In this document: positions 1 to 64,000 of the stretch, piece by piece | How the letters are laid out: each line of letters begins with the position of its first letter | Position numbering within the stretch: position 1 is the stretch's first letter | Assembly: GCA_023251805.1 (NCBI GenBank) | Contig: JAHEYB010000002.1 | Coordinates: 35,038 to 99,037 of the forward strand | Direction of reading: 5' to 3' | Source of the DNA: Bacteroidota bacterium | GTDB lineage: Bacteria > Bacteroidota > Bacteroidia > 2-12-FULL-35-15 | DNA length: 64,000 bases | Program-made: the position numbers and the translations under genes | The notes under the pieces: model-generated | The model's database searches: none | Told to the model about the DNA's origin: nothing | Seen by the model: only the letters and a program-made list of their open reading frames with translations

Positions 1-1523
1 CCTGTTACTTTTTCAAAAGCCAAACGCAATTGATGAATTTCTCCCGACCCAAATTTATTTGTTTCTAAATATAATTTCAGAGAAGCAAAAAAAGCATCGT
101 CACCTACATACTTGCGCAGCATATGAAGCACCTGTCCACCTTTATTATAACTATGCCCATCAAACATATCTTCTCTATCGTTGAATTGAAACCGAATTAA
201 GTTGACTTGTTTTCTATCTGCCTCTGCAAAATATCCTTCACGGGATTCGGCACTGAGATGGTCGGCTGCATCCAGTCCATACTTATATTCTTTCCATAAA
301 TATTCTCCATAAGTAGCAAAGGATTCATTCAAAGGCAAGTTGCTCCACGATTCGCAAGTGACTAAATCGCCAAACCATTGATGAAACAATTCGTGAGAAA
401 TATAATCTTCATAATCTTTGTCCAACAATTCTCGATCTGTTCTTTGTAAATATTCGCTGTGCAATGTTGCAGTTGTATTTTCCATTGCTCCCGAAACATA
501 ATCTCTTGCTACAATTTGTGAATATTTATTCCAAACATATTCTACCCCTAATTTGTTTGAAAAGAACTCCATCATTTCGGGAGTATTTCCAAAAATGGAT
601 CGGGCATAGGGCTCATACTCTTTTTCCACATAATAGCTTACTTCCTTTCCTCTCCATTTATCTTTCACAATTGCAAAATCGCCAACCGCCATCATTGCCA
701 AATAAGTAGAATGAGGAAATTCCATTTTCCAATAATCGGTGCGGGTTCCATCTCCGTTATCAAAGGAAGAACACAATTCGCCATTTGAAAGTGTAACATA
801 TTTCTTATCAACGGTCATGTAAATCTCCTGAGTCATTTTTTCATTTGGATGATCAATGGTTGGCATCCAAACCGAATTAGATTGTGTTTCGCCTTGTGTC
901 CATATTTCCATCGGTTTGTTTTTATCTTTCCCATCCGGATTAATAAAATACAAGCCCTTATCATCATTGATTGCAAGGCTTCCACCACCCTTTTTTAATT
1001 CGTTTGGCTTAGAAACGTAATCAATAAAAATTTTATACTCTTCGTTATTTTTATATTCTTTATCTAATTGAATCGCAATAATGTCGTTTTCATATTTGTA
1101 TTGAAGCGGTTTTTTTGTTTGGGCAATTTCTACATCATCCTCTAAATGCCCTGCAGGATCTTTCTTTTTACCTTTTGTAACAACAACTGTTGTTTGTACC
1201 AACGATACCTCTTTAATTTCCATTCCACGTGCATCCAAAAACAAGGTGGACGTTGGATAGAAATACGGTTTTATAGTAATTGTTGCTTTCCCATACATGT
1301 ATTGTTTTGTCCAATCAAAACTCACATCTAGCTTTGTATGTAAGACATCGCTTAATTGTGTTTCCGAAGCTTGGTAAACGATTGGTTCGGGGCTGCTCAC
1401 TGTTTCGATGGTGTCAAGGTTCATCACAAGTGGCTCTTCCGTTTCTGTTGTTTTTTTAAACAGATTGCAGGAATTAAAAATCAGCGCAGTAAAAAATATA
1501 AGAGAGAGATTTTTGAAAAACAT
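1..1523 (-). CDS. M1-family zinc aminopeptidase (aminopeptidase N-like) lipoprotein; 3' end lies beyond the window start
   Basis: Minus-strand ORF opens at ATG about 1523 (MFFKNLSLIFFTALIFNSCNLF, lipobox-like signal) with no stop before position 1. Translation contains GAMEN and HELFHQWFGDLVTCESW...E (HEXXH-X18-E), the M1 signature. It is absent from the ORF track because it runs off the edge. Confidence 0.85.
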   Translation of the reverse strand, partial: MFFKNLSLIFFTALIFNSCNLFKKTTETEEPLVMNLDTIETVSSPEPIVYQASETQLSDVLHTKLDVSFDWTKQYMYGKATITIKPYFYPTSTLFLDARGMEIKEVSLVQTTVVVTKGKKKDPAGHLEDDVEIAQTKKPLQYKYENDIIAIQLDKEYKNNEEYKIFIDYVSKPNELKKGGGSLAINDDKGLYFINPDGKDKNKPMEIWTQGETQSNSVWMPTIDHPNEKMTQEIYMTVDKKYVTLSNGELCSSFDNGDGTRTDYWKMEFPHSTYLAMMAVGDFAIVKDKWRGKEVSYYVEKEYEPYARSIFGNTPEMMEFFSNKLGVEYVWNKYSQIVARDYVSGAMENTTATLHSEYLQRTDRELLDKDYEDYISHELFHQWFGDLVTCESWSNLPLNESFATYGEYLWKEYKYGLDAADHLSAESREGYFAEADRKQVNLIRFQFNDREDMFDGHSYNKGGQVLHMLRKYVGDDAFFASLKLYLETNKFGSGEIHQLRLAFEKVT

Positions 1524-1585
1524 ATAGTATTATTATTAAAAAGGACGGAGTAAATTTACGGAGAACAAATTGATTGGTTGAGATA

Positions 1586-1625
1586 AAAAAAGGAAAGCCT
1601 TGTTAAAACAAGGCTTTCCTTTTTG
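1586..1625 (-). terminator. rho-independent terminator downstream of the C10 peptidase gene
   Basis: GGAAAGCCTTGTT-aaa-ACAAGGCTTTCC perfect stem flanked by A/T runs, directly 3' of the stop at 1640. Confidence 0.5.
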
Positions 1626-1639
1626 ATTAGAAAATTTTA

Positions 1640-4300
1640 TTATCTAACAATTGTAATTTTTTTGGTAATTACATTAGAGCCATTTTGAATATTTACAAAA
1701 TACAATCCTGCATCTCTGTCTGTTAAATCCAGTTCAACAGTCCCTCGTGATGTTACTTTAATTTGTTCACTGATTACTTTTTCACCTAACATATTAAACA
1801 CCTCAATCACCATGTTCTCATTTTCAACTTGTCCGAATTGAATGTTAACAATGTTTCTAGAAGGAACAGGATAAACTGTAATTTGATCCAGTGTTTCAGC
1901 CGAAGCAACATCTGTTGCAGACAAAACTGAAGGATCCCATTTGTAAATACCATCTAAGGTTGAACTTTGGTTAAAGCTTCCAGCCCATCCTGTAACTCCA
2001 TCAAGGAAAGAAACTGACAAAAACTGAACGGAACCTGTATCCACATTCATCATACTAGTACAATCATCCATACTGTAAGAAGAACCATTGCTTGGGAAAG
2101 CAGCAACGTTATGCCATCTAGAAGTGGTTCCCGGAACGAATGTAATGATTGGACGTTTCACCAAATATCCTGTTGGTGCTAAAGTTGTCCAAGTAGTTCC
2201 GCCATTAATAGTTTTTTTGATGTCATAAGGAATGGTGTCACTAACAGCAATTCCGGTATTTGCATCTTTAAATTTCATATTGAAACTAGAAGGGAATCCT
2301 GTAGTGTTTACCGTCCATGTAAGTCCTTTATCAGTTGATTTATACATTCTGCCTTTGTTAGTAGCAAACCATACTGTATTTCCAAAAGTTGTATATAAAT
2401 TTACAATTCCTGCTTCACTAGCAAGGGAATTAGGTAGGGATCCGGTTGAAACCTGTGTCCAAGTGGTTCCACCATTTGAAGTTGTATAAATAACAAAATC
2501 ACTAGCTGTTGTTGCTGTTGGGTCACCCATACAAACACCATTGTTCGCGTCAAAGAAGTGCACAAAATCTGCCCAGCTATTTGTGAATGGTGCGGTTGAC
2601 TGAATGGCCCATGTTGCTCCTCCATCAGTTGTTTTTACAATTGCTCCACCTGTTCCTGTTAAAGGAAACATACAAGCATATGCAGTTAAATAATCTACTG
2701 CAAAAATATTGGAACAACCATAATTTGTAGAACCTGTGAAAGTAATTGTCCCCGGAGTCCAAGTTGTTCCAGCGTTGTTGGTTCTTGTAAATTCTCTGAT
2801 ATATCCTGATGGATTTGTTCCATCATAAGCTTTTGCCCAAACAGTATTCACATCCACAATATCAATTTCATCAATTCCTCTTGAAGAAGCAACGAAAGAA
2901 GAATTTTGTCTGATCCACACTGTTGCCGCTCCGCCCACTTTAATGTAACGCTCTTTGGTCTTAATGTCTGAACCATTAATATTTGTTGCAGTTAAAGAAA
3001 TTACGTGATAGCCATTTGTGGCAAAAGTTACTCCAGTAGGGTTTTGTAATGTTGATGTTGCAGGTGTTCCTCCTTCAAATGTCCATAACCAAGAAGTAGG
3101 AGAGTTAAGAGAATTGTCTGTAAAATCAACAGGTGCTCCAATTGCAGGAATTGTATTACTAGCTGTAAAATTAGCAATAGGAACGATTCCAGACAATGGA
3201 CGAATACGAATTGTTGCTTGTTCGCCTGAACTAAAATTATATGATCCAGGATTTAAAGCAGTTAAATAAAAGTAGCCATTATAAGATCCAGCCCAACCCC
3301 AGTTAATGTGAAAGTGGTTTACAGGAATATTATAACCATCGCAAACAAATTCATGTCCTGCTGCTCCAGTACCATCATTTCCTGCCAGTAAACAAGGACG
3401 ACCTTGATCCATTTCTGCTTTGATTAAAGCATCCCAAGCAGCATCTGTAGAAAAGCTTGCTTTGTTTTTTGCTTCTGCACTTGGCTGATAAGCAAAATAA
3501 TTAATTAAAGCCGGGGCTACTGCTGTATTATAAGCTCCTGAACCAGCCGGAGCATAATTCATATCAACAGATATTCCAGCATGAGACATTAACGTTGCAA
3601 CAGCCGTTTTTTGTGCCGCTGTTGACGCACCAGAATAACTATTAAGCATACTTGCCCATTGGTAAGTTGTTGCTCCAAAATTTGCAGTAAGCGGCCCAGC
3701 GTATGCTGATGTATATGTATGAGAACCAACTCCAGTAGTTGGGTAGTTCCATTTTTTCATAATTTGAGACATCCCCGTAGCAACACATCCTGTTGGTACT
3801 CCGGCAGGACATAAATTGTTATATGGAGTTGTTTGATCCCAAGTAGTTGCACACAATGGAGAAACTGCACTAGGGGATTTAGTAAACTGCTCATTTAAAA
3901 TTTGATTCCACTCTAAAATTGTTTCAGCATTTGACGAGTTTGCATCAATGTTCTTGCTAATTTCCACGCTGTATCGATCAAAAAATGCTTGCGCGTTTTC
4001 AGGAATATTGTATCTACTAAGGTTTCCTTCTACTGAATAACCTATGATTGGGTGAATCATATCATCAGCAGGAACCATCACAAATCCACCTGAATTAAAA
4101 ATAAAGGTGTAGAAGGTAGTAACTCCGTTATACTTTGTTTCAAATGAATCGCCAATAGTAATATCGGTCACTCCATTTAATTTATAATGATCGTACCATT
4201 TTGTTGCTACCGTTTTAGCAACATCCATTGGAACTGAGTTTGCGAAAATAATTGTTACTAAAAACAACATCGCAATAGTTGAGAATAACTTTTTAATCAT
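1640..4300 (-). CDS. secreted C10-family (streptopain/PrtT-like) cysteine peptidase fused to PKD domain, BNR/Asp-box beta-propeller and T9SS type-A C-terminal sorting domain
   Basis: The track ORF 1640..4414 was trimmed to the internal ATG at 4300 (MIKKLFSTIAMLFLVTIIFANS signal peptide). Catalytic Cys motif GCVATGMSQIMKKWNYP, catalytic His AGHEFVCDGY and the WGWAG Trp motif match the C10 fold. A PKD-like segment (FTDNS...WLWTFEGGTPATS) follows, then repeated TDGGATW/SNGGTTW/STDKGLTW/INGGTTW Asp-box motifs. The C-terminus (...GLYFVNIQNGSNVITKKITIVR) is typical of T9SS CTDs. Confidence 0.8.
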   Translation of the reverse strand: MIKKLFSTIAMLFLVTIIFANSVPMDVAKTVATKWYDHYKLNGVTDITIGDSFETKYNGVTTFYTFIFNSGGFVMVPADDMIHPIIGYSVEGNLSRYNIPENAQAFFDRYSVEISKNIDANSSNAETILEWNQILNEQFTKSPSAVSPLCATTWDQTTPYNNLCPAGVPTGCVATGMSQIMKKWNYPTTGVGSHTYTSAYAGPLTANFGATTYQWASMLNSYSGASTAAQKTAVATLMSHAGISVDMNYAPAGSGAYNTAVAPALINYFAYQPSAEAKNKASFSTDAAWDALIKAEMDQGRPCLLAGNDGTGAAGHEFVCDGYNIPVNHFHINWGWAGSYNGYFYLTALNPGSYNFSSGEQATIRIRPLSGIVPIANFTASNTIPAIGAPVDFTDNSLNSPTSWLWTFEGGTPATSTLQNPTGVTFATNGYHVISLTATNINGSDIKTKERYIKVGGAATVWIRQNSSFVASSRGIDEIDIVDVNTVWAKAYDGTNPSGYIREFTRTNNAGTTWTPGTITFTGSTNYGCSNIFAVDYLTAYACMFPLTGTGGAIVKTTDGGATWAIQSTAPFTNSWADFVHFFDANNGVCMGDPTATTASDFVIYTTSNGGTTWTQVSTGSLPNSLASEAGIVNLYTTFGNTVWFATNKGRMYKSTDKGLTWTVNTTGFPSSFNMKFKDANTGIAVSDTIPYDIKKTINGGTTWTTLAPTGYLVKRPIITFVPGTTSRWHNVAAFPSNGSSYSMDDCTSMMNVDTGSVQFLSVSFLDGVTGWAGSFNQSSTLDGIYKWDPSVLSATDVASAETLDQITVYPVPSRNIVNIQFGQVENENMVIEVFNMLGEKVISEQIKVTSRGTVELDLTDRDAGLYFVNIQNGSNVITKKITIVR

Positions 4301-4434
4301 GGGTCTAAATTTAAGTGTATAACAAACTTGCGTCAATTTTTTTAAAAAAGCAAATAAATCTCGAAAATGCTGTAACATTCCTTTTAGTCCAAAATTATTA
4401 CAACTGGATTTCAAAAAAACAATACATTTGCTTT

Positions 4435-4938
4435 ATGCTAAAAGTAAAAGTAAATAATCAAAAAGAGCACACGATTGAACTGGAGAACATTTCTGCTGGA
4501 ATCATTGATGGGAAAGCTTTTTCTTGGGATGTAATAGAGGTTAAAAATGGTAGTTTTCATGTTATAAAAGACAACCGTTCTTACAACGTAGAGGTGATAA
4601 AAGTGGATGTATCAGAAAAAAGCTTTTTGGTAAGTGTGAATGGCAACAAATACCAATTAAATGTTAAAGATAAATTTGACGAATTGTTGAAGAGCCTTGG
4701 GTTTGATGATTTAAATGCGAAAAAAGTAAACGAAATAAAAGCTCCAATGCCCGGATTGGTATTGGATGTGAGAGTTTCTGAAGGCGATACGGTTAAAAAA
4801 GGAGACGCAATTTTAGTTTTGGAAGCTATGAAAATGGAAAACATTATCAAATCTCCAACCGATGGAACGATTAAGAAAATCAATGTAAAGAAAGGTGTTG
4901 CAGTTGAAAAAAATCAGGTGCTTATTAACTTTGGATAG
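4435..4938 (+). CDS. biotin/lipoyl attachment domain protein (biotin carboxyl carrier-like)
   Basis: C-terminal EAMKMEN with flanking hydrophobic beta-strand pattern (PMPGLVLDVRVSEGDTVKKGDAILVLEAMKMENIIKSPTDGTIKKINVKKG). Start moved from track 4315 to the ATG at 4435 (MLKVKVNN); the 5' extension has poor coding character. Confidence 0.7.
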   Translation: MLKVKVNNQKEHTIELENISAGIIDGKAFSWDVIEVKNGSFHVIKDNRSYNVEVIKVDVSEKSFLVSVNGNKYQLNVKDKFDELLKSLGFDDLNAKKVNEIKAPMPGLVLDVRVSEGDTVKKGDAILVLEAMKMENIIKSPTDGTIKKINVKKGVAVEKNQVLINFG

Positions 4939-4952
4939 ATGTCTTCCCTTAC

Positions 4953-4998
4953 GCTTCGACTACGCTCAGCGTGACGTCATACTGAGCGTAGTCGAAGC
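4953..4998. repeat. REP-like palindromic hairpin element (family A)
   Basis: Perfect 16-17-bp inverted arms GCTTCGACTACGCTCAG / CTGAGCGTAGTCGAAGC around a 12-nt loop. The same arm sequence recurs at 9846-9970, and related cores recur at about 16463, 17948, 20798 and 25453. Confidence 0.6.
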
Positions 4999-5023
4999 AT
5001 AAGAGACTAAAAGCTACAAAAAA

Positions 5024-5788
5024 ATGGAAAACAATCGTAGAGATTTTATAAAAAAATCGGCATTAGCAATTGGTGCTATCGCTATTACTTCCTCTATTGG
5101 AAAAGCATTAACTAATTCAGAAAGTTTCGAAAAAGAAAACCCCTTATTGGACGGAGGAAAATATACACTCCCCGCTTTACCTTATGCATACGATGCCTTA
5201 GAGCCACACATTGACAAATTAACAATGGAAATTCATCACAGCAAACATCATCAAGCCTATGTCGACAATATGAACAAAGCCTTACAAGCGGCTGATGGAA
5301 ATGTATTGGGAAGTCCACAAACATTTGAAAACATTTTTGATAAGGTTGCAAAGCTTCAACCTGCGCTCCGCAATAATGCTGGCGGGCATTACAACCATTC
5401 AATGTTTTGGCAACTGATGCGCCCTGCAAAATCAGAAGGGAACTCCCCTGAAGGAAAATTAGCAGAAGCAATTAAAACCGAATTTGGTTCCTTTGAAGAA
5501 TTTAAAAAACAATTTGCAGAAGCTGGAATGAAACGATTTGGTTCTGGTTGGGTTTGGTTGGTAAAAACACCAGAGAAAAAATTTGTCATTACCTCAACCG
5601 CTAATCAAGATAACCCATTGATGAAGCTAGATTCCGTTGAAGTAAAAGGGGTGCCTGTATTAGCTTTAGATGTTTGGGAACATGCCTACTATTTAAAAAA
5701 TCAAAACAAACGTGCTGATTATATTGCTTCTTGGTGGAACGTGGTGAATTGGGAAATGGCGGAAAATTTATTCTCTCCTGTTAAATAG
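5024..5788 (+). CDS. sod: Fe/Mn-family superoxide dismutase with twin-arginine (Tat) signal peptide
   Basis: N-terminal RRDFIKKSALAIGAIAI Tat motif. SOD motifs LPYAYDALEPHIDKLTMEIHHSKHH, DVWEHAYYL and WNVVNW are present. Confidence 0.9.
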   Translation: MENNRRDFIKKSALAIGAIAITSSIGKALTNSESFEKENPLLDGGKYTLPALPYAYDALEPHIDKLTMEIHHSKHHQAYVDNMNKALQAADGNVLGSPQTFENIFDKVAKLQPALRNNAGGHYNHSMFWQLMRPAKSEGNSPEGKLAEAIKTEFGSFEEFKKQFAEAGMKRFGSGWVWLVKTPEKKFVITSTANQDNPLMKLDSVEVKGVPVLALDVWEHAYYLKNQNKRADYIASWWNVVNWEMAENLFSPVK

Positions 5789-5831
5789 TTTCAAATTTCA
5801 GATTGCAAAAACTTGAACCCTGAAATTTTTT

Positions 5832-6755
5832 TTACACCAATGCAATATCAAACTGCACCAAGTCCACAAACTCTTGAACGCGAGCGTCTACATCTTGACT
5901 TTTTAATCCGACTAAATTTTCGGTTCCAAATTTTTCTACACAAAATGATGCCGTTGCTGAACCAAAAATAATTGCACGTTTCATGTTTTCGAAAGAAATA
6001 TCTTTTGTTTCTGCTAAATATCCAATGAATCCTCCTGCAAAGCTATCCCCCGCGCCAGTAGGATCAAACACATCTTCTAAGGGTAATGCCGGAGCAAAAA
6101 ATACTTGTGTTTTATCAAACAACAATGCACCGTGTTCTCCTTTTTTAATAATTAAATATTTTGGTCCCATCGCCAAAATCTTTTGTGCTGCTTTTACTAA
6201 GGAATATTCCCCAGAAAGCTGACGCGCTTCACCATCATTGATTGCCAGCACATCTACCATTGCAATTGTTTCCACTAAATCATTCATGGCAATGTCCATC
6301 CAAAAGTTCATCGTATCCAAAACAATTAATTTCGGTCGGTTTTTTAATTGCAATATAACTTGTTGTTGAACTTTCGGAACTAAATTTCCCAGCATTAAAA
6401 ATTCACAATCCTGATAGGCATCCGGAACAACAGGATTAAACGTTTCAAGCACATTTAATTCAGTTGTAATTGTATCACGACTATTCATGTCGTTGTGATA
6501 TTTCCCTGCCCAAAAAAATGTTTTTTGATCTTTTATAATTTGTAGTCCATCGGTGTTGATGTGGTGCTTATGCAGCATTTGTATGTGCTCAGCCGGGAAA
6601 TCGCCACCAACAACAGAAACCAAATTTATTTTTTTTGTAAAATAAGATGCTGCAAGAGAAATGTAGGTAGCAGCGCCACCCAAAATTTTATCGGTTTTAC
6701 CAAAAGGGGTTTCAATTGCGTCAAATGCTACTGTTCCTACTACTAATAAGCTCAT
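5832..6755 (-). CDS. PfkB/ribokinase-family carbohydrate (or nucleoside) kinase
   Basis: N-terminus MSLLVVGTVAFD (start moved from 6785 to the ATG at 6755) and C-terminal DPTGAGDSFAGGF anion-hole/catalytic motif of the PfkB family. Confidence 0.8.
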   Translation of the reverse strand: MSLLVVGTVAFDAIETPFGKTDKILGGAATYISLAASYFTKKINLVSVVGGDFPAEHIQMLHKHHINTDGLQIIKDQKTFFWAGKYHNDMNSRDTITTELNVLETFNPVVPDAYQDCEFLMLGNLVPKVQQQVILQLKNRPKLIVLDTMNFWMDIAMNDLVETIAMVDVLAINDGEARQLSGEYSLVKAAQKILAMGPKYLIIKKGEHGALLFDKTQVFFAPALPLEDVFDPTGAGDSFAGGFIGYLAETKDISFENMKRAIIFGSATASFCVEKFGTENLVGLKSQDVDARVQEFVDLVQFDIALV

Positions 6756-6863
6756 AATATTGATTTTTGTAAATATTTCGGGCAAATATATTGCATAATT
6801 GCCTTGAACATACTAATATTGCACTCCTTTTTCGAAAAGGATATTAACCAGATACAAACAAAT

Positions 6864-6940
6864 TCCCTCTTAGCTCAGCTGGTTAGAGCATCTGACTGTT
6901 AATCAGAGGGTCGCTGGTTCAAGTCCAGCAGAGGGAGCCA
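6864..6940 (+). tRNA. tRNA-Asn (anticodon GTT)
   Basis: Cloverleaf reads acceptor TCCCTCT/AGAGGGA, D-arm GCTCAGCTGGTTAGAGC, anticodon stem-loop TCTGA-CTGTTAA-TCAGA (GTT), T-arm GCTGGTTCAAGTCCAGC, then encoded CCA. Confidence 0.9.
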
Positions 6941-6947
6941 AAGTAGA

Positions 6948-6980
6948 AGCCCTACAAACAAATGTTTGTGGGGCTTTTTA
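6948..6980. terminator. bidirectional rho-independent terminator (after tRNA-Asn, and after the convergent minus-strand gene)
   Basis: AGCCCTACAAACA-aa-TGTTTGTGGGGCT stem followed by TTTTT. Confidence 0.5.
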
Positions 6981-7002
6981 ATTTAATATTAAGTGTTACT
7001 AC

Positions 7003-7383
7003 TTACTTCCCTCCGTTTTTTACAATAAACCACCACAACGCTACATACACTGCTTCTGGTTTCGCTCCTCTGATAGAACTTGTAACATCGCTCATTTTTG
7101 CGATTGTACTTCCGCTTGAGTTATTGATATCGTTTCCAGAAATTTTAAGTACTGTGTTTCCACTTGCATTGCTAATTGTTTTTCCATCGCTATCTACTTT
7201 TCCAATTGTTGATCCACTTGCATTGCTAACAGTTCTTCCATCACTATCAATTTTCCCAACTGTTGATCCGCTAGAGTTGCTGATTGTTCTTCCATCGCTA
7301 TCCATTTTGTATTGTGCGGATGCAACACTTGAAATCGCAGTAAATACAAGTACTGCAACGATTGTTTTAATTGCTCTTTTCAT
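7003..7383 (-). CDS. small secreted protein with five tandem about 18-aa repeats (DSDGrTiSNaSGsTvGK)
   Basis: Signal peptide MKRAIKTIVAVLVFTAISSVASAQ (start at the ATG at 7383 rather than the track's 7410). Mature part is an array YKMDSDGRTISNSSGSTVGK / IDSDGRTVSNASGSTIGK / VDSDGKTISNASGNTVLK / ISGNDINNSSGSTIAK. Preferred over the antisense + strand ORF 6962..7432, which lacks a signal peptide and has hydrophobic low-complexity composition. Confidence 0.5.
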   Translation of the reverse strand: MKRAIKTIVAVLVFTAISSVASAQYKMDSDGRTISNSSGSTVGKIDSDGRTVSNASGSTIGKVDSDGKTISNASGNTVLKISGNDINNSSGSTIAKMSDVTSSIRGAKPEAVYVALWWFIVKNGGK

Positions 7384-7846
7384 GTTTGTTGTTTTAGTTT
7401 GTTTAATCAAATATAGTCTTTATCATTTGTAAAACAAGGCTCATTTTATTTTGAGTCTCTTTATTTAAGAATGCCAACAAGCTCATTAAAAACCATATAA
7501 AATCTTTTTAGTTTGAATTATTTTGTCTTTTAATTGCTGTTTAAACATTGTTTATTTACTTTAATAGCTGCCAAAACACTTGTTTATTAACATTTTGTTC
7601 AAAACAGTGGAAATTGTTAGTAAGACATTTTCTGCCAAAATTCATATTTATCAACTCTCCACATTTTATCAAAACAAATTTTCGAAAACAATAAAAACGG
7701 ATGTCTAATCACATTTAATTGTTTCCTCCTCTTTTTTCGAACACAATTACACAGCCTACATACAGCTACAATTATTATTTGTCGAATTTTTGAACCTTGT
7801 ATGCTTTATTATTTTGTAATTTTGTACGCGTTTATTTCGCACCCCT

Positions 7847-9814
7847 ATGGGCAAAGACCATCATCATCACGTTCACAAAGTTTCAGCTGCAGCGCTACTC
7901 GTTACACTCGGTATTATTTTTGGCGATATTGGAACGTCTCCTCTCTACGTATTAAAAGCAATTGTGGGCGATGGAAATGTTATTAACTCAAATACAATTT
8001 TAGGCGGACTCTCCTGTATTTTCTGGACACTGACTTTACAAACCACAGTAAAGTATGTAATTCTCACACTACGTGCAGATAATAAAGGCGAAGGTGGAAT
8101 TTTTGCCTTGTATGCACTCGTTAAAAAAGCTAAAATTAAATGGTTGATGTTCCCTGCAATTGTTGGTGGAAGCGCGCTTTTGGCGGATGGTTTCATTACT
8201 CCTCCAATTTCTATTGCTTCTGCAATTGAAGGCCTTCGTTCAGTAAGTCCAGGAATTCAAACCATTCCAATTGTAATTGCCATTTTGTTTGCCTTGTTTG
8301 CAATACAACAATTTGGAACAAAATTCATTGGCCGTTTTTTTGGGCCTGTAATGTTGGTTTGGTTTTCTATGCTAAGTATTTTAGGTGTAATACAAATTAC
8401 TTCCAATATAAATGTGCTTTGCGCGATAAATCCTTTATATGCATATAATTTATTAACTGGTCATCCTGAAGGGTTTTTGGTTTTGGGAGCCGTTTTCCTT
8501 TGTACAACTGGAGCAGAAGCACTTTATTCAGATTTAGGGCATTGTGGTAGAAAAAATATTCGCATCACTTGGTTTTTTGTAAAAGCTGCTTTACTAATAA
8601 ATTATTTTGGTCAGGGCGCATGGTTAATTGCACACCAAGGACAAAAATTAATAGTAAATCCCTTTTATAGTATTATGCCCGAATGGTTTGTTCCTGCTGG
8701 AATTACAATTGCTACAATGGCCGCTATTGTTGCCAGCCAAGCCCTCATCAGCGGGTCGTTTACTTTAATTAATGAAGCCATACGATTAAATTTTTGGCCT
8801 AAAGTAAAAGTAAAATATCCTACTGAACTAAAGGGGCAACTTTACATTCCATCCATTAATTGGTTTCTTTTAGCGGGTTGTATTGGCATTGTTTTGTATT
8901 TCAGGGAATCGGCCGGAATGGAAGCGGCATATGGTTTAGCCATTGTGCTTACTATGTTAATGACCACAACACTGCTTACTTATTATATGATTATTAAACG
9001 ATACAATAAAATTTTTATCTCCATTTGCTTGCTTGTTTATTTAAGCATAGAAACTTCTTTTTTGATTGCCAACTTGCATAAATTTACACATGGTGGATGG
9101 ATTACTTTATTAATTGCGAGCGTACTTATTATAACGATGCTCGTTTGGTATTATGCAAGAAAAATTAGAAATAGATATGTCGAGTTTGTAAAATTGTCGG
9201 AACACCTTCCTGTACTTGAAGATTTGAGTAGAGACTTAAGTGTCCCTAAATATGCTACACATCTGGTTTATTTGACAAGTGCAGATAATATTGAAGAAAT
9301 TGAATCGAAAATTATTTATTCGATTATGCAAAAACAACCCAAACGTGCCGATATTTATTGGTTTGTACACGTGGATGTTGTAGATGAACCTTATCGAATG
9401 GAATACAAGGTGTGTGAATTTATTCACGATGATGTCATTCGGATTGATTTCCGTTTAGGTTTCCGCATCGCCCCGAAAATAAATTTGATGTTTAGAAAAG
9501 TGGTGGAAGATATGGTAAAAAATAAAGAAGTGGATATTACCAGTCGCTATAAATCATTAAACAAAAATAATATCATTGGCGATTTTAGGTTTATTGTAAT
9601 TGAAAAGTTTGTTTCATACGAAAATGAATTGCCATTTTATGAAAAACTAATTTTAGATATTTATGGTTTCTTAAAACACATGAGTTTATCTGAAGCGAAA
9701 GCATTTGGGTTGGACACAAGCTCCGTAACCGTGGAAACAGTTCCATTAATTATAGCGCCACCAAAAGAATTAAATTTAATCCGAATTGAAGATTCGCCTC
9801 CTGCGAAAGAGTAG
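7847..9814 (+). CDS. kup: KUP/HAK/KT-family potassium uptake transporter
   Basis: N-terminal LGIIFGDIGTSPLYVLK signature, about 12 TM segments, and a C-terminal cytoplasmic domain of typical length (655 aa). Confidence 0.9.
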   Translation: MGKDHHHHVHKVSAAALLVTLGIIFGDIGTSPLYVLKAIVGDGNVINSNTILGGLSCIFWTLTLQTTVKYVILTLRADNKGEGGIFALYALVKKAKIKWLMFPAIVGGSALLADGFITPPISIASAIEGLRSVSPGIQTIPIVIAILFALFAIQQFGTKFIGRFFGPVMLVWFSMLSILGVIQITSNINVLCAINPLYAYNLLTGHPEGFLVLGAVFLCTTGAEALYSDLGHCGRKNIRITWFFVKAALLINYFGQGAWLIAHQGQKLIVNPFYSIMPEWFVPAGITIATMAAIVASQALISGSFTLINEAIRLNFWPKVKVKYPTELKGQLYIPSINWFLLAGCIGIVLYFRESAGMEAAYGLAIVLTMLMTTTLLTYYMIIKRYNKIFISICLLVYLSIETSFLIANLHKFTHGGWITLLIASVLIITMLVWYYARKIRNRYVEFVKLSEHLPVLEDLSRDLSVPKYATHLVYLTSADNIEEIESKIIYSIMQKQPKRADIYWFVHVDVVDEPYRMEYKVCEFIHDDVIRIDFRLGFRIAPKINLMFRKVVEDMVKNKEVDITSRYKSLNKNNIIGDFRFIVIEKFVSYENELPFYEKLILDIYGFLKHMSLSEAKAFGLDTSSVTVETVPLIIAPPKELNLIRIEDSPPAKE

Positions 9815-9845
9815 GGAAACGTGTTTGATAGCTCCGTAGCGTAGA

Positions 9846-9970
9846 CACTTCGACTACGCTCAGTGTGACGGCAAAAGGAATCGGTCAGACTGACAGCAAA
9901 AGGGAGCCGCTCAGAATGGTGGCAAAAAGGTAATCGCTCAATAAGACGTCACACTGAGCGTAGTCGAAGT
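9846..9970. repeat. composite REP-like element: 25-bp perfect inverted terminal arms enclosing about 3 tandem 26-bp units
   Basis: Arms CACTTCGACTACGCTCAGTGTGACG and CGTCACACTGAGCGTAGTCGAAGTG. The interior holds three degenerate units of the form CG(C/G)TCAG(N3-4)GAC(N)GCAAAAGG(N5). Confidence 0.6.
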
Positions 9971-10003
9971 GTACATTAATACAAGGACAGATATGGTAAA
10001 ATA

Positions 10004-10036
10004 AAAAGGCTTTCTCATGGAGAAAGCCTTTTTATT
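10004..10036. terminator. bidirectional rho-independent terminator between convergent kup and the TPR gene
   Basis: AAGGCTTTCTC-atgg-AGAAAGCCTT followed by TTTT, with an A-run on the other side. Confidence 0.55.
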
Positions 10037-10054
10037 TATGTGATATTATATTGT

Positions 10055-11647
10055 TTAGCACTTTAACCCTGCAAGTACTTTTTTTGCTTGTGCGTTGGCC
10101 GGATCAAGTTCAAGAACTTTTTGCATATACAGTTTTACATTTGGACAATCTTTTTTCTCGGCATAATGCGCTGCTAAATAATTATAGGTGTCAATCAAAT
10201 CCTTTTTATTTTTTTCGGTCTCTTCCGGTTTCACTTTTGTTAAATACAATTCGTAATATGGTTTTGCCAACCATTTAGCATTATTCACATCCACTTGAAC
10301 ATTTATTTTTGCTCTCCATAAATATCCTAAAGGCAATTCGGGTTGAGCTTTAATAATTTGTACAGCCGCAGAATCTGCATTGATAAAGTCTTTCGAAAAA
10401 TAATAGGCGCGTGTTAATCCAAAATAATCATTTGCGTTTGGTTTCCCTTTTTCCATTTTCATTTTATAAGCAGCAATCGCTTCAGGATATTTTTTCATTT
10501 TGATATACGCATTGGCAAGATCGCCATTCAATTCTATCTTATCGGGTTGTAATTCCATTGCTTTTTTGAAATCAAGTATTGCAAGAGAATCTTTTGCTGT
10601 TTTAGATAATAGTTTTGCACGGTACTCATAATCCAAGCCAATAATTTTGTCGGCAGGTGCTTTAGAAAAAAAGGTATTGCTGTTTTCTAATCCGGCAGGA
10701 TAATCTGCGGTTTCATATTGAGCGTATGCTAAATAACGATACAAATAAATATTATTCGCATCACATTTTTGTGCTTCTTTTGAATCAGCAACACACTCTT
10801 TATAAAATTTTGACTCGAGTGCAAATCCAGCAGAGCGTGCACGCGCACCGCAATCATTATTTAATTGTAGATACCTTTTATACTGAGCATATGCTACCTT
10901 ATCTTGTCCAGCGCGGTGATAAATCTCAGCCATTTCGCGATAAGCTGGAGCAAATGTTGAATCAATTAGTTTTGCTTTTTTATAGGTGTCAATTGCCAAT
11001 TGATAATTCTTCGCACGGTTCCAAACCTGACCTTGTTTCAATAATGCGCGAGGAGATTTTGGGTCTAAGGCTCCGGCTTTTTCATAATTGGTGACCGCTT
11101 CTGTTCCTTTATTTTGTTCCAAAAATGCATCTCCGGTTAAAATAAATCCTTCCGGATTTTTGGGTTCCAGTTTTGTTGCTTTTGCTAACAAAATAAATGC
11201 ATCTGATAAATTTTTTGTGGGAGCAAAAATATATGCTTCAGCAATTTTCATAAAAACGGTTGCATTTTTTTCTGCCCCCAAAGTAGTTGCTTTAAAAAAG
11301 TATGCTTTAGCATCCGATGATTTATCTTTATACCATTGCACTTTCCCTAAACCAACGTAAGGCAAGGGATTGGTTGGATTCACATCAGCGCCTTTTTGGT
11401 ACATGGCATTTGCCATTTCCATATTGTCGTTTTTAAAATAGTTTTCACCATAATAAAAATAATAATCCCCACTATTTGGCTGAGATTGTAACAACGCTTT
11501 AAATGCCACGTCTGCTGATTCAAACTGTTCGTTTGTGGTTAACTTAAGAGCATCGTTTAATGTTTGTGCAATTGCGGTTGACCCAGCAACCAAAAACAAT
11601 GCAATTAAAAATTTAGTCATTTTAACCTGTTCTTTCATATTATTCAA
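10055..11647 (-). CDS. tetratricopeptide-repeat (TPR) protein with signal peptide
   Basis: Signal peptide MTKFLIALFLVAGSTAIAQ. Multiple TPR-like helices (YYxxGxxYFKNDN, AEAYI, ALxxGQVWNRAKNYQLAIDTYKKA). Overlaps the upstream pstS-like gene by 8 bp, which suggests an operon. Confidence 0.75.
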   Translation of the reverse strand: MNNMKEQVKMTKFLIALFLVAGSTAIAQTLNDALKLTTNEQFESADVAFKALLQSQPNSGDYYFYYGENYFKNDNMEMANAMYQKGADVNPTNPLPYVGLGKVQWYKDKSSDAKAYFFKATTLGAEKNATVFMKIAEAYIFAPTKNLSDAFILLAKATKLEPKNPEGFILTGDAFLEQNKGTEAVTNYEKAGALDPKSPRALLKQGQVWNRAKNYQLAIDTYKKAKLIDSTFAPAYREMAEIYHRAGQDKVAYAQYKRYLQLNNDCGARARSAGFALESKFYKECVADSKEAQKCDANNIYLYRYLAYAQYETADYPAGLENSNTFFSKAPADKIIGLDYEYRAKLLSKTAKDSLAILDFKKAMELQPDKIELNGDLANAYIKMKKYPEAIAAYKMKMEKGKPNANDYFGLTRAYYFSKDFINADSAAVQIIKAQPELPLGYLWRAKINVQVDVNNAKWLAKPYYELYLTKVKPEETEKNKKDLIDTYNYLAAHYAEKKDCPNVKLYMQKVLELDPANAQAKKVLAGLKC

Positions 11648-12569
11648 TATTAACTTGTACTAATCTTACCGGAGCAACTGCCGGAATAAGCCCTGCTTTT
11701 AAAATCATTAGCTGTCCTTTGTCGCCAGCAACGAAAGATACAAATCCCATACCAAGTCCCGCACGAGTTTGTCGGTTTATCATGTACACATTGCGGGTAA
11801 AAGCGTATTCTTTTGTTTTTATGTATGCCTGGTATGCTTTTAGGGGTTCTGAAGCAGTATCTTTTGCAATGGCAACCACTCTTACTTTTTTAAGCGTATT
11901 TGTTGTCAGTGAGTCGTCCATATCGCTTATCCAATTCACACTTAAAAAGCCTATTGAATTTTTGTGAGTACTAACATAGTCAATTACTTCGGGATTTGAT
12001 TTCACAGCAAATACGTTACTAGAAAAGTCTTTCCCTTGCAGAAGTGTATCGCGCATATAGCGTGCATTTGCAGAGCCTGCATTATCGAAAACAATTTTGA
12101 TTCCTTCGGGTGCCGATTGTTTGTTTAACTGGCTCCAAAGTGAATCTTTACCCAGTAAAATCGACTTTACTTGTTCAACTGTTAGTATTGTGTCATTGTT
12201 TTCGGGATTCACGAGCAATACAATAGCATCCTCGGCAATTTTTGTAGATATTGGAAACAGGTTTTTTGCTTCAAAGGATTTGCGTTCGGTGGCAGTAAGG
12301 TCGCGACACATCACTACTACTTTGCAGGAATCGTTAATTAAGCGAGTTAAAGCCTCGTTTTCTGGGAGATAATCGACAAGGACATGCGCATTTTTGTAAA
12401 TCGCTTCAAATGTAAACACCTGATTGTCAAATAGTTTCTGAAATGATTCGTCTACCACAATTGTTACTTCGCCTGAAGTGGGCGTATCAGTGGGTTCGGG
12501 TTTGGAGTCGCCCGAGCATGCCCAGCATGTAATTGCTAGAAAAATACTTCCAAAAATGATATTTTTCAT
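11640..12569 (-). CDS. orphan PstS-like (phosphate-binding protein family) periplasmic substrate-binding lipoprotein
   Basis: Lipobox LAITCWACSG. Type-II periplasmic binding protein fold features (SGEVTIVVDESF, CKVVVMCRDLTATE, GFLSVNW) are typical of PstS/PhoT-family SBPs. No pstCAB genes are adjacent. Confidence 0.7.
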   Translation of the reverse strand: MKNIIFGSIFLAITCWACSGDSKPEPTDTPTSGEVTIVVDESFQKLFDNQVFTFEAIYKNAHVLVDYLPENEALTRLINDSCKVVVMCRDLTATERKSFEAKNLFPISTKIAEDAIVLLVNPENNDTILTVEQVKSILLGKDSLWSQLNKQSAPEGIKIVFDNAGSANARYMRDTLLQGKDFSSNVFAVKSNPEVIDYVSTHKNSIGFLSVNWISDMDDSLTTNTLKKVRVVAIAKDTASEPLKAYQAYIKTKEYAFTRNVYMINRQTRAGLGMGFVSFVAGDKGQLMILKAGLIPAVAPVRLVQVNIE

Positions 12570-12570
12570 T

Positions 12571-12852
12571 TTAACTATTTGTTTCTTCTGTTTGAATTGC
12601 TTGTTTTGTTTCCAACTTAGAATTAATTCTCACTAATTTATTGATGTATCTGCGATAAGCGATATAAAAACGCAGAGTCCCGAATAAAATCAGGAAAATG
12701 CCAATCATACTTCTTCCTTTTGGCAAAAGATCCATCCAGGTATCGGTAAAAAGAAAGAGTATACCAATGGTAAGATAAAAACCAAAAAGCAAAAAACTAA
12801 GGTAAAACCTTAGTCTGTTCCAAGAATATTTTAGCTTTATTTTAAAACTCAT
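12571..12852 (-). CDS. small 2-TM membrane protein (paralogue of 12842..13045)
   Basis: Hydrophobic helices FYLSFLLFGFYLTIGILFLFTD and MIGIFLILFGTLRFYIAY. Start proposed at ATG 12852 (MSFKIKLKY); the track's 12927 start is an alternative. Confidence 0.4.
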   Translation of the reverse strand: MSFKIKLKYSWNRLRFYLSFLLFGFYLTIGILFLFTDTWMDLLPKGRSMIGIFLILFGTLRFYIAYRRYINKLVRINSKLETKQAIQTEETNS

Positions 12853-13045
12853 TGTTTTTATCTTTTCTATGTTTCCAAATGATAACGCCTGTTCTGAATG
12901 CACAGTATATAAACATTGTAATTCCAAGTTCCTTACGATAATTAGGAAAAGTATCTGCTGCGATATCTGTACAAAAAAACAGCAATCCCAAACCCAGAAA
13001 AACTGCTATCATAAAAAAGTTTGAATAATAGCGTATTTTATCCAC
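12842..13045 (-). CDS. small 2-TM membrane protein (paralogue of 12571..12852)
   Basis: 67 aa with the same architecture and a conserved (L/F)F(F/L)(C/F)TD motif. Its stop overlaps the downstream paralogue start in AACAATGAGTTTTAA, which suggests translational coupling. Confidence 0.4.
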   Translation of the reverse strand: MDKIRYYSNFFMIAVFLGLGLLFFCTDIAADTFPNYRKELGITMFIYCAFRTGVIIWKHRKDKNNEF

Positions 13046-13116
13046 GGACGAATTGCTGTTGGTTTATTTTAAAACAGGTTATTTAGTTTGTAAACGCAGG
13101 TTAAAAACCTGTGATA

Positions 13117-13944
13117 CTAGTTTAATTTAAACTTAATAGGCATATTAAATTGTACACGAACTTCGCGACCATTTTGTTTACCAACTTTCCAAGGCGGCAT
13201 TTTTTTAGCTACTGCAAGTGCAAGTTTATCATATCCTGGTCCGCCCGGCACACCCCTTAAAAGTTTTACATCGGTGATGCTACCATCTTTTTCAACTACG
13301 AAGGTTAAGTATACAGTTCCCTGAACTCCACCTTCTTTTTCCATTGCAGGATAACCCACTTTTTCAATTTCTTTTGCAATCCATTTTGCACGAGCTTCTT
13401 CACCACCAACAAATTCGGGCATTTGCTCAACAATAGTAAGCGGTGTTTCTATTACCGGTTCTACTACTTGGTTTCCGTTTCCTTCATCGGGAATAATAAT
13501 TTCTTCTCCGGTTCCTTCTACTGTTTCGGTACTAATCTGAGGCGTTTCTTCTGTTTGAACAGGAGGTGGCTCATCTACAACTTCATCATCGGTGACAACA
13601 GGAGGAGTGAATTTCACTGTTTCCATCACAGGTGGAGGTGGTGGCGGTGGAGGTGGTGGCTCCGATTCGTCAATTGGTGGAGGTGCGGTAAGATCAAGCG
13701 GACTAATGTCTACCGGAACTTCTACTTCATCCAATTTATTATTTATCCAATCGATGATTGCAGGCATGCTTACAGCGAGTAAAAATGAAGCACCGGTAAT
13801 GAGCAATGCAAATGCAACACTTCGATTGTGGTTTTTACGAAGTTCGTAAGCACCATATGCTTTGTTTCTATCTTCAAACACCATGTCGTTGCGCACGGGG
13901 GCAACAACACTGTCCCAATTATTAAATAATGATGATTCTGCCAT
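13117..13944 (-). CDS. tonB: TonB energy-transducer
   Basis: N-terminal TM anchor, a proline-rich spacer (EPPPPPPPPPPV) and the C-terminal TonB domain (GGVQGTVYLTFVVEKDGSITDVKLLRGV...). Confidence 0.85.
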   Translation of the reverse strand: MAESSLFNNWDSVVAPVRNDMVFEDRNKAYGAYELRKNHNRSVAFALLITGASFLLAVSMPAIIDWINNKLDEVEVPVDISPLDLTAPPPIDESEPPPPPPPPPPVMETVKFTPPVVTDDEVVDEPPPVQTEETPQISTETVEGTGEEIIIPDEGNGNQVVEPVIETPLTIVEQMPEFVGGEEARAKWIAKEIEKVGYPAMEKEGGVQGTVYLTFVVEKDGSITDVKLLRGVPGGPGYDKLALAVAKKMPPWKVGKQNGREVRVQFNMPIKFKLN

Positions 13945-13952
13945 CTTGCTAA

Positions 13953-14594
13953 TTATTTAGAAGTTGCTTTTAATAATTCCAATTCTTTTGCGCCCATATC
14001 TACAACGGCATACTTACCAATGTTGCAAATATTTAGTTCGTCTACTACATCAATAATGTTTTTGTAAACGGCACCATCGTCAGCTTTCACTAGTACTGTC
14101 AGTGCTTCTTTTGCGCCTTTTTCACCTACTACAGATTTTTTATATGTGCTGTCTGCAATTTCTTTTTTCTTGAATTGCTCGGTTAGTTTATTAATCGCAG
14201 TGATTGTTTTAGCGTTTTTCTCTAATAACAGGGCGTGAAGACCTTCAGAAGAAAAGTCTGTTTTGGTAAGTTTTGTTAGCGGTTTTCCATTAGGATTAGG
14301 AATTCCTTCTGCAAAAAATTCTCCGTAATAGTAATAAATCTCATCATCTTTTGATAAAATGAAAGTCAATGCATTGTTTACTTTTATTCTATCGTCTTCT
14401 TTCTTCGGTTTTGCAGGATAATTAATTTCCATAGTTTTCGGTTTCGCGAACGTGGAAGTTAATACGAAAAACGTAAGGAGTAAAAAGGCCAAATCCACCA
14501 TTGGCGTCATATCTATTCGGGTTGATGATTTTTTGGCGCGTTTCTTTGCGTGTTTTCCTCCACCTCCGCCATCACCGGTATTTACATCTGCCAT
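13953..14594 (-). CDS. exbD: ExbD/TolR-family biopolymer transport protein (long form)
   Basis: Motif IDMTPMVDLAFLLLTFFVLTSTF. Confidence 0.85.
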   Translation of the reverse strand: MADVNTGDGGGGGKHAKKRAKKSSTRIDMTPMVDLAFLLLTFFVLTSTFAKPKTMEINYPAKPKKEDDRIKVNNALTFILSKDDEIYYYYGEFFAEGIPNPNGKPLTKLTKTDFSSEGLHALLLEKNAKTITAINKLTEQFKKKEIADSTYKKSVVGEKGAKEALTVLVKADDGAVYKNIIDVVDELNICNIGKYAVVDMGAKELELLKATSK

Positions 14595-14674
14595 TTTATT
14601 TTTTTTAAATGTTATAAATCAGTAGAATTATTCTTAAGATGTTTTCAGAAGAAAAATTCCACACTTATTTTTAA

Positions 14675-15337
14675 TTATTCTGTAACCGGTCCTTGTTCAA
14701 GGTCGGTAATTAAGTTAAAGCGATAAATATCCATGTCTGTAAACACTTTAATAATATCTTTTACAGCGATATAATTTGTTTTTGCATCTGCTTTAATTGC
14801 GAAACGTAAGGGTTCATATTTAAAATCTCTTCCCAATGTTTCGGCTCTTTCTTTTTCTGCTTTTGCTTGTCGTGCTGCCTCAATTTGTCCGAATCTAATC
14901 CAATCACCTAGCTCGTTGTGTAGTGAATCGTGCGGAATTCCGGGTGATCTCACAGCTACACGTTCGGCATCGGGCAAGTTGATGTATTGCTTCAACTGCG
15001 ACATAGGAACGCCAATACTAGTCATACCGCTAAAGGTTGTTATCTCTTTTTCGGTAAAGGTGATTTTGTATTGTTGCGCCATTTTTTGCAATGTTTTTTT
15101 GCGCACATCGCCATTGTTGATGTTAAAGAATGGATACCCTTTTTGATCGATAGAGATTAGGATTACATTTTTAGGTAATAATTTATCTGCTGTAGAAGAA
15201 GGAGTGTCCACAACAACAGGCTCGGTAACTCTTGAAGTTGCAGTAAGCATAAAGAAAGTAACCAAAAGGAAAGCCAAATCCACCATTGGTGTCATGTCCA
15301 ATGTTGGGCTACCTTTAGATGATGATACTTCAGCCAT
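14675..15337 (-). CDS. exbD: ExbD/TolR-family biopolymer transport protein (second copy)
   Basis: Motif LDMTPMVDLAFLLVTFFMLTAT. Confidence 0.85.
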   Translation of the reverse strand: MAEVSSSKGSPTLDMTPMVDLAFLLVTFFMLTATSRVTEPVVVDTPSSTADKLLPKNVILISIDQKGYPFFNINNGDVRKKTLQKMAQQYKITFTEKEITTFSGMTSIGVPMSQLKQYINLPDAERVAVRSPGIPHDSLHNELGDWIRFGQIEAARQAKAEKERAETLGRDFKYEPLRFAIKADAKTNYIAVKDIIKVFTDMDIYRFNLITDLEQGPVTE

Positions 15338-15377
15338 ATTAATTTTTTTAAATTATTTTAACTTAGTTCTAAATAAA

Positions 15378-16175
15378 TTATTTAGACATTTTTAGTGTGT
15401 GTAACAAGCTGTATCCGGCTTCATCCATACTATGAGTAATGGCATCCACTCGAGTGCTGAAATAGTTGTACATAATGATACCAACAACCGACCCGATGAT
15501 ACCAATAGCAGTATTAATCAAGGCTTCGGAGATACCAGTTGCAAGAGCAGCAGTGTCAGGAGAACCTGCAGCAGACATGGCAGCAAATGAACGAATCATC
15601 CCCAATACTGTTCCAATCAAACCCCAAAGAGTAGCAATGGTAGCACAAGTAGTGATGATAGATAAATTTTTAGAAAGCATTGGTAATTCTAAAGAAGTAG
15701 CTTCTTCCAATTCTTTTTGAACAGCTTCGATTTTTTCTTCAGTGTTTAAAGTAGAATCATTTTGCACAGTTTGTAATTTTTCAACTCCTGAACGAACAAC
15801 GTTCGCCAATGAGCCTTGTTGTTTATCACAAGCTGCAATAGCATCATCGTATTGGTTTGCGGCCAACAGCGATTTGATATTGCGTAAAAATTCATCTGCT
15901 TTCCCTTTTCCCTTTGCTTTAGAAATTGTGATTAAACGCTCTAAAGAAAAAGTAACGATAATCATGAAGATAGCCATCAGAATTGGTACGATAAACCCTC
16001 CGGCATGCATCATTCCAAGATAGTTTCCTTCTTTTGGATGGCCTTCAGCATCAAAATTGCCAGGTGCACCTAGTACAAACATGTAAATTAAAACTCCAAT
16101 CACAATTGAAATCACAATTGCTAAAAGTGCGGTCATAAAGTTAAACCCGCCAGATGTTGATTTTTGATTACTCAT
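15378..16175 (-). CDS. exbB: MotA/TolQ/ExbB proton-channel protein
   Basis: Three TM helices with the conserved C-terminal TM2-TM3 region (ITTCATIATLWGLIGTVLGMIRSFAAM...). Confidence 0.85.
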   Translation of the reverse strand: MSNQKSTSGGFNFMTALLAIVISIVIGVLIYMFVLGAPGNFDAEGHPKEGNYLGMMHAGGFIVPILMAIFMIIVTFSLERLITISKAKGKGKADEFLRNIKSLLAANQYDDAIAACDKQQGSLANVVRSGVEKLQTVQNDSTLNTEEKIEAVQKELEEATSLELPMLSKNLSIITTCATIATLWGLIGTVLGMIRSFAAMSAAGSPDTAALATGISEALINTAIGIIGSVVGIIMYNYFSTRVDAITHSMDEAGYSLLHTLKMSK

Positions 16176-16462
16176 ATTTTTTTGATTTTGGTTTATTTTA
16201 TTATTTAGTTTTTTAATACATACAAATTTTTGAAAAGATGGTTCTTTTTTTTGAAAAAATTTTATTCAATAGGGCATCAAACATACTAAATCTATTTCGA
16301 ATGTAAAAATTTTTAATGAAACTTAATCAATCTAAAACACAGGGCTAATAACCACGAAATAAGGCAAAAGATTGCTTAGAGATTTAAGCTTTTATTAAAT
16401 GGCGGGATTTAAGCGGTAAGGGGTTGGAATATGATAGTAAATGGGGAAATTGCCCCTTACTC

Positions 16463-16503
16463 TTCGATATGTCTGCTTCAACGCAGAATGCTCAGAGTGA
16501 CGG
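16463..16503. repeat. REP-like element (family A variant with inserted CTGCTTCAACGCAG hairpin)
   Basis: CTTCGATATGTCTGCTTCAACGCAGAATGCTCAGAGTGACGG. Near-identical copies at about 17948-17990 and about 25453-25495. Confidence 0.55.
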
Positions 16504-16505
16504 AT

Positions 16506-17144
16506 TTATAATCCTCCTCGGTTTTTGGTAGCCTTTGTTTTGACAAAAAGGGAAGCTATTGTTATGATTATCAGTCCAATAATAATATATCCAATGTTTT
16601 TTGTTACCCAAGGATTTGTTCCAAAAAAATAGCCAATACCAGCCAAAGAGCCTACCCAGATAACTGCTCCAATCATGTTGTACAACATGTATTTTTTATA
16701 ATCCATCTGGATCATCCCACCTATCACTGGTGCAAAATTTCGTATCAATGGTAAGAAACGCCCTACTATCAATATTTTTCCTCCATGTTGGTCATAAAGA
16801 TTTATCGTGCGATCTATCCACCATTTTTTAAATATGAAGATCTTAGTGTCTGGTTTCATGCATCTTGGTCCCATCGTTTTAAAGCCAAACCAATAACCAA
16901 TGTAATAACCAATGATGGCGGCAATGGAAAGCAAAATGATCAAGACAAGCAGGTTTACTCCCAATGTTTCGGGCTTGGAATAACAAAGAATTCCTGCCAT
17001 AAAGATGAGGGAGTTTCCAGGAAGAAAAAAACCTGCAAGGAAAGAACACTCAGCAAAAACAATAAAGATAAGGAAAGCCAGACTTCCCCAATTAATAATG
17101 TATTGGGCATCACTAAAATTCCTGATAAATTGTATTACTTCCAT
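16506..17144 (-). CDS. dedA: DedA-family (VTT/SNARE-associated domain) membrane protein
   Basis: Motifs FLPGNSLIF and GRFLPLIRNFAPVIGG. Start set to ATG 17144 (MEVIQFIRNF...) by homology with the downstream paralogue; the track's 5' extension to 17255 would read through intergenic GC hairpin repeats. Confidence 0.8.
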   Translation of the reverse strand: MEVIQFIRNFSDAQYIINWGSLAFLIFIVFAECSFLAGFFLPGNSLIFMAGILCYSKPETLGVNLLVLIILLSIAAIIGYYIGYWFGFKTMGPRCMKPDTKIFIFKKWWIDRTINLYDQHGGKILIVGRFLPLIRNFAPVIGGMIQMDYKKYMLYNMIGAVIWVGSLAGIGYFFGTNPWVTKNIGYIIIGLIIITIASLFVKTKATKNRGGL

Positions 17145-17169
17145 TCGGGGTGCAAAAATTTTTGCAAAC

Positions 17170-17285
17170 TTACGAATATTGTTATTCATATTCGACCTGC
17201 TACCAATATTCGACCCTCTGGGGTCGGGAAGAATCTGATGTGGGTTTCTATTCATATTCGCCCCCCTGGGGTCGGGAATGGAAAA
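17170..17285. repeat. tandem GC-rich hairpin repeats in the dedA-dedA intergenic leader
   Basis: ATATTCGACCCTCTGGGGTCGGGAAG and ATATTCGCCCCCCTGGGGTCGGGAATGG, plus a partial unit. They are related to the CCCGACCGGCAGGCGGGTGAAT hairpin at 32886 and 63001. Confidence 0.45.
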
Positions 17286-17296
17286 CTAATTGAATG

Positions 17297-17926
17297 TTAG
17301 TGGCTTTGTCTGTTTTTTCTTTCTCTTAGGAATGTTGTAAGAACAGGGATTGTGGTGATTACAATTAAGCCAATAACAATGTAGCCGATATTTTCTTGCA
17401 CCCAAATGTATGTTCCCAAATAGTATCCAATGCTAGATAAAATTCCAATCCATGCAAATGCGCCAATAACATTGTACAACATAAATTTTTTGAAATCAAT
17501 TTTTACAACACCAGCTAAAATGGGCGCAAAGGTCCGGATAATAGGTAAGAATCGACCAATAATTATCGTTTTGCCTCCATTTTTATTATAGAATTCACGA
17601 GTAACTTCTAAATATTTTTTCTTAAAAATGAGTGAATCTTTTCGTTGAAAAAGTGGCGGTCCAACTTTATAACCAAACCAATAACCTGCCATGTTTCCTA
17701 GTATTGCTGCGGTGGACAAGCATAAGATGAGAACGAATAAATTGATGCCCAGCAGTTCGGGTTTTGAAACGCAGATCATTCCTGAAATAAAAATGAGTGA
17801 ATCACCCGGAAGAAAAAAACCGATGAGTAGACCCGTTTCAGCAAACACAACAAATAACAAAAGGGCTAACCCACCATATTGGATAATGGATTGCGGGTCG
17901 GTGAGTTGTTTTAGAAATTCTACCAT
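17297..17926 (-). CDS. dedA: DedA-family membrane protein (tandem paralogue)
   Basis: Motifs FLPGDSLIF and GRFLPIIRTFAPILAG. About 45% identical to the upstream copy. Confidence 0.8.
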   Translation of the reverse strand: MVEFLKQLTDPQSIIQYGGLALLLFVVFAETGLLIGFFLPGDSLIFISGMICVSKPELLGINLFVLILCLSTAAILGNMAGYWFGYKVGPPLFQRKDSLIFKKKYLEVTREFYNKNGGKTIIIGRFLPIIRTFAPILAGVVKIDFKKFMLYNVIGAFAWIGILSSIGYYLGTYIWVQENIGYIVIGLIVITTIPVLTTFLRERKNRQSH

Positions 17927-17947
17927 AATACGGATAACAAATCTATA

Positions 17948-17990
17948 CCCTTCGATGTGTCTGCTTCAACGCAGAATGCTCAGGGTGACG
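17948..17990. repeat. REP-like element (family A variant)
   Basis: CCCTTCGATGTGTCTGCTTCAACGCAGAATGCTCAGGGTGACG. Confidence 0.55.
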
Positions 17991-18014
17991 CATGAATATG
18001 TTCATCGTAAATAA

Positions 18015-19256
18015 CTAATCCAGTTTTACTTTATCAGAATTATCAAGAGGGACGTTGAGTTCTCCTTCCCATTTGCTGATAACGGCTGTGGCGACAGCGT
18101 TTCCAACAACGTTGGTTGCAGAGCGACCCATGTCTAAAATCTGATCGATGCCAAGTAGTAATAATAATCCGGCAACGGGAATATTAAAATGCGCCAACAT
18201 TCCTGCTATTACAACGAGCGATGCACGCGGGATTCCAGCCATTCCTTTACTTGTAACTAATAAAATTAAAAGCATAGTGACTTGTTGTCCAACCGTCATT
18301 TCAATTCCATATGCTTGTGCAATAAATACTGTTGCAAAGGTCATATACATCATGGAACCATCGAGATTAAAAGAATATCCGAGTGGTAAAACAAAACTTA
18401 CAATTCGGTTTCCGCAACCAAAACGTTCGAGTGATTCGATTGTTTTTGGCATTGCTGCTTCGGAACTCGCTGTGCTAAATGCTAGTAAAATAGGCTCTTT
18501 AATATAGTTCAACAATTTGAAAAAATTAATTTTCATGAAGAAGCAAATCAAAAATAGGACTCCGAAAACAAATAAAATCAAGCCGAGGTAGAAGGTTCCG
18601 ATCAAATACACATAGCCTGCAAGCACGCCCAATCCTTGCTTTGCGACCACCGCTGCCAAAGCACCAAACACTCCGAATGGAGCAAAGGCCATGACATAAT
18701 TGGTGACTTTAAACATGATGTGAGAAACCGAATCAAAAAAGTCGACTACTACTTTACCTTTGTTTCCGATAGATGCCGCGGCAACACCAAAAAACAAAGC
18801 AAAAATAACGATGGGTAAAATTTCATTTTTCGCCATCACATCTACAATACTTTCTGGGATAACGTGATTGATGAAATTTTTTGTGTCGAATTCTTTCGCG
18901 GCTTGAACGCCAACTTCAGCATTTTCTGGTGGTAAAGGCAAATGCATTCTTTTGCCCGGTGAAGTGAAATTAACCAACATTAATCCCAGTAAAAGAGAAA
19001 TGATAGCAGCGGTAGTAAAATATAAAAGTGTTTTTATTCCTATTCTACCAACCGATTTAAAATCGCCTACTTTGGCAACGCCTACTACCAATACAGAGAA
19101 TACCAATGGAGCGATAATCATTTTTATGAAGCGCATGAAAATATCGCTAAGGATGTGCAGGCTTGGTGCAAAATCTTTCCAGAAATATCCAACGATGATT
19201 CCCAGGAGCATTCCTGCAAATATTTGAATGATTAAGGAGGGCTTTTTTAGTTTCAT
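18015..19256 (-). CDS. dicarboxylate/amino acid:cation (Na+/H+) symporter, DAACS family (GltP/DctA-like)
   Basis: 413 aa with about 8 TM helices plus re-entrant loops. Contains the SSEAAMP-like motif (AFSTASSEAAMPKT) and the NxDG region (SFNLDGS) characteristic of DAACS transporters. Confidence 0.85.
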   Translation of the reverse strand: MKLKKPSLIIQIFAGMLLGIIVGYFWKDFAPSLHILSDIFMRFIKMIIAPLVFSVLVVGVAKVGDFKSVGRIGIKTLLYFTTAAIISLLLGLMLVNFTSPGKRMHLPLPPENAEVGVQAAKEFDTKNFINHVIPESIVDVMAKNEILPIVIFALFFGVAAASIGNKGKVVVDFFDSVSHIMFKVTNYVMAFAPFGVFGALAAVVAKQGLGVLAGYVYLIGTFYLGLILFVFGVLFLICFFMKINFFKLLNYIKEPILLAFSTASSEAAMPKTIESLERFGCGNRIVSFVLPLGYSFNLDGSMMYMTFATVFIAQAYGIEMTVGQQVTMLLILLVTSKGMAGIPRASLVVIAGMLAHFNIPVAGLLLLLGIDQILDMGRSATNVVGNAVATAVISKWEGELNVPLDNSDKVKLD

Positions 19257-19344
19257 AATTAACTTTCGTGTTTAACCGCAGAGGCCGCAGAGATTTTTCG
19301 CTGAGGTCGCGGAGAAATTTATTGAAACAAATATACACTTTGTA

Positions 19345-19380
19345 AAATAAAAAAGCCTCTCTTAACAGAGAGGCTTTTAG
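19345..19380 (-). terminator. rho-independent terminator ending the nuo operon
   Basis: AAGCCTCTCT-taac-AGAGAGGCTT followed by a T-run on the minus strand, 20 bp past the nuoN stop. Confidence 0.6.
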
Positions 19381-19397
19381 AATATATCAATTAAAAA

Positions 19398-20768
19398 TTA
19401 TAACAACTTTATCACACAATCAGGGAACAAGCCCATAACAACGATAAGGATGGCAACGAATACCAATAATAATTTGTGATTGCTTTCTACTTCAACCACT
19501 TCAGAAGTTGCGCTTTCTTTGAAATACATTGCTATAATGATTCGGAAATAATAATACACTCCGATTAATGATGCGATGATAGCAATTAAAACCAAGCCAA
19601 CATTTCCTGCAACAAATGCGGAAGTTAAAATGTAATACTTGGCGAAGAATCCTGCTGTTGGGGGAATACCAGCCAATGATAATAATGCAATGGTCATAAC
19701 AATAGCAAGCATTGGATTTGTTTTACCTAAGCCATTGAATGAATCAATTCCATCTCCATTTTTTGCGCTTGCAATAATATTCACGATGCAAAATGTTGCG
19801 ATTGATCCGATAGAGTATGCTGCAGCATAAAATAAAATTGCGCTGTTCGAATAACTGTTTCCAGCTAACAAAGCTAGCAGCATATATCCTGCATGAGCAA
19901 CGCTTGAATAAGCCAACATACGTTTTGTGCTTGTTTGAAAAACAGCAGTGATGTTTCCAACCAACAATGTAAGTGCAGCCATAACCCAAACAATATTTGT
20001 CCACGTGTCGTGCGCACCCATAAATGCAGTTGAGAACAATCTCAAGAACGCAGCGAAAGCGGCAGTCTTCACGATGGTTGCCATAAACGCAGTAACAACA
20101 GTTGGAGCACCTTGATAAACATCCGGAGCCCAGAAGTGAAATGGAGCCGCAGAAACTTTAAATGCCATTCCGATTAACATCAACAGTACACCTACATAAA
20201 AAATGGAAGACAATGTGCCTGAAGAAACTGCATTTGCAATTTCCGAAAGATCGAATGAGCCTGTAGCTCCATAGATAAGGGCTATTCCGAACAACAAAAA
20301 TCCGGTTGCAAAAGCTCCCATAATTAAATATTTAAAAGCAGATTCGTTGGAAGAGATATCTGTTTTATTGCTGCCAGCAAGAATATACATTGGAATAGAA
20401 AGAATTTCAATTCCTAAAAACAACATTGCCATGTTGTTGTAAGAAACCATCATTACGGCTCCTACCAAAGAAAACAACACTAATGCAAAATGATCGGTTT
20501 GATTTGATTCTTCTTTGAAAAATCCTTCCGCCATCAAGAACCAAAGAAATGCAACAACAATGATGAGTCCAGTAAATGCAACCGCATAATTATCGAATTG
20601 CATCATTTTGTAATAGATGTTATTCGTTGCGTCCCAATCAAAAACGTTCAGTACGAATGCGGTAATTAAACCAAGCAATACGATTGGATACAATAATTTT
20701 TTTACGCTGAAAATTTCAGCTAACAATGCAATTACACCTAATGAAGAAAGTAGTATTAATGCTTTCAT
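19398..20768 (-). CDS. nuoN: NADH-quinone oxidoreductase subunit N
   Basis: 456-aa polytopic antiporter-like subunit at the last position of the nuo operon. Confidence 0.85.
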   Translation of the reverse strand: MKALILLSSLGVIALLAEIFSVKKLLYPIVLLGLITAFVLNVFDWDATNNIYYKMMQFDNYAVAFTGLIIVVAFLWFLMAEGFFKEESNQTDHFALVLFSLVGAVMMVSYNNMAMLFLGIEILSIPMYILAGSNKTDISSNESAFKYLIMGAFATGFLLFGIALIYGATGSFDLSEIANAVSSGTLSSIFYVGVLLMLIGMAFKVSAAPFHFWAPDVYQGAPTVVTAFMATIVKTAAFAAFLRLFSTAFMGAHDTWTNIVWVMAALTLLVGNITAVFQTSTKRMLAYSSVAHAGYMLLALLAGNSYSNSAILFYAAAYSIGSIATFCIVNIIASAKNGDGIDSFNGLGKTNPMLAIVMTIALLSLAGIPPTAGFFAKYYILTSAFVAGNVGLVLIAIIASLIGVYYYFRIIIAMYFKESATSEVVEVESNHKLLLVFVAILIVVMGLFPDCVIKLL

Positions 20769-20797
20769 ATATTATTCCTAAGAATTACTAATTAAAC

Positions 20798-20822
20798 GCC
20801 CTTCGACTTCGCTCAGGGTGAC
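20798..20822. repeat. REP-like half element (CCCTTCGACTTCGCTCAGGGTGACG)
   Basis: Family-A core lying in the nuoM-nuoN spacer. Confidence 0.5.
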
Positions 20823-20839
20823 GTAACGTATTTTTAAAT

Positions 20840-22309
20840 TTATCTACCTAATGCAACTCTAAGTCCTGCAACCAATTGATCTACAGATGGAGCAACAATG
20901 TCTGTTAATGGTTTTGGAAACACTCCAAATGCGATAATTGCAGCACACACAATTATCAATACGGCCTTTTCGCTTGTTTCTAATGGTGCGAAAGAGGCTG
21001 TGATGCTATTTGTTTCTCCCAACATAATGGATTGATAACTGCGCAACATATACACAGCACCTAAAATCACCGAAAGACCAGCAAATGCTGCCATTCCTGC
21101 GCTGAACTGATACACACCATTTAACAATAAAAATTCTCCAACAAATCCGTTTGTTAATGGAAGCGCGACACTGCCTAGTAATATAATTAAAAACAGAACT
21201 GCAAATTGTGGATTCACATTTCTGATTCCACCTAGTGATTCTATTTCTCTTGTGTTTGTTCTTCTTTGGATGATGTCAACTATGAAGAATAATCCAACTA
21301 CGTTTACACCGTGACTTAACATTTGTATCATTGCGCCTTGCACACCTTGTGTGTTCATGGATAAAATTCCTGCTGCGATTAATCCAACGTGAGCGATGGA
21401 TGAGTATGCGATTAAACGTTTGAAATCTTTTTGTGCGATAGCGATACAGGATGCATATACAATCCCGAAAACTGCTAATCCGATTGCTACTCTTCCGTAA
21501 TGCTCAACACCTAATGGTGCCAATGGCAACAACCAACGAATCACTCCGAAGGTTCCCATTTTTAGCATGATTCCGGAGAGCATCATTGTTCCTTGCGTAG
21601 GAGCAGTTGTATAAGTATCCGGTTGCCAAGTGTGGAAAGGGAAGATTGGCATTTTTACAGCAAATGCAATGAACATTGCCCAGAACACATATCCTTGATG
21701 AGTAACATCCATTTTTTGTCCGGCTGCATACAATGCTGCGATATCAAAACTATGTTCTCCACCTGGGGTGTGCAAGTACAAATAGATTAATCCTCCTAGC
21801 ATGAATAAACTTCCTGCAAGTGTGTACACAAAAAACTTGAATGTGATTCTGGCTCTGTCAGCTCCGCCCCACAATAAACAAATGAAGTAAATTGGAATAA
21901 GTGCTAATTCCCAAAACACATAAAATAAGAATCCATCTAATGAAACAAACACACCAACCAATGCCATTTGCATAATAAGAATCAATGCATAAAATGCAGA
22001 CGGGTTTTTGTAATCGTTTTTAAAAGAAGTAAGAATAATAAGAGGAACTAAAAAAGTAGTAAGTAAAACCAGCAACATAGAAATTCCATCGATACCCACA
22101 TGAAAATGAATTCCTAGTGATTGAATCCAATTGCAATTCCATTCGAATTGAGTTGTTGCATCGCGATGAAATTTAATTAACGCAAAACCAGCAATTGTCA
22201 ATTCTAAAATTGATGAACCCAATGCAATGTTTTTTACCTGCGGTCCTTTTACAAACAACAGGAGTAAACCTGCCACTAAGGGAAAAAATATTAATAATAC
22301 TGTAATCAT
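20840..22309 (-). CDS. nuoM: NADH-quinone oxidoreductase subunit M
   Basis: 489-aa antiporter-like subunit with typical conserved helices. Confidence 0.85.
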   Translation of the reverse strand: MITVLLIFFPLVAGLLLLFVKGPQVKNIALGSSILELTIAGFALIKFHRDATTQFEWNCNWIQSLGIHFHVGIDGISMLLVLLTTFLVPLIILTSFKNDYKNPSAFYALILIMQMALVGVFVSLDGFLFYVFWELALIPIYFICLLWGGADRARITFKFFVYTLAGSLFMLGGLIYLYLHTPGGEHSFDIAALYAAGQKMDVTHQGYVFWAMFIAFAVKMPIFPFHTWQPDTYTTAPTQGTMMLSGIMLKMGTFGVIRWLLPLAPLGVEHYGRVAIGLAVFGIVYASCIAIAQKDFKRLIAYSSIAHVGLIAAGILSMNTQGVQGAMIQMLSHGVNVVGLFFIVDIIQRRTNTREIESLGGIRNVNPQFAVLFLIILLGSVALPLTNGFVGEFLLLNGVYQFSAGMAAFAGLSVILGAVYMLRSYQSIMLGETNSITASFAPLETSEKAVLIIVCAAIIAFGVFPKPLTDIVAPSVDQLVAGLRVALGR

Positions 22310-22354
22310 ATGTTTATAAAATTCTATTTTCTAATTTGCTTCCGTTTTCTACAC

Positions 22355-22480
22355 ACCCCTAACCCCTCTCAAGAGGGGAATAATCATGTGCTCCATTTTT
22401 ACATTTTCAAAAAAACGATTCGTAAATTCGTTTTTGTAATTAGCATTCATTAATCCCCCTGGCCCCCTTTACAAAGGGGG
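22355..22480. repeat. pair of C-run/G-run hairpins in the nuoL-nuoM spacer
   Basis: CCCCTCT-ca-AGAGGGG (about 22363-22378) and CCCCCTTT-ac-AAAGGGGG (about 22463-22480, immediately after the nuoL stop). A third related copy is at 30575-30601. Confidence 0.5.
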
Positions 22481-22482
22481 AA

Positions 22483-24381
22483 TTAAAACAACTGTGTAAA
22501 CAAAATCAGCACGATGCTAATTACCATTACAAAAATATAGAAGCCGATGTTTCCTGTTTGCGCGAATCGTATTGTTCCACTCATCCAGTTAACTGCGGTT
22601 CCTACACCATTTACAAGTCCGTCTACAATTTGATTGTCCACCATTCTATGAAATGCATCCGCAATAAAATTCAATGGTTTGGTAATCAGTTTTTCATAAA
22701 TTTCATCTACCCAATACTTGTTGTAAATTAATTTGTGAGCAGGTTTTAAGTCCTCCCCTTCAGCATCTGGCAGGGTCGCTTTTTTAACATATGTTGTGTA
22801 TGCATAATAGATAGAACCAATCATCACAACCGTTGCAACGCCCATTAAGATGTATTCAGTTTCGTGAGACAAGTGGTGAACTAAACGGAAAGAAGAAGCT
22901 TCAAACACTGGGCTTAAAAATTCTTCTAAGAAATGAGTGCCACCTAATACTGCAGGAATACCAACCAATCCACCAACAACAGAAAGTACTGCCAATATCA
23001 TCAACGGAATGGTCATTGATTTTGGTGATTCGTGTAAGTGATGTTCTTGTTCGTGTGTTCCTCTGAATTTATTTTTGAAGGTTAAGAAATACAAACGGAA
23101 CATGTAGAAGGTTGTCATAGCTGCACCTAAAACGCCTAAGAACCATAATAATTTATTGTGTTCGAATGCATGTGCTAAAATTTCATCTTTAGAGAAAAAT
23201 CCTGATAAAGGGAAACAGCCTGCTATGGCAAGTGTTCCGATTAAGAATGTGATGTGTGTAACAGGAATGTATTTTCCTAAGCCGCCCATTTTACGAATGT
23301 CTTGTTCGCCACTCATTGCGTGAATCACACTTCCTGCACCAAGGAATAATAACGCTTTGAAGAATGCGTGTGTCATTACGTGAAACACCGCTCCGGTATA
23401 AGCACCTACTCCAAGAGCGAGGAACATATATCCCAACTGTGAAACGGTAGAATATGCTAATACTTTTTTAATATCGTTTTGTGCTAAGCCGATTGTTGCA
23501 GCAAACAAAGCGGTGCAAATACCGATGATTGCAACAACGCTCATTGCAGTTGGAGAAAGTGTATATAAAATGTTTGAGCGAGCAATCATGTAAATACCTG
23601 CTGTTACCATGGTAGCTGCGTGGATCAATGCGGAGACAGGAGTTGGTCCGGCCATCGCATCGGGCAACCACGTATACAAAGGAAGCTGAGCGCTTTTTCC
23701 CATTGCACCGATAAACAACAACAATGTAATTGCAGTAATTGTGGGATTTCCAGAAGCCATATTTTTTGCTTGTTCGAATACATCGTTGTAGCCGATGCTA
23801 CCAAACGTTACAAAAATTAAAATGATTCCTAATAAAAATCCTAAGTCGCCCACACGATTCATAACGAATGCTTTTTTCGCAGCGTTGTTGTAAGCTGTAT
23901 TCTTGAACCAGAAACCGATTAACAAATAGGAGCAGAGTCCAACACCCTCCCAACCAACAAACATAATGAGGTAGTTAGAGCCCATCACTAATAATAACAT
24001 AAAGAAAATAAACAAGTTTAAGTATGCGAAGAAGCGAGAGAATCCTTCATCGTGACTCATATAACCTGTAGAATACAAATGAATTAAAAATCCAATTCCG
24101 GTGATGATTAATAAAAATAAAGAAGAAAGTGGATCAATTAAAAAAGAAAAAGGAATAGAAAGTTTTCCGGCAGAAATCCAGTTGAATAATTCGATGGTGT
24201 ATTCTTTTTGAACTCCACCCTTCAATTCAAAAAATATTCCAAGAGAAATAATGAATGATCCTAAGATAACACCACTTCCAATTGTGCCGACAATTCCTTT
24301 CGATAATTTTTTTCCGAATAGTCCAATGATAATAAATCCTATCAGGGGAAGAAGCGGAATAAGCCAAACTAATTTTATCAT
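22483..24381 (-). CDS. nuoL: NADH-quinone oxidoreductase subunit L
   Basis: 632 aa, antiporter-like, with the long C-terminal extension. Confidence 0.85.
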   Translation of the reverse strand: MIKLVWLIPLLPLIGFIIIGLFGKKLSKGIVGTIGSGVILGSFIISLGIFFELKGGVQKEYTIELFNWISAGKLSIPFSFLIDPLSSLFLLIITGIGFLIHLYSTGYMSHDEGFSRFFAYLNLFIFFMLLLVMGSNYLIMFVGWEGVGLCSYLLIGFWFKNTAYNNAAKKAFVMNRVGDLGFLLGIILIFVTFGSIGYNDVFEQAKNMASGNPTITAITLLLFIGAMGKSAQLPLYTWLPDAMAGPTPVSALIHAATMVTAGIYMIARSNILYTLSPTAMSVVAIIGICTALFAATIGLAQNDIKKVLAYSTVSQLGYMFLALGVGAYTGAVFHVMTHAFFKALLFLGAGSVIHAMSGEQDIRKMGGLGKYIPVTHITFLIGTLAIAGCFPLSGFFSKDEILAHAFEHNKLLWFLGVLGAAMTTFYMFRLYFLTFKNKFRGTHEQEHHLHESPKSMTIPLMILAVLSVVGGLVGIPAVLGGTHFLEEFLSPVFEASSFRLVHHLSHETEYILMGVATVVMIGSIYYAYTTYVKKATLPDAEGEDLKPAHKLIYNKYWVDEIYEKLITKPLNFIADAFHRMVDNQIVDGLVNGVGTAVNWMSGTIRFAQTGNIGFYIFVMVISIVLILFTQLF

Positions 24382-24449
24382 ATTCTTTAATTTAAAATCA
24401 GAATTTTATTCTGATAGACTTTAAAAAGTCAGGATACAATCCTGACATA

Positions 24450-24767
24450 CTACCATTTTAATTTATTCAAAATATTAATGTCTGATGATTTTGTGTTTCT
24501 GTACACCATCATCAAAATTGCCAATCCAACTGCTACTTCTGCAGCAGCAACTGCCATAATAAAAAATACAAATACTTGTCCTTTGCTATCTGACAAATAG
24601 CTAGAGAATGCAACAAGTAACAAATTCACTGCGTTCAACATTAGCTCAACAGACATAAAGATGATGATTGCATTTCTTCTAAGCATAACACCAGCAACAC
24701 CAATTGTGAAGAGAACTGTGCTTAAAAGTAAATACCACTCAATCGGAATTATTTGTATTGCACTCAT
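24450..24767 (-). CDS. nuoK: NADH-quinone oxidoreductase subunit K
   Basis: 105 aa with 3 TM helices and typical nuoK length and position. Confidence 0.8.
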
Positions 24768-24928
24768 TTTTTTAGATGTTAGATATTAGATGTTAGATAT
24801 TAGATTTGATACCGCTCACCTTCTACTTATTTTTATGTTATTTATAATTTCAATTAAACTAATTTATTGTTTCATCTGCACACTTGCCTTCGCGAAGCTT
24901 CAGCGAAGCACGGTCAGAAATCAGCACA

Positions 24929-25429
24929 TCATTTTATACTTTTCTTACCTAACATTACTGCACCAACCATTGCTGACAATAACAATACAGATGACAATTC
25001 GAATGGTAATAAAAAATCGTTGAACAATGTTTTTCCTAAATTTTCGATAAGTCCGATGTTCGGATTAAATGTATTTGTTGCTTGAATGGTAGAAGCACCT
25101 TTTAATGCGCCAACCAACACCAACAACAATAAACCAGAAGCAACAACTGCGGATGTTTTTAGCCAAACGCTTTTGTGTGGTTCAGTTTCTTTATTCAAAT
25201 TTAAAAGCATGATTAGGAAGAGGAACAAGACCATGATTGCGCCAGCATACACAATGATGTGAACAGCAGCAAGGAATTGAGCATTCAGCAATACATAGTG
25301 TCCCGCGATTGCGAAAAAAGTCATTACCAAATACAATACACTGTGTATTGGATTTTTGGTAGATACCACTCTAATTGCGAACATAATCGCAAGGAAAGTA
25401 AGTAGGTAAAACAAGTATGTTGTAATCAT
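24929..25429 (-). CDS. nuoJ: NADH-quinone oxidoreductase subunit J
   Basis: Start set at ATG 25429 (MITTYLFYLLTF...). The track's 5' extension to 25474 would read through the REP-like element. Confidence 0.8.
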   Translation of the reverse strand: MITTYLFYLLTFLAIMFAIRVVSTKNPIHSVLYLVMTFFAIAGHYVLLNAQFLAAVHIIVYAGAIMVLFLFLIMLLNLNKETEPHKSVWLKTSAVVASGLLLLVLVGALKGASTIQATNTFNPNIGLIENLGKTLFNDFLLPFELSSVLLLSAMVGAVMLGKKSIK

Positions 25430-25452
25430 AATATTGTTTTTCGTTTTTGGTT

Positions 25453-25495
25453 CCCTTCGATATGTCTGCTTCAACGCAGAATGCTCAGGGTGACA
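25453..25495. repeat. REP-like element (family A variant) in the nuoI-nuoJ spacer
   Basis: CCCTTCGATATGTCTGCTTCAACGCAGAATGCTCAGGGTGACA. Confidence 0.55.
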
Positions 25496-25510
25496 ATAGT
25501 TTTTAAAAAA

Positions 25511-26122
25511 TTAATGATGTCCAGCAACTTTTGCTTTTTTATTTTTATCAAATGTTTGATTGTGTGCGTAGTTTTTATCCAATTTAAATCCTTTCACATC
25601 AGGTGTTTGGCGTTTCGTTAAGTCAATTGGATTGTTTTTGTCTTCAACCAAAATACTTTTCCCGTAAATAAATTCTTTACGTGTATAGAAACTCTCTACT
25701 TTTCTGTCTGTTAGAAATATGGCTTCTTTCGGACAAGCTTCTTCACAATCTCCACAGAAGATACAGCGCAACATATTTATTTCATACGTTGCAGCATATT
25801 TTTCTTCTCGGTATAAATGTTCTTCTCCAGGTTTGCGTTCAGCAGATGTCATTGTAATTGCTTCAGCTGGACAAGCAACAGCACATAGTCCGCAAGCAGT
25901 ACAACGTTCTGCTCCTTTTTCATCACGTTTCAAAACATGTTGTCCTCGATAAATTCCGCTGAACTCACGTGTTTGCTCCGGATATTTTATGGTTGCTGAT
26001 TTTTTAAAAAGGTGAGTGAATGTAATCCACATCCCGCTAAAAATAGCTGGCAGATACATTTTCTCAATAAGCGTCATTTCTTTTTTTGAAACAACTTGGG
26101 ATCTGTTTGTTAGTGCTTGCAT
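25511..26122 (-). CDS. nuoI: NADH-quinone oxidoreductase subunit I (2x[4Fe-4S] ferredoxin)
   Basis: Two CxxCxxCxxxCP motifs (CTACGLCAVACP; CIFCGDCEEACP). Confidence 0.85.
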   Translation of the reverse strand: MQALTNRSQVVSKKEMTLIEKMYLPAIFSGMWITFTHLFKKSATIKYPEQTREFSGIYRGQHVLKRDEKGAERCTACGLCAVACPAEAITMTSAERKPGEEHLYREEKYAATYEINMLRCIFCGDCEEACPKEAIFLTDRKVESFYTRKEFIYGKSILVEDKNNPIDLTKRQTPDVKGFKLDKNYAHNQTFDKNKKAKVAGHH

Positions 26123-26128
26123 TTTATT

Positions 26129-27175
26129 TTATTTAGCAAAATATGCCATTATCTCATGGCGCATCATCCATGAGCCTGTTAATACTAAGTTCAATATCGA
26201 CAATGGAATTAATATTTTCCAGCCGAGGTTCATCAATTGATCGTAACGGAAACGTGGCAATGTCCAACGAACCCACATGAAGAAAAAGATGAATCCAACA
26301 ATTTTCATGAATAAGAATACAAAACCTAAAATTGCCAACCAGTTTGGATCGTGCACCCAGCGACCGATTAAGGGCATGTTATATCCACCAAAATAGAATG
26401 TAGATATTACAGCAGAAGAAACAAACATGTTAATGTATTCAGCAAACAAGAACAGTCCTAATTTCATAGAGCTGTACTCGGTGTGATATCCACCAACTAA
26501 TTCTGTTTCACATTCAGGTAAATCGAATGGTGCGCGATTTGTTTCAGCAAAGGCACAAATCACAAATATTAAACAACCTAATGGTTGAACTAAAACGTTC
26601 CAGTGCCAACCGTGTTGTTGTTCAGCAATTTCGCCAGTGCTTAGTGTTCCAGTTACCATTACTAATGCGATGATTGAAATTCCCATCGCTACTTCATAAC
26701 TAATCATTTGTGACGAAGCGCGAATCGCGCCCAACAAAGAATATTTATTGTTAGACGCCCAACCACCAATCATGATTCCATAAACACCAATAGATAATAC
26801 ACCAAATAAATACAGAATTCCGATGTTCACATCAGCAATTTGCATTGGATAATCTGTTCCGCCAATGTTGATTGATTTTCCCCAAGGAATAATTACACCT
26901 GTCATACAAGCAGTAAGCATACACAATCCTGGTCCGATAATAAAAAGTGCTTTATTCGAAACACTTGGAATCATCTCTTCTTTCATGAACATTTTTACTG
27001 CATCGGCCAGTGGTTGTAAAATTCCGAATGGCCCTGCTCTATCAGGACCAATACGGTCTTGAAGAAATGCGGCAATTTTTCTTTCGGCATAGGTGCTGTA
27101 TGTTGCCACCAAAAGTGTGATTGAAAAAACAATCAATACTAAAATGGCTTTATATATTAGAAATTCTAATCCCAT
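26129..27175 (-). CDS. nuoH: NADH-quinone oxidoreductase subunit H
   Basis: 348-aa polytopic protein with conserved NuoH/ND1 sequence. Confidence 0.85.
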   Translation of the reverse strand: MGLEFLIYKAILVLIVFSITLLVATYSTYAERKIAAFLQDRIGPDRAGPFGILQPLADAVKMFMKEEMIPSVSNKALFIIGPGLCMLTACMTGVIIPWGKSINIGGTDYPMQIADVNIGILYLFGVLSIGVYGIMIGGWASNNKYSLLGAIRASSQMISYEVAMGISIIALVMVTGTLSTGEIAEQQHGWHWNVLVQPLGCLIFVICAFAETNRAPFDLPECETELVGGYHTEYSSMKLGLFLFAEYINMFVSSAVISTFYFGGYNMPLIGRWVHDPNWLAILGFVFLFMKIVGFIFFFMWVRWTLPRFRYDQLMNLGWKILIPLSILNLVLTGSWMMRHEIMAYFAK

Positions 27176-27178
27176 ATC

Positions 27179-28171
27179 TTATTTTTTTCCAGCAATTTGT
27201 TTTTGTTGTTTGCCGATATCTAATTTCAATTGTGCTAAACTTTCGTAGTGATTTTGTGAAATCACGGAATGGCGATTGATGTGGGAAGGTTTTTCGATTA
27301 CCCAATCTTTTGCATCTTTTTTCTCGAAACGACAATCGTTACAAATCCAGTCGATTGCTTCACCCCACTGATCTTTACGAGATGTTACTCTCAACACATC
27401 ATTTCCTTTCATCCAGATTGCTACTTTCCCTGAACATTTGGTGCAATTGCGATGAGCGTCCATTGGTTTTGTAAACCAAACACGACTTTTGAAACGCCAT
27501 GTTCTATCTGTTAATGCACCAACCGGACAAACATCAATAACGTTTCCGGAGAAATCGTTATCAATTGCCTTCTCAATGTATGTGCTAATTTCAGAGGCAT
27601 CACCACGGAACAACATTCCTTGGTAACGATTATTTGTAAGTTGATCAGCTACTTTAATACAGCGGAAACACATGATACAACGCGTCATGTGTAATTTGAT
27701 GTATGGTCCGATGTCGATTAAATTAAATGTTCTTCTGGAAAAATCGTAACGGGTTTTTGCTAATCCGTGTTCGTAACCTAAATCTTGTAAATGACATTCT
27801 CCTGCTTGATCGCAGATAGGACAATCAAGTGGGTGATTGATTAATAAAAATTCAACAACCCCTTTGCGTGCATCTAATACTTCAGGAGAAGTCATGTTTA
27901 CCACTTCCATTCCATCCATAACATTTGTTCTGCAAGACGCAACAGGCTTAGGCATTGGACGAGGGTCTTTTTCGGAGCCTTTTGTAACTTTTACAATACA
28001 CGTACGGCAATATCCGCCACTCGTTTTTAATTTTGAATAATAGCACATAGTAGGGGGAGCAACTTTTGCATCCACCTCCGGATTTTTATCTACAAGCATT
28101 CTAGCCGCTTGCAAGATTGTTGTCCCATCAGGAACTTCAATCATATGACCATCTATTGTAATTTTTGCCAT
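27179..28171 (-). CDS. nuoG: NADH-quinone oxidoreductase subunit G (short form: 2Fe-2S plus 4Fe-4S domains only)
   Basis: N-terminal 2Fe-2S ferredoxin-like CYYSKLKTSGGYCRTCIV and 4Fe-4S HPLDCPICDQAGECHLQD. At 330 aa it lacks the molybdopterin-like domain. Confidence 0.8.
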   Translation of the reverse strand: MAKITIDGHMIEVPDGTTILQAARMLVDKNPEVDAKVAPPTMCYYSKLKTSGGYCRTCIVKVTKGSEKDPRPMPKPVASCRTNVMDGMEVVNMTSPEVLDARKGVVEFLLINHPLDCPICDQAGECHLQDLGYEHGLAKTRYDFSRRTFNLIDIGPYIKLHMTRCIMCFRCIKVADQLTNNRYQGMLFRGDASEISTYIEKAIDNDFSGNVIDVCPVGALTDRTWRFKSRVWFTKPMDAHRNCTKCSGKVAIWMKGNDVLRVTSRKDQWGEAIDWICNDCRFEKKDAKDWVIEKPSHINRHSVISQNHYESLAQLKLDIGKQQKQIAGKK

Positions 28172-28244
28172 TTTCTAACTAAGTCAAAAGTTTTAAAGTC
28201 AAAATTCAAAAGAAATCAAAAAGTTTAAAATCAAAAAATTAAAA

Positions 28245-28595
28245 TTAATCTTTTAAGTTAATAATAATTGATGCTAATACTTTTGAGATTTCCATTAATT
28301 CTGTCTTATCATTTTTCATTAAATCATTATTCAATTCATATCCGTCTTCAATTACTTCCATCCAATAATCCGATTCATTTGCAGAGCGTAAGGCAATTTC
28401 ATAAAATCTAATTAGCTCCTTTTTTGAACTACTTACTTTTGCCTCTCTTACATTCGCTCCAACGGATGTTCCACTTCTTAATAATTGATCTCTTAATGGA
28501 TAATCTACGCTACTTGCTTTTAATTCTCGTGTTAGTTTAACTATTCTAACTGCAAATTTTTTAGTTCTAACTCTTATATCATTTTCGTACTTCAC
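28245..28595 (-). CDS. four-helix-bundle protein (23S rRNA intervening-sequence protein family; Avd-like fold) inserted between nuoG and nuoF
   Basis: 116 aa, all-helical. Motif pattern KKFAVRIVKLTREL...DQLLRSGTSVGANVREA...ELIRFYEIALRSANESDYWMEV is typical of the family. Flanked by GTCAAAAG octamer arrays. Confidence 0.7.
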   Translation of the reverse strand: MKYENDIRVRTKKFAVRIVKLTRELKASSVDYPLRDQLLRSGTSVGANVREAKVSSSKKELIRFYEIALRSANESDYWMEVIEDGYELNNDLMKNDKTELMEISKVLASIIINLKD

Positions 28596-28657
28596 AATCT
28601 TCCTTTTTGTTTTTTCTTGCTTTTGAATTTTGACTTTCCTCTCTTATGCCCTTCGTG

Positions 28658-30001
28658 TTATGCTCCAGCCAACTGATGCACACTATAATAATGTTTAACA
28701 TCCTTTATTTTTTCCGGATGCTTGATATACTCTTCGAATTCTGAACGGAAGTGACGAATAGCACTTGCCACAGGCCATGCAGCAGCATCACCTAAAGGAC
28801 AAATTGTATTCCCTTCAATTTTTCTTTGAATATCCCAAAGCAAATCTATGTCGCTTGGTTTACCATGACCTTCAATAATTCTATGAAGAATTTTTTCCAT
28901 CCAACCTGTTCCTTCACGACATGGAGAACATTGTCCGCAGCTTTCATGATGATAGAAACGAGCGAATGTGTAAAGATTTTTTACGATGCTGGCTGTTTCA
29001 TCATACACAATAAATCCACCTGAACCCAACATTGTGCCTGTTGCGAAACCGCCTTCACTTAGTGATTCGTATGACATCAAACGCGGTTCGCCTTTATCAT
29101 TTTTCAAAATTAAATCGGCAGGTAAAATAGGAACAGAAGAACCTCCAGCAACTACTGCTTTTAATTTATTTCCGTTAATGATTCCACCGCAATATTCTTC
29201 TGAGTATATAAATTCTTCAACAGGTAATCCTAATTCAATTTCGTAAACACCTGGTTTATTAATATGTCCAGATGCAGAAATTAATTTTGTTCCTGTACTT
29301 CTTCCAATTCCAATTTTTGCATATTCATCTCCACCCATCATTACGATTGGACAAACTGCTGCAATTGTTTCAACGTTATTTACAACAGTGGGACAACCCC
29401 ATACACCAGCTATAGCGGGGAATGGCGGTTTGATACGCGGGTTTCCGCGTTTTCCTTCTAATGATTCTAACAATGCTGTTTCTTCACCGCAGATATATGC
29501 TCCTCCACCAACTTGCACGTAGCAGTCGTGAGAGAAATCTGAGCCTAAAATGTTTTTTCCTAATAATCCTGCTGCATAAGCTTCATCCAGCGCTTTCTCT
29601 AAAATTCGTGCAACATAAAAATATTCTCCACGGATATAGATGTAAGATGTTTTTGCTCCTAATGCATAGGATGAAGTAATCATTCCTTCTATCAATAGAT
29701 GAGGAATCACTTCCATCAAGTAGCGGTCTTTGAATGTTCCCGGCTCCGATTCATCCGCATTACAAACAAGATAACGCTCAACACCTTCTGGTCTTGCAAG
29801 GAAACTCCATTTCATTCCGGTTGGGAAACCAGCACCACCACGACCTCTTAATCCTGATTTTTTCACCTCTTCTAACACTTCGGGAGGAGTCATTGTTTTC
29901 AATACTTTCTCCACAGATGCGTAGCCACCATGTTGACGATACACTTCAAGTGTAGCAATTCCAGGAACTTTGTCATTAAGAATTAAAAGTTTCTTCCCCA
30001 T
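28658..30001 (-). CDS. nuoF: NADH-quinone oxidoreductase subunit F (51 kDa; FMN/NADH-binding)
   Basis: Contains the [25 protein letters not shown] site, the [12 protein letters not shown] 4Fe-4S site and the GRGGAGFP motif. Start overlaps the nuoE stop by 1 nt. Confidence 0.9.
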
Positions 30002-30540
30002 TATAAAGTATTTTTATAATCCATGTCTGTATAACTTCTTTGTTTTCCAGCAGCACGATATTCTTCTAATAAATTATCTACTTTTTCGAACGTTAAATTT
30101 TCGTGATACGATGCTCCACATTGTAATAATGGTGCCGTTCCACAGCTTCCTAAACATTCAACTGTTTTAATGGTAAACATTCCATCTTTTGTAGTTTCGC
30201 CTTCTTTTATTCCTAATTTTTTCTCTAAGTGTTTTACGATATCTTCTGCTCCGCGAGTCCAGCAAGAAGAAGTACGACAAACTTCCAACAAACATTTGCC
30301 AACAGGTTTTAAATTGTACATCGAATAAAAAGATGCTACTTCATACACTTCAATTGGTTTAATGTTTAAAACAGAAGCAACGTAATCCATTGTTTCAGGG
30401 CTTAACCAACCACCAAATTCAGCCTGAGCAATGTGCAAAATCGGAAGTAAAGCCGACTTGTGTTTGCCTTCAGGATACCGCTTAATCATCTTGTGAACCA
30501 AGGCAAGCGTTTCTTCGTTAAATTTTATTTCTTGTGACAC
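30001..30540 (-). CDS. nuoE: NADH-quinone oxidoreductase subunit E (24 kDa; 2Fe-2S)
   Basis: Thioredoxin-like 2Fe-2S cysteines (CRTSSC ... CLGSCGTAP). Confidence 0.85.
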   Translation of the reverse strand: MSQEIKFNEETLALVHKMIKRYPEGKHKSALLPILHIAQAEFGGWLSPETMDYVASVLNIKPIEVYEVASFYSMYNLKPVGKCLLEVCRTSSCWTRGAEDIVKHLEKKLGIKEGETTKDGMFTIKTVECLGSCGTAPLLQCGASYHENLTFEKVDNLLEEYRAAGKQRSYTDMDYKNTL

Positions 30541-30574
30541 TATTATATTTTGTTTTAATAATAATCATTCTCTC

Positions 30575-30601
30575 ATCCCCCTGCCCCCTTCAAAGGGGGA
30601 C
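30575..30601. repeat. C-run/G-run hairpin in the nuoD-nuoE spacer
   Basis: TCCCCCTGCCCCCTT-ca-AAGGGGGA; the same family as 22355-22480. Confidence 0.45.
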
Positions 30602-30660
30602 TTGCTCCGAAACATTATTTTTTCTTTGCCACTTGCCAACTTTTTTTGTTGCCAACTGAA

Positions 30661-31878
30661 CTACGCATCTAATTCTCCAGCGATGACATTCATGCTACTC
30701 ATTGTTAAAATTGCATCTGATAATAATCCGCCTCTAATCATTTCTGCGTAAGCTTGATAATAAATAAAGCATGGTCTGCGCATATGCAAACGATAAGGAG
30801 TTCTACCACCATCACTAATTAAGTAATAACCAAGTTCTCCGTTACCACCTTCAACCGCATGATATACTTCCCCTTTCGGAATTTCTGTTTCCCCCATCAC
30901 AATTTTAAAGTGATAAATTAATGCTTCCATGTTGTTGTATACTTCTTCTTTTGGAGGAAGGAAAAATTCAGGAACATCGGCATGAAAAATACCTTCCGGT
31001 TCTTTTTTAATTTTTGCGATTGCTTGATGAATAATTTTCACGCTCTCCCACATTTCTTGCTGACGAACCATGAAGCGATCGTAAGTGTCGCCTTGTGTTC
31101 CAACTGGAATAATAAAATCAAACTCTTCGTAAGAGCAATATGGATTCATTACACGCACATCGTAATCTACTCCTGCTGCACGTAAGTTTGGTCCAGAAAA
31201 ACTATAGTTCAATGCACGCTCTGCTGATATTGGTCCGCAGTTAATTGTACGATCCATGAAAATTCTGTTTCTCATTAAAAGATTTTCAAATTCTTTTAAT
31301 GCAGGAGGGAAGTCAATTAAAAATTTATCGAGTAAGTCCCACGCTTTCGGAGAGAAATCTCTTTCTAATCCACCAATGCGACCAATGTTTGTTGTTAAAC
31401 GTGCTCCACATAATTCTTCATAGATATCATAAATGCGTTCGCGCATTTGGAAGATATATAAGAAGCCAGTCATTGCACCTGTATCCACGCCAATAACCGA
31501 ATTACAAATAACGTGATCAGAAATTCTTGCCAATTCCATAATGATCACTCGCAGATATTGAACACGTTTTGGAATTTCAACTCCCAATAATTTTTCTACT
31601 GTCATGTGCCAACCCATGTTGTTGATTGGAGAAGAGCAATAATTTAAACGATCGGTGATAGGAGTAATTTGATAGTACGGTCTGCGTTCTGACAACTTTT
31701 CAAATGCACGGTGAATGTATCCAACAGTTGCTTCGGAGTCCATAATTATTTCGCCATCCATTTTCAACACGTTCTGAAAAATACCGTGTGTAGCGGGATG
31801 TGTAGGGCCAAGGTTAAGAGTAGAGTATTCTTTCTCTATTAGCTCTTGGTTTGTATTTATGTTCTTCTCTTTGCTCAT
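30661..31878 (-). CDS. nuoD: NADH-quinone oxidoreductase subunit D (49 kDa)
   Basis: Start at ATG 31878 (MSKEKNINT...). The track's extension to 31917 would translate the GTCAAAAG repeat array. Conserved NuoD sequence runs through the C-terminus. Confidence 0.85.
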   Translation of the reverse strand: MSKEKNINTNQELIEKEYSTLNLGPTHPATHGIFQNVLKMDGEIIMDSEATVGYIHRAFEKLSERRPYYQITPITDRLNYCSSPINNMGWHMTVEKLLGVEIPKRVQYLRVIIMELARISDHVICNSVIGVDTGAMTGFLYIFQMRERIYDIYEELCGARLTTNIGRIGGLERDFSPKAWDLLDKFLIDFPPALKEFENLLMRNRIFMDRTINCGPISAERALNYSFSGPNLRAAGVDYDVRVMNPYCSYEEFDFIIPVGTQGDTYDRFMVRQQEMWESVKIIHQAIAKIKKEPEGIFHADVPEFFLPPKEEVYNNMEALIYHFKIVMGETEIPKGEVYHAVEGGNGELGYYLISDGGRTPYRLHMRRPCFIYYQAYAEMIRGGLLSDAILTMSSMNVIAGELDA

Positions 31879-31930
31879 TATCTTCTGTAAGTCAAAAGTT
31901 TTAAAGTCAAAAGTCAAAAAGACTTTATCT

Positions 31931-32281
31931 TTATTTTTTTAAGTTAATTATTATTGTTTCAAGCACTTTTGAAATTTCTAATAATTCGCTTTTATCATTT
32001 TTCATTAAATCACTCTTTAAATCATATCCTTCTTCTAATACTTCCATCCAATAATCTGTTTCATTTGCAGAACGTAAAGCAATTTCATAGTACCTTATCA
32101 ATTCTTTTTTTGAACTACTCGCTTACCCTTCTCTAACATTTGCACCAACTGATGTTCCGCTACGCAATATTTGATCTCTTAAAGAATATTCAACACCCTT
32201 AGCTTTTAATTCAATTGTTAACTTTATTATTCTTACTGCAAACTTCTTTGTTCTAAGCCTAATATCCTTTTCGTATTCCAT
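31931..32281 (-). pseudogene. second four-helix-bundle (IVS-family) gene copy, interrupted by an in-frame TAA at about codon 52
   Basis: Minus-strand translation MEYEKDIRLRTKKFAVRIIKLTIELKAKGVEYSLRDQILRSGTSVGANVREG*ASSSKKELIRYYEIALRSANETDYWMEVLEEGYDLKSDLMKNDKSELLEISKVLETIIINLKK, about 75% identical to the 28245..28595 copy. Stop at about 32123-32125. Flanked by GTCAAAAG arrays. Confidence 0.55.
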
Positions 32282-32359
32282 AAATCCTTGCAACAATCAA
32301 AAGCTTTTTTGACTTTTTACCTTTTCTTTTGACTTTCTCCCTTTTGACTTTTGACTTTC

Positions 32360-32866
32360 CTACCTTCCAAACATTTTATCATCTTTATCTTCACGTGTTC
32401 CATCTTCCAATGCGTATTCTTTTCTCATTGGGAAATATCCTAAATCATCCATATTTAAAATGCGTTTTAGGTTTGGATGGCCTCTGAAAATAATTCCGAA
32501 GAAATCATACTCTTGTCTTTCCATCCAATTAGCAGCAGAAAAAACAGGAGAGATGGAGGGAACATTCACATCGCTACTGCTAAAAAATATTTTTATTCTG
32601 ATCCGTAAATTTTTTTGAAGGTTGTGTAACTGATACATCACAGCAAATTCTTGTCCTGCATTATCAGGATAATGAATAGTTGCCATGGTTGTTAAATATT
32701 GAAAAGCAAGTTCTTCATCTTTGTAAAGAAAATCGGCTACATCACAAATGATATCACGCTTCACAACAAACTCAGGATAATCAACATTCATCTTAGATGA
32801 AATAAATCCATCACCGAATTGTGTTTTTAGCTTTTGTTCAACTATCGTTAATAAATTATTCTCCAT
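32360..32866 (-). CDS. nuoC: NADH-quinone oxidoreductase subunit C (30 kDa)
   Basis: 168 aa with conserved NuoC sequence, positioned between nuoD and nuoB. Confidence 0.8.
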   Translation of the reverse strand: MENNLLTIVEQKLKTQFGDGFISSKMNVDYPEFVVKRDIICDVADFLYKDEELAFQYLTTMATIHYPDNAGQEFAVMYQLHNLQKNLRIRIKIFFSSSDVNVPSISPVFSAANWMERQEYDFFGIIFRGHPNLKRILNMDDLGYFPMRKEYALEDGTREDKDDKMFGR

Positions 32867-32928
32867 TTTTTTCTTTTAACTTTCCTGCCCGACCGGCAGG
32901 CGGGTGAATTTCCGCTCTTTTAACTTTC
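32867..32928. repeat. miniature hairpin element with flanking 10-15-bp direct repeats (nuoB-nuoC spacer copy)
   Basis: Minus-strand reading: GGAAAGTTAAAAG-AGCGGAAATTCACCCGCCTGCCGGTCGGGCAGG-AAAGTTAAAAG. A near-identical copy lies inside rnr at 62981-63034. Confidence 0.55.
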
Positions 32929-33489
32929 CTATTCCATTCCGTAGCTATTCAACAATGCTTTGTACTCAGGAGAATCTCTTCTTCTGATAGATTCTGATTC
33001 AACCAATTTTTGAATTTGTAAAATTCCATCCAATACTTGTTCGGGGCGAGGAGGGCAACCAGGAATGTAAACATCTACCGGTATCACTCTATCAATTCCT
33101 TGAAGCACACTATATGTATCAAAAATTCCACCGCTAGAAGCGCAAGCACCCATTGACAGCACCCATTTTGGCTCTGCCATTTGTTCGTATACCTGACGTA
33201 ATACCGGAGCCATTTTTTTAGAGATGGTTCCCATTACCATTAATAAATCTGCTTGACGCGGAGAGAAACTTAAACGCTCAGCCCCAAAACGACCTAAATC
33301 GTACGTAGATGCCATGGTTGCCATGAATTCGATTCCACAACAAGAGGTTGCAAAAGGCAATGGCCATAATGAATTTGCACGCGCCATTCCAACTACTTTA
33401 TCGATACGTGTTGCAAAAAAACCCGGACCTTCCATTCCCGGAGGAGCATCTGCATCTAAGTTTACTTTTGATTTTTCTTTTGTTGACAT
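32929..33489 (-). CDS. nuoB: NADH-quinone oxidoreductase subunit B (20 kDa; N2 cluster)
   Basis: Motifs CCGIEFMA, GACASSGG and YIPGCPPRPE. Confidence 0.9.
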   Translation of the reverse strand: MSTKEKSKVNLDADAPPGMEGPGFFATRIDKVVGMARANSLWPLPFATSCCGIEFMATMASTYDLGRFGAERLSFSPRQADLLMVMGTISKKMAPVLRQVYEQMAEPKWVLSMGACASSGGIFDTYSVLQGIDRVIPVDVYIPGCPPRPEQVLDGILQIQKLVESESIRRRDSPEYKALLNSYGME

Positions 33490-33539
33490 TACTACGAATT
33501 ACGAATTTTAACGAATTACAAATCTGTGTGTTTGAAAAA

Positions 33540-33986
33540 TTAATTTAAAGTAATCACCATTCCGGGGACTTGTTTGGCGGCTTTTCCGCTTTGAACAATT
33601 TCAACAGAACCAATTTCCAACTTATCACCTAACTTTTTTTCCTTGTGTAATTTTTCTATCGCCTCCATCGCTCCTTTTGTAAACCTGTTTCCTTGCTGCG
33701 TATATTCAACAAACACAAAATCTTTTTTTTCCTTAACTTTCAATGTGATAATAAAATAACTAACAGAGGCGCCTTTATCTAATGCCGTTAATTCTTTTTT
33801 GCAAGCCATAAATTCATTATAGGTCATTGTACAGTCGCCAGTTTTTCCACAAAAAGAAAATGCAGATTTTGTATCTTGAGCAAAAGATAATTGTGATGTA
33901 ATAAAAACAATGAACGCGATTCTTAATAAATACTTCACCCCTTTTGACTTTTCGCTTTGTACTCTTTTGACTTTTCTTATTCCCAC
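33540..33986 (-). CDS. hypothetical secreted Cys-containing protein encoded between nuoA and nuoB
   Basis: Signal-peptide-like KYLLRIAFIVFITSQLSFAQ, then FSFCGKTGDCTMTYNEFMACKKEL. The likely true start is GTG at about 33938. The track start at 33986 is also GTG and overlaps the nuoA stop. Confidence 0.45.
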   Translation of the reverse strand: MGIRKVKRVQSEKSKGVKYLLRIAFIVFITSQLSFAQDTKSAFSFCGKTGDCTMTYNEFMACKKELTALDKGASVSYFIITLKVKEKKDFVFVEYTQQGNRFTKGAMEAIEKLHKEKKLGDKLEIGSVEIVQSGKAAKQVPGMVITLN

Positions 33987-34354
33987 TTTAAAGCACCTTT
34001 TTTAATGATATAATAAAAGCCAACCAATAGAAAGGCTACAAAAGTTAGCATTTCCACAAATCCGGTTAAGCCCAATTGTTTAAAATTAACTGCCCAAGGG
34101 TACATAAAAATCACCTCCACATCGAACAATACGAATAGGATGGCTACAAGAAAATACTTTATGGAAAAGGGCAAGCGTGCGTTTCCTTGCACTTCGATAC
34201 CACATTCAAAGGTGTCGTTTTTAATTTTTGATTTCTTTTTTGGTCCTAGTTTATGCGTTAAAAACAGCATAAACATTACAAATCCAAGGGCAACAATAAA
34301 CATTAAAGCAATTGGAAGAAAATCAACAGGAGTACTCTGAACCGATAACAACAT
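33977..34354 (-). CDS. nuoA: NADH-quinone oxidoreductase subunit A
   Basis: 125 aa with 3 TM helices and conserved FECG motif (FECGIEVQGNARLPFSIKYFLVAILF). Confidence 0.85.
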   Translation of the reverse strand: MLLSVQSTPVDFLPIALMFIVALGFVMFMLFLTHKLGPKKKSKIKNDTFECGIEVQGNARLPFSIKYFLVAILFVLFDVEVIFMYPWAVNFKQLGLTGFVEMLTFVAFLLVGFYYIIKKGALKWE

Positions 34355-34519
34355 ATAAAGGTGTTTTTGTCTGTTTTACGAATCAATTTTAGGTATTTAT
34401 TTCGAAATAACCTCAATTTTTGCGAACAAATTTAATGTTTTATATATATGATATGTTACTTATTGGATTATTTAGACGGAATCTACTTTATAGCCATTGA
34501 AATGGAGCATTATACAAAT

Positions 34520-34557
34520 AAAAAAGCCCTGAACAAGATGTTGTTCAGGGCTTTTTC
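34520..34557. terminator. rho-independent terminator after the giant adhesin gene (bidirectional geometry)
   Basis: AGCCCTGAACAA-gatg-TTGTTCAGGGCT flanked by AAAAA/TTTTT. Confidence 0.6.
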
Positions 34558-34571
34558 ACAATTATTAAAAC

Positions 34572-37500
34572 TTAGTACACAATAATCTTTTTCACTACTT
34601 CATGTTTCTCATTTGTTAATGAAATTGTGTAGACTCCTTTTCCATAATCAACAACACTTAATTGTTTAGTGTATTGACCTGAGAAATCGTTTACTTCATC
34701 TTTAAAGATTAATTGACCCAAAGCATTTGTCAATTCCAAAGTATATGTTCCTTTAACAGAAACATTGAAGGAAACATTAAAGTTTCCATCGTTTGGATTT
34801 GGATAGATACTTAACAAATAAGGATTTGATGTTTGGTCCATTCCAGTTGTTGTAATCACTTCTGGGGCAGATGCTGCGGAAGAACAACCACCAATTGTTA
34901 CAACAACGGTATACGTTCCGTTTGCAGTAAACACGTAAGTTTGATTTGTTTCACCTGCAATTGGTGTTCCGTTCAAATACCATTGGTTTCCTGTTGCGGA
35001 GCTGGATGTTAAGGTAGAGCCCGACAAAGAAATTGTTGGTGTAGGAGGTGTAGGAGTTACAACCATTGTAATTCCAGTGCTGGTTGCGGTAAGCGGACTA
35101 GCACAAGTTGCATTGGATGTTAAAATACACGTTACTACATCGCCATTTGCAAGCGTTGTTGTTGTATATGTTGTTCCACCTGTTCCAACATTTGCTCCGT
35201 TCACTTGCCATTGGTAAGTTGGAGTGGTTCCACCATTTGTTGGGGTTGCTGTAAACGTTACAGATGTTCCCGAGCAAATTGCTCCGGATGGAGCAGCTAC
35301 AATACTTACTGCGGGTACAAGTGTAGGGTTCACAGTAATTGTGATTGCATTAGATGTTGCTGTTGGTGTGCTCGGACAAGTTGCATTGGATGTCATAATA
35401 CAAGTTACAATATCGCCATTCACAAGTGTCGTTGACGTATAAGTTGTTCCGCCTGTTCCCACGTTGGTTCCATTCAATTGCCATTGATACGTTGGAGTTG
35501 TTCCACCATTTGTTGGTGTTGCAGTAAATGTAACTGAAGTTCCGACACATATTGCTCCGGATGGACTCGCTACAATGCTTACCGAAGGCACCACAATAGG
35601 ATTTACAACCATTGTGATTGCATTAGATGTGGCAGTAGTTGGACTAGCGCATGGAGAACTAGAGGTTAATATACAGGTTACGATTTGCCCGTTTGTTAAC
35701 GTGCTACTAGTATAAGTTGTTCCGCCTGTTCCAACATTCGCCCCGTTCACTTGCCATTGATATGTAGGTGTTGTTCCACCTCCACCAGCAGTTGCAGTGA
35801 AAGTAACAGATGTTCCTGCGCAAATTGCCCCACTTGGGCTAGCAACAATTGCATTGGTTGGTACAACACTGCCGCTTACAACAACGACAGTTGTTCCTAC
35901 CGGACTAGTACAACCGGCAACTGTAACTGTTACACTATATGTTCCAGCCATTGCTGCTGTTGCTCCTGGACGACTTGGATCTTCTAAAGCAGAAGCAAAT
36001 GCACTTGGGCCTGTCCAGCTATAAGTTGCGCCTGCTACGGTGTTTGATGTTAACAAAATTGTTGAGCCGGTACATACCGGAGAATTACTTCCAGCTGTTG
36101 GAGCCGCAGGAATAGGGTTCACAACAATTGTAACAGTTCCCGCTAAACTTGTACAGCCGCCATTGGTAACCGTTAATGAATAGGTTCCACCCATAACCGT
36201 AGTTACACTGGTTAAGGCCGGTGGATTGCGCACTCCAGCAGCATAACTATTCGGGCCTGTCCACGAGTAAGTATATCCACCACCTAAATTTGGTGTTGTT
36301 AAAGTAATAGTTCCGCCTGCGCAAATTGCTGCAGGAGTTGTGCTTCCATTAATACTTGGAACCGGTGTTGCGGGCAATGCATTTACAACAACTGTTGTTG
36401 TTGCTACAGCGCTTGTGCAGCCACCAACTGTTACTGTTAAACTATATGTTCCAGCCATTGCTAATGTTGCACTTGCAATTGTTGGATCTTCTAATGCAGA
36501 AGTAAATCCGCTAGGTCCCGTCCAAGAGTATGTTGCTCCGGCAATTGTATTTGAAGTTAAACTAATCGTTTGTCCAACACAATCAGGAGTACTACTTCCT
36601 ACAGTTGGAGTTGCAGGGGCACTGTTTACGACAACTGTGGTGGTGCCCACTAAACTAGTACAACCGCCCACAGTTATTGTTACACTGTAAGTTCCGGCCA
36701 TTGCAGTAGTTGCGCTCGCAATTGTTGGATTTTGCAAGGCTGATGAATACGCTAGAGGGCCTGTCCATGCATACGTTGCGCCTGCTACTGTTGGCGTTGC
36801 CAAAGAGATGGTTGCACCCACACAATAAGGACCAGTGTTTGTTGCTGTTGGTGTGGCTGGTAAAGCATTTACCACTACTGATGTTGTGCCTGCCGCACTT
36901 GTACAACCGCCAACTGTGATGGTTACACTATAAGTTCCGGCCATTGCTAAAGTTGAACTTGCAATAGTTGGATTTTGTACGGCTGATGAGTATGCTAAAG
37001 GACCTGTCCATGCATACGTTGCGCCTGCTACTGTTGGCGTTGCCAAAGAGATAGTTGCTCCTACACAATAAGGACCTGTGTTTGTTGCTGTTGGTGTGGC
37101 AGGTGGCGAACTCACTACCACTGTAGTTGTACCTACTAAACTTGTACAACCGCCAACTGTGATGGTTACACTATAAGTTCCGGCCATTGCTAAAGTTGAA
37201 CTTGCTATGGTTGGATTTTGTAAGGCTGATGAATATGCTAAAGGACCTGTCCATGCATACGTTGCGCCTGCTACTGTTGGCGTTGCCAAACTGATAGTTG
37301 CGCCTACGCAATAAGGACCTGTGTTTGTTGCTGTTGGAGTGGCTGGTAAGGCATTTACCACCACTGTGGTTGTACCTACTAAACTTGTGCAACCGCCTAC
37401 AGTTATTGTAACACTATAGGTTCCGGCCATTGCAACTGTTGCTCCGGGACGAGTTGGATTTTGCAAAGCTGATGCAAAAGCGCTTGGACCAGTCCATGCA

Positions 37501-40500
37501 TATGTTGCGCCTGCTACTGTTGGTGTTGCCAAAGTGATAGTTGCGCCTACACAATAAGGGCCTGTGTTTGTTGCTGTTGGTGTTGCTGGTAATGCATTTA
37601 CCACAACCGTGGTTGTTCCTGCTGCACTTGTACAACCACCTACTGTTATGGTTACACTATAAGTTCCGGCCATTGCGGTTGTTGCACTTGCAATGGTTGG
37701 ATTTTGTAAGGCTGATGAATATGCGCTTGGACCCGTCCATGCATACGTTGCGCCTGCTACTGTTGGAGTGGATAATGCAATTGTTCCACCTACACAATAA
37801 GGGCCTGTATTTGTTGCTGTTGGTGTTGCAGGCGGGGAATTTACTACTACTGTTGTTGTGCCTACTAAACTTGTACAACCGCCTACTGTTATTGTAACAC
37901 TATATGTTCCGGCCATTGCCACGGTTGCTCCCGGGCGAGTTGGATTTTGTAAGGCTGAAGCAAAGGCACTTGGGCCTGTCCATGAATACGTTGCCCCCGC
38001 TACTGTTGGAGTTGCCAAACTGATAGTTGCGCCTACGCAATAAGGGCCTGTGTTTGTTGCTGTTGGAGTGGCTGGTAAGGCATTTACCACCACTGTGGTT
38101 GTACCTACTAAACTTGTGCAACCGCCTACAGTTATTGTAACACTATAGGTTCCTGCCATTGCAACTGTTGCTCCGGGACGAGTTGGATTTTGCAAAGCTG
38201 ATGCAAAAGCGCTTGGGCCTGTCCATGCATACGTTGCACCCGCTACTGTTGGCGTTGCCAAAGTGATAGTTGCGCCTACACAATAAGGACCTGTGTTTGT
38301 TGCTGTTGGTGTAGCTGGCAATGCATTTACCACTACTGTCGTTGTTCCAGGTAAACTTGTACAACCGCCTACTGTTATGGTTACACTATACGTTCCGGCC
38401 ATTGCGGTTGTTGCACTTGCAATGGTTGGATTTTGTAAGGCTGATGAATATGCGCTTGGACCCGTCCATGCATACGTTGCGCCTGCTACTGTTGGAGTAG
38501 ATAATGCAATTGTTCCACCTACACAATAAGGACCTGTATTTGTTGCTGTTGGTGTGGCAGGCAAGGCATTTACCGTCATTGTAATTGCGTTGGAAGTAGC
38601 CGGACTGCCGGTTACTCCAGGTAAATTGGAAGTCATAACACATGTTACAATATTTCCATTTGCCAACGTGGTGGTTGTGTATATTGGTGATGTTGCACCG
38701 CCTACAGGCACTCCATTAATATACCATTGGTATGTTGGTGCTGAACCACCATTGGTTGGTGTTGCTGTAAACGTAGCAGATGCTCCAGCGCACATTGGAT
38801 TTGTTCCAGCTGTTTGTGCAATTACTACACTTGCAACCGGAGCTCCTGTTCCAGTGATATTAATATTATCTAAATAAAGCATTTGTCCCCAGCCCGATTT
38901 GTTTTGGAATTTCACCATCACATTTGCTTGTCCAGCATAAGGAGTCATACTCACATTTTCCGTTCTCCATTGCGCTGCAGTGGGAACAAAAACGGTTGAA
39001 TTATTATCAGGTGCGGTTGCTAATACTGTGCTTCCTTTTGCATAAACTCTAGCCCAAGTAGCGCCACAATTTGTAGAAACAAAAACAATTAATGAATCAA
39101 AATAAGTTGCATCATATCTACAATAAGCAACATCAAAAGTCATATTAGCAGTTGACACTCCCGTGAAATTATATTTCGGAGTTATCATTTCATCAAGGTA
39201 CCCTGCTGTAGAAGTGGCAGGTGTTAAGTTATCCATTGATGCAGATTGAGTACTTGCTCCAAACCCCCCACAGGCAGTTGATTGCGTCCAAGCAAAATCC
39301 GCATCTGGATTTATTAGTTGCCAGCCCGGTGGAATAAATGTTGCCTGAAAGCCTTCTACTAAAGGTAAAGCAATAGGTGAAGAAACAGTAATGTATCCCA
39401 CTTTTGTTTCTCCGTCACTTCCGTTTATATTGGTTGCTGTTAACACAACTTGATACGTTCCGGCTGTATTATAACAAATGTTTGTAGGATTTTGTAACGT
39501 TGATGTTGCAGGTGTTCCACCTGTAAATGTCCAGCTCCAAGATGTTGGAGAGCCTGAAGAAATATCTGTAAAATTAATACAATCACCTACACAAATATTA
39601 GTTCTGTTAGCTGTGAAGTCGGCCACAGGAGGCGAAGTGCCAGGTGAAGCTAAATCTGATTGCCAAATACTACGACCGAATGTTGCTGCTCTTAATTTAG
39701 AAGCAGTATATTGAATTTCTAATTCTCTAACTGAAACATTTGGTAAACCTGTGTTGTAAGCAGCCCAAGAACCCGAAGTATTATCACGATAATAAACACC
39801 TACATCTGTTCCAACATAAAGCGGATCATTAACAGAGCTTCCTTGGTAGACAATACAATTGGCAGGAAGATTTGGTAAGCCTGTAGAATAATTACTCCAC
39901 GTTACACCAGCATCAGCAGAATACCAAACTTTGTTTGCAGCTGAGTATCCTGAAAAAGTAACCCAAACTCTATTTGCGTTTAGTGGGTCAATAGCAATAT
40001 AAGAAATAGATGCGGATGCTGTAGGAAGTCCAGCTGTTCTATCAACAAAAGCTGCGCCTGTAGTACACGCATAAAACCTGTTTATTTTAGCTGCATAAAT
40101 GTAGTTGATGTTAGAAGCTGCATTAGCAATTGCAATTAGACTTCCGGTTCCACCGGAAATGGTTCCCACTTGAGCCCACGTTGCGCCACTATTTGTACTT
40201 TTAAACACTTGAGATTTTCCTACAAATAAAGTTGCTGCATTGGTTGGAGCCTCGCAATAAGGAGTTACCCAATCACCGTCTTCGTTCACTGTTCCTGCTG
40301 CACCTCCACTGCTAACTATTGTAGTTGTATAGTTTCCGGCTGTGGTAGTTTTTCTGATATCGCCATAGTATAATTCACCGTATTGTATGTTGGCATTGGA
40401 CCAATCTATCAAACACTCCATACCATCACCACCTAAAGGTCTTGTCCAAGCTGCTGTTCCCGTCCATCTTGCGGTTCCATTGTCTTGCCAACCAGTATTT

Positions 40501-42083
40501 AATAAATTTGCATTTGTGGTAGACAGTCCAATTCGGTATGCTTGGGAAATTTGTAGTCCGTTGCTCAGATCCGTCCATGCAGTTCCACTTGTGGTGGTTC
40601 TAAAAAATCCTCCATCGCAACCGGCAAAAATGGTTGTTCCGCTACCCGGTAAAAATTCAATTGCGTGAATATCGGCATGGACGTATGGAGCACCTGAACC
40701 TGTCCATTCAGCATTTAAAGTCCAACTGGTTCCACCATTTGTAGAGCGCCAAATATTAACTCCACCAACCATTACCTGGTCGGCAACTAAAGGAGAAACC
40801 GCAAGCGCTAAGTCGTACCATCCTTGTCCACCAGCAGTTGCGCCAGTTGCAGAATAACCTAAAATATTTGGAGTAGTAGAACGAGTTGTAAAAGTGGCAC
40901 CATTATCTGTTGAACGATATAACCCTTGGTATCCGTAGGCTGTATTTGCTGCTAATACATAAACATAAGCTGAGTTTGCAGCAGTAACAGCAACCGATAA
41001 ACGAGAAACAGATGCAGCAGCAGGCAAGCCCGTAGATGTGGTTGCAAAAGTGGTTCCGCCATTTGTTGATTTGTAAAACAATGTGGTAGAAGTAGCATAA
41101 ACTGTTGTGGTATCTGTTGGTCGAAATTCAATGTCTTTGATGTTAGCAACAGCCGTTGCGATTTGTGTCCAAGCCGCTCCAGCATTACGTGAGCGATACA
41201 CGCCATTGCTTGTTGCTGCAAAAATAGTGTTTGGATTTTGAGGGTTAATTAATAATCGGCTAATGGTTCTTCCTTGTGTTACCAGCCACGATAAGCCTGT
41301 TGGCAACCAGGTGGTTCCCCCATCAGTAGTTTTTAATACTCCGATTGAATACGTATCTTGGGCTTCGCCATCACCGGTAGCCAAATACTGAATCAATGGA
41401 TTTGTAGGGTGTATAGCAATATCGGTTGTTCCAATAACGGCCAAGGCATCTGTTCCTGTTGTCCAAGTAACGCCACTATTCGTAGATTTCCACAATCCAC
41501 CGCCTGGGGAGCCACAATAATAGGTAGTAGAAACAAGTGGGTCGAAGCGGATAAAATTTACACGGCCAGCACCGCCACCACCCGAAGGGATAGAGGTTGT
41601 GGGACCAATTAAAGTCCAGTTTGCTGCCATCACGGTGGGTGTTCCCGGACCAGCAGCTCTGGTTCCACTAGCAGCACCTGAATAAAAATTATCAAGATAT
41701 TCGTTCCAGGCGTTAATCATTACAGAACGGTCTCCTGAGGGATATAAACGAGGAGTCATATAGCTTTCCCAACGCTTATAAATCTCCCACCCGCCTGCTA
41801 ATTCTTCTTCTTCTTTTTCGCCAGGCAATAAAGTTGAACCACCTTTAACCGGAAGCAATGGCGTTTTTAGTTTCGCCATTTTTTTCTCCATTTCCTTCCG
41901 CTCACGGGCTTCTTCTTTCCTGTGTTTCTTTTCTGTGTTCTTATAGTAGTCGTTAAACGACTTTTGAACATCATAAAAGTTTACTGTGGGATCTTGCATT
42001 TTTTCAACCCATGTTTGGGAATGGGCTGTTTTTACTGATACTGTAAGAGCAAGAGTTAAAGAAAAAAGTATTAATTTTTTCAT
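34572..42083 (-). CDS. giant (2503 aa) T9SS-secreted adhesin-like protein: N-terminal BNR/Asp-box beta-propeller region, PKD-like domain, 11 tandem 81-aa Cys-containing Ig-like repeats, 4-5 further about 75-aa Ig-like repeats, type-A T9SS CTD
   Basis: Signal peptide MKKLILFSLTLALTVSVKTAHSQ. Many xTNGGTTW/STNSGATW/TTDGGTTW motifs are present. Repeats take the form PATPTATNTGPYCVGATISLATPTVAGATYAWTGPSAFASALQNPT..AMAGTYSVTITVGGCTS. The C-terminus is ...GKGVYTISLTNEKHEVVKKIIVY. Confidence 0.85.
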   Translation of the reverse strand: MKKLILFSLTLALTVSVKTAHSQTWVEKMQDPTVNFYDVQKSFNDYYKNTEKKHRKEEARERKEMEKKMAKLKTPLLPVKGGSTLLPGEKEEEELAGGWEIYKRWESYMTPRLYPSGDRSVMINAWNEYLDNFYSGAASGTRAAGPGTPTVMAANWTLIGPTTSIPSGGGGAGRVNFIRFDPLVSTTYYCGSPGGGLWKSTNSGVTWTTGTDALAVIGTTDIAIHPTNPLIQYLATGDGEAQDTYSIGVLKTTDGGTTWLPTGLSWLVTQGRTISRLLINPQNPNTIFAATSNGVYRSRNAGAAWTQIATAVANIKDIEFRPTDTTTVYATSTTLFYKSTNGGTTFATTSTGLPAAASVSRLSVAVTAANSAYVYVLAANTAYGYQGLYRSTDNGATFTTRSTTPNILGYSATGATAGGQGWYDLALAVSPLVADQVMVGGVNIWRSTNGGTSWTLNAEWTGSGAPYVHADIHAIEFLPGSGTTIFAGCDGGFFRTTTSGTAWTDLSNGLQISQAYRIGLSTTNANLLNTGWQDNGTARWTGTAAWTRPLGGDGMECLIDWSNANIQYGELYYGDIRKTTTAGNYTTTIVSSGGAAGTVNEDGDWVTPYCEAPTNAATLFVGKSQVFKSTNSGATWAQVGTISGGTGSLIAIANAASNINYIYAAKINRFYACTTGAAFVDRTAGLPTASASISYIAIDPLNANRVWVTFSGYSAANKVWYSADAGVTWSNYSTGLPNLPANCIVYQGSSVNDPLYVGTDVGVYYRDNTSGSWAAYNTGLPNVSVRELEIQYTASKLRAATFGRSIWQSDLASPGTSPPVADFTANRTNICVGDCINFTDISSGSPTSWSWTFTGGTPATSTLQNPTNICYNTAGTYQVVLTATNINGSDGETKVGYITVSSPIALPLVEGFQATFIPPGWQLINPDADFAWTQSTACGGFGASTQSASMDNLTPATSTAGYLDEMITPKYNFTGVSTANMTFDVAYCRYDATYFDSLIVFVSTNCGATWARVYAKGSTVLATAPDNNSTVFVPTAAQWRTENVSMTPYAGQANVMVKFQNKSGWGQMLYLDNINITGTGAPVASVVIAQTAGTNPMCAGASATFTATPTNGGSAPTYQWYINGVPVGGATSPIYTTTTLANGNIVTCVMTSNLPGVTGSPATSNAITMTVNALPATPTATNTGPYCVGGTIALSTPTVAGATYAWTGPSAYSSALQNPTIASATTAMAGTYSVTITVGGCTSLPGTTTVVVNALPATPTATNTGPYCVGATITLATPTVAGATYAWTGPSAFASALQNPTRPGATVAMAGTYSVTITVGGCTSLVGTTTVVVNALPATPTATNTGPYCVGATISLATPTVAGATYSWTGPSAFASALQNPTRPGATVAMAGTYSVTITVGGCTSLVGTTTVVVNSPPATPTATNTGPYCVGGTIALSTPTVAGATYAWTGPSAYSSALQNPTIASATTAMAGTYSVTITVGGCTSAAGTTTVVVNALPATPTATNTGPYCVGATITLATPTVAGATYAWTGPSAFASALQNPTRPGATVAMAGTYSVTITVGGCTSLVGTTTVVVNALPATPTATNTGPYCVGATISLATPTVAGATYAWTGPLAYSSALQNPTIASSTLAMAGTYSVTITVGGCTSLVGTTTVVVSSPPATPTATNTGPYCVGATISLATPTVAGATYAWTGPLAYSSAVQNPTIASSTLAMAGTYSVTITVGGCTSAAGTTSVVVNALPATPTATNTGPYCVGATISLATPTVAGATYAWTGPLAYSSALQNPTIASATTAMAGTYSVTITVGGCTSLVGTTTVVVNSAPATPTVGSSTPDCVGQTISLTSNTIAGATYSWTGPSGFTSALEDPTIASATLAMAGTYSLTVTVGGCTSAVATTTVVVNALPATPVPSINGSTTPAAICAGGTITLTTPNLGGGYTYSWTGPNSYAAGVRNPPALTSVTTVMGGTYSLTVTNGGCTSLAGTVTIVVNPIPAAPTAGSNSPVCTGSTILLTSNTVAGATYSWTGPSAFASALEDPSRPGATAAMAGTYSVTVTVAGCTSPVGTTVVVVSGSVVPTNAIVASPSGAICAGTSVTFTATAGGGGTTPTYQWQVNGANVGTGGTTYTSSTLTNGQIVTCILTSSSPCASPTTATSNAITMVVNPIVVPSVSIVASPSGAICVGTSVTFTATPTNGGTTPTYQWQLNGTNVGTGGTTYTSTTLVNGDIVTCIMTSNATCPSTPTATSNAITITVNPTLVPAVSIVAAPSGAICSGTSVTFTATPTNGGTTPTYQWQVNGANVGTGGTTYTTTTLANGDVVTCILTSNATCASPLTATSTGITMVVTPTPPTPTISLSGSTLTSSSATGNQWYLNGTPIAGETNQTYVFTANGTYTVVVTIGGCSSAASAPEVITTTGMDQTSNPYLLSIYPNPNDGNFNVSFNVSVKGTYTLELTNALGQLIFKDEVNDFSGQYTKQLSVVDYGKGVYTISLTNEKHEVVKKIIVY
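35900..38570. repeat. intragenic tandem array of 11 x 243-bp repeats (8 near-identical; 3-unit, 729-bp higher-order periodicity)
   Basis: The track shows out-of-frame ORFs recurring every 243 bp (36655, 36928, 37171, 37414, 37657, 37900, 38143, 38386). Sequence starting at 37322 recurs at 38051 (offset 729) with stretches of more than 100 bp identical. Confidence 0.8.
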
Positions 42084-42482
42084 TTGTTAGGGGTTTAGAG
42101 AGATATTAATAAACGAACATAATGTATAATTTTCAGAAAAACAAGCATTTGGAGCCCTTTTAGATAAATCCCCGTTTTGCATCGGTCAATTGTCTTTAGG
42201 CGCTACTAATAAGATGGTAATTTGTCTTAACAAGTTGCATATTAGAGCAAAAGAAAAAGAAAAAAAATTAGACGCAAAGCTCAAAAAGCCTTTTCGCCCT
42301 CCTGCGCAAAAAAACTACTTTAACAATCGTATGTTGATTACTTTATAACATCCGAATAAAACACCCGTTTTTGTTTTATAGTTTTATGCCGAAACTAAAC
42401 CGCTTTTCTTTAAGTATAACCCTATAGGTAATATTGAAAATGTATAGTTTGTCGAATATCAACCTATAAAATCGTTCTGTTT

Positions 42483-43814
42483 ATGGTGAAAGAGAAAAAA
42501 ATTTTCGTTCTTGATACGTCTGTAATTATCTACGACCACATGGCCGCCAAAAGTTTTAAGGAGCATGACGTGGTAATTCCAATAACTGTTTTAGAGGAGT
42601 TGGATAATTTTAAGAAGGGTAACGACACCAAAAATTATGCAGCACGAGAATTCACTAGATACATTGATAAAATATCAAATGGTATCATTCTCCAAGACTG
42701 GATAAACATTAATGGCAAAGGCCATGGAATGATAAAAATAGAAATGCATCAGGATTCCAAAACCGATGCAGAAAGAGTTTTTGGTGAACGAAAAGCGGAC
42801 CATCGGATTTTAAATACTGCATTGTATGTTTCAGAAAAACATCCAAACAGAAAGGTGGTAATGGTTACCAAAGATATTAATCTTCGCATTAAGGCAAAAT
42901 CACTAGGATTAAATGCAGAAGATTATGAGACCGGAAAAATTAAAGATGTTAACGAACAACTTTATACCGGCAGAAGTGAAATTCAAAAAGTTGCAACCGA
43001 AGTAATCAATGAAATTTATGAAAAAGGATTTTGTGAGCCTTCTGTTTTATTAAAAAAACAGAAACCAACTTCCAATCATTTTTATGTTTTAAAAAACGGA
43101 ACAAAATCGGTTCTTGCTTCTTATAATCCAAGTAAAGATTCATTAGAAAGAGTAAAAAAAGTAACTGCATTTGGAGTAAACCCTCGAAATGCCGAACAAG
43201 CTTTTGCCTTGGATGCAATCATGAATCCAGATATAAAATTGGTTTCTATTCAAGGTGTTGCCGGAACAGGGAAAACATTGTTATCATTGGCAGGAGCGCT
43301 GGAACAGCGCAGAACATTTCATCAAATTTATTTAGCGCGACCAATTGTTCCATTAAGCAATAAAGATATTGGTTATTTACCGGGCGATATTAAATCGAAG
43401 TTAAATCCATATATGGAACCACTTTGGGATAATTTAAAATTTATCAAAAATCAGTTTAACGAAAAAGATAAAGAGTACAAACAAATTACCGAAATGGTGG
43501 AGCATGAAAAATTGGTTGTTTGTCCGCTTGCCTATATTCGTGGAAGAAGTTTATCCGATGTTTTTTTCATTGTAGATGAAGCACAAAATTTAACTCCACA
43601 CGAGGTGAAAACAATTATTTCGCGTGCCGGAGAAAACACAAAAATGATTTTTACGGGTGACATTCATCAAATTGACACTCCATATTTGGATACACAAAGT
43701 AATGGCTTGTCGTACTTAATTGATAAATTAAAAAACCAATCGTTGTATGCGCACATTACATTAGAAAAAGGAGAACGTTCAGAATTAGCGAACTTGGCGA
43801 ACGAGTATTTGTAG
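42483..43814 (+). CDS. PIN-domain plus PhoH-like ATPase fusion protein (YlaK-like)
   Basis: N-terminal PIN-like acidic residues (FVLDTSVII...; VVMVTKDINLRIKA) and a PhoH-like P-loop NTPase (VSIQGVAGTGKTLLSLAGAL; DEAQNLTPHEVKTII). Confidence 0.8.
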   Translation: MVKEKKIFVLDTSVIIYDHMAAKSFKEHDVVIPITVLEELDNFKKGNDTKNYAAREFTRYIDKISNGIILQDWININGKGHGMIKIEMHQDSKTDAERVFGERKADHRILNTALYVSEKHPNRKVVMVTKDINLRIKAKSLGLNAEDYETGKIKDVNEQLYTGRSEIQKVATEVINEIYEKGFCEPSVLLKKQKPTSNHFYVLKNGTKSVLASYNPSKDSLERVKKVTAFGVNPRNAEQAFALDAIMNPDIKLVSIQGVAGTGKTLLSLAGALEQRRTFHQIYLARPIVPLSNKDIGYLPGDIKSKLNPYMEPLWDNLKFIKNQFNEKDKEYKQITEMVEHEKLVVCPLAYIRGRSLSDVFFIVDEAQNLTPHEVKTIISRAGENTKMIFTGDIHQIDTPYLDTQSNGLSYLIDKLKNQSLYAHITLEKGERSELANLANEYL

Positions 43815-43821
43815 ACCACCT

Positions 43822-43867
43822 CATCCGTCCGCCAATGGCGGACACCTTCTCCAAAGGAGAAGGGATG
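43822..43867. repeat. GC-rich double stem-loop (CATCC[GTCCGCC-aat-GGCGGAC]acc[TTCTCC-aaa-GGAGAA]GGGATG)
   Basis: Two adjacent perfect hairpins enclosed by an outer CATCC/GGATG stem, placed immediately after the PIN-PhoH stop. Confidence 0.4.
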
Positions 43868-43892
43868 TTTTCAAAAATATATTTAGCGTTAT

Positions 43893-43939
43893 AAAACCAA
43901 AAACGTCAAGAGTGAAACCTCTTGACGTTTTTGGTTTTA
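43893..43939. terminator. bidirectional rho-independent terminator between convergent genes
   Basis: 16-bp perfect stem CCAAAAACGTCAAGAG-tgaaac-CTCTTGACGTTTTTGG followed by TTTTA. Confidence 0.65.
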
Positions 43940-43952
43940 TGCCTGTAAATTT

Positions 43953-45032
43953 TTATTCTACAATTATGACTTTTTTAGTTTCTGTTCCTTCAGAAGAAGA
44001 GATGGTGAAGAAATAGTTTCCTGCTGAAAGCCCTGATTTATCAAAGCTTAATTTGTGCTCTCCTTTTGACTGATTTTCGTTTACAAGTGTTTTTACAACC
44101 TGTCCCGTTACATCAAACAATTCAATTTTCACATTTCCTTCGATAAAGTTTTCGTATTTTATCTCTGCTGATTTTGAAACCGGGTTTGGGGAAACTGAGA
44201 AATTAAATTTGTTCTTTTTTGATTCATCAATAGCTGTAGCGCTTCCAAAATAGTGATAGGTTGTGTTGTTCAAAGCTCCGGAGTTTGTATTTCCTAATGT
44301 ATCTGTCAATGTATTATAAAAAATTTCAGCCGGATTGCTTAGTCCCGTTACCACAGTTGTAGGACTAGTGAATGTGCTGGTAAATCGAGTAATTTTATTT
44401 CCTGTCCAAGAAGAGATATAATAATTCCCTGCTAGGTCTTGCGTAATTCCATCACAATTTCCCAATGTTGAGGTGATGATTGTTGTGATAGCTCCGGTAG
44501 TAATGTCCATCGCTTTAATTGGAGCGCTCGCACCCCAACCAACAAATACGCAGCGGTTGTTTGGTCCATCATAAATAATTCCATTTGGCGAAGAGGTTCC
44601 GCCTGTTGCGGTTACAAATGCACTAAAAGCACGTGTTGCAATGTTGATACGATAAATTTTCTTGGCACTAAAATCTGTTGAGTACAAATAGGTATTGTCG
44701 TGAGTAAGTCCGTTTAAAAATGTAGCGCCCATCGTAATTGTTCCAATTGCGGCAGCCGTATTTAAATTAAAGAGTTTAATATTTCCCCCTGCATTAACAT
44801 ACAATGTATCGTTCACGATTTCTATTCCATGCGGACCACCTGTACAAACAGCGAATACAGTTACAGCTCCGGTTACGCTGCTTCTTGCCAAAATATTATT
44901 TCCTGAATTGTTTGCTATCAACCAACGATTATTTGCATAATCAAATTCGATGCTTTCAGGACTATTGTAGGCCTGAGAAAATGCTGTTACAGAAAACAGT
45001 GTGGCAAATAAAAATGTGAATAGATTTTTCAT
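43953..45032 (-). CDS. T9SS-secreted beta-propeller protein (SMP-30/gluconolactonase/LRE-like or NHL-like repeats) with type-A CTD
   Basis: Signal peptide MKNLFTFLFATLFSVTAFSQA, SPESIEFD motif and repeated blade-like segments. The C-terminal 80 aa (...NYFFTISSSEGTETKKVIIVE) match the T9SS sorting domain. Confidence 0.7.
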   Translation of the reverse strand: MKNLFTFLFATLFSVTAFSQAYNSPESIEFDYANNRWLIANNSGNNILARSSVTGAVTVFAVCTGGPHGIEIVNDTLYVNAGGNIKLFNLNTAAAIGTITMGATFLNGLTHDNTYLYSTDFSAKKIYRINIATRAFSAFVTATGGTSSPNGIIYDGPNNRCVFVGWGASAPIKAMDITTGAITTIITSTLGNCDGITQDLAGNYYISSWTGNKITRFTSTFTSPTTVVTGLSNPAEIFYNTLTDTLGNTNSGALNNTTYHYFGSATAIDESKKNKFNFSVSPNPVSKSAEIKYENFIEGNVKIELFDVTGQVVKTLVNENQSKGEHKLSFDKSGLSAGNYFFTISSSEGTETKKVIIVE

Positions 45033-45040
45033 TGTTGGTT

Positions 45041-45253
45041 TTAGCTTTTAGTTATTTTTTCGAGTTCCATTCCACAAACCGAGCATTGCCCTGGCTTGTC
45101 ATATATTTCTTCGGTACACTTCATTGGGCATTGGTATTGCTCCTTAGCAACTTCTGCAGGGACAACTTGTTTTTTTTCTTCGCCTCCACAAGCAATTATG
45201 CCTGAAATGGTAAAAGTCCCTAAAACAAAGAATAGCAGGGTGATTTTTTTCAT
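45041..45253 (-). CDS. small lipoprotein carrying a heavy-metal-binding domain (HMBD: YxCPMxxxxxxxxPGxCxxCGMxL)
   Basis: Lipobox ISGIIACGG followed by YQCPMKCTEEIYDKPGQCSVCGMELEK, the Cys pattern of CusB/CopA N-terminal HMBDs. Its stop lies 8 bp before the downstream gene. Confidence 0.6.
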   Translation of the reverse strand: MKKITLLFFVLGTFTISGIIACGGEEKKQVVPAEVAKEQYQCPMKCTEEIYDKPGQCSVCGMELEKITKS

Positions 45254-45377
45254 TTGTTTAAAAATAAAATGATTAATTATTGACTAAATTACATAATTTT
45301 ATGAGGGAATGAAAAAAAATTGAAACTAATAATTATATTTGTCGTTAACATACATTCAAAATCTTTTGTTGCTGATG

Positions 45378-45644
45378 AAAAAATTGATCTTTTTACTTTT
45401 GTTGTTTTTCGGAATAAGTGCTGCTGGATATTCTCAAGCAGCTGGAAAAGGTGGTGCAGAAAAGGGTTCGGAATCGAAAGTAAAACCTCGTGGACAAATG
45501 CGACACTTTGAGAGAAGAAAGCGCGACCCGAAAATGAGGCATAATGGAACTGCTTACAAAAAGAAAAAGCAAGAATATAAAGTAGATGGGGATGGATTTA
45601 GCAACACCCCAGGAAAAGGAAAAAGAAGAAAAAAGAAAGCTTAA
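45378..45644 (+). CDS. small secreted, extremely Lys/Arg-rich protein (hypothetical)
   Basis: Signal peptide MKKLIFLLLLFFGISAAGYSQA, then a low-complexity basic sequence. A strong terminator follows the stop. Confidence 0.4.
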   Translation, partial: KKLIFLLLLFFGISAAGYSQAAGKGGAEKGSESKVKPRGQMRHFERRKRDPKMRHNGTAYKKKKQEYKVDGDGFSNTPGKGKRRKKKA

Positions 45645-45649
45645 ACATA

Positions 45650-45685
45650 AAAAAGCCCCCCGAGGACTCGGGGGCTTTTTCTTTT
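45650..45685. terminator. bidirectional rho-independent terminator
   Basis: GCCCCCCGAG-gac-TCGGGGGC flanked by AAAAA/TTTTT. Confidence 0.65.
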
Positions 45686-46430
45686 ATTGAATAGCAAACT
45701 CTGCGTTGATGGTGTAGTTAAGTTTAATTGTTTTATCCCCGATTGTGTTTCCGGCTTCTCCTCCCAAATTCATTACACCTGGTGTTGAGGCAGCATACTG
45801 AGAAATGCTATTGCTATAGTAATTGTTTTCTCTTCCATTATCGTAAACCCCATCATTAACCGTAACAAAACCTGTAAATTCTGTTACGCTTACTGCCTTG
45901 CCAGCTTTTTCCCCAATAGCTTCCAATAAATAATTTGCTTTTTCTTTTGCGACTTTTATTGCGTCTATTTTGATTTGTTTTTTGTACTCGTCCATCTTGC
46001 TATGTGAATATTTACTCACATTTGCTTTGCTTATTCCCAATGAATCCATCACAGAATATAACATATAAACTTGTTGTGATTTTTTAAATTTTACATCGTA
46101 GCTTTTAGTAATCACTTCGTCTTTGTTTTTTCGTTTCATGCTTAAAACATAGGCACTCATATTGTCCATCTTAATGTCTTTCTTATCGGTTGTAGTGACC
46201 TTTTCTATGTAGTTGACCAAATTTTTTTCCAGCTCTTCAATGGTCATTTTCTTTTTTTCTTTATTAGTATATTCTCTAAGTGTAACCGACATATAAATTT
46301 CATCGGGAACAATTTCCATTTCTGCAGTGCCAATTACTTTAATGGTGTGCTCATTTTTTGTGTCTTGTGCTTTTATTGTAAAAGCAAGTGCAAAAATTGC
46401 TGTCAAGAGCAGGGCTAGTTTTTTCATCAT
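45684..46430 (-). CDS. SIMPL-domain (DUF541; YggE-like) periplasmic protein
   Basis: Signal peptide, then IKVIGTAEMEIVPDEIYMSVTL, the characteristic N-terminal SIMPL motif. Confidence 0.6.
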   Translation of the reverse strand: MMKKLALLLTAIFALAFTIKAQDTKNEHTIKVIGTAEMEIVPDEIYMSVTLREYTNKEKKKMTIEELEKNLVNYIEKVTTTDKKDIKMDNMSAYVLSMKRKNKDEVITKSYDVKFKKSQQVYMLYSVMDSLGISKANVSKYSHSKMDEYKKQIKIDAIKVAKEKANYLLEAIGEKAGKAVSVTEFTGFVTVNDGVYDNGRENNYYSNSISQYAASTPGVMNLGGEAGNTIGDKTIKLNYTINAEFAIQ

Positions 46431-46472
46431 TTTAGTTTTTTAGTTTATATTTTTCTATCGCTAAAGAGTGGC

Positions 46473-47267
46473 TTATTTCCAAAGTTCAACGTTAATGTGC
46501 GACTCTAAATTGTTTTCAAGCTGATCAGGAAGCGCGGGGAAAAAGTTAATTTGTGTTAAACGTTCTACCGAATCAACTGTAACAGCAAAATCAAAAATAC
46601 TCCGCTTGCTACCTTCGTTGGGCATTACAAATGCAATTGCTTTTTGTTCTTTCCCTTTTACATCAAAAACAATTTTATAATAATAGTTGGGAACCGCTAC
46701 TTTGTTTTTTTCTCCTATAGTTTTTAGGCCTTTTTCTAATACTCCTGCTGTAACAATATATAACTCTTCTTCTTTTTTTGCCCAGTCGCGCACTTGCGAT
46801 TCCAAAGTTTTCCAGATGCCACGGTTGAATTTTGGCTCTTGTGGACTCATATTGCTCATATAAAAAGATTCGCTCATCGCAATTTCACTCCAAGCCATAT
46901 CACCAGCCGGACAGAGGTGTCCACGATCGTAACCCGATTTTTTATAGTCTTCCGGTGTGGCTGAACCTGTCTTTATTGCAAGGTCTTCTCTGAAATCGTT
47001 TGTCCTTTCTTCACCATTGCCATCGCACATTTTCGCAGTTAAACGATAAGCCACCCATTTGGCTTGTTCATATTTTTCATCGTAACAAATAGTATAACCT
47101 AAGTGTTTAATCACTTGTTCTTTCTTCTTAAATTTTGGATAAAAGTTTTTTGAAAAATTTTTGATGCTATCTCCAGGTTGTTTCTTGACAATTCTTTTAG
47201 GTTCATTATTAAATCCCACCAAGGAACTTATTATCAACAAAGGAAATATTACTCTTAAAAACAGCAT
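46473..47267 (-). CDS. DNA/RNA non-specific endonuclease (Serratia NucA / EndoG family)
   Basis: Active-site motif GYDRGHLCPAGDM (DRGH), preceded by a signal peptide. Confidence 0.85.
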   Translation of the reverse strand: MLFLRVIFPLLIISSLVGFNNEPKRIVKKQPGDSIKNFSKNFYPKFKKKEQVIKHLGYTICYDEKYEQAKWVAYRLTAKMCDGNGEERTNDFREDLAIKTGSATPEDYKKSGYDRGHLCPAGDMAWSEIAMSESFYMSNMSPQEPKFNRGIWKTLESQVRDWAKKEEELYIVTAGVLEKGLKTIGEKNKVAVPNYYYKIVFDVKGKEQKAIAFVMPNEGSKRSIFDFAVTVDSVERLTQINFFPALPDQLENNLESHINVELWK

Positions 47268-47308
47268 ATCTTTACTGGGTATAATTTCGCATTAAAGATA
47301 GAATAATA

Positions 47309-47803
47309 ATGAAAACGCTTTACCTCATTCGTCATGCAAAATCGGATTGGTCAATTGAGCATTTAACTGACATTGATCGCCCATTAAACGAAAGGGGATA
47401 CAACGATGCGCAAAAAATGAGTTCTGTTTTAAAAGAAAAAGCAATTGTCCCCGATTTAATAATAAGCAGTCCGGCCATCAGAGCCATTTCAACGGCTCTT
47501 ATTTTTTGCAGAAGTTTAAATTATGATCCAAAGAAAATTTTAATTAATAAATTTTTGTATGACACTTCTGTGAAAGATTATTTGGCTTGTATTTCTAAAA
47601 CAGATAATAAGCATCAAATCATTTTTTTATTTGGTCATAATCCCACTATTACGAATACTGCCAACACGCTTACAGCTTCTGTAACAGAAGAAATGTCGAC
47701 TTGCTGCATTGCAGGAATAAAATCTGAACAAAAAGAGTGGGCAGATTTTAACAAAGAAAACAATGAATTAATTTATTTTGATTTTCCTAAAAACCACCCA
47801 TAA
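47309..47803 (+). CDS. sixA: histidine phosphatase superfamily protein (SixA-like phosphohistidine phosphatase)
   Basis: N-terminal LYLIRHAKSDW (RHG motif) and about 160-aa size. Confidence 0.7.
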   Translation: MKTLYLIRHAKSDWSIEHLTDIDRPLNERGYNDAQKMSSVLKEKAIVPDLIISSPAIRAISTALIFCRSLNYDPKKILINKFLYDTSVKDYLACISKTDNKHQIIFLFGHNPTITNTANTLTASVTEEMSTCCIAGIKSEQKEWADFNKENNELIYFDFPKNHP

Positions 47804-47968
47804 TGTTGGTCACTTAGCAGTTACGGTTTACAAATCGACCAAAAAAGAAGATAAAAAAGCAAAAAAATAATTTCGTAATTTTAGGCTAGAATTATATAAA
47901 CAAACTCCTCCCCCTTTATTATGAAACCTGAAGGACGAATGAAGGGAAAGGTGTTGAAGGTGTGACGT

Positions 47969-50029
47969 ATGATAAAGAAAAATATTGTTTTAATTAATCG
48001 AGAGCTTAGTTGGCTTGCTTTTAATGAGCGCGTTTTGCAGGAGGCGGAAGATAAAACAGTTCCCCTTATTGAGCGATTAAAATTTCTTGGTATTTATTCT
48101 AATAATCGTGATGAATTTTTTCGTGTTCGCGTTGCTACGCTCAAGCGCGTAGTAAAACATCAAAAAAAAGCAGAAGAATTAATGGGTGAAAACCCCATTC
48201 GATTATTAGATAAGATTCAAAAAGCTGTTATTGCCCAACAAGAAAAGTTTGAACGGACTTACCAATCTATTATCCGTGAACTTAAAAAACAAAATATTTC
48301 CATTATAAACGAAAAACAACTGACATCCATACAAGGTGCTTTTGTAAAAAATTATTTTCGGGAAAAGGTAAAGTCTTCGCTTTTCCCCATTATGCTTGAC
48401 CATTCAACTCCATTTCCATACCTGAAAGACCATTTAGGCTATTTGTTTGTTAAACTTGGCAGAAAAGACAAAAACAAAAAAACAAAGTATGCCGTCATTG
48501 AAGTTCCAACAGATAACATTTCGCGTTTTTTAGTTTTACCAAAAGATAAGGATAAAAATTATGTTCTTTTATTGGATGATGTTATTCGTTTTTGTTTAGA
48601 TGATATTTTCCAAAATTTTGAATACGACTATGTTAAAGCTTACAACATAAAATTAACGCGTGATGCAGAAATAGATATCGACAATGACCTTTCTAAAAGT
48701 TTTGTCGAAAAAATTTCAAAAGGGCTGAAAGCTCGAAAAAGGGGACAGCCTGTTCGTTTGGTCTATGACAGCGCAATTGCATCCGATATGCTTGATTTTA
48801 TCATGAAAAAAATTAAGTTGGGCAAGGAAGACAATCCAATTCCCGGTGGTAGATATCACAATTTCAAAGATTTTATTTCTTTTCCAAATGTCGGCCATCC
48901 CGATTTGAGTTATAAAAAAATAAAGCCTTTAAAGCATCCCGATTTAAAAGACCAAAGTTCAATTATCAAAGTAATCAAAAAGAAAGACGTATTGCTCACT
49001 TATCCCTATCAATCGTTTGATCACATTATCGATTTATTGAGAGAAGCCTCCATTGATCCGAAAGTACAAAGCATTAAAATAACACTGTATCGTGTTGCAA
49101 AAAACTCAAGCATTGTTCAAGCATTGATTAATGCATTAAAAAATGGGAAACAAGTAACCGCGGTAATTGAGTTACAAGCTCGGTTTGATGAAGAGGCAAA
49201 TATTTACTGGTCGGACAAACTAAAAGAAGAAGGGGCTAATGTAATTTATGGCGTTCCTGGATTAAAAATACATTCCAAATTATTTTTGATAACCAGGAAA
49301 GAATCGGGAACGCTTAATCAATATGCACATTTGGGAACCGGTAATTTTAATGGTGATACCGCTAAAGTATATACCGACCATACGCTACTTACTTCTAACA
49401 AACACATCACCGAAGAAGTGGAAAAGGTCTTTAATTTTTATTCAGATAATTTTAAGGGTAGCAACTATAAGCATTTACTGGTTTCTCCTTTTTATATGCG
49501 TAAACGTTTGGTACAACTTATCAACAAAGAAATTTTAAACGCAAAAGCGAACATGTCGGCTTCTATCATTTTGAAATTAAACAATTTGGTGGATCCCGAT
49601 ATGATTCACAAATTATATGAAGCAAGTTCAGAAGGCGTAGAAATAAAATTAATTGTTCGTGGGATTTGCTCCCTGGTAGCCGGAGTAAAAGGCTTAAGCG
49701 AAAACATTGAAGCCATTAGTATAGTAGATAAATATTTGGAACATACCCGGGTGTTCATCTTTCATAACAAAGGTGATGAAAAATACTTTATATCTTCGGC
49801 TGACTGGATGACTCGAAATTTAGATCATCGGTCGGAGGTGGCTGTGCCAATTTATGACAAACAAATACAAAAGGGGTTGCGCAACATTATTGATACACTT
49901 TGGGCAGACAATACAAAAGCAAGAATTTTGGGAAGCAATCAAAACAATGAATATCGCAAATCAAAAGAAAAAATAGTGATTCGTGCGCAAGAAAAAATAT
50001 TTAACATTTTAAAATCCAAAAGAAAATAA
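47969..50029 (+). CDS. ppk: polyphosphate kinase 1
   Basis: 686 aa with N-terminal RELSWLAFNERVLQEA and RDEFFRVRV motifs and two PLD-like HKD-type domains in the C-terminal half. Confidence 0.9.
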   Translation: MIKKNIVLINRELSWLAFNERVLQEAEDKTVPLIERLKFLGIYSNNRDEFFRVRVATLKRVVKHQKKAEELMGENPIRLLDKIQKAVIAQQEKFERTYQSIIRELKKQNISIINEKQLTSIQGAFVKNYFREKVKSSLFPIMLDHSTPFPYLKDHLGYLFVKLGRKDKNKKTKYAVIEVPTDNISRFLVLPKDKDKNYVLLLDDVIRFCLDDIFQNFEYDYVKAYNIKLTRDAEIDIDNDLSKSFVEKISKGLKARKRGQPVRLVYDSAIASDMLDFIMKKIKLGKEDNPIPGGRYHNFKDFISFPNVGHPDLSYKKIKPLKHPDLKDQSSIIKVIKKKDVLLTYPYQSFDHIIDLLREASIDPKVQSIKITLYRVAKNSSIVQALINALKNGKQVTAVIELQARFDEEANIYWSDKLKEEGANVIYGVPGLKIHSKLFLITRKESGTLNQYAHLGTGNFNGDTAKVYTDHTLLTSNKHITEEVEKVFNFYSDNFKGSNYKHLLVSPFYMRKRLVQLINKEILNAKANMSASIILKLNNLVDPDMIHKLYEASSEGVEIKLIVRGICSLVAGVKGLSENIEAISIVDKYLEHTRVFIFHNKGDEKYFISSADWMTRNLDHRSEVAVPIYDKQIQKGLRNIIDTLWADNTKARILGSNQNNEYRKSKEKIVIRAQEKIFNILKSKRK

Positions 50030-50035
50030 AACACG

Positions 50036-50932
50036 TTGAAATTTGCTGCCATTGATATAGGCTCTAATGCCGTACGACTTTTGTTTTGTAATGTTTATGA
50101 AGACAAAGGAAAGGTTGCGTTCAAAAAAGCGGAATTAATTCGCGTGCCGATTCGGTTGGGTGAAGACTCTTTCCTTAACAAAAAAATTTCCGTTAAAAAA
50201 GCCGATAAGCTGGTTACGGCAATGAAGGCTTTTAAAAATTTAATAGACGTATATGATGCTGTTGATTATCGTGCATGTGCAACATCTGCAATGCGTGATG
50301 CAGAGAATGGCTACGATGTGGTTGCGCGTGTGAGGAAGGAGGCTGGAATAAAAATTGAGATAATTGACGGGAAAACAGAAGCTGATATTATTTATTCGAA
50401 TCACATTGAAGAACATTTAGATAAAGCAACTAATTATTTGTATATAGATATTGGAGGAGGAAGTACAGAAATCACATTGTTTTCAAAAAACAAAGTAGTC
50501 GTTTCTCAATCATTCAATATTGGAACCATAAGAATGTTACACAACCAGATTGACAAAGAATATTGGGCATATTTCAAAAACTGGGTTAAAGAAATTGCCG
50601 ATGGCTATAAGCCTCTAACCGCGATTGGTTCTGGAGGAAATATCAATAAACTTTTTAAAATGATTGGCAGAAAACCAAACAAACCCATTTCAGCCATCAA
50701 AATTAAAAACTTGTATGAGGTGCTGGAGTCTTATTCGTATGAAGAGCGGATTCAGGTATTTGGATTGAACCCCGACAGAGCCGATGTTATTATTCCTGCT
50801 TCAAAAATCTTATTAACTGTTTTGAAAAAAGCGGACATTGAAAAAGTACTTGTTCCACAAATTGGATTGGCCGATGGCATTGTACATCAGTTGTATGAAA
50901 AATATTTAGAGAAAAAATCGGAGAAAGTTTAA
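50036..50932 (+). CDS. ppx: exopolyphosphatase (Ppx/GppA family)
   Basis: N-terminal AAIDIGSNAVRLLF actin-like ATPase fold, sited 6 bp after ppk. Confidence 0.85.
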   Translation: MKFAAIDIGSNAVRLLFCNVYEDKGKVAFKKAELIRVPIRLGEDSFLNKKISVKKADKLVTAMKAFKNLIDVYDAVDYRACATSAMRDAENGYDVVARVRKEAGIKIEIIDGKTEADIIYSNHIEEHLDKATNYLYIDIGGGSTEITLFSKNKVVVSQSFNIGTIRMLHNQIDKEYWAYFKNWVKEIADGYKPLTAIGSGGNINKLFKMIGRKPNKPISAIKIKNLYEVLESYSYEERIQVFGLNPDRADVIIPASKILLTVLKKADIEKVLVPQIGLADGIVHQLYEKYLEKKSEKV

Positions 50933-51399
50933 AGAAATTTTCTCCACTCCTCCGTCTCAGCAACCTGCTTTATCGTTTGATTTCGCTTTTTCAAAAAGCG
51001 TTTCATATAATTGGTAAGCACTAAAAAATTAAACAGCCTCCCATAAATTCCAAAAGGCGATTCGAAAATAAAAATATCTTTCATAATTGTCTTTCCATTT
51101 TCTTCTTCAAACCAATGCTGATGTTGAATACTTTTAAACGCCCCTTCCAGCATACTGTCTTCAAACATAAATGGGGAATCCATTTCCGAAATTTCGGAGC
51201 TGAGTGTTTGTGTTATTCCAAAATGTGTTGCTTTCCAAGTAACGCTTTCACCTTTGTTAATTAATCCGCTCCGCACTCCCGCAATCACCTCTTCATGTGT
51301 ATGTGCTGACGTCTGCAGATGCAAATCAATGCTTCTAGTTAAATCGAAGCAGCGCAGAATTGGTGCCTTTATAATTGTTGTTATAATAATTTTGGGCAT
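50929..51399 (-). CDS. SRPBCC (START/Bet v1-like) ligand-binding domain protein
   Basis: About 155 aa with the helix-grip pattern (IIKAPILRCFDLTRSID...). Its coding end overlaps the ppx stop by 4 bp (convergent). Confidence 0.5.
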   Translation of the reverse strand: MPKIIITTIIKAPILRCFDLTRSIDLHLQTSAHTHEEVIAGVRSGLINKGESVTWKATHFGITQTLSSEISEMDSPFMFEDSMLEGAFKSIQHQHWFEEENGKTIMKDIFIFESPFGIYGRLFNFLVLTNYMKRFLKKRNQTIKQVAETEEWRKFL

Positions 51400-51400
51400 T

Positions 51401-51814
51401 TTAGTTTTTTAAAATATAAGAATACTCTAGTAGTTCCAGAGCGTAGTTTTTATCCGCTTCCGTTTTAATGTAAAAACTAATCCAGCCTGAATTGGCAAAA
51501 GTATGATGATCTTGAATCCTTCCTTCGCGAATCAATTGTGCTTTGATTTCTTTTTTCAGCAATACATCCATCAAACCATTGCTGTGAATGTGTCCAATCT
51601 CCTTGTTGTTGACATCAAACTCCAATCCTCCGTAACGGTGTGTTTTCAATGATGTTCCACTCCATGATAAAACAGCTTTTTCAATTTCATCGATGAAGTG
51701 CAAAATTTCTCTTCTAAAAATAAAGGTGTGCAATTTTACAAATCCATCAAAAATATGAGGGAGAAAAGGAATATTTTTTAAAACGTTCAAATATTTTACG
51801 GTGAATTCAAACAT
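51401..51814 (-). CDS. hypothetical protein (137 aa)
   Basis: ORF with good coding character, tightly packed between neighbours (1-bp and 8-bp junctions). No family recognised. Confidence 0.45.
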   Translation of the reverse strand: MFEFTVKYLNVLKNIPFLPHIFDGFVKLHTFIFRREILHFIDEIEKAVLSWSGTSLKTHRYGGLEFDVNNKEIGHIHSNGLMDVLLKKEIKAQLIREGRIQDHHTFANSGWISFYIKTEADKNYALELLEYSYILKN

Positions 51815-52730
51815 TTTTTTCGCTTAGTTTTTTAATGTGTTCCATTACTCGTAAGTGAACGTTTCGTGTAATGCTGGAAGCCCAAGTATCAAAATACCAA
51901 GTAGGCATAACATACAATCGATACCAAGAATTTCCGGTAAGCGTTGTTGTTCCATCGCCATTATCTTTCAGCAAAAACTGTCCGCGTAAAATATCAATAT
52001 GCCCCATAATTTCCGGGTCACGCGGTTGATGGGTGATATCAAATGTCAAATCTATATTCGGTTTATACACCACCATTTTCTCATCAAACACATATCCGTT
52101 TGAAAAAATACATTTTCTTCCTCCACCTTGGCAAAAACAATCCACAGTGCTTTGAACTGGGCTCGGCATTCCTGCTTGAAACAACCAATAGTTTTCTTTT
52201 TCTTTTATTGGTTCGTAAGCAACAACATATTGCCAAACTTTTTCAGATGGCGCATTAATAGTCATGGTGTCGGAAACCATATTTTCGTAGGGTTTCGCTG
52301 TAAACGCATCCAAAGTAGTAACTATTAAGAGAAGAGAAATGACACTAACATTCAATGTGTTTTTGTTTTTCTTGAACATCACTTTGCCAATAAATGTTCC
52401 GCCAATTGTAAAACCAAACAACAATGGAGAGATAATGATTAAGCAGATATAGCCTTCTTTCAAAAAGATAGATGCTCCAACAATAGCAACAGTGGCGTTG
52501 CATATTGCAAACAAGGTATATTTCCCTCCAGACAAGCTAAGGTCTCGCCAAAAATATGCTGCAATGATTCCCATTAGTATTGGAACGATGATAAAATCGG
52601 AATAAATAAAAACACCTCCCAAATCATTTAACAACCCATGATGCCAGCTTAGCCATTTCGTGAACGCGATTGTTAGTATTGCAAAGGTGTTGGCTACAAC
52701 AATTCCTGTTAGTATTTTTTGTGCTTTCAT
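51807..52730 (-). CDS. membrane protein with 4 N-terminal TM helices fused to a C-terminal SRPBCC-like domain
   Basis: Four hydrophobic helices in residues 1-140, then INAPSEKVWQYVVAYEP..., an SRPBCC-like beginning. Confidence 0.5.
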   Translation of the reverse strand: MKAQKILTGIVVANTFAILTIAFTKWLSWHHGLLNDLGGVFIYSDFIIVPILMGIIAAYFWRDLSLSGGKYTLFAICNATVAIVGASIFLKEGYICLIIISPLLFGFTIGGTFIGKVMFKKNKNTLNVSVISLLLIVTTLDAFTAKPYENMVSDTMTINAPSEKVWQYVVAYEPIKEKENYWLFQAGMPSPVQSTVDCFCQGGGRKCIFSNGYVFDEKMVVYKPNIDLTFDITHQPRDPEIMGHIDILRGQFLLKDNGDGTTTLTGNSWYRLYVMPTWYFDTWASSITRNVHLRVMEHIKKLSEKNV

Positions 52731-52734
52731 ATAT

Positions 52735-53652
52735 CTAGTTTAATAAATTTTGTAATGCCTGTTCTAAAGTAGGGTATTTAAAAACAAGTCCTTCATTTAA
52801 TAATTTAGTTGGAACCACTTTCCTACTTTTTAATATCAACTCGGTTTCGGTGCCAATAAAAAAAGCCCCTACTTCAAGCATCCATTTTGTTGCAGGCAAT
52901 CCAATTTTCACATTCAATTTTTTACGCATTAAAATCATAAAATTTTTATTTGTAATTGGGTTTGGAGCAGCAATGTTGTATGCCCCATTTGTGTTTTCGT
53001 TTTCGATGAGCCATTCCAGTGAATTCAAAAAATCTTCTTCATGAATCCAGCTCACAAATTGCTTTCCTGTTCCCATTTTTCCACCTAATCCTGCTTTCGT
53101 TAGTTTTGTCATAACCGGTAAAACTCCTCCGTTTTTTCCCATTACCATAGAAATGCGTAAGGCTACTTTTCTTGTTTTTGGAACAATTGCTTCATTAAAA
53201 GTTTGTTCCCATTTTTTGCACACCTCCACCGAAAATCCTGTCCCGATGTCTCCCGTAAACTCATCCATAAATTTATCTTCCGAATAACCATAAATAGTTG
53301 CTGAGGCACAATTTAACCAAACTTTAGGTGGCGTTTCTGCTTTGTTAATTGCTTCTCCTAAAATTTTTGTTGCATTTACTCTGGAAGAAATAATTTCTGC
53401 TTTGTTTTTTTCGTTGTATCTGCAGTCTACACTTTTTCCTGTGAGATTAATTAATACATCGGCCCCTTCCAACTCTTTGGTCCAATCACCAAACGTTTTT
53501 CCATCCCAATGCAGATAGCTGACATTTTTTTCTTTTCTACCGGCACCTCTTGTGAACACTATTATTTGAGTTCCTTGTGCTGTATATCTATCAATAATTG
53601 CCTGACCAAGAAAGCCTGTTCCTCCTGCCAGAATTAGTTTGTTAATTTTCAT
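52735..53652 (-). CDS. YfcH-family (TIGR01777, SDR39U1) NAD-dependent epimerase/dehydratase-fold protein
   Basis: N-terminal ILAGGTGFLGQAI Rossmann motif and a C-terminal DUF1731-like region. Confidence 0.75.
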   Translation of the reverse strand: MKINKLILAGGTGFLGQAIIDRYTAQGTQIIVFTRGAGRKEKNVSYLHWDGKTFGDWTKELEGADVLINLTGKSVDCRYNEKNKAEIISSRVNATKILGEAINKAETPPKVWLNCASATIYGYSEDKFMDEFTGDIGTGFSVEVCKKWEQTFNEAIVPKTRKVALRISMVMGKNGGVLPVMTKLTKAGLGGKMGTGKQFVSWIHEEDFLNSLEWLIENENTNGAYNIAAPNPITNKNFMILMRKKLNVKIGLPATKWMLEVGAFFIGTETELILKSRKVVPTKLLNEGLVFKYPTLEQALQNLLN

Positions 53653-54099
53653 CTATACAAGTATAAAGATTAATATTAAAAATCGGTACACTGCCCAAGT
53701 GTACGAAATGTAGTTCGGTAAATCTAATTTTGTGACTCTTCTTTTATGATCAAAAAACATTAGTAAAACAACTATAAAAAAATATACAATATTTATAAAT
53801 GTGGGCACCAACAAAAAATGATTAAAAATAATAAGCGGGAAAAGTGTTATTGAACCTAAAGTTGAAACAACCAACATATTGTAATAGTAATCTATTTTTT
53901 GCTCTCCTGTTTTTCTAAAAACAAAAGGTAACTGAAATATAAGTTGTCCGATTACAAGAACCAATTCAAATTTCCAATCATATTTTACGTTTATCAAATG
54001 CTGAATTAACTTTGCGTATTGATTAAGTGTTGCTGCCGTAAGCCCAATAAAAAGCAACATCATTATTGTTTTATAAACGCTGTTTTTTTGATGAATCAT
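53653..54099 (-). CDS. hypothetical polytopic membrane protein (148 aa)
   Basis: 4 predicted TM helices. Its start codon abuts the stop of the upstream ORF. Confidence 0.45.
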   Translation of the reverse strand: MIHQKNSVYKTIMMLLFIGLTAATLNQYAKLIQHLINVKYDWKFELVLVIGQLIFQLPFVFRKTGEQKIDYYYNMLVVSTLGSITLFPLIIFNHFLLVPTFINIVYFFIVVLLMFFDHKRRVTKLDLPNYISYTWAVYRFLILIFILV

Positions 54100-54100
54100 T

Positions 54101-54541
54101 TTACACTCCTTTTATAACAAGGTCTTTGGGTGCAACATAACTTGTTTGTGTGCGTGGTTTAGAACCACTTCTTAAAATTAACAACAGAAACAAATTAATG
54201 AACAGCATCATTCCTAAAATTAAAATAAACGAACCTAATTTATAACTAAGCACCTCAATCATGCTTTGCGTATTGTTGATTTGCTCCTGAACATTTTGAC
54301 CTGTAACTTGATCATACTTCCAGCTTGGAACAATTTCCAATTTAATAATTGCAAAGCCTAAGCTAATTAAATAAAATCCAACTTGTAATAATTTGTTTAC
54401 TGAAACGGCCAGTTCATTTTGTCCGTGGAAAATATCCACTAAAAAAACTTTTCCGTTGGTGTGAAGGGTGCGAGCCACCCAGATGGTTAGCGCAACTGCG
54501 ATTGGCAGATAAATGCTATAAGCGAGTACAATGTAGTCCAT
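54101..54541 (-). CDS. hypothetical 4-TM membrane protein (paralogue of 54554..54919)
   Basis: Shares the architecture N-out 4 TM; LxxGxYLxxxGxxIIxLK motif. Confidence 0.45.
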   Translation of the reverse strand: MDYIVLAYSIYLPIAVALTIWVARTLHTNGKVFLVDIFHGQNELAVSVNKLLQVGFYLISLGFAIIKLEIVPSWKYDQVTGQNVQEQINNTQSMIEVLSYKLGSFILILGMMLFINLFLLLILRSGSKPRTQTSYVAPKDLVIKGV

Positions 54542-54553
54542 GATTTCTATTTT

Positions 54554-54919
54554 TTATTGGTTAGTAGTATGATGTGATTTTTTTCTTTTTCCGATGGCAA
54601 CTAATGAGATAATATTTATGCAATGCATGATTCCAAGTGTTAGTACAATTGTTCCTACTTTGAGACTAAGCACATTTGCGAACTCAATCGGACTTTCTAC
54701 TTTGTCCCATACCTTTAAAGTAATGATGGTATATCCGATATTGGTGAGGTAATATCCAGAAAGGAGAAATTTATTGACTGCGTCAGCAACAGTTTCGTTT
54801 CCGGAAAAGGTGTTGATTAGGAATGGTCTTCCATTTTTATATAAAACAGCTCCAACATATAATACTACAAAAAGTAGAATCAAAAAATAAAAGATGTATG
54901 TGAGAATGTTGTAATTCAT
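54554..54919 (-). CDS. hypothetical 4-TM membrane protein (paralogue of 54101..54541)
   Basis: Tandem paralogue: KNGRPFLINTFSGNETVADAVNKFLLSGYYLTNIGYTIITLKV aligns with NGKVFLVDIFHGQNELAVSVNKLLQVGFYLISLGFAIIKLEI. Confidence 0.45.
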   Translation of the reverse strand: MNYNILTYIFYFLILLFVVLYVGAVLYKNGRPFLINTFSGNETVADAVNKFLLSGYYLTNIGYTIITLKVWDKVESPIEFANVLSLKVGTIVLTLGIMHCINIISLVAIGKRKKSHHTTNQ

Positions 54920-54965
54920 TTTTTCAGAACTTTCAATAATTATTGAAACATGTATACAAATTTTT

Positions 54966-55472
54966 TTATTTCATAAGCTTCATAAAAGAGCCAACCAACC
55001 AGTTTTCATCCGCTTTAATCATTTTTTCTAGGGTTCTATCAGCTTTTTGGGTAAAACGTTCTATTTCTTCGATGGTATCTACAAATGCTTTTACGTTTTT
55101 ATCGCGTTTGTCGCCATCCACTTGTTTCACCTCATCTAATACCTTAAAAATAGGTTCTAATTCGCGTTTTCTGCGCTCTTTGGCGATTTGCTTAAATACT
55201 TTCCATATATCTTTCTCCGCTGTAAAAAACTCTTTCCGCTCCCCTGATCTTGTTTCTTTGAAAACCAAACCCCAATCGATGAGTGTTCTCACGTTCATAT
55301 TGGTATTTCCTCTAGAAATCGTCAGTTCTTCCATAATATCTTCTGCACTTAATGCATCAGGAGAAACCAATAACAAAGCATGTACCTGTGCCATCGTACG
55401 ATTAATTCCCCAGCTGGTTCCCAATGTTCCCCAGGCGTTGATGAATTTTTCTTTGCTTTCTACTAACTTCAT
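54966..55472 (-). CDS. GbsR/MarR-type winged-helix transcriptional regulator
   Basis: INAWGTLGTSWGINRTMAQVHALLLVSPDALSAEDIMEELTISRGNTNMNVRTLIDWGLV is the GbsR-family wHTH. Start at ATG 55472 (MKLVESKEKF); the track's 55493 is an alternative. Confidence 0.65.
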   Translation of the reverse strand: MKLVESKEKFINAWGTLGTSWGINRTMAQVHALLLVSPDALSAEDIMEELTISRGNTNMNVRTLIDWGLVFKETRSGERKEFFTAEKDIWKVFKQIAKERRKRELEPIFKVLDEVKQVDGDKRDKNVKAFVDTIEEIERFTQKADRTLEKMIKADENWLVGSFMKLMK

Positions 55473-55555
55473 TTTATTGTTATTACGATACAAATGTACA
55501 ACTATTTTCCAACTTTCAAAACTTTCTGAAACTTTATTTTAATTTTTTTATAAAA

Positions 55556-55600
55556 AGGCCCCGTTTCTCGGCTTTGCTCGAAATGACAACGGGGCTTTTT
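55556..55600. terminator. rho-independent terminator after the type-B CTD cargo gene
   Basis: GGCCCCGTT...AACGGGGCTTTTTATT stem with an internal loop. Confidence 0.5.
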
Positions 55601-55610
55601 ATTGGTTTTT

Positions 55611-58600
55611 CTATCTGTTTCCTAAAAGTTGTAAATAACCCTTATTGTCAAATCCTTTTCCGTTTATCGATTCTGCTTTTACAATATAGAAGTAGGTTCC
55701 ATCATTTGAATCGCCTCCATCCCAGCTCTTAGTAATATCGTCTGACTCAAACACTTTTTCTCCCCAACGATTGTAAATTGAAATGGAGAATGTTTTTATT
55801 CCGTTAGCTGAAATTACAAAGAAATCGTTTACTCCGTCTCCGTTTGGAGTAAACACGTTTGGAATATCTAAATCACAATCTAATAAAACATCTACCACAA
55901 CAGTATCAATTGTCATAAATCCACAAGCATCTACCACTTGCACTTGATAAATGTTTGTTGCGGGAACAGATGGTGTAACTTGAGCAGAAGAAGAATTTGC
56001 ATTTTGAATAGAATCTCCTGCATAGCCCGAAATGATTGTCCATGTATATGTATTGCTTCCAAAACCACCGGTACTTGATGATGCCAAACTAAATGGTGAA
56101 CCAACACAAACCTCTTGGTTGACTCCGGCACTCGCGTTCAGCGGTCCTACAACTGGTACAAATACTGTCACGCTATCAACGCCTGCACCAGCTGCACATT
56201 GACTAGTTCCTGAAACAGTATACGTTGTTGTAACAAACGGACTAGCAATCGGGTTTGCGATTAATGGATTTGATAATGTTCCTCCAGGAGACCAAACAAA
56301 TTGTGTTGCTCCTGTTGCATTCAAGTTTGTTGGTGTGCCAGGACAAATAGTCACATCGGTTCCGGCATCTACGGAAAGCGTTGTAACGTTTGCTAGAACA
56401 TCCACATATGCTGTATCAAAACATCCGCTGGTTGTGTCGGTAACAATAACATAATAGGATGTTGTTCCATTAGGAGGTGTTGCTCCTGTAGTTTGAGTTG
56501 TAGGACTAAATACTCCTCCGGTGCCCGGTGCCCAAACATAACTATATACACTTGAATCGGGAGCTGCTCCACAATAGTGAAATTGAACATTTGGTCGGTT
56601 GCTGATGGCAGTAGCAAATCCTAAATCGGGGCACATTGGTGATGAGTCACTCAAATTATACAAACACGATACAAATGGTGTGGTAGTATATTGCGATGAA
56701 CAGCTTTGTGTATAATTTGGATATGGTGGTCCTTCATTGAAACAAATTTCAACAATTAAATTTGAAATTCCATCCCACTCGTAAGCAACATCAAAAGGGT
56801 GTGCGTTCCAACCAACTGCTACCGTATAATTTTTAGGTGTGTACACATTCGACAATCCTGTTACCCAAGTTGACAATGCTGTTAAACTTGTACAACCCAT
56901 ATTGATAGTGTATTGATGGTACAAAGAAATGCCATTAATAGCCATAACATTAAAATCAATCTGATCAATTTTTCCTCCGGTAATTCCAACTGCATTTAAT
57001 TCAGATGCTCTGAATAACATTTGGTGTTTTCCGGAAGTATACCAGTTTGCATATGGCGCAGGCCATGTTGTTGCTGTGTTTGTTGCTGTTCCTGTTCCCA
57101 CTTGTGCTACTAATGCAGCAGAACATCCAACAGGATTTGTTCCGCAAACAGAAGGAACACTCGCTCCGAAAGTAACACCAAGGTTAACAGTATCGCCTAC
57201 ACAAATAACAGAATCTGAAACATAAGAAACCGGATTTGGCGGATAGCTTGCATTTATAGTAATTGTAGCCGTATCCGTTTTTATACAACCAAGCGGACTA
57301 GTAATTTGAACATAATAAGTATATGTTCCAGGGCTTGTAATTGTTGCTGTCGGATTTGAAATGGATGGATTATCTAAATAAGTTGATGGCGACCAAACGT
57401 AAGTATAAATACCGCTTGGTGATGATGTAGCATCAAACTGAATCGGCTGCAACAAGCAAGATGTAGAAGCACTTTGTACAGTTGTTAAAGTAAAATCAGC
57501 AACAATGGTAACTGTTACTGTATCTCTGTTTACACAGGTTCCACTTAAATCACTTACCACTTCGTATACTGTTGTAGAAACTGGTGAAGCCACGGGATTG
57601 TCGCAAGGGTTACAAGAAAAATTTGTTCCAATCACCATTGGCGGTCCGCTTAAAACACTCCAAGTAAACACGTTTCCGCCTGTTCCCGCAAGAGTTGCAG
57701 TTTGAGTTCCACAAATAATTTGATCAGGACCACCAAGTGTTCTTGGGTTTACATTTACGTCATAAACAAATGTTTGTTGTCCCATAACCGGACAAGCGCC
57801 ATCGTTAACAGTAACAGAAAAATTTGTGTTGGTTCCAGCACTTCCTCCCGGGGCTGTCCAGCTGATAGTGGCAACCAAAGGGTTTGTTCCTGTGAATGTT
57901 ATTGTTGCTCCGGGTAATACTGCTAAAATATTTGTGACAATTGATAATGAATCGCCCGCATCTGAATCGGTGTAGGTGGCTGTAAATGTAAAGTTCGCTC
58001 CTTCGCACATTTCAATCTGATAAGGTCCCGCCATTACAGCCGTACCTGTCAGACCTGTGATTGCCCCTGCTGTTGGAGCGGGGTCGGGAACTTGATTGGC
58101 ACATGTTTGTACAATAAATTGAATGTCGCGCATCACCGTACCGATAAGATTTCCGGAGGCATCGTATTCCTGGACCAGAACAACTACCACAAAATTTCCT
58201 AGCGTCATAGGAGTAAAAGTTAATTGTCCGGTTAGTGGGTCAATCACAATTCCCGGAATTGGGGCTGTTGCTGAATAACCAGCGGTATATGTTAGCATTG
58301 TTGCTCCGGCACCCATTGCGTTTATCAAAGAAAAATAAAGCGAGTCTCCATCTGCTTCTATTACACCATAATTGTAGTTTACTAATTGTCCTTGACACAC
58401 ATATGGAATTGGCTGAGAAGTAAAATAGGGAGAGTTATTACAAGAATCGGTTACACTATTTAATGTTGCTTCTATGTAGGATGATTGACTAGAAGGAGCG
58501 GTAAGATTGATGATGGCCCCATTTCTGCAACACACGTTCCAGCTCATATTCCATGTATCGCAAGGAGGCGCAAGAGTAACAACTCCCGTAAAATTAAATA

Positions 58601-58922
58601 CCCACATTCCCGGCAATGTACCGCCACTACAAGTACTGTTTCCAATTTGTGCAGGACACAATTGAGAGATTTCTGTTCCACCAGGATTAGTAACGTTAAC
58701 CGATGCTGTAACACTTCCACCGCAAGTGCTTGTGCATGTAATAGTTTGTGTAACACCCGGGTCAAAACCAAGACAGTCAACAAATAAATTTAAGTTTAGC
58801 TGGTATTGATTTCCTCCTAAGCAAGTATAGCTTAAGTCGCCTCCTGCAATGTGAGAAGCTTTTGCAGAATTTGTAAAAAAGATTCCAAGCGAGAGTAGAA
58901 AAAGAAGTGTAATTTTTTTCAT
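55611..58922 (-). CDS. large (1103 aa) T9SS cargo protein with gliding-motility-associated (type-B) C-terminal domain; probable adhesin
   Basis: Signal peptide MKKITLLFLLSLGIFFTNSAKA, then SHIAGGDLSYTCLGGNQYQLNLNLFVDCLG (typical N-terminus of CHU-type large proteins) and Thr/Ser/Gly-rich Ig-like modules. C-terminus CDLDIPNVFTPNGDGVNDFFVI...IYNRWGEKVFES...GTYFYIV...GYLQLLGNR matches the type-B CTD. Confidence 0.8.
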   Translation of the reverse strand: MKKITLLFLLSLGIFFTNSAKASHIAGGDLSYTCLGGNQYQLNLNLFVDCLGFDPGVTQTITCTSTCGGSVTASVNVTNPGGTEISQLCPAQIGNSTCSGGTLPGMWVFNFTGVVTLAPPCDTWNMSWNVCCRNGAIINLTAPSSQSSYIEATLNSVTDSCNNSPYFTSQPIPYVCQGQLVNYNYGVIEADGDSLYFSLINAMGAGATMLTYTAGYSATAPIPGIVIDPLTGQLTFTPMTLGNFVVVVLVQEYDASGNLIGTVMRDIQFIVQTCANQVPDPAPTAGAITGLTGTAVMAGPYQIEMCEGANFTFTATYTDSDAGDSLSIVTNILAVLPGATITFTGTNPLVATISWTAPGGSAGTNTNFSVTVNDGACPVMGQQTFVYDVNVNPRTLGGPDQIICGTQTATLAGTGGNVFTWSVLSGPPMVIGTNFSCNPCDNPVASPVSTTVYEVVSDLSGTCVNRDTVTVTIVADFTLTTVQSASTSCLLQPIQFDATSSPSGIYTYVWSPSTYLDNPSISNPTATITSPGTYTYYVQITSPLGCIKTDTATITINASYPPNPVSYVSDSVICVGDTVNLGVTFGASVPSVCGTNPVGCSAALVAQVGTGTATNTATTWPAPYANWYTSGKHQMLFRASELNAVGITGGKIDQIDFNVMAINGISLYHQYTINMGCTSLTALSTWVTGLSNVYTPKNYTVAVGWNAHPFDVAYEWDGISNLIVEICFNEGPPYPNYTQSCSSQYTTTPFVSCLYNLSDSSPMCPDLGFATAISNRPNVQFHYCGAAPDSSVYSYVWAPGTGGVFSPTTQTTGATPPNGTTSYYVIVTDTTSGCFDTAYVDVLANVTTLSVDAGTDVTICPGTPTNLNATGATQFVWSPGGTLSNPLIANPIASPFVTTTYTVSGTSQCAAGAGVDSVTVFVPVVGPLNASAGVNQEVCVGSPFSLASSSTGGFGSNTYTWTIISGYAGDSIQNANSSSAQVTPSVPATNIYQVQVVDACGFMTIDTVVVDVLLDCDLDIPNVFTPNGDGVNDFFVISANGIKTFSISIYNRWGEKVFESDDITKSWDGGDSNDGTYFYIVKAESINGKGFDNKGYLQLLGNR

Positions 58923-58963
58923 TTGTGTGGCGATTTGAAATTATTGACAAAAATACAAAAAAC

Positions 58964-59003
58964 AAAAACGGTATCAAAACCAGAGATGGTTGATACCTTT
59001 TTG
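58964..59003. terminator. rho-independent terminator after the sigma/anti-sigma operon
   Basis: GGTATCAAAACC-agagatgg-TTGATACC followed by TTTTTTGTTTT. Confidence 0.5.
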
Positions 59004-59184
59004 TTTTAATACCTATTGGAGTAGCAACAGGTTTCAAAATATTTTTTAAAAAATTGGAGACACCGGCAACAAAAATCGTGTATGTAGTGGTGGTAGAGCT
59101 AAAAACAGGATTAATATTTTTGAATTTGTTTTTGTCTGACGTTGGACCAGACTAAAAAAATTCTTCCCGATGCCCCAATTTTTA

Positions 59185-60150
59185 TTATCTCGTTAATTTA
59201 ATTTTTCCTTCTTGTTTGTATTTTTTCCCATCAGCACCAACTGCAGAAATTACATATAAATAAGTTCCCTCGCTGGCTTTTTCGCCTTTCTTAGTTTTCC
59301 CATCCCATTTTCCATCAATTCCTTCGTATTCATAAACTACGTTTCCTTTTTTATCATAAATGGTTGCGCTCATATTTACAATGTTCTTGCTTTGAAAAGC
59401 AAAAATATCATTCACTCCATCACCATTTGGAGAAAATTCTCTTTGATTAGATACTATGGATGAATTTGCAAAGGCTTCAACCCTAACACTATCAATTGCT
59501 ACTTTGCCATCGGCTCCGGTAGATGTAAGTTTAATCATATAAATTCCCGGCTCATCAAAAGGGTATACAGGGTTTGGAGAGATAATTGGCTTTGAACCAT
59601 CGTTACAAGACCATTTGTCGGTTTTTCCGCTTCCAATATTTGACACACTCACAATAAATGGAACCGAGCCACTTACACAACTTGCGGAGATGTATGCAAT
59701 ACGATCGTTTGCCAATAATGCCTCAATGTCTTTTTTATCTTTTTTAATCTTTATCGTTCCATTTGTGTTTTTAGGCTCCACTTCGTTTTTTGCTACCTCA
59801 GGCTTTTCTTTTATTGCAAGTGTTTCTGGTGTTAGGAATGTTTTAATTTCATCCACACTTGGTTTTTTAGTTTCTGCAATAACTTTTGGTTTAGGCTCTG
59901 TTGTTTTAGGTTTTGCTGTTTCGGTTTTTGTCCCGTTCATTACAAACACGGTAGCAATAACTGCTGCTGCCGATGAAACAATGGATATTACAGCGCTAGA
60001 GCCCAATTTATTTAGAAGCATTTTTCCAAATAAACCTAAACCAACACCTTTCATAGCCGTTTGCACGTTTTTCCAAACACTTGGATTAACATCTGCTTCA
60101 AAATTCTCAAACGAATCTTTAAATAAATCTTCTATATTATCTTTCTTCAT
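59185..60150 (-). CDS. putative anti-sigma factor: cytoplasmic N-domain, one TM helix, extracytoplasmic region ending in a type-B T9SS (gliding-motility-associated) C-terminal domain
   Basis: Its start lies 2 bp after the stop of the ECF sigma gene. The N-terminus MKKDNIEDLFKDSFENFEADVNPSVWKNVQTAM is typical of Bacteroidota anti-sigma partners. TM helix is SSAVISIVSSAAAVIATVFVM. C-terminus REFSPNGDGVNDIFAF...IYDKKGNVVYEYEGIDGKWDGK...GTYLYVI...GKIKLTR aligns with the CTD of the 55611..58922 protein. Confidence 0.6.
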   Translation of the reverse strand: MKKDNIEDLFKDSFENFEADVNPSVWKNVQTAMKGVGLGLFGKMLLNKLGSSAVISIVSSAAAVIATVFVMNGTKTETAKPKTTEPKPKVIAETKKPSVDEIKTFLTPETLAIKEKPEVAKNEVEPKNTNGTIKIKKDKKDIEALLANDRIAYISASCVSGSVPFIVSVSNIGSGKTDKWSCNDGSKPIISPNPVYPFDEPGIYMIKLTSTGADGKVAIDSVRVEAFANSSIVSNQREFSPNGDGVNDIFAFQSKNIVNMSATIYDKKGNVVYEYEGIDGKWDGKTKKGEKASEGTYLYVISAVGADGKKYKQEGKIKLTR

Positions 60151-60152
60151 AA

Positions 60153-60683
60153 TTACTCCTTATCTATTGGAATGATCTTCTGTAAATGTGCTTTTGCCCT
60201 TGAGTATTGCGATTTGGATGTGCCTTCCGAAATGTTAAGCATTTCTCCAATCTCTTTGTGTGAATAACCCTCAATGGCATAAAGGTTAAATACTGTTTTA
60301 AATCCTACCGGCAATGTTTGAATTATCTTTAATAAATCCTTTGCCGCAAAGCTGTCGTTTATATAAGTATTGGATGGGAGCATAAACTCTACGCTATCCA
60401 ATTCGATGTTTTGTTTTAGTTTTTTGTTTTTCCGGATATTGGTAAGCGCAGTGTTTACCATAATCTTTCTAACCCAACCTTCTAAAGAACCCGTCCCTTT
60501 AAAGGACTCTATATTTTCAAATACGCTGATAAATCCGTTTTGTACTACATCTTCTGCCTCTTCTGTGCTGTCGCAATATCTGAGGCAAACACCCATCATT
60601 TTACGAGCAAATTTATCGTACAAGTTTCTCTGAGCAATTGCATTCTTATCGATGCACCCTTTTACTATTTGCTCATCAGTCAT
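60153..60683 (-). CDS. ECF-subfamily RNA polymerase sigma-70 factor
   Basis: Region 2 (FARKMMGVCLRYCDSTEEAEDVVQNGFISVFEN) and region 4 HTH (FNLYAIEGYSHKEIGEMLNISEGTSKSQYSRAKAHLQKI). Confidence 0.85.
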   Translation of the reverse strand: MTDEQIVKGCIDKNAIAQRNLYDKFARKMMGVCLRYCDSTEEAEDVVQNGFISVFENIESFKGTGSLEGWVRKIMVNTALTNIRKNKKLKQNIELDSVEFMLPSNTYINDSFAAKDLLKIIQTLPVGFKTVFNLYAIEGYSHKEIGEMLNISEGTSKSQYSRAKAHLQKIIPIDKE

Positions 60684-60799
60684 AATCGATTTCTGTTGTA
60701 TAGATGCAAAGTTGCATTATTTGGTTGCATCAGTAAAGTTTTTTTTAGTTTTTATCAACAAATCTTTATTTATCCATAAATCAATAGCACTTTTGGGGT

Positions 60800-63220
60800 A
60801 TGGCTAAGAAGTTTCAACGCAAAACAGAGGGAAAGAAGAAGAGCTTTTTTTTCGAAGAAATACTAAAAGTATTGTCTTCAAACCGCAATAAAGCACTCAA
60901 TTACAAGCAGATAGCAGCCGAATTAAAAATCACTGATTTTGGCCAAAGACAACTCATTAACGTTATTTTAGAAGAATTGAAGAAGAATGGTTCTGTAATT
61001 GAACCCGAACGAGGTAAATTCAAAATAAAACGCGCAGAACTTTTTGTTTCTGGCCGTGTAGACATGACTTCCACTGGGGCTGCATACATCATTTCTGAAG
61101 ATACCGAAGAAGACGTTATTGTTGCACCTAAAAAAACGCTTAATGCCATGCATGGTGATACTGTTAAAGTGCGTGTGTTCCCAAAAGGAAAAGGCAAACA
61201 AGAAGGTGAAATCATAGAAGTTATAGAGCGTGCAAAGACTGAATTTGTTGGCACATTGCAGGTTTCACCCAGATTTGCCTTTCTCGTACCTACCAACATT
61301 AAAATTCATGTCGACATTTACATCCCATTGGAAAAGTTGAATGGCGCTAAAGATGGGCAAAAAGCCATTGCAAAAGTTATCGAGTGGCCTAAAAATGGTG
61401 TTAATCCTATTGGTGAAATTAAAAGTGTGTTGGGTGATGTTGGTGAAAACAATACGGAAATGCATGCAATTTTGGCGGAATACGGACTTCCATACGAATT
61501 TCCAAAAGATGTAGAACGCGCTGCCGACCTCATTCCTATTAAAATTACACAAGAAGAAATCGCAAAAAGACGTGACTTCAGAAAAACCACCACATTCACC
61601 ATTGATCCGGTGGATGCAAAAGATTTCGATGATGCACTTTCCATACAAAAATTAAAGAATGGAAACTGGGAAATAGGCGTTCACATTGCCGATGTAAGCC
61701 ATTACGTGAAGCCCGATTCGATGATTGACAAAGAAGCAATTTCGCGCGCTACTTCTGTATACCTTGTAGACAGAGTTGTTCCGATGCTTCCCGAAGTTTT
61801 ATCAAACAATGTTTGTTCTCTTCGACCGAATGAAGAAAAATTGTGTTTCTCTTCTGTGTTTGAAATGACGGACGATGCAGAGGTGGTAGCAGAATGGTTT
61901 GGCAGAACAATTATTAATTCCGACAGACGCTTTACATACGAAGAAGCCCAACAGGTAATAGAAACAGAGGAAGGCGATTTTAAAGAAGAAGTTTTAACCT
62001 TAGATAGGTTAGCAAAAATATTACGCAACAATCGTTTTAAGAAAGGAAGTATTGCGTTTGAAAAAATGGAAGTGAAATTTCATTTGGATGAAGTTGGAAA
62101 TCCTACGGGAGTATTTTTTAAAGTAGCGAAAGATTCCAATCAATTGATTGAAGATTTTATGCTTCTAGCCAATAGAAAAGTCGCAGAGTTTGTTGGGAAA
62201 AAAAAGAGTGAAAGAGGAGAAAATCATAAGTCAAAAGAAAACAATAAAGAACCTCAACGGCCTTTTGTATATCGTATTCACGACAAACCGAATCCAGATA
62301 AGTTGCAAAATTTTTCGGAATTTGTGGCGAAGTTTGGTTATAAATTAAACGTGAAAAACATCAACACGGTTGCCGACTCAATGAACAACTTGTTGAAAGA
62401 AGTGAATGAGAAAAAAGAATCGGGAATGATTGAAATGCTTGCTATTCGCACCATGGCGAAGGCGGTATACACCACAAAAAATATTGGTCACTACGGATTA
62501 GGGTTTGATTATTATACACATTTTACTTCTCCTATTCGTAGATATCCTGATGTGATGGTGCACAGATTGTTGCAACATTATTTGGATGGAGGAAAAAATC
62601 CGGACATTGATAAATTGGAAGAACAGTGTAAACACTCTTCTGATATGGAGAAGCTGGCAGCAGATGCGGAGCGCTCTTCCATCAAATACAAACAAGTACA
62701 ATACTTAACGGATAAAATCGGAGAGGAGTTTGATGGTGTGATTTCGGGTGTTACGGAGTGGGGAATATTTGTAGAGATTATTGAAAATCATTGCGAAGGC
62801 ATGGTGCGTTTGCGTGAACTGCGTGACGATAATTATTATTTTGATGAAGACAATTATTGTTTGCGTGGCCGTAAATTCGGAAAAGTATTAACGCTTGGAG
62901 ATACTGTGCGTATTGAGATTAAGCGTGCCGACTTGGTAAAAAAACAATTGGATTTTGCATTGGTAGAAGTGTTTGAAGAGAAGTCAAAAGGAGAAACTCA
63001 CCCGCCTGCCGGTCGGGCAGGAAAGTCAAAAGGCGAGCAACGTTCGTTTTCAAAACGCGAACAACACAAAGCAAAAAGTAAAAATTACAAAGAGGAAATG
63101 AAGTCGGCAACGCAACGAAATGCTAATTCAAAACAAGAATCATCGCCTCCCCCTAAAAAAGAAGAGCCGAGGAAACCAACAGGGAATGCCTTTTTGGATG
63201 AATGGGGGTTTGAGGTGTAA
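60800..63220 (+). CDS. rnr: ribonuclease R (RNB-family 3'-5' exoribonuclease) with Lys-rich C-terminal tail
   Basis: N-terminal HTH/cold-shock-like region, an RNB catalytic domain (FTIDPVDAKDFDDALS; GHYGLGFDYYTHFTSPIRRYPDVMVHR), an S1 domain (GVISGVTEWGIFVEI) and a basic low-complexity tail. Confidence 0.9.
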   Translation: MAKKFQRKTEGKKKSFFFEEILKVLSSNRNKALNYKQIAAELKITDFGQRQLINVILEELKKNGSVIEPERGKFKIKRAELFVSGRVDMTSTGAAYIISEDTEEDVIVAPKKTLNAMHGDTVKVRVFPKGKGKQEGEIIEVIERAKTEFVGTLQVSPRFAFLVPTNIKIHVDIYIPLEKLNGAKDGQKAIAKVIEWPKNGVNPIGEIKSVLGDVGENNTEMHAILAEYGLPYEFPKDVERAADLIPIKITQEEIAKRRDFRKTTTFTIDPVDAKDFDDALSIQKLKNGNWEIGVHIADVSHYVKPDSMIDKEAISRATSVYLVDRVVPMLPEVLSNNVCSLRPNEEKLCFSSVFEMTDDAEVVAEWFGRTIINSDRRFTYEEAQQVIETEEGDFKEEVLTLDRLAKILRNNRFKKGSIAFEKMEVKFHLDEVGNPTGVFFKVAKDSNQLIEDFMLLANRKVAEFVGKKKSERGENHKSKENNKEPQRPFVYRIHDKPNPDKLQNFSEFVAKFGYKLNVKNINTVADSMNNLLKEVNEKKESGMIEMLAIRTMAKAVYTTKNIGHYGLGFDYYTHFTSPIRRYPDVMVHRLLQHYLDGGKNPDIDKLEEQCKHSSDMEKLAADAERSSIKYKQVQYLTDKIGEEFDGVISGVTEWGIFVEIIENHCEGMVRLRELRDDNYYFDEDNYCLRGRKFGKVLTLGDTVRIEIKRADLVKKQLDFALVEVFEEKSKGETHPPAGRAGKSKGEQRSFSKREQHKAKSKNYKEEMKSATQRNANSKQESSPPPKKEEPRKPTGNAFLDEWGFEV
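62981..63034. repeat. miniature hairpin element with flanking direct repeats, embedded in-frame in the rnr 3' region
   Basis: GAAGTCAAAAGG-AGAAACTCACCCGCCTGCCGGTCGGGCAGG-AAAGTCAAAAGG. The core is identical to the nuoB-nuoC spacer copy (32867-32928, opposite orientation). It encodes ...SKGETHPPAGRAGKSKGEQ... in the RNase R tail. Confidence 0.55.
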
Positions 63221-63227
63221 AACAAAA

Positions 63228-63262
63228 ACGCCACTCTTTCGGAATGGCGTCTAAAAAATATC
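63228..63262 (-). terminator. rho-independent terminator of the response-regulator gene
   Basis: On the minus strand, ACGCCATTCCGAAAGAGTGGCGT is followed by TTTTGTTTTA. Confidence 0.45.
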
Positions 63263-63295
63263 TGTGAAAATCTGTGTAATCTGTGGTAAAAACCC

Positions 63296-64000
63296 TTAAA
63301 TCATATTCAATCTCTTAGCTAAATCATCTTTATAAGAGCCACCGATTGGAATTAATTTTTTGTCTTCTTCCAAAATTAAATTCGGTTGTTCAATGGCAAC
63401 GATTTTGTCGATGCGAACGATGAAAGAGCGGTGCACACGAATGAAATCGGTTGTAGGCAATTTCTTTTCAATGTCTTTCATTGTGCTGTGGATAGTGTAA
63501 CGTGCACTGTTGGTGTTTATAACCACATAATCTTTTAATGCTTCCACAAAATAAATATCGCTGGTTTTTACTTTTACCAAACGAGAATTTGATTTCACGA
63601 AAATGATGTCTTTTGATTCTTTGTTTTCTACGATTGAGTATAAGAAATCCCGTTCTTTTTTTACATCTGTTTCTTTCTCGTGCTTGTATATCGCCATTTC
63701 AATAGAAGTGTGTAAATCAATTTCTTTGAAAGGTTTAATGATATATCCGTAAGGCTCCGAAACTTTTGCTTTACTTAGAGTGCTTTCATCCGCGTAAGCT
63801 GTCAAATAAATAATAGGAATATTATATTTTTCACGAATTTGTCCGGCTGCTTCAATCCCGCTCATATCGCCTTTTAGCATGATGTCCATCAATACCAAGT
63901 CTGGTTTTGTTTCTTCAGCAGTTTTAATGGCATCTTCTCCTGTTGAACACATTCCAACTACTGTGTATCCGAGCTTTTTAAGGCTATGTTGAATATCTTT
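63296..64000 (-). CDS. LytTR-family two-component response regulator (REC + LytTR DNA-binding domain); 5' end beyond window
   Basis: REC motifs (DLVLMDIMLKGDMSGIEA; IIYLTAYADE) and C-terminal LytTR (VKTSDIYFVEALKDYVVINT...FIRVHRSFIV). The reading frame stays open upstream of the track ATG through position 64000 (…KDIQHSLKKLGYTVVG-MCSTG…). Confidence 0.8.
   Translation of the reverse strand, partial: KDIQHSLKKLGYTVVGMCSTGEDAIKTAEETKPDLVLMDIMLKGDMSGIEAAGQIREKYNIPIIYLTAYADESTLSKAKVSEPYGYIIKPFKEIDLHTSIEMAIYKHEKETDVKKERDFLYSIVENKESKDIIFVKSNSRLVKVKTSDIYFVEALKDYVVINTNSARYTIHSTMKDIEKKLPTTDFIRVHRSFIVRIDKIVAIEQPNLILEEDKKLIPIGGSYKDDLAKRLNMI

What the first reader, a model, noticed from the sequence alone, without database searches (positions are those of the whole stretch)
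28172..28657. Four-helix-bundle (IVS/Avd-like) gene cassettes flanked by GTCAAAAG octamer arrays inserted into the complex I operon
Two paralogous 116-aa four-helix-bundle genes interrupt an otherwise canonical nuoA-N operon, between nuoG and nuoF (28245-28595) and between nuoD and nuoC (31931-32281). Each is bracketed by an array of AGTCAAAAG on one side (28180-28215; 31918-31953) and its inverted complement CTTTTGACTTT on the other (28620-28650; 32300-32355). This looks like a cassette with inverted terminal octamer arrays. This protein family is known from 23S rRNA intervening sequences and as the Avd accessory protein of diversity-generating retroelements, but no reverse transcriptase is present here. 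The same octamer lies upstream of the nuoD, nuoG and nuoC start codons, so it may double as an A-rich translation enhancer in this SD-less lineage.
Basis: partly seen in the sequence, partly recalled or inferred. Interest (0 to 1): 0.6.

Follow-up and report, generated by a model that had tools for sequence, protein, structure and literature searches.

The report
IVS-like hairpin gene cassettes inside nuo operon
Two small four-helix-bundle genes sit between complex I genes, each enclosed by inverted arrays of a 7-base repeat, which is the anatomy of the ribosomal-RNA 'intervening sequences' that carry this gene family; the same architecture surrounds about two thirds of family members sampled across bacterial phyla, always inside ordinary operons.

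Summary
The repeat period is 7 (GTCAAAA), not 8. The nuoC-nuoD copy is a pseudogene with an in-frame TAA, which an independent assembly also shows. One array coordinate is wrong. The copies in front of nuoD and nuoG are the U-rich antisense form.

On the nuo mRNA strand each cassette reads: sense heptamer array, promoterless PF05635 gene, antisense array. Both predicted folds pair the arrays into a terminal stem that loops the ORF out between two cistrons.

Relatives carry the same cassettes at nuoA-B, C-D, E-F, F-G and H-I. Other relatives have bare junctions, ORF-less hairpins or a decayed ORF. The protein is under strong purifying selection (dN/dS 0.04-0.16).

The pattern holds across the family:
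- Of 77 genes from many phyla, none next to rRNA, 67.5% have inverted flanks, against 3.9% of 535 neighbouring genes.
- The arms are about 4.5 tandem heptamers with an AAT[T/G] core.

This matches the Coxiella 23S IVS: terminal stem, S23p ORF, tandem heptamers, RNase III excision.

Best reading: an IVS-type stem-loop cassette living in an mRNA operon. RNA pairing, RNase III processing and 4HB binding to the arrays are all inferred, not shown. Interest is fairly high. I rate it a new variant of a known kind.

The parts
28610..28637 (-). 5' arm of cassette 1. It is a sense heptamer array, GGAAAGUCAAAAUUCAAAAG on the mRNA, and begins 21 nt after the nuoF stop codon.
   Evidence: Inverted repeat I1, 28 nt, 89% complementary, with an 18-nt perfect core. 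It pairs with 28195-28222 in both the MFE and the centroid fold.
28245..28595 (-). 4HB-1, an intact 116-aa four-helix-bundle gene (PF05635 / TIGR02436) with a GTG start and no promoter or terminator of its own.
   Evidence: Pfam 4.8e-21; TIGR02436 9e-26. PDB 2RLD 4e-18. dN/dS 0.06-0.16 against orthologues. No excess of promoter- or terminator-like sites.
28181..28222 (-). 3' arm of cassette 1. It is an antisense heptamer array that includes the conserved composite UUUUGAAUUUUGACUUUAAAACUUUUGACUUA, and ends 9 nt before the nuoG ATG (28171).
   Evidence: TRF period 7, 4.4 copies; inverted repeat I1. The composite is conserved in L081, L087, L090, L099 and L105.
32307..32358 (-). 5' arm array of cassette 2. 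It holds about 7 GUCAAAA-type units and starts directly after the nuoC stop codon.
   Evidence: TRF period 7, 7.4 copies; inverted repeats I1-I6. It pairs with 31889-31921 in the MFE and centroid folds, z = -3.4.
31931..32281 (-). 4HB-2, a PF05635 pseudogene with an in-frame TAA at 32123-32125 in place of the invariant Lys. Apart from that stop the frame is intact, and it is 84% identical to the nuoC-D copies of relatives.
   Evidence: An independent assembly calls it as 52 + 56 aa.
31889..31926 (-). 3' arm of cassette 2. It is an antisense array, GUCUUUUUGACUUUUGACUUUAAAACUUUUGACUU, ending 10 nt before the probable nuoD ATG at 31878.
   Evidence: TRF period 7, 4.3 copies; 17-nt perfect inverted repeat with 32342-32358.
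33941..33971 (-). Solo sense array, two GAAAAGUCAAAAG units, at the junction between nuoA and orf148. It has no antisense partner and no 4HB gene.
32867..32928 (-). nuoB-nuoC junction. Two GGAAAGUUAAAAG units flank a G+C-rich hairpin, CACCCGCCUGCCGGUCGGGCAGG.
   Evidence: The same hairpin, flanked by AAGTCAAAAGG on both sides, occurs at 62980-63035.
24772..24805 (-). Heptamer array of another unit (AUCUAAY, 4.9 copies) directly upstream of nuoK. Weaker arrays of yet other units lie upstream of nuoB (AAUUCGU, 33493-33525) and after nuoD (AGUUGGC, 30624-30660).
   Evidence: TRF; junction listing. AGUUGGC is the arm unit of the divergent 4HB paralogue at nuoH-I in L091 and L105.

Best explanation
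Each element is an IVS-type stem-loop cassette living in a messenger-RNA operon rather than in 23S rRNA. It consists of a promoterless four-helix-bundle (PF05635) gene enclosed by two arms of about 4-5 tandem heptamers, sense on the 5' side and reverse-complement on the 3' side. The arms fill the space up to the neighbouring stop and start codons.

**Shown**
- The anatomy of the two window cassettes.
- Its conservation in orthologous nuo cassettes.
- Its presence around most family members in many phyla, in operon-embedded, co-directional positions.
- Strong purifying selection on the protein.
- Gain, loss and relocation among nuo junctions.

**Inferred**
- The cassette is transcribed only as part of the nuo polycistronic RNA.
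- The arms pair, so the ORF is looped out and the nuoF stop and nuoG start (or nuoC and nuoD) are brought together.
- As in the 23S IVS, the roughly 18-30-bp A/U-rich duplex is a substrate for RNase III. Cleavage would release a 4HB mRNA and cut the operon RNA into still-translatable pieces.
- More speculatively, the pentameric 4HB protein recognises its own heptamer arrays. That would explain three things: the protein is kept under selection; arm units differ between paralogues but match within a cassette; and the dead nuoC-D copy and ORF-less hairpins persist where an intact copy with the same unit is present.
For: **Window anatomy**
- Inverted arms and ORFs.
- MFE and centroid folds of both cassettes contain the long-range terminal stem (z = -1.9 and -3.4).
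- No promoter or terminator excess. No Bacteroidetes TTTG...TAnnTTTG promoter in any 3' arm.

**Orthologous nuo cassettes**
- The architecture is the same at nuoA-B, C-D, E-F, F-G and H-I in relatives down to 59% protein identity.
- Across 7 F-G orthologues the 18-bp stem is 93.5% paired. Three pairs changed on both sides. Slid controls reach at most 61%.
- L107 carries GTCAGAA in both arms.
- A divergent paralogue uses AGTTGGC in the 5' arm and its complement in the 3' arm.

**Selection and history**
- dN/dS is 0.04-0.16 while dS is 0.9-2.0.
- The L087 nuoA-B copy is 90-93% identical to the nuoC-D copies of relatives, and L087 keeps an ORF-less hairpin at nuoC-D.

**Family-wide (77 genes)**
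- Median inverted-flank score is 17. It is 8 in direct orientation, 7.6 after shuffling, and 7.5 for 535 neighbouring genes.
- 67.5% against 3.9% score at least 14 (p = 3e-31).
- A cassette's own 3' arm is the single best partner of its 5' arm in 27 of 85 cases.
- 59 of 77 have an upstream period-7 array and 60 of 77 a downstream one, with a median of about 4.5 copies and an AAT[T/G] core in about 70%.
- Both neighbours are co-directional and within 150 nt in 67%, against 32% of controls.
- The host operons are ordinary: serC-serA, araD-araA, hemY-hemB, smpB-tsaB, mevalonate, nuoE-F.

**Precedent**
- The Coxiella IVS is 428 nt with a 28-bp terminal stem, an S23p ORF in the loop, 3-4 tandem heptamers before the start codon, and excision by RNase III (PMC4990558).
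Against: - No transcript data exist, so RNA pairing and RNase III cleavage rest on analogy and energy models.
- Mismatches between the arms show no wobble bias (G.U 46 against A.C 40). Selection for RNA pairing therefore cannot be separated from DNA-level concerted evolution of the arms.
- The fold z-score for cassette 1 is only -1.9.
- In the fold test, a crude control with the 3' flank reversed still gives at least 12 long-range pairs in 36 of 85 cases, against 64 of 85 for the real sequences.
- Sense-only arrays and solo 3' composites exist without a partner. The arrays may therefore have a function that does not need pairing.
- Cutting a long operon mRNA at several junctions could be costly, yet the cassettes are stably inherited.
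- About a third of family members show no detectable inverted flanks.
Confidence: 0.55

Rival explanations
1. A DNA-level mobile or self-maintaining element. The inverted heptamer arrays act as terminal repeats, and the 4HB protein is the factor that spreads or maintains them. ORF-less heptamer hairpins would be the non-autonomous derivatives. This is analogous to RAYT genes flanked by REP sequences, with REPINs dispersed in the genome.
For: - Cassette positions differ among related genomes. One relocation, from nuoC-D to nuoA-B in L087, can be traced.
- ORF-less sense+antisense hairpins with the same unit as the local cassette are common.
- Period-7 arrays are the dominant tandem-repeat class in these loci, 280 against at most 74 for any other period. 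About half lie away from any 4HB gene.
- Arm mismatches show no RNA-type wobble bias.
- Arm units match within cassettes and differ between paralogues.
Against: - The protein is a 116-aa helical bundle with no recognisable nuclease, HUH or recombinase motif. Its only hits are PF05635/TIGR02436.
- F-G and C-D copies behave as old, vertically inherited orthologues: dS is 0.9 within a position and 1.4-1.5 between positions. Movement is therefore rare.
- No target-site duplication is evident at filled versus empty junctions (not tested systematically).
- No relatives were found in viral contigs.
- The strong co-orientation with host transcription is not required by a DNA-level element.
Confidence: 0.2
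2. A domesticated, operon-internal regulator. The 4HB protein binds the heptamer arrays on the nuo mRNA and tunes the stability or translation of neighbouring complex I cistrons. On this reading the cassette is now a host function of this Bacteroidota clade, not a passenger.
For: - Every homologue examined, down to 59% identity, sits in a nuo operon.
- The protein is conserved nearly as well as the host subunits: 59-93%, against 75-93% for NuoD/NuoF and 52-82% for NuoC. dN/dS is 0.04-0.16.
- The 3' composite always abuts the next start codon, 3-25 nt away.
- nuo junctions without a 4HB gene also carry heptamer arrays.
Against: - The junction occupied varies (A-B, C-D, E-F, F-G, H-I). Some relatives lack a given cassette altogether, and one window copy is dead.
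- The same architecture occurs in unrelated operons and, per the literature, in 23S rRNA. Nothing about it is specific to complex I.
Confidence: 0.15
3. The arrays are native intercistronic spacers or translation enhancers of an SD-less lineage. The 4HB genes merely landed next to them.
For: - Sense arrays occur at junctions without a 4HB gene.
- Solo 3' composites lie just upstream of start codons of unrelated genes.
Against: - The copies before nuoD and nuoG are the U-rich complement, not A-rich.
- Relatives without the cassette have bare junctions of 5-12 nt.
- The same sense/antisense heptamer architecture surrounds family members in Clostridia and Cyanobacteria, lineages that use Shine-Dalgarno sequences (from my own knowledge).
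- Only 3.9% of other genes in the same loci have inverted flanks.
Confidence: 0.05
4. The TTTG-rich 3' arms are internal promoters that restore expression of the genes downstream of the insertion.
For: The antisense arrays contain repeated TTTG, the core of both Bacteroidetes promoter boxes (from my own knowledge of the TTTG / TAnnTTTG consensus). They sit 3-25 nt upstream of start codons.
Against: - No TTTG-N17-23-TAnnTTTG match occurs in any of 8 cassette 3' regions, and almost no TAnnTTTG box.
- Sigma-70-type sites are not above shuffle expectation.
- The arms in other phyla use unrelated units.
Confidence: 0.03

Closest known systems
23S rRNA intervening sequences (IVS) that carry an S23p / PF05635 ORF, in Leptospira, Coxiella, Xanthomonas and Brucella (PMC4990558)
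   Same: - Size of about 430-490 nt.
- Terminal complementary arms that form a roughly 18-30-bp stem.
- A PF05635 ORF in the loop.
- Tandem heptamers, variable in number, just upstream of the start codon.
- No promoter of its own; it rides on a host transcript.
- ORF decay is seen in some copies.
   Different: - The host is a protein-coding operon (nuo and many others), not helix 25 or 45 of 23S rRNA.
- RNase III excision is not shown here.
- The ORFs here are under strong purifying selection, whereas the Coxiella ORF is decaying and probably untranslated.
Cyanobacterial STRR (short tandemly repeated repetitive) heptanucleotide sequences (PMC2670836; Mazel et al. 1990 from my own knowledge)
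   Same: - Tandem 7-bp units in intergenic regions within operons, for example hupS-hupL.
- They can form hairpins.
- Their function is unknown; transcript stability or translational coupling has been suggested.
- The cyanobacterial 4HB cassettes found here are flanked by (TAATTCG)n arrays of this kind.
   Different: - STRRs were described without any associated gene and only in heterocyst-forming cyanobacteria.
- Here the arrays bracket a PF05635 gene and occur in Bacteroidota, Clostridia, Acidobacteria and other phyla.
Avd, the accessory protein of diversity-generating retroelements (bAvd, PDB 4DWL; PMC10053308)
   Same: The protein superfamily is shared: PF05635-like pentameric four-helix bundles. 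The divergent nuoH-I paralogue gives a sub-threshold bAvd hit.
   Different: - No reverse transcriptase, template repeat or variable repeat lies within +/-10 kb.
- The window protein does not hit PF22296.
- A sequence profile finds PDB 2RLD and 2GSC but not bAvd.
RAYT / REP (REPIN) systems
   Same: A small gene is flanked by inverted copies of a short repeat. That repeat is also dispersed in the genome as gene-less hairpins in intergenic regions.
   Different: - There is no Y1/HUH transposase.
- The repeats are tandem heptamer arrays, not single palindromes.
- Mobility has not been demonstrated.

Membership tests
PF05635 / TIGR02436 four-helix-bundle (23S rRNA IVS protein) family | The sequence matches the family models above the curated cut-offs. 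| tested here: met
   4HB-1 scores 75.4 bits on PF05635 (cut-off 33.8) and 90.2 bits on TIGR02436 (cut-off 24). 4HB-2, with the stop masked, scores 78.7 and 91.1 bits. PDB 2RLD matches at 4e-18.
PF05635 / TIGR02436 four-helix-bundle (23S rRNA IVS protein) family | The conserved motif GxxRxxxSxxxNxxE (PMC3936711). | tested here: met
   The stretch QLLRSGTSVGANVRE is present. Among its residues, Q37, R40, T43, S44, G46, N48, V49 and E51 are invariant in the 24-sequence alignment.
23S rRNA intervening sequence (IVS) element | Located inside a 23S rRNA gene (helix 25 or 45). | tested here: not met
   Both cassettes lie between nuo genes. There is no rRNA or other Rfam hit in 18000-35000. None of the 80 distant loci shows conserved 23S motifs apart from one weak hit.
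23S rRNA intervening sequence (IVS) element | Complementary termini form a stem that encloses the element and its ORF. | tested here: met
   Inverted repeats. The terminal stem appears in the MFE and centroid folds. It is 93.5% paired across 7 orthologues.
23S rRNA intervening sequence (IVS) element | Excised from the host transcript by RNase III. | not testable with these tools
   This needs RNA end-mapping or an in vitro cleavage assay.
Diversity-generating retroelement (Avd component) | An adjacent reverse transcriptase with a template repeat / variable repeat pair. | tested here: not met
   The Pfam-annotated gene list for +/-10 kb around 4HB-1 contains only nuo genes, a Por-tail protein and a transporter. 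TR/VR repeats were not searched for explicitly.
STRR heptanucleotide repeats | Tandem 7-nt units in intergenic DNA within operons. | tested here: met
   TRF finds period-7 arrays at 24772-24805, 28181-28212, 31889-31919 and 32307-32358.
STRR heptanucleotide repeats | Restricted to heterocyst-forming cyanobacteria, with the described units. | tested here: not met
   The window is from an uncultured Bacteroidota lineage (source names; Por_Secre_tail neighbour). Its units are GTCAAAA, ATCTAAY, AATTCGT and AGTTGGC.
RAYT/REPIN or IS/MITE-type mobile element | Encodes a transposase or recombinase, or depends on one, and makes target-site duplications. | tested here: inconclusive
   No transposase domain is present in the cassette. 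No obvious duplication appears when filled and empty junctions are compared, but this was not examined systematically.

The most novel reading that the evidence does not exclude
PF05635 four-helix-bundle pentamers are sequence-specific binders of tandem heptamer arrays of about five units. Protein and arrays together form a widespread, previously unrecognised class of operon-resident genetic elements. The 23S rRNA IVSs, the cyanobacterial STRR repeats (unexplained since 1990) and DGR Avd proteins would be three faces of this class. The protein either protects or processes the stem on the host transcript, or propagates the arrays, in the way RAYTs relate to REPINs.
Probability: 0.2. Interest if true: 0.85.

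Novelty: new variant of a known kind. Interest (0 to 1): 0.7.

Why it matters
- The PF05635 'four helix bundle protein' is among the commonest unexplained small bacterial proteins. It is usually annotated gene by gene, and sometimes read as functionally linked to its neighbours, for example as CRISPR-associated when found between cmr3 and cmr2 (PMC3936711).
- Suppose instead that these genes are IVS-type stem-loop cassettes hitch-hiking inside host transcripts. Guilt-by-association inferences for the family would then be misleading.
- The origin of 23S rRNA IVSs would become one special case of a general element.
- The heptamer STRR repeats of cyanobacteria would gain a candidate protein partner.
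- Long operons such as nuo would be shown to tolerate, or exploit, intron-like insertions at cistron junctions.
- The work gives concrete, testable substrates: (GUCAAAA)n arms, RNase III, and purified 4HB.

Tried and rejected
- **Genome-contig scan with a 24-sequence profile.** It did not give the source genome or a within-genome census, but it served as the family-wide sample.
- **Wobble test, G.U against A.C mismatches between arms.** The counts were 46 and 40, with no bias, so RNA-level and DNA-level selection could not be separated.
- **Internal promoter.** No Bacteroidetes consensus was found in 3' arms and no sigma-70 or terminator excess. Rejected as the main explanation.
- **Rfam.** No family covers the cassette.
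- **Viral contigs.** No relatives, so there is no evidence for phage carriage.
- **Metagenome scan with the 25-nt 3' composite.** It returned 10 loci. Only one held a 4HB gene (again nuoF-4HB-nuoG). The rest were ORF-less hairpins or solo composites in front of start codons. This weakens the idea that the composite always marks a cassette.
- **Period 8.** TRF showed period 7.
- **'Stop codons in all three frames' as the purpose of the arrays.** I dropped this because the window's own unit, GTCAAAA, contains no stop codon.
- **Other small genes with inverted flanks in the same loci.** Three PDDEXK_3 genes and one IS200-like gene have inverted flanks, but not heptamer arrays. The heptamer arms are therefore specific to PF05635.
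- **Literature.** No paper in the searchable library links PF05635 genes to flanking heptamer arrays or to operon-embedded IVS-like cassettes. Ralph & McClelland 1993 and Vioque 1997 are not held.
Full report
**What is in the window**

The complex I operon lies on the - strand: nuoA 34354..33977 through nuoN at about 19398. Pfam identifies nuoA-G.

Two PF05635 / TIGR02436 genes interrupt it:
- 4HB-1, 28595..28245, between nuoF and nuoG.
- 4HB-2, 32281..31931, between nuoC and nuoD. It is 78% identical to 4HB-1.

4HB-2 carries an in-frame TAA at 32123-32125, where the family has an invariant Lys. An independent assembly of the same organism calls it as 52 + 56 aa.

**Anatomy of the cassettes on the mRNA strand**

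Each gene is preceded by sense copies of GUCAAAA-type units and followed by their reverse complement. This gives two inverted repeats:
- 28195-28222 / 28610-28637: 28 nt, 89% complementary, with a perfect 18-nt core.
- 31903-31919 / 32342-32358: 17 nt, 100% complementary.

TRF shows that the unit is a heptamer, not an octamer. All strong period-7 arrays in the 64-kb window lie in the nuo operon.

The copies in front of nuoG and nuoD are the U-rich antisense form. They are the 3' arm of the repeat, not an A-rich leader.

The arms nearly fill the intergenic space. In cassette 2 the 5' arm starts directly after the nuoC stop, and the 3' arm ends 10 nt before the likely nuoD ATG at 31878.

ViennaRNA places the arms in a long-range terminal stem that encloses the ORF. 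This holds in both the MFE and the centroid structure of both cassettes.

There is no excess of sigma-70-like promoters or terminators, no Bacteroidetes-type promoter in the 3' arms, and no Rfam match.

**Relatives**

Protein homologues at 59-91% identity come from uncultured Bacteroidota. Every one whose contig I examined sits in a nuo operon, but at varying junctions.

| Junction | Loci (calls) |
|---|---|
| nuoC-D | L081-85, L086, L090, P0054 (22, 23, 28, 83) |
| nuoF-G | L090-92, L099, L105, L106, L107 (28, 52, 82, 84, 85) |
| nuoA-B | L087-89 (27) |
| nuoH-I, divergent paralogue | L091, L105 (28, 82) |
| nuoE-F, distant Bacteroidota | L025 (55, 56) |

All of these have sense arrays upstream and antisense arrays downstream. 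A 32-nt 3' composite, TTTTGAMTTTTGACTTWDAAACTTTTGACTTA, is conserved right before the next start codon.

Junctions that lack the gene fall into three states:
- Bare: nuoF-G of 5 nt in L086, nuoC-D of 12 nt in L106.
- An ORF-less sense+antisense hairpin: nuoC-D in L087 and L105.
- What looks like a decayed ORF: L107.

The arrays therefore come and go with the cassette.

**Age, selection and movement**
- The nuo-resident 4HB proteins are 59-93% identical to one another. NuoD and NuoF are 75-93% identical among the same genomes, and NuoC 52-82%.
- dN/dS is 0.04-0.16 while dS is 0.9-2.0. The protein is functional.
- dS groups F-G with F-G copies and C-D with C-D copies (about 0.9), against 1.4-1.5 between positions. 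Both cassettes are therefore old and mostly vertically inherited.
- The nuoA-B copy in L087 is 90-93% identical to the nuoC-D copies of relatives, and L087 retains an ORF-less hairpin at nuoC-D. This is a traceable relocation.

**Covariation of the arms**
- On 7 F-G orthologues the 18-bp stem is 93.5% paired. Three pairs changed on both sides. Sliding the partner by one column drops pairing to 61% or less. 18 of 500 column shuffles reach the observed score.
- L107 has GTCAGAA in both arms.
- The nuoH-I paralogue uses AGTTGGC and its complement.

**Family-wide test**

A profile scan returned 80 loci from Bacteroidota, Clostridia, Cyanobacteria, Acidobacteriota, Planctomycetota and other phyla. 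Identity to the query was at most 54%, and none was next to rRNA. I analysed 77 distinct genes.

| Measure | 4HB genes | Control |
|---|---|---|
| Median inverted-flank score | 17 | 8.0 direct orientation; 7.6 shuffled; 7.5 for 535 other genes in the same loci |
| Share scoring at least 14 | 67.5% | 3.9% (Mann-Whitney p = 3e-31) |
| Both neighbours co-directional | 87% | 68% |
| Co-directional and within 150 nt on both sides | 67% | 32% (p = 5e-7) |

Further results:
- The arms are tandem heptamers, about 4.5 copies per arm. About 70% have an AAT[T/G] core: AATTCGT in cyanobacteria, AATGCGC in Clostridia, AATTCAA in Tidjanibacter, CATTGAC in Prevotella.
- Period 7 is by far the commonest tandem-repeat period in these loci. 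About half of those arrays lie within 150 nt of a 4HB gene, which is about 7% of the sequence.
- Arms match within a cassette and differ between cassettes. A cassette's own 3' arm is the single best partner of its 5' arm in 27 of 85 cases and in the top three in 43 of 85.
- The host operons are ordinary: serC-serA, araD-araA, hemY-hemB, smpB-tsaB, the mevalonate pathway, nuoE-nuoF.

**Comparison with what is known**

The anatomy matches the Coxiella 23S rRNA IVS (PMC4990558):
- 428 nt, with a 28-bp terminal stem.
- An S23p (PF05635) ORF in the loop.
- 3-4 tandem heptamers (GACAGAT), variable in number, before the start codon.
- Excision by RNase III.

The elements here fail the IVS defining feature of residence in 23S rRNA. 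RNase III processing is untested.

They are not DGR components. There is no reverse transcriptase within +/-10 kb, and no bAvd match for the window protein.

The heptamer arrays resemble cyanobacterial STRRs: 7-bp tandem repeats that form hairpins between operon genes such as hupS-hupL, with unknown function (PMC2670836). The cyanobacterial 4HB cassettes in my sample are flanked by (TAATTCG)n.

No paper in the searchable library connects PF05635 genes with flanking heptamer arrays or describes operon-embedded IVS-like cassettes. One paper read such genes between cmr3 and cmr2 as CRISPR-associated (PMC3936711).

**Mechanism**

*Shown:* the architecture, its conservation, its operon-embedded co-orientation, selection on the protein, and the turnover of positions.

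*Inferred:*
- The cassette is transcribed only with the host operon.
- The arms pair and loop the ORF out between two cistrons.
- The duplex is cut by RNase III as in rRNA.
- The pentameric protein recognises its own heptamer arrays. PDB 2RLD and 2GSC each have five chains, and 2GSC is described as a homopentamer (PMC4990558). This step is the most speculative.

Binding of the protein to its own arrays would explain three observations:
- The protein stays under selection in a vertically inherited element.
- Arm units are specific to each paralogue.
- The dead nuoC-D copy and ORF-less hairpins persist where an intact copy with the same unit exists.

*Against:*
- Arm mismatches show no wobble bias (46 G.U against 40 A.C).
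- Sense-only and solo-3' arrays exist.
- About a third of family members lack detectable arms.

Three rivals remain open: a DNA-level RAYT/REPIN-like element, a domesticated nuo mRNA regulator, and native spacers or promoters. The last is the least supported.

**Verdict**

The finding is real, with corrections. Its cassette reading is supported and turns out to be a general property of the family. I rate it a new variant of a known kind, namely an IVS-type element in mRNA operons. Interest is 0.7.

Noticed in passing
window 32880-32925 (- strand) and 62980-63035 (+ strand): A small G+C-rich hairpin, CACCCGCCTGCCGGTCGGGCAGG, occurs twice. Each copy is flanked by direct repeats of the local heptamer-type motif: GGAAAGTTAAAAG at the nuoB-nuoC junction, and AAGTCAAAAGG inside the Lys-rich C-terminal tail of an RNase R gene (60800..63220; RNB/CSD/S1 domains), where it is in frame. 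It looks like an insertion with target duplication into a heptamer motif.
   Followed up: partly
window 33540-33986 (- strand); L081 3341-3700 and 6084-6710; L090 3362-3991: Other ORFs without any Pfam hit are inserted in the nuo operon. In the window it is a 148-aa protein, possibly secreted, between nuoA and nuoB. In relatives there are ORFs of 119 aa and about 208 aa between nuoB-C and nuoD-E. The window ORF is flanked by sense arrays of two different heptamer units.
   Followed up: partly
window 30541-30660, 22310-22482, 25475-25510, 20769-20839, 19257-19397 (nuo junctions): Several other intergenic repeat families decorate the operon:
- TCCCCCTTTGWAGGGGGCAGGGGGAT-type hairpins (nuoD-E, and twice in nuoL-M).
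- GTCACCCTGAGC...GAAGGGC (nuoI-J, nuoM-N).
- CTCCGCGACCTCAGCG...CTCTGCGG, after nuoN.

Relatives carry similar elements at other nuo junctions.
   Followed up: no
L029 178-564, L072 6444-6854, L034 7141-7554: Small PD-(D/E)XK nuclease genes (PF13366, about 130 aa) in the same distant loci are also enclosed by inverted repeats. Those repeats are longer palindromic elements, not heptamer arrays. This may be a second family of small genes carried on hairpin cassettes.
   Followed up: partly
L021 (Dolichospermum) 3203-9430; L067 (Nostoc) 2611-2642, 4451-4483: Cyanobacterial loci carry many extra (AATTACG)n / (TAATTCG)n arrays of about 4.7 units. L021 has seven in 10 kb, several of them apparently inside a long ORF. 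The unit is the same as in the arms of the local 4HB cassette. They look like STRR-type repeats.
   Followed up: no
L099 nuoA-B and nuoD-E junctions; L105/L106 nuoK-L junction; L107 8670-8765: nuo junctions of relatives hold ORF-less hairpins or arrays built from other heptamer units (AATGTTG, AGTACAA, AATCAGT). No cognate 4HB gene is visible on the available contig.
   Followed up: no
window 31878 vs 31917: The mechanical ORF call starts nuoD at TTG 31917, inside the 3' arm of cassette 2. The ATG at 31878 (MSKEKNIN...) fits the relatives' 400-403-aa NuoD and is the likely true start.
   Followed up: partly

Follow-up and report, generated by a model that had tools for sequence, protein, structure and literature searches.

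A 21-nt GC-rich hairpin in the nuoB-nuoC spacer and the RNase R gene of a Bacteroidota bacterium looks like an extremely small mobile or copied DNA module

The two copies and their host sites

The window analysed here (i.e., the whole stretch of 64,000 nt from a Bacteroidota bacterium, 37% GC) carries a nuo operon on its minus strand and the gene for RNase R (rnr) on its plus strand. The same short GC-rich hairpin, which we call the core, occurs in both: once in the spacer between nuoB and nuoC (copy A), and once within the coding sequence of rnr (copy B).

32360..32866, minus strand: nuoC (PF00329, Pfam)
32867..32928, minus strand: nuoB-nuoC spacer of 62 nt, made up of A-rich AAGTTAAAAG-type filler and the core
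32873..32882, minus strand: AAGTTAAAAG motif on the nuoC side of copy A, context outside the inserted unit
32884..32904, minus strand: copy A, the 21-nt core CCCGCCTGCCGGTCGGGCAGG, in the nuoB-nuoC spacer
32917..32926, minus strand: AAGTTAAAAG motif on the nuoB side of copy A, context
32929..33489, minus strand: nuoB (PF01058, Pfam)
60800..63220, plus strand: rnr (RNase R, 806 aa), host of copy B
62981..62990, plus strand: AAGTCAAAAG (encodes KSKG) upstream of copy B, pre-existing in core-less orthologs
63001..63021, plus strand: copy B of the 21-nt core, within the RNase R C-terminal tail and in frame, a 21-nt gap in alignment A1
63023..63032, plus strand: AAGTCAAAAG (encodes KSKG) downstream of copy B, pre-existing in core-less orthologs

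As the first-pass annotation of this DNA had reported, the hairpin unit is present twice: The 23-mer CACCCGCCTGCCGGTCGGGCAGG has exactly two matches in the window (32884-32906 on the minus strand and 62999-63021 on the plus strand), when none is expected (100 shuffles, with up to 3 mismatches allowed), and AAGTYAAAAG brackets both. The variable upstream base that had been written as M is actually T or C (AAYTCA). The whole units of the two copies form an inverted pair of 47 nt with 89% identity, and they are among only 16 GC-rich islands in the window. The core itself consists of a 4-nt 5' tail (CCCG), a 6-bp stem (CCTGCC/GGCAGG) and a 5-nt loop, and its hairpin has a computed free energy of -11.1 kcal/mol as RNA and -6.7 as DNA. 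The insertion contexts, in rnr GAAAGTCA^AAAGTCA and between nuoB and nuoC GAAATTCA^AAAGTTA, are both A-rich and of a period-7 AAAGTCA type, and share the form GAAA(G/T)TCA^AAAGT(C/T)A within period-7 AAGTCAA arrays, which occupy several spacers of the nuo operon. Copy A is sense to the nuo transcript, with the nuoC ATG 20 nt downstream. Since neither window copy is followed by a U-tract (AAAGT stands there instead), the hairpin is not an intrinsic terminator; over the low-GC copies among the matches listed, T makes up 38% at the first downstream position.

Copy B sits past the S1 domain, in the hypervariable lysine-rich tail of RNase R, and the conserved C-terminal ...DEWGFEV is kept despite its presence. 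The closest orthologs, at about 90% identity, are without the segment, and the core was found in none of the 119 other rnr orthologs listed. When the window is aligned with orthologous rnr loci (A1, with L122 and L124), there is a single clean gap of exactly 21 nt, at 63001-63021.

rnr site, P0006 (empty): AAGTCAAAAGGGGAAAGTCA^AAAGTCAAAAGG
rnr site, window (filled): AAGTCAAAAGGAGAAACTCA, then the 21 nt, then AAAGTCAAAAGG

In protein, P0006 has the tail ...KSKGESQKSKGEQR... and the window ...KSKGETHPPAGRAGKSKGEQR...; with the junction codons included, the orthologs' ...KSKGESQKSKG... becomes ...KSKGETHPPAGRAGKSKG..., a net gain of 7 residues. The earlier placement of this copy, in frame in the lysine-rich hypervariable tail, was correct, but the insert amounts to 7 residues (21 nt) and not to the roughly 14 residues (about 42 nt) then given. 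Both AAGTCAAAAG units are present in the empty rnr sites of P0006 and P0004, and in the latter the two had already diverged from one another. Since the empty site has the units already, the flanking repeats do not represent a target-site duplication, which had been the interpretation; such repeats are also absent from the gcvT insertion described below, and the flanks of copies in other genomes are unrelated.

The nuoB-nuoC junction of many relatives (L133-L142) has no spacer at all, with stop and start lying 2-5 nt apart, and this is the ancestral state. Two closer relatives (L128 and L130) have an A-rich spacer of the AAGTCAAAAG type without the core (...AAAAATTCA^AAAAATG), and in others the junction carries unrelated GC hairpins. 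Copy A is the same in an independent metagenome contig (L121), which is identical to the window at nuoB-nuoC. Comparison with empty sites, both the core-less rnr orthologs at about 90% identity and the spacer-less nuoB-nuoC junction, therefore upholds the view that the hairpin is a discrete insertion and not conserved coding sequence: Copies A and B are insertions of one discrete 21-nt module, CCCGCCTGCCGGTCGGGCAGG.

Several other features of the nuo operon are of a different kind. Two genes of PF05635 (23S rRNA intervening-sequence protein, an Avd-like four-helix bundle) are inserted on the minus strand, one between nuoF and nuoG (28245-28595) and one between nuoC and nuoD (31931-32296). Arrays of the flank motif do bracket these four-helix-bundle genes, as had been noted, but the repeat is of period 7 (AAGTCAA) and is not an octamer; the arrays are inverted (28181-28245/28610-28637 and 31889-31926/32300-32366), and in the predicted RNA fold they pair as a long-range stem of about 18 bp that encloses the PF05635 gene, in the manner of rRNA intervening sequences. 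The gene between nuoC and nuoD is probably a pseudogene, since an in-frame stop splits it into two ORFs of 57 and 56 aa; the same split is called in the independent contigs L120 and L121. Between nuoA and nuoB there is an extra ORF of 148 aa (33540-33986, minus strand), which lacks a Pfam match and whose start resembles a signal peptide; AAGTCAAAAG motifs precede it, a twofold TACGAAT repeat follows it, and a C-terminus similar to that of its product occurs directly upstream of nuoC in one relative (L126). In contig L120 (positions 1-100), NuoC is 100% identical to that of the window, and upstream of it a different, truncated ORF replaces nuoB and the hairpin spacer; the junction, at TTAAAAGAAAAAAATG, represents either a strain rearrangement or an assembly chimera.

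The window also contains further repeat families, to which palindromes in the nuoB-nuoC junctions of relatives are related: a REP-like, CGTC-tagged family of the CGTCAC(A/G)CTGAGCGTAGTCGAAG type (4945-5006, 9845-9873, 9935-9973 and 20798-20826) and a 53-nt palindromic family, ...CTTCGATATGTCTGCTTCAACGCAGAATGCTCAGRGTGAC... (16458-16510, 17946-17998 and 25451-25503). Two GC hairpins, ATTCGACCCTCTGGGGTCGGGAAG and ATTCGCCCCCCTGGGGTCGGGAAT, are spaced about 50 nt from each other between two minus-strand ORFs (17196-17280). The hairpins at 17170-17285 had been considered relatives of the core, with which they in fact share only CCCGACC, and a scan allowing 5 mismatches missed them; because their stem (CGACCC/GGGTCG) differs from that of the core, we assign them to a family of their own. 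On the minus strand, 34572-42083 is the part of the window that is richest in GC; it encodes a secreted protein of 2503 aa that has a Por secretion tail and about 10 tandem repeats of 243 nt (81 aa).

The core in other genes and genomes

A second site with both an empty and a filled state was found in the gcvT gene of a Chitinophagaceae genome (L095), whose product has 368 aa as against 361 aa in most relatives and reads EEN-NPPAGRAG-VYML where these have EEN-K-VYML. In the DNA alignment (A3), exactly CCCGCCTGCCGGTCGGGCAGG is inserted between GAAAACAA and AGTCTA with no flanking repeat, and deleting the 21 nt restores the relatives' EENKVYM. Two orthologous copies at this site have decayed, one (L207, TCTGCCTGCCGGCAAGGCAGG) by 5 changes that left 12 of 12 stem positions intact (P = 0.006) and the other (L208) by 10 changes with loss of the stem, so that an inserted copy drifts like ordinary DNA. 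Given such decay, the perfect window copies, which are missing from relatives at about 90% identity, are recent. At both sites (A1 for rnr, A3 for gcvT), the core is inserted precisely, with the same 21-nt ends and without duplication of the target.

Other host genes accommodate the core in comparable ways. Removing the 21 nt from the FtsK gene of a Saccharibacteria genome (L047) turns YNSNLPDRQAGGQGK into YNSNGQGK, which at the protein level fits the YN.NGGK loop of homologs. In the same loop, FtsK homologs of other Patescibacteria (P0253, P0268 and P0275) bear other Ala/Gly/Ser-rich segments (...STGSGQA..., ...HLSSEALAKEG...), which we suspect to derive from other GC-rich palindromes. At L115, two cores 7 nt apart and in differing frames lie within one long ORF that reads like DnaG.

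In a scan of one genome per species (a 596-Gb collection), the exact 21-mer was present at at least 119 loci in at least 8 phyla, so the multi-copy family that the first-pass annotation had envisaged does exist. Among the matches listed, 79 copies lie in DNA of less than 48% GC, where fewer than 0.1 matches would be expected from composition in the entire collection; chance could account for the few matches in GC-rich genomes, those of Streptomyces among them. Approximate numbers for the carrier groups, tallied from record titles among the matches listed, are as follows.

Bacteroidota: about 43 loci
Patescibacteria: about 26 loci
Ignavibacteriota/Chlorobiota: about 11 loci
Planctomycetota: about 11 loci
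Acidobacteriota: about 7 loci
Marinimicrobia, Omnitrophota and Nitrospirota: a few each

The cultured carriers in the Bacteroidota include Xanthomarina, Sediminicola, Flavobacterium, Aequorivita, Pelagihabitans and Christiangramia, with Xanthomarina sp. F1114, Aequorivita capsosiphonis DSM 23843 and Flavobacterium sufflavum BBQ-12 among them, and no Firmicutes, Cyanobacteria or Archaea appear among the matches listed. There is one match in 2.9 million viral contigs, and plasmid matches are either partial or in GC-rich hosts, with none in low-GC plasmids; these searches thus identified no vector for spread between phyla. Rfam holds no matching family (only sub-threshold chance matches), and a search of the open literature by sequence, by encoded peptide and by keyword yielded no description of it. 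A segment of 23S rRNA may partially resemble the core, presumably by coincidence.

There are up to 3 matches per metagenome-assembled genome (MAG) among the matches listed, and 2 copies in the 64-kb window. About 14 additional copies with 1-3 mismatches were found in 950 kb of loci that had been ascertained by an exact match, and no further copies in about 390 kb of relatives' loci when L121 and L125 are set aside. A loop variant (...GGACGGG..., in ...CCGGACGGG...) occurs in four groups (Planctomycetia, Saccharibacteria, Flavobacteriaceae and Ignavibacteriaceae), and there are more distant variants (e.g., CCTGCCTACCGGACAGGCAGG). In two pairs of sister species with orthologous filled sites (L058/L090 and L084/L089), the flanks have diverged and the core is intact, a comparison in which ascertainment by exact match introduces a bias. 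The core also lies, within single MAGs, inside longer, lineage-specific repeats of at least 60-75 nt (L036/L070 and L037/L040/L053; e.g., ...GATGCTGAAATAAA-core-TTCAGCATGA), so that composite elements carrying the core multiply as well. Head-to-tail arrays of core variants occur at L072, L056, L115 and L054. The arrays at L072 (positions 2850-5050, in the cultured Xanthomarina sp. F1114) consist of 21-27-nt units in a highly repetitive, hairpin-rich region, with conserved ends (CCCGCC...TCGGGCAGG) and variable middles (TGCCGG, TGTTTG, GGGTAG and TGAAGAACATGG).

Because the core has no stop codon in any of its six frames and its 21 nt correspond to 7 codons, it can be tolerated in spacers, hairpin loops, disordered tails and the surface loops of proteins. 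Among the matches listed, 31 of the 79 low-GC copies (39%) lie inside ORFs of at least 200 aa, whose products, as read from the flanking peptides, include IleS, GcvT, FtsK, a sensor kinase, an ABC transporter, a lysine-rich protein tail and a DnaG-like protein. Orientation within these ORFs is even (16 sense and 15 antisense, n = 31). Four of the six frames are in use (RLPVGQ, PPAGRAG, PARPAGG and LPDRQAG), and the two that encode cysteine account for 2 of the 31 copies, a depletion (binomial P = 4.6e-4) that points to translation of the inserts and to their being filtered by selection. Selection acts on the reading frame of the inserts; and since the small non-coding fraction accounts for about 61% of copies, it is evident that most insertions into genes do not persist.

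Little information resides in the immediate flanks of the low-GC copies: The highest base frequency is 0.58 (A at +2), no conserved target motif or tetranucleotide adjoins the core, and the flanks are unrelated between lineages. When the core was deleted in silico and the remaining site checked for folding, 19% of copies had the junction looped out by a perfect hairpin whose stem was 6 bp or longer, as opposed to 3% of control positions, and in 8 of these 15 copies the core directly abuts the 3' arm. For 31% of copies (15% of controls) there are flanking direct repeats of 6 nt or more, and at five loci (L079, L051, L034, L092 and L114) two tandem units, of 7-14 nt, enclose the core exactly. 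Further widespread palindromes of REP-like type have cores nested in their loops (e.g., GTCATCCTGAGCGAAG...GAAGGAT and ATGCTGAA...TTCAGCAT). The enrichment in hairpin loops and between tandem repeats suggests that the element favours DNA able to fold or slip. A general tie to period-7 arrays was rejected (flank lag-7 autocorrelation of 0.29, with 0.26 in controls), and the arrays around the window copies are local context.

Possible means of copying and their rivals

The core has the look of a DNA module, extremely small and undescribed, that is mobile or copied. The explanation that we tentatively place first is a non-autonomous, REP-like hairpin element that a structure-specific enzyme, acting in trans on single-stranded DNA, mobilises. 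REPs and the ends of IS200/IS605 elements have a tetranucleotide 5' of a short hairpin's foot, and Y1 HUH enzymes cut and join such ends on single-stranded DNA without target duplication (PMC6006769); moreover, REPs within ORFs are documented (PMC3733652). The anatomy of the core fits this definition of REPs and IS200/IS605 ends, and this fit, along with the documented REPs inside ORFs, is why we rank mobilisation in trans first. Under such a process, a structure-specific nuclease, for which an HUH/Y1 nuclease (RAYT or IS200-type) is the leading candidate, would copy or move the 21-nt hairpin in trans on single-stranded DNA, and the preference for hairpin loops and tandem junctions would represent the targeting of transiently single-stranded or folded DNA.

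Against mobilisation in trans, there is no linked enzyme. The 78 genes flanking intergenic copies include no transposase family and no enriched Pfam family; a tblastn search with an IS200 TnpA query returned nothing significant in the 950 kb of loci or in the window; and a scan for the HUH...Y motif recovered two Y1-like ORFs in Patescibacteria (L026 and L118), which lie 3-4 kb from a core and are not core-flanked. An association of the core with PF05635 was also considered and rejected, being absent from the 78 neighbour genes outside the window (Pfam). Unlike IS608-type elements, the core has no target motif next to its insertions. Its tail is CCCG and not the GT[AG]G or CGTC tag of described REPs, and it is a single 21-nt hairpin without separate left and right ends. 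Identity across phyla, for which neither viral contigs nor plasmids supplied a vector, is not what a vertically inherited RAYT system would predict.

A rather unlikely alternative is that the copies are by-products of repair or replication, in which, with no dedicated transposing enzyme, polymerase template switching or break repair copies the 21-mer from an earlier copy into structure-prone sites (hairpin loops, slipped tandem repeats), and short-homology gene conversion then spreads it among similar contexts (such as the AAAGTCA arrays) within a genome. The two window copies lie in the same type of array, and their flanks are similar over about 8 and 11 nt (47 nt, 89%); and the longer lineage-specific repeats that contain the core, the head-to-tail arrays of core variants, the enrichment in hairpin loops and between tandem repeats, and the lack of both target duplication and a linked gene are all consistent with such a process. 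However, the gcvT and histidine-kinase sites have no homology to the flanks of other copies and yet have the exact 21-nt ends: If template switching were responsible, we would not expect identical boundaries every time, and the identity of the core across phyla would be left unexplained.

More doubtful still is the idea that the core is a selected functional motif (for instance, an mRNA stabiliser or processing site in operon spacers like that of nuoB-nuoC, or a DNA site for a conserved protein), retained and perhaps gained repeatedly for what it does, whose mobility is secondary. Its computed stem is strong for its size, copy A lies 20 nt before the start of nuoC, other GC hairpins occupy this spacer in relatives, and the decayed gcvT copy at L207 preserved its entire stem (P = 0.006); the intact cores between diverged flanks in the two sister-species pairs point the same way, subject to the bias of exact-match ascertainment. 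But the other decayed gcvT copy (L208) lost its stem, 39% of copies are in coding sequence, there is no matching Rfam family, and the hairpin, having no U-tract, is not an intrinsic terminator. The equal orientations inside ORFs (16 vs. 15) also make a general role at the RNA level unlikely. The two window copies, one in the nuo mRNA and the other in the tail of RNase R, most probably ride along as passengers of little functional importance; copy A is at most a stem-loop of -11 kcal/mol situated 20 nt before the start of nuoC.

That the core is a MITE-like transposon whose AAGTYAAAAG flanks are target-site duplications, as the first-pass annotation proposed, is very improbable. The flanks are identical within each window copy and different between the copies (TT/TT vs. 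TC/TC), and at the five loci named above the core lies exactly between units of 7-14 nt. Nevertheless, the empty rnr sites of P0006 and P0004 already hold both units (diverged in P0004), gcvT has no repeat of any kind, and most loci are without a flanking repeat, such that alignments A1 and A3 both contradict this model; nor does a 21-nt element without long terminal inverted repeats have the size or signature of a MITE. Lastly, the reading of the core as conserved coding or spacer sequence, as a chance match or as an assembly artefact, in favour of which stands only the small copy number within the window, is refuted, since neither the 119 other rnr orthologs listed nor the nuoB-nuoC junctions of relatives have the core, fewer than 0.1 chance matches are expected in low-GC DNA, the core is present with different assemblers, in long-read assemblies and in cultured isolates, and the decayed orthologous gcvT copies evolve as real DNA.

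Known palindromic elements and significance

Having favoured mobilisation in trans, we compared the core with described families of short palindromic repeats. Like the core, REPs are multi-copy and mostly intergenic, and sometimes lie in frame in ORFs, including those of replication and repair genes (PMC3733652, PMC6006769). REPs of the REPIN-RAYT systems are likewise short, imperfect palindromes (21-65 nt, the core being 21 nt) with a tetranucleotide 5' of the hairpin foot, they do not duplicate their target, and they nest in or next to other palindromes, as do cores. The 4-nt 5' architecture is the same, but the REP tag is GT[AG]G or CGTC whereas that of the core is CCCG; and core copies are single units, whereas REPINs are inverted doublets. 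In REP systems the repeats flank a RAYT/Y1 transposase gene (REPtron) of the same genome and number tens to hundreds per genome; no RAYT was found near any copy of the core (78 neighbours, 950 kb of loci). REPs are species-specific and vertically inherited with their RAYT, whereas the core is identical across at least 8 phyla.

Rickettsia palindromic elements (RPEs) are about 100-150 bp long, reside in AT-rich genomes and are known only from Rickettsia and its relatives. They are selfish palindromic DNA found in frame in protein-coding genes (PMC3733652), and RPEs and the core both insert in frame in functional ORFs and add a peptide at tolerated positions. The RPE is several times larger and Rickettsia-confined, and the core is 21 nt and cross-phylum. 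The core works like a REP or an RPE, yet it departs from REPs in two of their defining properties, the tag and species specificity.

The GC clusters of yeast mitochondria, which are 30-50 bp long, fall into several classes and have an unresolved mechanism of mobility, resemble the core in being short GC-rich palindromes of an AT-rich genome that occupy spacers, are occasionally in frame, and cluster and nest; they are organellar and eukaryotic, however, and have no sequence relationship to it. Bacterial MITEs (Correia/NEMIS, RUP, ERIC and Nezha) are, like the core, non-autonomous, multi-copy, hairpin-folding and located near or in transcription units. MITEs also make a target-site duplication. 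They measure 70-300 bp and have terminal inverted repeats of 15-30 bp (PMC3733652); neither this size, nor such repeats, nor the duplication applies to the core.

There is a fair chance, although a less than even one, that the core is the smallest discrete mobile DNA module seen so far: a hairpin of 21 nt with defined ends and no target duplication, shared base for base by free-living bacteria across phyla (the FCB group, the PVC group, Patescibacteria and Acidobacteriota). If this is true, either a trans-acting machinery that recognises the core must be widely conserved or the core must have been transferred between phyla repeatedly, and it means that essential proteins have been tagged with 7-residue peptides (PPAGRAG, RLPVGQ, PARPAGG or LPDRQAG). 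An enzyme that pastes a defined 21-nt hairpin without leaving a footprint would be of practical interest. In annotation the insertions cause noise, and in MAGs they give rise to spurious short repeats; they are also clean presence/absence characters that can serve as phylogenetic and strain markers, and natural experiments that reveal at which positions an essential enzyme tolerates 7 additional residues. The finding poses the question of how the exact 21-mer, with the same ends, came to be in Flavobacteriaceae, Saccharibacteria and Planctomycetes, and it would extend the REP/RPE idea of palindromic selfish DNA within genes to a far smaller unit and to uncultivated phyla, in which such repeats have hardly been studied.

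Follow-up and report, generated by a model that had tools for sequence, protein, structure and literature searches.

The closest described systems are the Dma proteins, comprising Dma1/Das1 and Dma2/Das2 of Bacteroides thetaiotaomicron and Reo/EcfO of B. fragilis (PMC10927553, PMC13088901; Pardue 2024). Dma1 is an OMP_b-brl_2 protein in which an N-terminal sigma-binding segment of 40 aa is followed by a transmembrane (TM) helix, an IDR and an outer-membrane (OM) barrel; Dma1(1-40)/Das1 pulldowns established that the N-terminal 40 aa bind the sigma factor, and in stationary phase C-terminal fragments of Dma1 accumulate and the full-length form disappears (PMC10927553). The type-B C-terminal domains (CTDs) of type IX secretion system (T9SS) substrates also reach the OM, where they stay uncleaved and bound to PorP/SprF-like barrels (PMC9143113, PMC12618676); this lasting attachment is the property that a tether needs. 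The preliminary description of the locus reported here had called a CTD on an inner-membrane-anchored regulator unexpected. An anti-sigma factor that reaches the OM has a precedent in Dma/Reo, with its beta-barrel; the new element is the T9SS tag. To our knowledge, every T9SS substrate described to date has a cleavable signal peptide and passes through the periplasm as a soluble intermediate, and we know of no inner-membrane-tethered substrate. Our searches of the literature on anti-sigma factors together with T9SS, CTD or type B, and on CHU_C together with sigma factors, found no published description of a CTD-bearing anti-sigma architecture.

The window, i.e. the whole 64-kb stretch of DNA that was analysed, encodes an ECF sigma factor, a co-oriented downstream gene whose product we refer to as the partner, with 2 bp between the TAA stop codon of the sigma gene and the partner ATG, and a large adhesin-like protein (Table 1); all three ORFs are as the preliminary description gave them. 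In a profile search, the sigma factor matched Sigma70_r2 (PF04542) at 57.6 bits, r4_2 (PF08281) at 52.5 bits and TIGR02937 (sigma70-ECF) at 93.5 bits (cutoff 42.9). It has sigma-2 and sigma-4 domains only and a length within the range of about 170-200 aa typical of ECF group 4, to which we assign it; its match to NF058625 (the GFO_1088/PG0214 family), at 76 bits, is below the cutoff of 130.

Table 1. Features of the sigma/partner locus, with positions in the window
Feature	Position	Strand	Basis
Candidate autoregulated ECF-type promoter	60702-60729	-	conservation upstream of sigma gene
ECF (group 4) sigma factor, 176 aa	60153-60683	-	Sigma70_r2 + r4_2, TIGR02937
Partner protein, 321 aa	59185-60150	-	ORF directly 3' of sigma gene
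Partner residues 1-35, N-motif IEDLFKDSFENFEADVNPSVWKNVQTAMKG, two short helices, putative sigma-binding peptide	60046-60150	-	conservation, AF2, HMM
Partner residues 52-72, single TM helix SAVISIVSSAAAVIATVFVMN	59935-59997	-	AF2, conservation
Partner residues 73-151, K/E/P/T-rich variable disordered linker	59698-59934	-	AF2 pLDDT, conservation
Partner residues 152-228, PKD-type beta-sandwich	59467-59697	-	weak PKD/PKD_4 matches, homologs, AF2
Partner residues 236-321, type-B T9SS CTD (CHU_C / TIGR04131), extreme C-terminus	59188-59445	-	PF13585, TIGR04131, AF2
Conserved RNA-like element, ~220 nt, directly 3' of partner stop codon	58955-59179	-	conservation, RNAalifold
Type-B CTD adhesin-like protein, 1103 aa (context only)	55611-58922	-	CHU_C 76.9 bits, signal peptide

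The partner consists, in order, of a conserved 35-aa N-terminal motif (N-motif), a TM helix, a disordered linker, a PKD domain and a type-B CTD. Its AF2 model has two N-terminal helices (residues 5-13 and 23-34), the TM helix, a low-confidence linker of ~80 aa (pLDDT 29-40 across residues 41-140) and two confident beta-sandwiches. Residues 1-72 are the best-conserved region in the family alignment, and the N-motif is the best-conserved part of the protein, with E7, F10, K11, F14, F17, E18, W26, N28 and K34 invariant. The TM helix is itself unusually conserved (S59, S60, T67 and N72 are invariant), and all 93 distant carriers have a hydrophobic stretch of 19 residues behind the N-motif (median Kyte-Doolittle value 1.93). 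Such strong conservation of the first 72 residues is unlike that of a cleavable signal peptide; indeed, the hydrophobic segment begins only at residue 52, behind the conserved motif, which is not the layout of a cleavable Sec signal. The preliminary description had proposed an N-domain of about 45 aa and one TM helix, and this was right, since AF2 places a single helix at residues 52-72, after the two short ones. The comparison with anti-sigma families that it had suggested for the N-terminal region was negative: classical anti-sigma domains (zf-HC2/RsrA-type ASD, RskA, RseA_N, FecR) gave no Pfam or NCBIfam match at E<=1 in residues 1-75. Because the positive-inside rule is weakly informative for CHU_C-type proteins (in the close family, K+R is 1.9 ahead of the TM helix and 2.8 behind it), the predicted N-in topology, with a cytoplasmic N-terminus, rests on domain logic and homology.

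The linker contains one short conserved motif, E101-I102-K103 ('EIKxFL'), and apart from I102 and K103 its columns are poorly conserved. AF2 gives the partner a Dma-type layout, with a single TM helix followed by a long disordered region, although its linker is shorter, at about 80-100 aa versus roughly 200 or more in Dma-type proteins; a linker of only about 80 aa would have to be almost fully extended to reach the outer face of the OM. The PKD and PKD_4 matches of the window partner are weak (E 8.5e-4), but the AF2 strands have pLDDT values of 82-92 and matches to PF18911/PF00801 are clear in most homologs; a PKD domain is found in about 50 of the 93 distant carriers.

Residues 236-319 match PF13585 (CHU_C) at 67 bits (cutoff 27; E 1.7e-18), the C-terminus scores 38.3 bits with TIGR04131, the model of the type-B sorting domain, against a cutoff of 35, and pLDDT across the CTD is 84-95. 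Alignment with the CTD of the neighbouring adhesin gives 37% identity across 81 aa (E 2e-18), with F[ST]PNGDGVND, WDG, GTY.Y and G.[IL].L common to both, so the type-B relationship that the preliminary description had drawn from such motifs holds both in the pairwise comparison and against the profile models. The motif residues P241, D244, D248, W282, G284, Y297, G315 and L319 are invariant in a 62-sequence family alignment. With this domain at its extreme C-terminus and the conserved motifs in place, the partner qualifies as a type-B T9SS protein; the host encodes other T9SS cargo. A PorP/SprF-like gene was not found beside the pair in the 10 neighbouring ORFs scanned singly, no such family is among the matches listed (25 families) for the other 37 ORFs of the window, and none was called in related loci. 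A cognate PorP/SprF-like gene adjacent to a type-B substrate is common but not universal. In having no such neighbour, the partner resembles the 'orphan' type-B proteins (PMC12618676).

Partner homologs of 315-340 aa form at least 120 full-length clusters, and an exhaustive search with a profile of the N-module only returned 402 cluster representatives. Ninety of the 93 distant full-length carriers of the N-module, which have 12-19% mutual identity, keep a CHU_C C-terminal end. The window partner is therefore not a one-off fusion. Some members have the N-motif repeated 2-6 times. All members come from uncultured organisms, and the source annotation of partner homologs reads only 'gliding motility-associated C-terminal domain-containing protein'. 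An ECF sigma ortholog lies directly upstream on the same strand in all 14 CHU_C-type loci examined, with a gap of 2-9 bp or an overlap of 4-8 bp, and the other neighbours of the pair differ among these loci; a further 33 partner/sigma cluster pairs agree in the length of their longest contig. The sigma-adjacent CTD architecture, whose conservation the preliminary description had left to a survey, is thus conserved throughout a large superfamily. The window sigma factor is 84-96% identical to its counterparts in close loci and 45-55% identical to those of distant CHU_C-type pairs, and the sigma orthologs co-diverge with the partner. We found no natural sigma-partner fusion of the Dma3-like 'Rosetta stone' kind among the best 120 matches to a concatenated query, all of which are stand-alone sigma orthologs of 158-202 aa.

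A carrier lacking the CTD, P0148, connects this family to Dma-type proteins. It has four N-motifs, a TM helix, a linker and a beta-barrel, and follows an ECF sigma gene; Pfam gave no barrel family for the C-terminus of the P0148 sequence itself, and its homologs, annotated as 'outer membrane beta-barrel protein', match PF13568 (OMP_b-brl_2). An N-motif HMM built only from CHU_C carriers matched 38 proteins at E<=0.1 in a comparison set of 39 metagenomic OMP_b-brl_2 proteins of Dma type, which was reached via P0148 and does not include B. thetaiotaomicron Dma1 or B. fragilis Reo themselves; 32 of the 39 matched at E<=1e-4, over residues 4-35, with a best E of 2e-14. OMP_b-brl_2 proteins with the N-motif likewise follow an ECF sigma gene. 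As a proxy for membership in the ECF21 (Das-type) group, we compared sigma sequences: the window sigma factor is 40-41% identical to the sigmas ahead of Dma-type proteins (L018, L020), compared with 33% for an unrelated ECF sigma, and it has in common with sigmas preceding such proteins the sigma-4 signature F.LYAIEGYSHKEI..ISEGTSKS. Because the N-motif and the sigma adjacency are common to Dma-type OMP_b-brl_2 proteins, the partner is best read as a Dma-related anti-sigma factor. It is a sister architecture and not a strict Dma member, since its C-terminus has no match to the PF13568 barrel and consists of PKD and CHU_C domains instead. Thus, the pairing of an ECF sigma factor with a single-pass anti-sigma factor bearing a genuine type-B CTD, as first proposed, is backed by the conserved architecture and by N-motif homology to Dma-type proteins.

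Upstream of the sigma gene is a candidate promoter consisting of TGCAACC (-35-like), an N15-17 spacer and (TTT)GCATCT (-10-like); the conserved motif is GCAACC-N16-GCATCT and ends about 20 nt ahead of the sigma ATG. It is invariant in nine close loci, and the distant loci L013, L014, L016 and L017, which have unrelated flanks, retain its bipartite core GCAAC(C)...GCATC(T)/GTCT ahead of sigma. This conservation suggests that the sigma gene may be autoregulated. The 64-kb window has one other match to the motif, which probably arose by chance. We also considered a direct-repeat regulator site ('TGCAAC x2') and rejected it, since distant loci do not keep the second copy.

The preliminary description had thought it plausible that the regulon includes the neighbouring adhesin, which our data do not support. 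The adhesin starts with an ordinary signal peptide (MKKITLLFLLSLGIFFTNSAKA), whereas the partner has none. Large CHU_C proteins, one or two per locus, are encoded after the pair in the window, L001, L003 and L009-L012, but the adhesin is absent from L002, L004 and all distant loci. Neither strict nor relaxed patterns placed the sigma-upstream motif ahead of an adhesin in the window or in any locus, the only matches being intragenic and attributable to chance. Moreover, the RNA-like element, which ends in a terminator hairpin (58997-58970) and a T-run, stands between the partner and adhesin genes. Membership of the adhesin in the sigma/partner module is therefore not supported. The RNA-like element is conserved nearly base for base in the window, L001-L004 and L010, some of which have no adhesin, and is absent from L005, L009, L012 and distant loci. 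RNAalifold predicts 72 pairs, eight of them with compensatory changes, with G-U wobbles that favour the gene strand; it also found the hairpin, which a generic promoter/terminator scanner missed on account of its loop limit. All four metagenome matches to the element are found some 90 nt downstream of a partner ortholog. Rfam returned no family for it, the best match being a sub-threshold chance match to a Plasmodium snoRNA (28.6 bits, against a gathering score of 60). The element is probably the 3'UTR of the sigma/partner operon, or an sRNA derived from it.

We propose that the partner is a Dma-related anti-sigma factor in which the OM barrel has been replaced by a PKD domain and a type-B CTD, tethering the sigma factor to the T9SS or the cell surface; we put the probability of this reading at roughly 0.6. 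The partner would be inserted in the inner membrane and oriented so that its N-terminus is cytoplasmic; there, the conserved 35-residue helix-loop-helix motif would sequester the sigma factor; that the N-motif binds sigma we infer by analogy with Dma1. The disordered linker would span the periplasm, and the CTD would take the distal end to the T9SS translocon and a PorP/SprF-like OM shuttle and stay bound, uncleaved. Docking of the far end on the T9SS or on a PorP/SprF-like OM protein is probable. The partner would thereby tie a cytoplasmic sigma factor to the T9SS or the cell surface, such that events at the outer end (loss, overload or mechanical strain) would lead to proteolysis of the tether and regulated intramembrane cleavage, freeing the sigma factor to activate its own putative promoter (GCAACC-N16-GCATCT) and a further regulon. 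The engagement with the T9SS or PorP, the proteolytic release and the regulon of the sigma factor are likewise inferred.

Alternatively, a working T9SS could export the cut extracytoplasmic part of the partner as type-B cargo, after which the remaining stub would be degraded and the sigma factor released, in a FlgM-like secretion checkpoint; sigma activity would then be a readout of T9SS throughput, and there would be no standing trans-envelope tether. The linker, short for a permanent bridge, would suit such a scheme, in which the conserved EIKxFL motif could serve as a cleavage or docking site, and the retention of all hallmark type-B motifs under purifying selection fits it too, as does the fate of Dma1, whose full-length form is lost in stationary phase as C-terminal fragments accumulate (PMC10927553). 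T9SS-coupled release of a regulator is without known precedent, however, and we consider this route unlikely.

A second alternative is a conventional single-pass anti-sigma factor, in which the PKD and CHU_C-like sandwiches would form a periplasmic ligand or stress sensor, the CTD fold having been co-opted, the T9SS would never be engaged, and sigma would be released by site-1/site-2 proteolysis. Ig-like beta-sandwiches are indeed common as periplasmic sensor domains, the linker is short, the partner lacks the cleavable signal peptide of every known T9SS substrate, and an adjacent PorP/SprF-like gene was not found in the 10 ORFs scanned singly or, for the other ORFs, among the matches listed. 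Nonetheless, the CTD sits at the extreme C-terminus and scores above the TIGR04131 cutoff, its secretion-motif residues are invariant, and 90 of 93 very divergent carriers have this same CTD rather than assorted sensor domains; in the sister Dma-type architecture, the C-terminus is in the OM (PMC10927553). Retention of the CTD, together with the OM location of the Dma-type C-terminus, points to OM targeting as the function for which the C-terminal module has been selected; we hold a purely periplasmic sensor to be improbable. Lastly, we give very little credence to the possibility that the partner is not a regulator but a small adhesin of the cell surface, with an unusual signal anchor that stays uncleaved or is cleaved late, co-transcribed as a target of sigma and using its N-motif for export or insertion: the annotation names only gliding motility and no known anti-sigma Pfam/NCBIfam domain was detected, but the N-motif is common to Dma-type OMP_b-brl_2 proteins that also follow ECF sigma genes, the founding member Dma1 binds sigma via its N-terminal 40 aa (PMC10927553; the Dma1 sequence itself was not compared), an export signal would hardly be expected in two to six copies, as the motif is in some members, the sigma gene is strictly adjacent and translationally coupled (14 of 14 loci), and the sigma orthologs co-diverge with the partner.

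A bolder version of the tethered anti-sigma factor, which we regard as doubtful, is that the T9SS, or PorP/SprF-like shuttles and possibly the gliding track, which takes up some type-B cargo, engages an inner-membrane-anchored substrate, and that the tension or occupancy of this physical trans-envelope tether, or its competition with adhesin cargo for shuttles, sets sigma activity. If true, the partner would sense type IX secretion, surface contact or gliding directly, through mechanical force or throughput, and would have arisen by swapping a Dma-type OM beta-barrel for a secretion tag. More generally, a widespread, conserved type-B CTD on an inner-membrane-anchored regulator would mean either that the T9SS or its shuttles handle, or are probed by, tethered substrates, or that the CTD doubles as an OM-docking module. 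The Dma concept (2024) appears to generalise to a modular Bacteroidota anti-sigma chassis, in which a putative sigma-binding motif at the N-terminus is joined to a TM helix and a disordered tether, and the distal end of which appears to reach the OM by at least two routes, a BAM-type barrel or a T9SS tag. The family thus offers a comparative handle on the questions that Dma proteins raise, namely how they are assembled across two membranes and what signal they sense. It is also a candidate link from the T9SS or gliding to transcription outside Porphyromonas; the only such regulatory link that we know of is PorXY-SigP/PorA, in that genus.

FlgM, the anti-sigma factor of sigma-28, is itself exported by the flagellar T3SS, such that sigma activity reports the state of the machine. 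Its likeness is to the checkpoint reading of the partner, in which an anti-sigma factor is a secretion substrate; FlgM, however, is soluble and cytoplasmic, is exported whole without a membrane anchor, and has no homology to the partner. FecA-FecR-FecI and RseA/sigma-E signal across the envelope through regulated intramembrane proteolysis. As is proposed for the partner, FecR and RseA are single-pass inner-membrane anti-sigma factors, and sequential proteolysis removes the periplasmic part with which they sense an OM event; in both cases, however, a separate protein serves as the OM component, and the anti-sigma domains (FecR, RseA_N) are unrelated to that of the partner. In Porphyromonas gingivalis, PorA, a small protein with Ig-like and CTD domains, feeds T9SS or surface status into an ECF sigma factor via PorXY and SigP, as the partner would; unlike the partner, PorA is a fully secreted protein with a normal signal peptide and a CTD of type A, and its action is indirect, via a two-component system; it is confined to Porphyromonas and is not an anti-sigma factor (PMC7712824). 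The type-B systems SprB-SprF, Fjoh_3952-Fjoh_3951 and PG1035-PorP-PorE have the same TIGR04131/PF13585 domain and conserved motifs as the partner, but their substrates, mostly large adhesins, carry a cleavable Sec signal peptide and pass through the periplasm in soluble form (PMC9143113, PMC12618676), whereas the partner has a conserved cytoplasmic motif and a TM anchor, is only 321 aa long and is linked to a sigma factor. The Dma family remains the nearest relative. Both are found in Bacteroidota only, are encoded directly 3' of an ECF sigma gene, and combine a short N-terminal region, one TM helix, a disordered periplasmic tether and a C-terminal module bound for the OM; the N-motif is homologous between the partner and OMP_b-brl_2 Dma-type proteins, and the sigma factors of the two are about 40% identical. 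They differ at the distal end, where Dma has an eight-stranded BAM-type beta-barrel (PF13568) and the window partner has a PKD domain and a type-B T9SS CTD: the Dma C-terminus is itself embedded in the membrane, whereas the OM end of the partner would depend on the T9SS and a PorP/SprF-like protein.

The ECF sigma gene (TIGR02937 match, 93.5 bits) ends in a TAA codon that lies 2 bp before the ATG of the partner gene; this spacing, and the coordinates and sizes of the sigma, partner and adhesin ORFs, agree with the preliminary description, which had assigned the partner a type-B T9SS sorting domain (CTD). Indeed, partner residues 238-317 match PF13585 (CHU_C) with 67 bits (cutoff 27), the type-B sorting domain model TIGR04131 is matched with 38.3 bits (cutoff 35), and the CTD aligns with that of the adhesin through exactly the motifs noted there (37% identity over 81 aa, E 2e-18). 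PKD matches are weak (residues 162-218), and residues 1-75 had no match in a Pfam and NCBIfam profile search. In an AF2 model made from a 62-sequence alignment, pLDDT is 29-40 across residues 41-140 and reaches ~59 by residue 150, ahead of the two beta-sandwiches. Conservation in family alignments peaks in the N-terminal 72 residues, with E7, F10, K11, F14, F17, E18, W26, N28, K34 and G50 invariant, as are S59, S60, T67 and N72 in the region of the TM helix and the motif residues of the CTD. A classical signal peptide is present on the adhesin but not on the partner, and the strong conservation of the partner's N-terminal segment and TM helix speaks against a disposable signal peptide. Its linker is variable save for an EIKxFL motif, within which I102 and K103 are nearly invariant and around which AF2 places a small helix (residues 99-105); it may serve as a protease or docking site.

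Features of the sigma/partner locus and its surroundings, and predicted segments of the partner protein
Feature	Position	Strand	Remarks
ECF sigma factor, 176 aa	60153-60683	-	Sigma70_r2 and r4_2
Partner, 321 aa	59185-60150	-	ORF
RNA-like element, ~220 nt	58955-59179	-	between partner stop codon and adhesin
Adhesin, 1103 aa	55611-58922	-	ORF
MarR-family gene	54966-55493		after adhesin in window
Two short helices	partner residues 5-13, 23-34		AF2, low pLDDT
Hydrophobic (TM) helix	partner residues 52-72		AF2, low pLDDT
Disordered linker	partner residues ~73-150		AF2, two small helices only
Linker motif KP.V.EIK.FL	59842-59859; partner residues ~98-103
PKD beta-sandwich	partner residues 154-226		AF2 pLDDT 82-92
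CTD beta-sandwich	partner residues 236-319		AF2 pLDDT 84-95
Type-A CTD protein, 2503 aa	34572-42083	-	Por_Secre_tail; Sortilin/PKD/Ig_7 domains
Small membrane proteins, 146 and 121 aa	54101-54541, 54554-54919	-	paralogous, N-terminal halves similar
Third hydrophobic ORF	53653-54099		beside the two paralogs
RNase R gene	60800-63220		divergent
LytTR-type response regulator	63296-63952	-	listed ORF 218 aa; 250 aa in related loci

An ECF sigma gene lies directly upstream of the partner, on the same strand, in all 14 CHU_C-type loci examined (partner ending in PF13585), separated by 2-9 bp or overlapping by 4-8 bp. Nine of these loci are close (the window, L001-L005, L009, L010/L011 and L012) and five distant (L013-L017); the distant loci otherwise have unrelated neighbours (asd, uvrC, lepA, p450 etc.). 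Scores of 153-215 bits against the window sigma mark the locus sigmas as orthologs of one another; for the other ECF sigma of L013, which is unrelated, the score is 91 bits. For an additional 33 pairs of partner and sigma clusters, the longest contigs are of equal size. Within the close lineage the sigma factor is far better conserved than the partner (84-96% versus 50-72% identity).

A full-length search with the partner returned >120 clusters (315-340 aa, 46-100% identity), all from uncultured Bacteroidota/Bacteroidia. A profile of the N-module alone (residues 1-76), run exhaustively against 1.84 billion cluster representatives, matched 402 proteins at E<=1e-3. Among 93 full-length distant carriers with mutual identities of 12-19%, CHU_C is the C-terminal domain of 90, and PKD occurs in about 50. 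The combination of N-motif, TM helix, linker, optional PKD and type-B CTD is therefore a superfamily-wide rule and no one-off. The N-motif occurs in two tandem copies in 16 of the 93 (e.g. L015 480-1499), and in 3-6 copies in some beta-barrel relatives (examples P0148 and P0274-P0279); tandem copies may bind several sigma molecules or have avidity effects.

Upstream of the sigma gene, TGCAACCAAAT..TGCAACTTTGCRTCT is invariant across the close loci, and a bipartite core, GCAAC(C)-N15-17-GCATCT/GTCT, also precedes the sigma genes of L013, L014, L016 and L017 within unrelated flanks. As a sequence pattern, this fits a candidate autoregulated ECF promoter. In the window the motif occurs at the sigma site and as one probable chance match. 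Membership of the adhesin in the sigma regulon, as proposed, is possible but not supported: no copy precedes the adhesin genes in the window or related loci. Downstream of the pair, large CHU_C proteins are encoded in the window, L001, L003 and L009-L012, but they are missing from L002, L004 and all distant loci. In L004 the MarR-family gene (168 aa) that lies after the adhesin in the window comes directly after the RNA-like element, and no adhesin ortholog follows in L002 either; the adhesin gene is thus a presence/absence polymorphism between that element and the MarR-family gene.

Almost every base of the RNA-like element is conserved across the window, L001-L004 and L010, adhesin-less loci among them, and the element is also present at L021-L024. 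It ends in a terminator hairpin and T-run; RNAalifold gives 72 pairs, eight with compensatory changes, and G-U wobbles favour the gene strand. All four metagenome matches sit about 90 nt 3' of a partner ortholog, and an Rfam search with the element found no family match. It is probably the 3'UTR of the operon, or an sRNA derived from that 3'UTR, found specifically in the close lineage.

Elsewhere in the window, G+C is 0.43-0.47 around the type-A CTD protein and about 0.35 in the remainder, which may reflect compositional bias of repeats or foreign origin. The paralogous membrane proteins and third hydrophobic ORF lie downstream of the MarR-family gene and received no family assignment. The LytTR regulator, separated from the sigma pair by the RNase R gene, is kept in L001-L003, L005 and L009-L012, about 2.5-5 kb away and frequently accompanied by a large PAS histidine kinase.

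In P0148, the sole full-length N-motif carrier without a CTD, the N-motif occurs in four tandem copies, and the protein also has a TM helix and a long linker before a C-terminal region that ends in GLSYRF; an ECF sigma gene precedes the P0148 gene. Its homologs carry OMP_b-brl_2 (PF13568) and the name "outer membrane beta-barrel protein"; one, P0301, is encoded directly after an ECF sigma gene in surroundings of flavobacterial type. This layout is that of the Dma family, anti-sigma factors (Dma1/Das1, Reo/EcfO) found only in Bacteroidota (PMC10927553, PMC13088901). In Dma1, the first 40 residues of the N-terminal region pull down sigma; a TM helix and a long disordered tether lead on to an OMP_b-brl_2 barrel in the outer membrane (PMC10927553). 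An N-motif HMM built from CHU_C carriers alone matched 38 of 39 of these OMP_b-brl_2 proteins at E<=0.1, best E 2e-14; 32 of the matches reach E<=1e-4 and fall at residues 4-35 (e.g. P0301 MNKNKNIDQLFKDRFKNFEASPSPQVWENIQAKL, window partner MKKDNIEDLFKDSFENFEADVNPSVWKNVQTAM), and the sigmas of the two types share about 40% identity and a common sigma-4 signature. Given these matches and the related sigmas, the partner groups, by sequence homology, with Dma-type anti-sigma factors in one superfamily, the link running through metagenomic proteins of Dma architecture rather than the Dma1 or Reo sequences. Its description as an anti-sigma factor is therefore well supported by homology and gene context, with sigma binding putative.

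Type-B CTDs are uncleaved and stay on cognate PorP/SprF-like outer-membrane barrels. These barrels withdraw the CTDs from the SprA translocon and set their destination; some type-B cargo goes to the gliding track, and "orphan" substrates go to an orphan shuttle (PMC9143113, PMC12618676). Since these CTDs remain bound at the outer membrane, a swap of barrel for CTD would keep the C-terminus fixed there, now in a T9SS-dependent manner. Most likely, the N-motif would hold sigma at the inner membrane, the tether would span the periplasm and the CTD would dock onto the T9SS or a PorP-like protein, such that disturbance at the outer end would lead to proteolysis and free the sigma. T9SS coupling is plausible, and the window encodes T9SS cargo of both types. 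No PorP/SprF-like gene was detected beside the pair among the 10 neighbouring ORFs, or among families listed for the other 37 window ORFs. In the close CHU_C-type family, K+R is 1.9 before the TM helix versus 2.8 after it, so that the positive-inside rule says little about orientation. A linker of only about 80 aa, which would need near-full extension, counts against a tether. Alternatively, the distal part may be cut off and then exported, as a FlgM-like checkpoint, or the CTD fold may act as a purely periplasmic sensor.

Our literature search, covering about 8 million papers, found no description of a T9SS CTD on an anti-sigma factor or of a membrane-anchored T9SS substrate, the nearest work being that on Dma, on type-B CTDs and their shuttles, and on PorA-PorXY-SigP (PMC7712824). 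A tethered substrate would surprise T9SS specialists, and for ECF specialists the partner would represent a second way in which an anti-sigma factor can span the envelope. It differs from the Dma family in lacking the defining C-terminal barrel, with PKD and a type-B CTD there instead.
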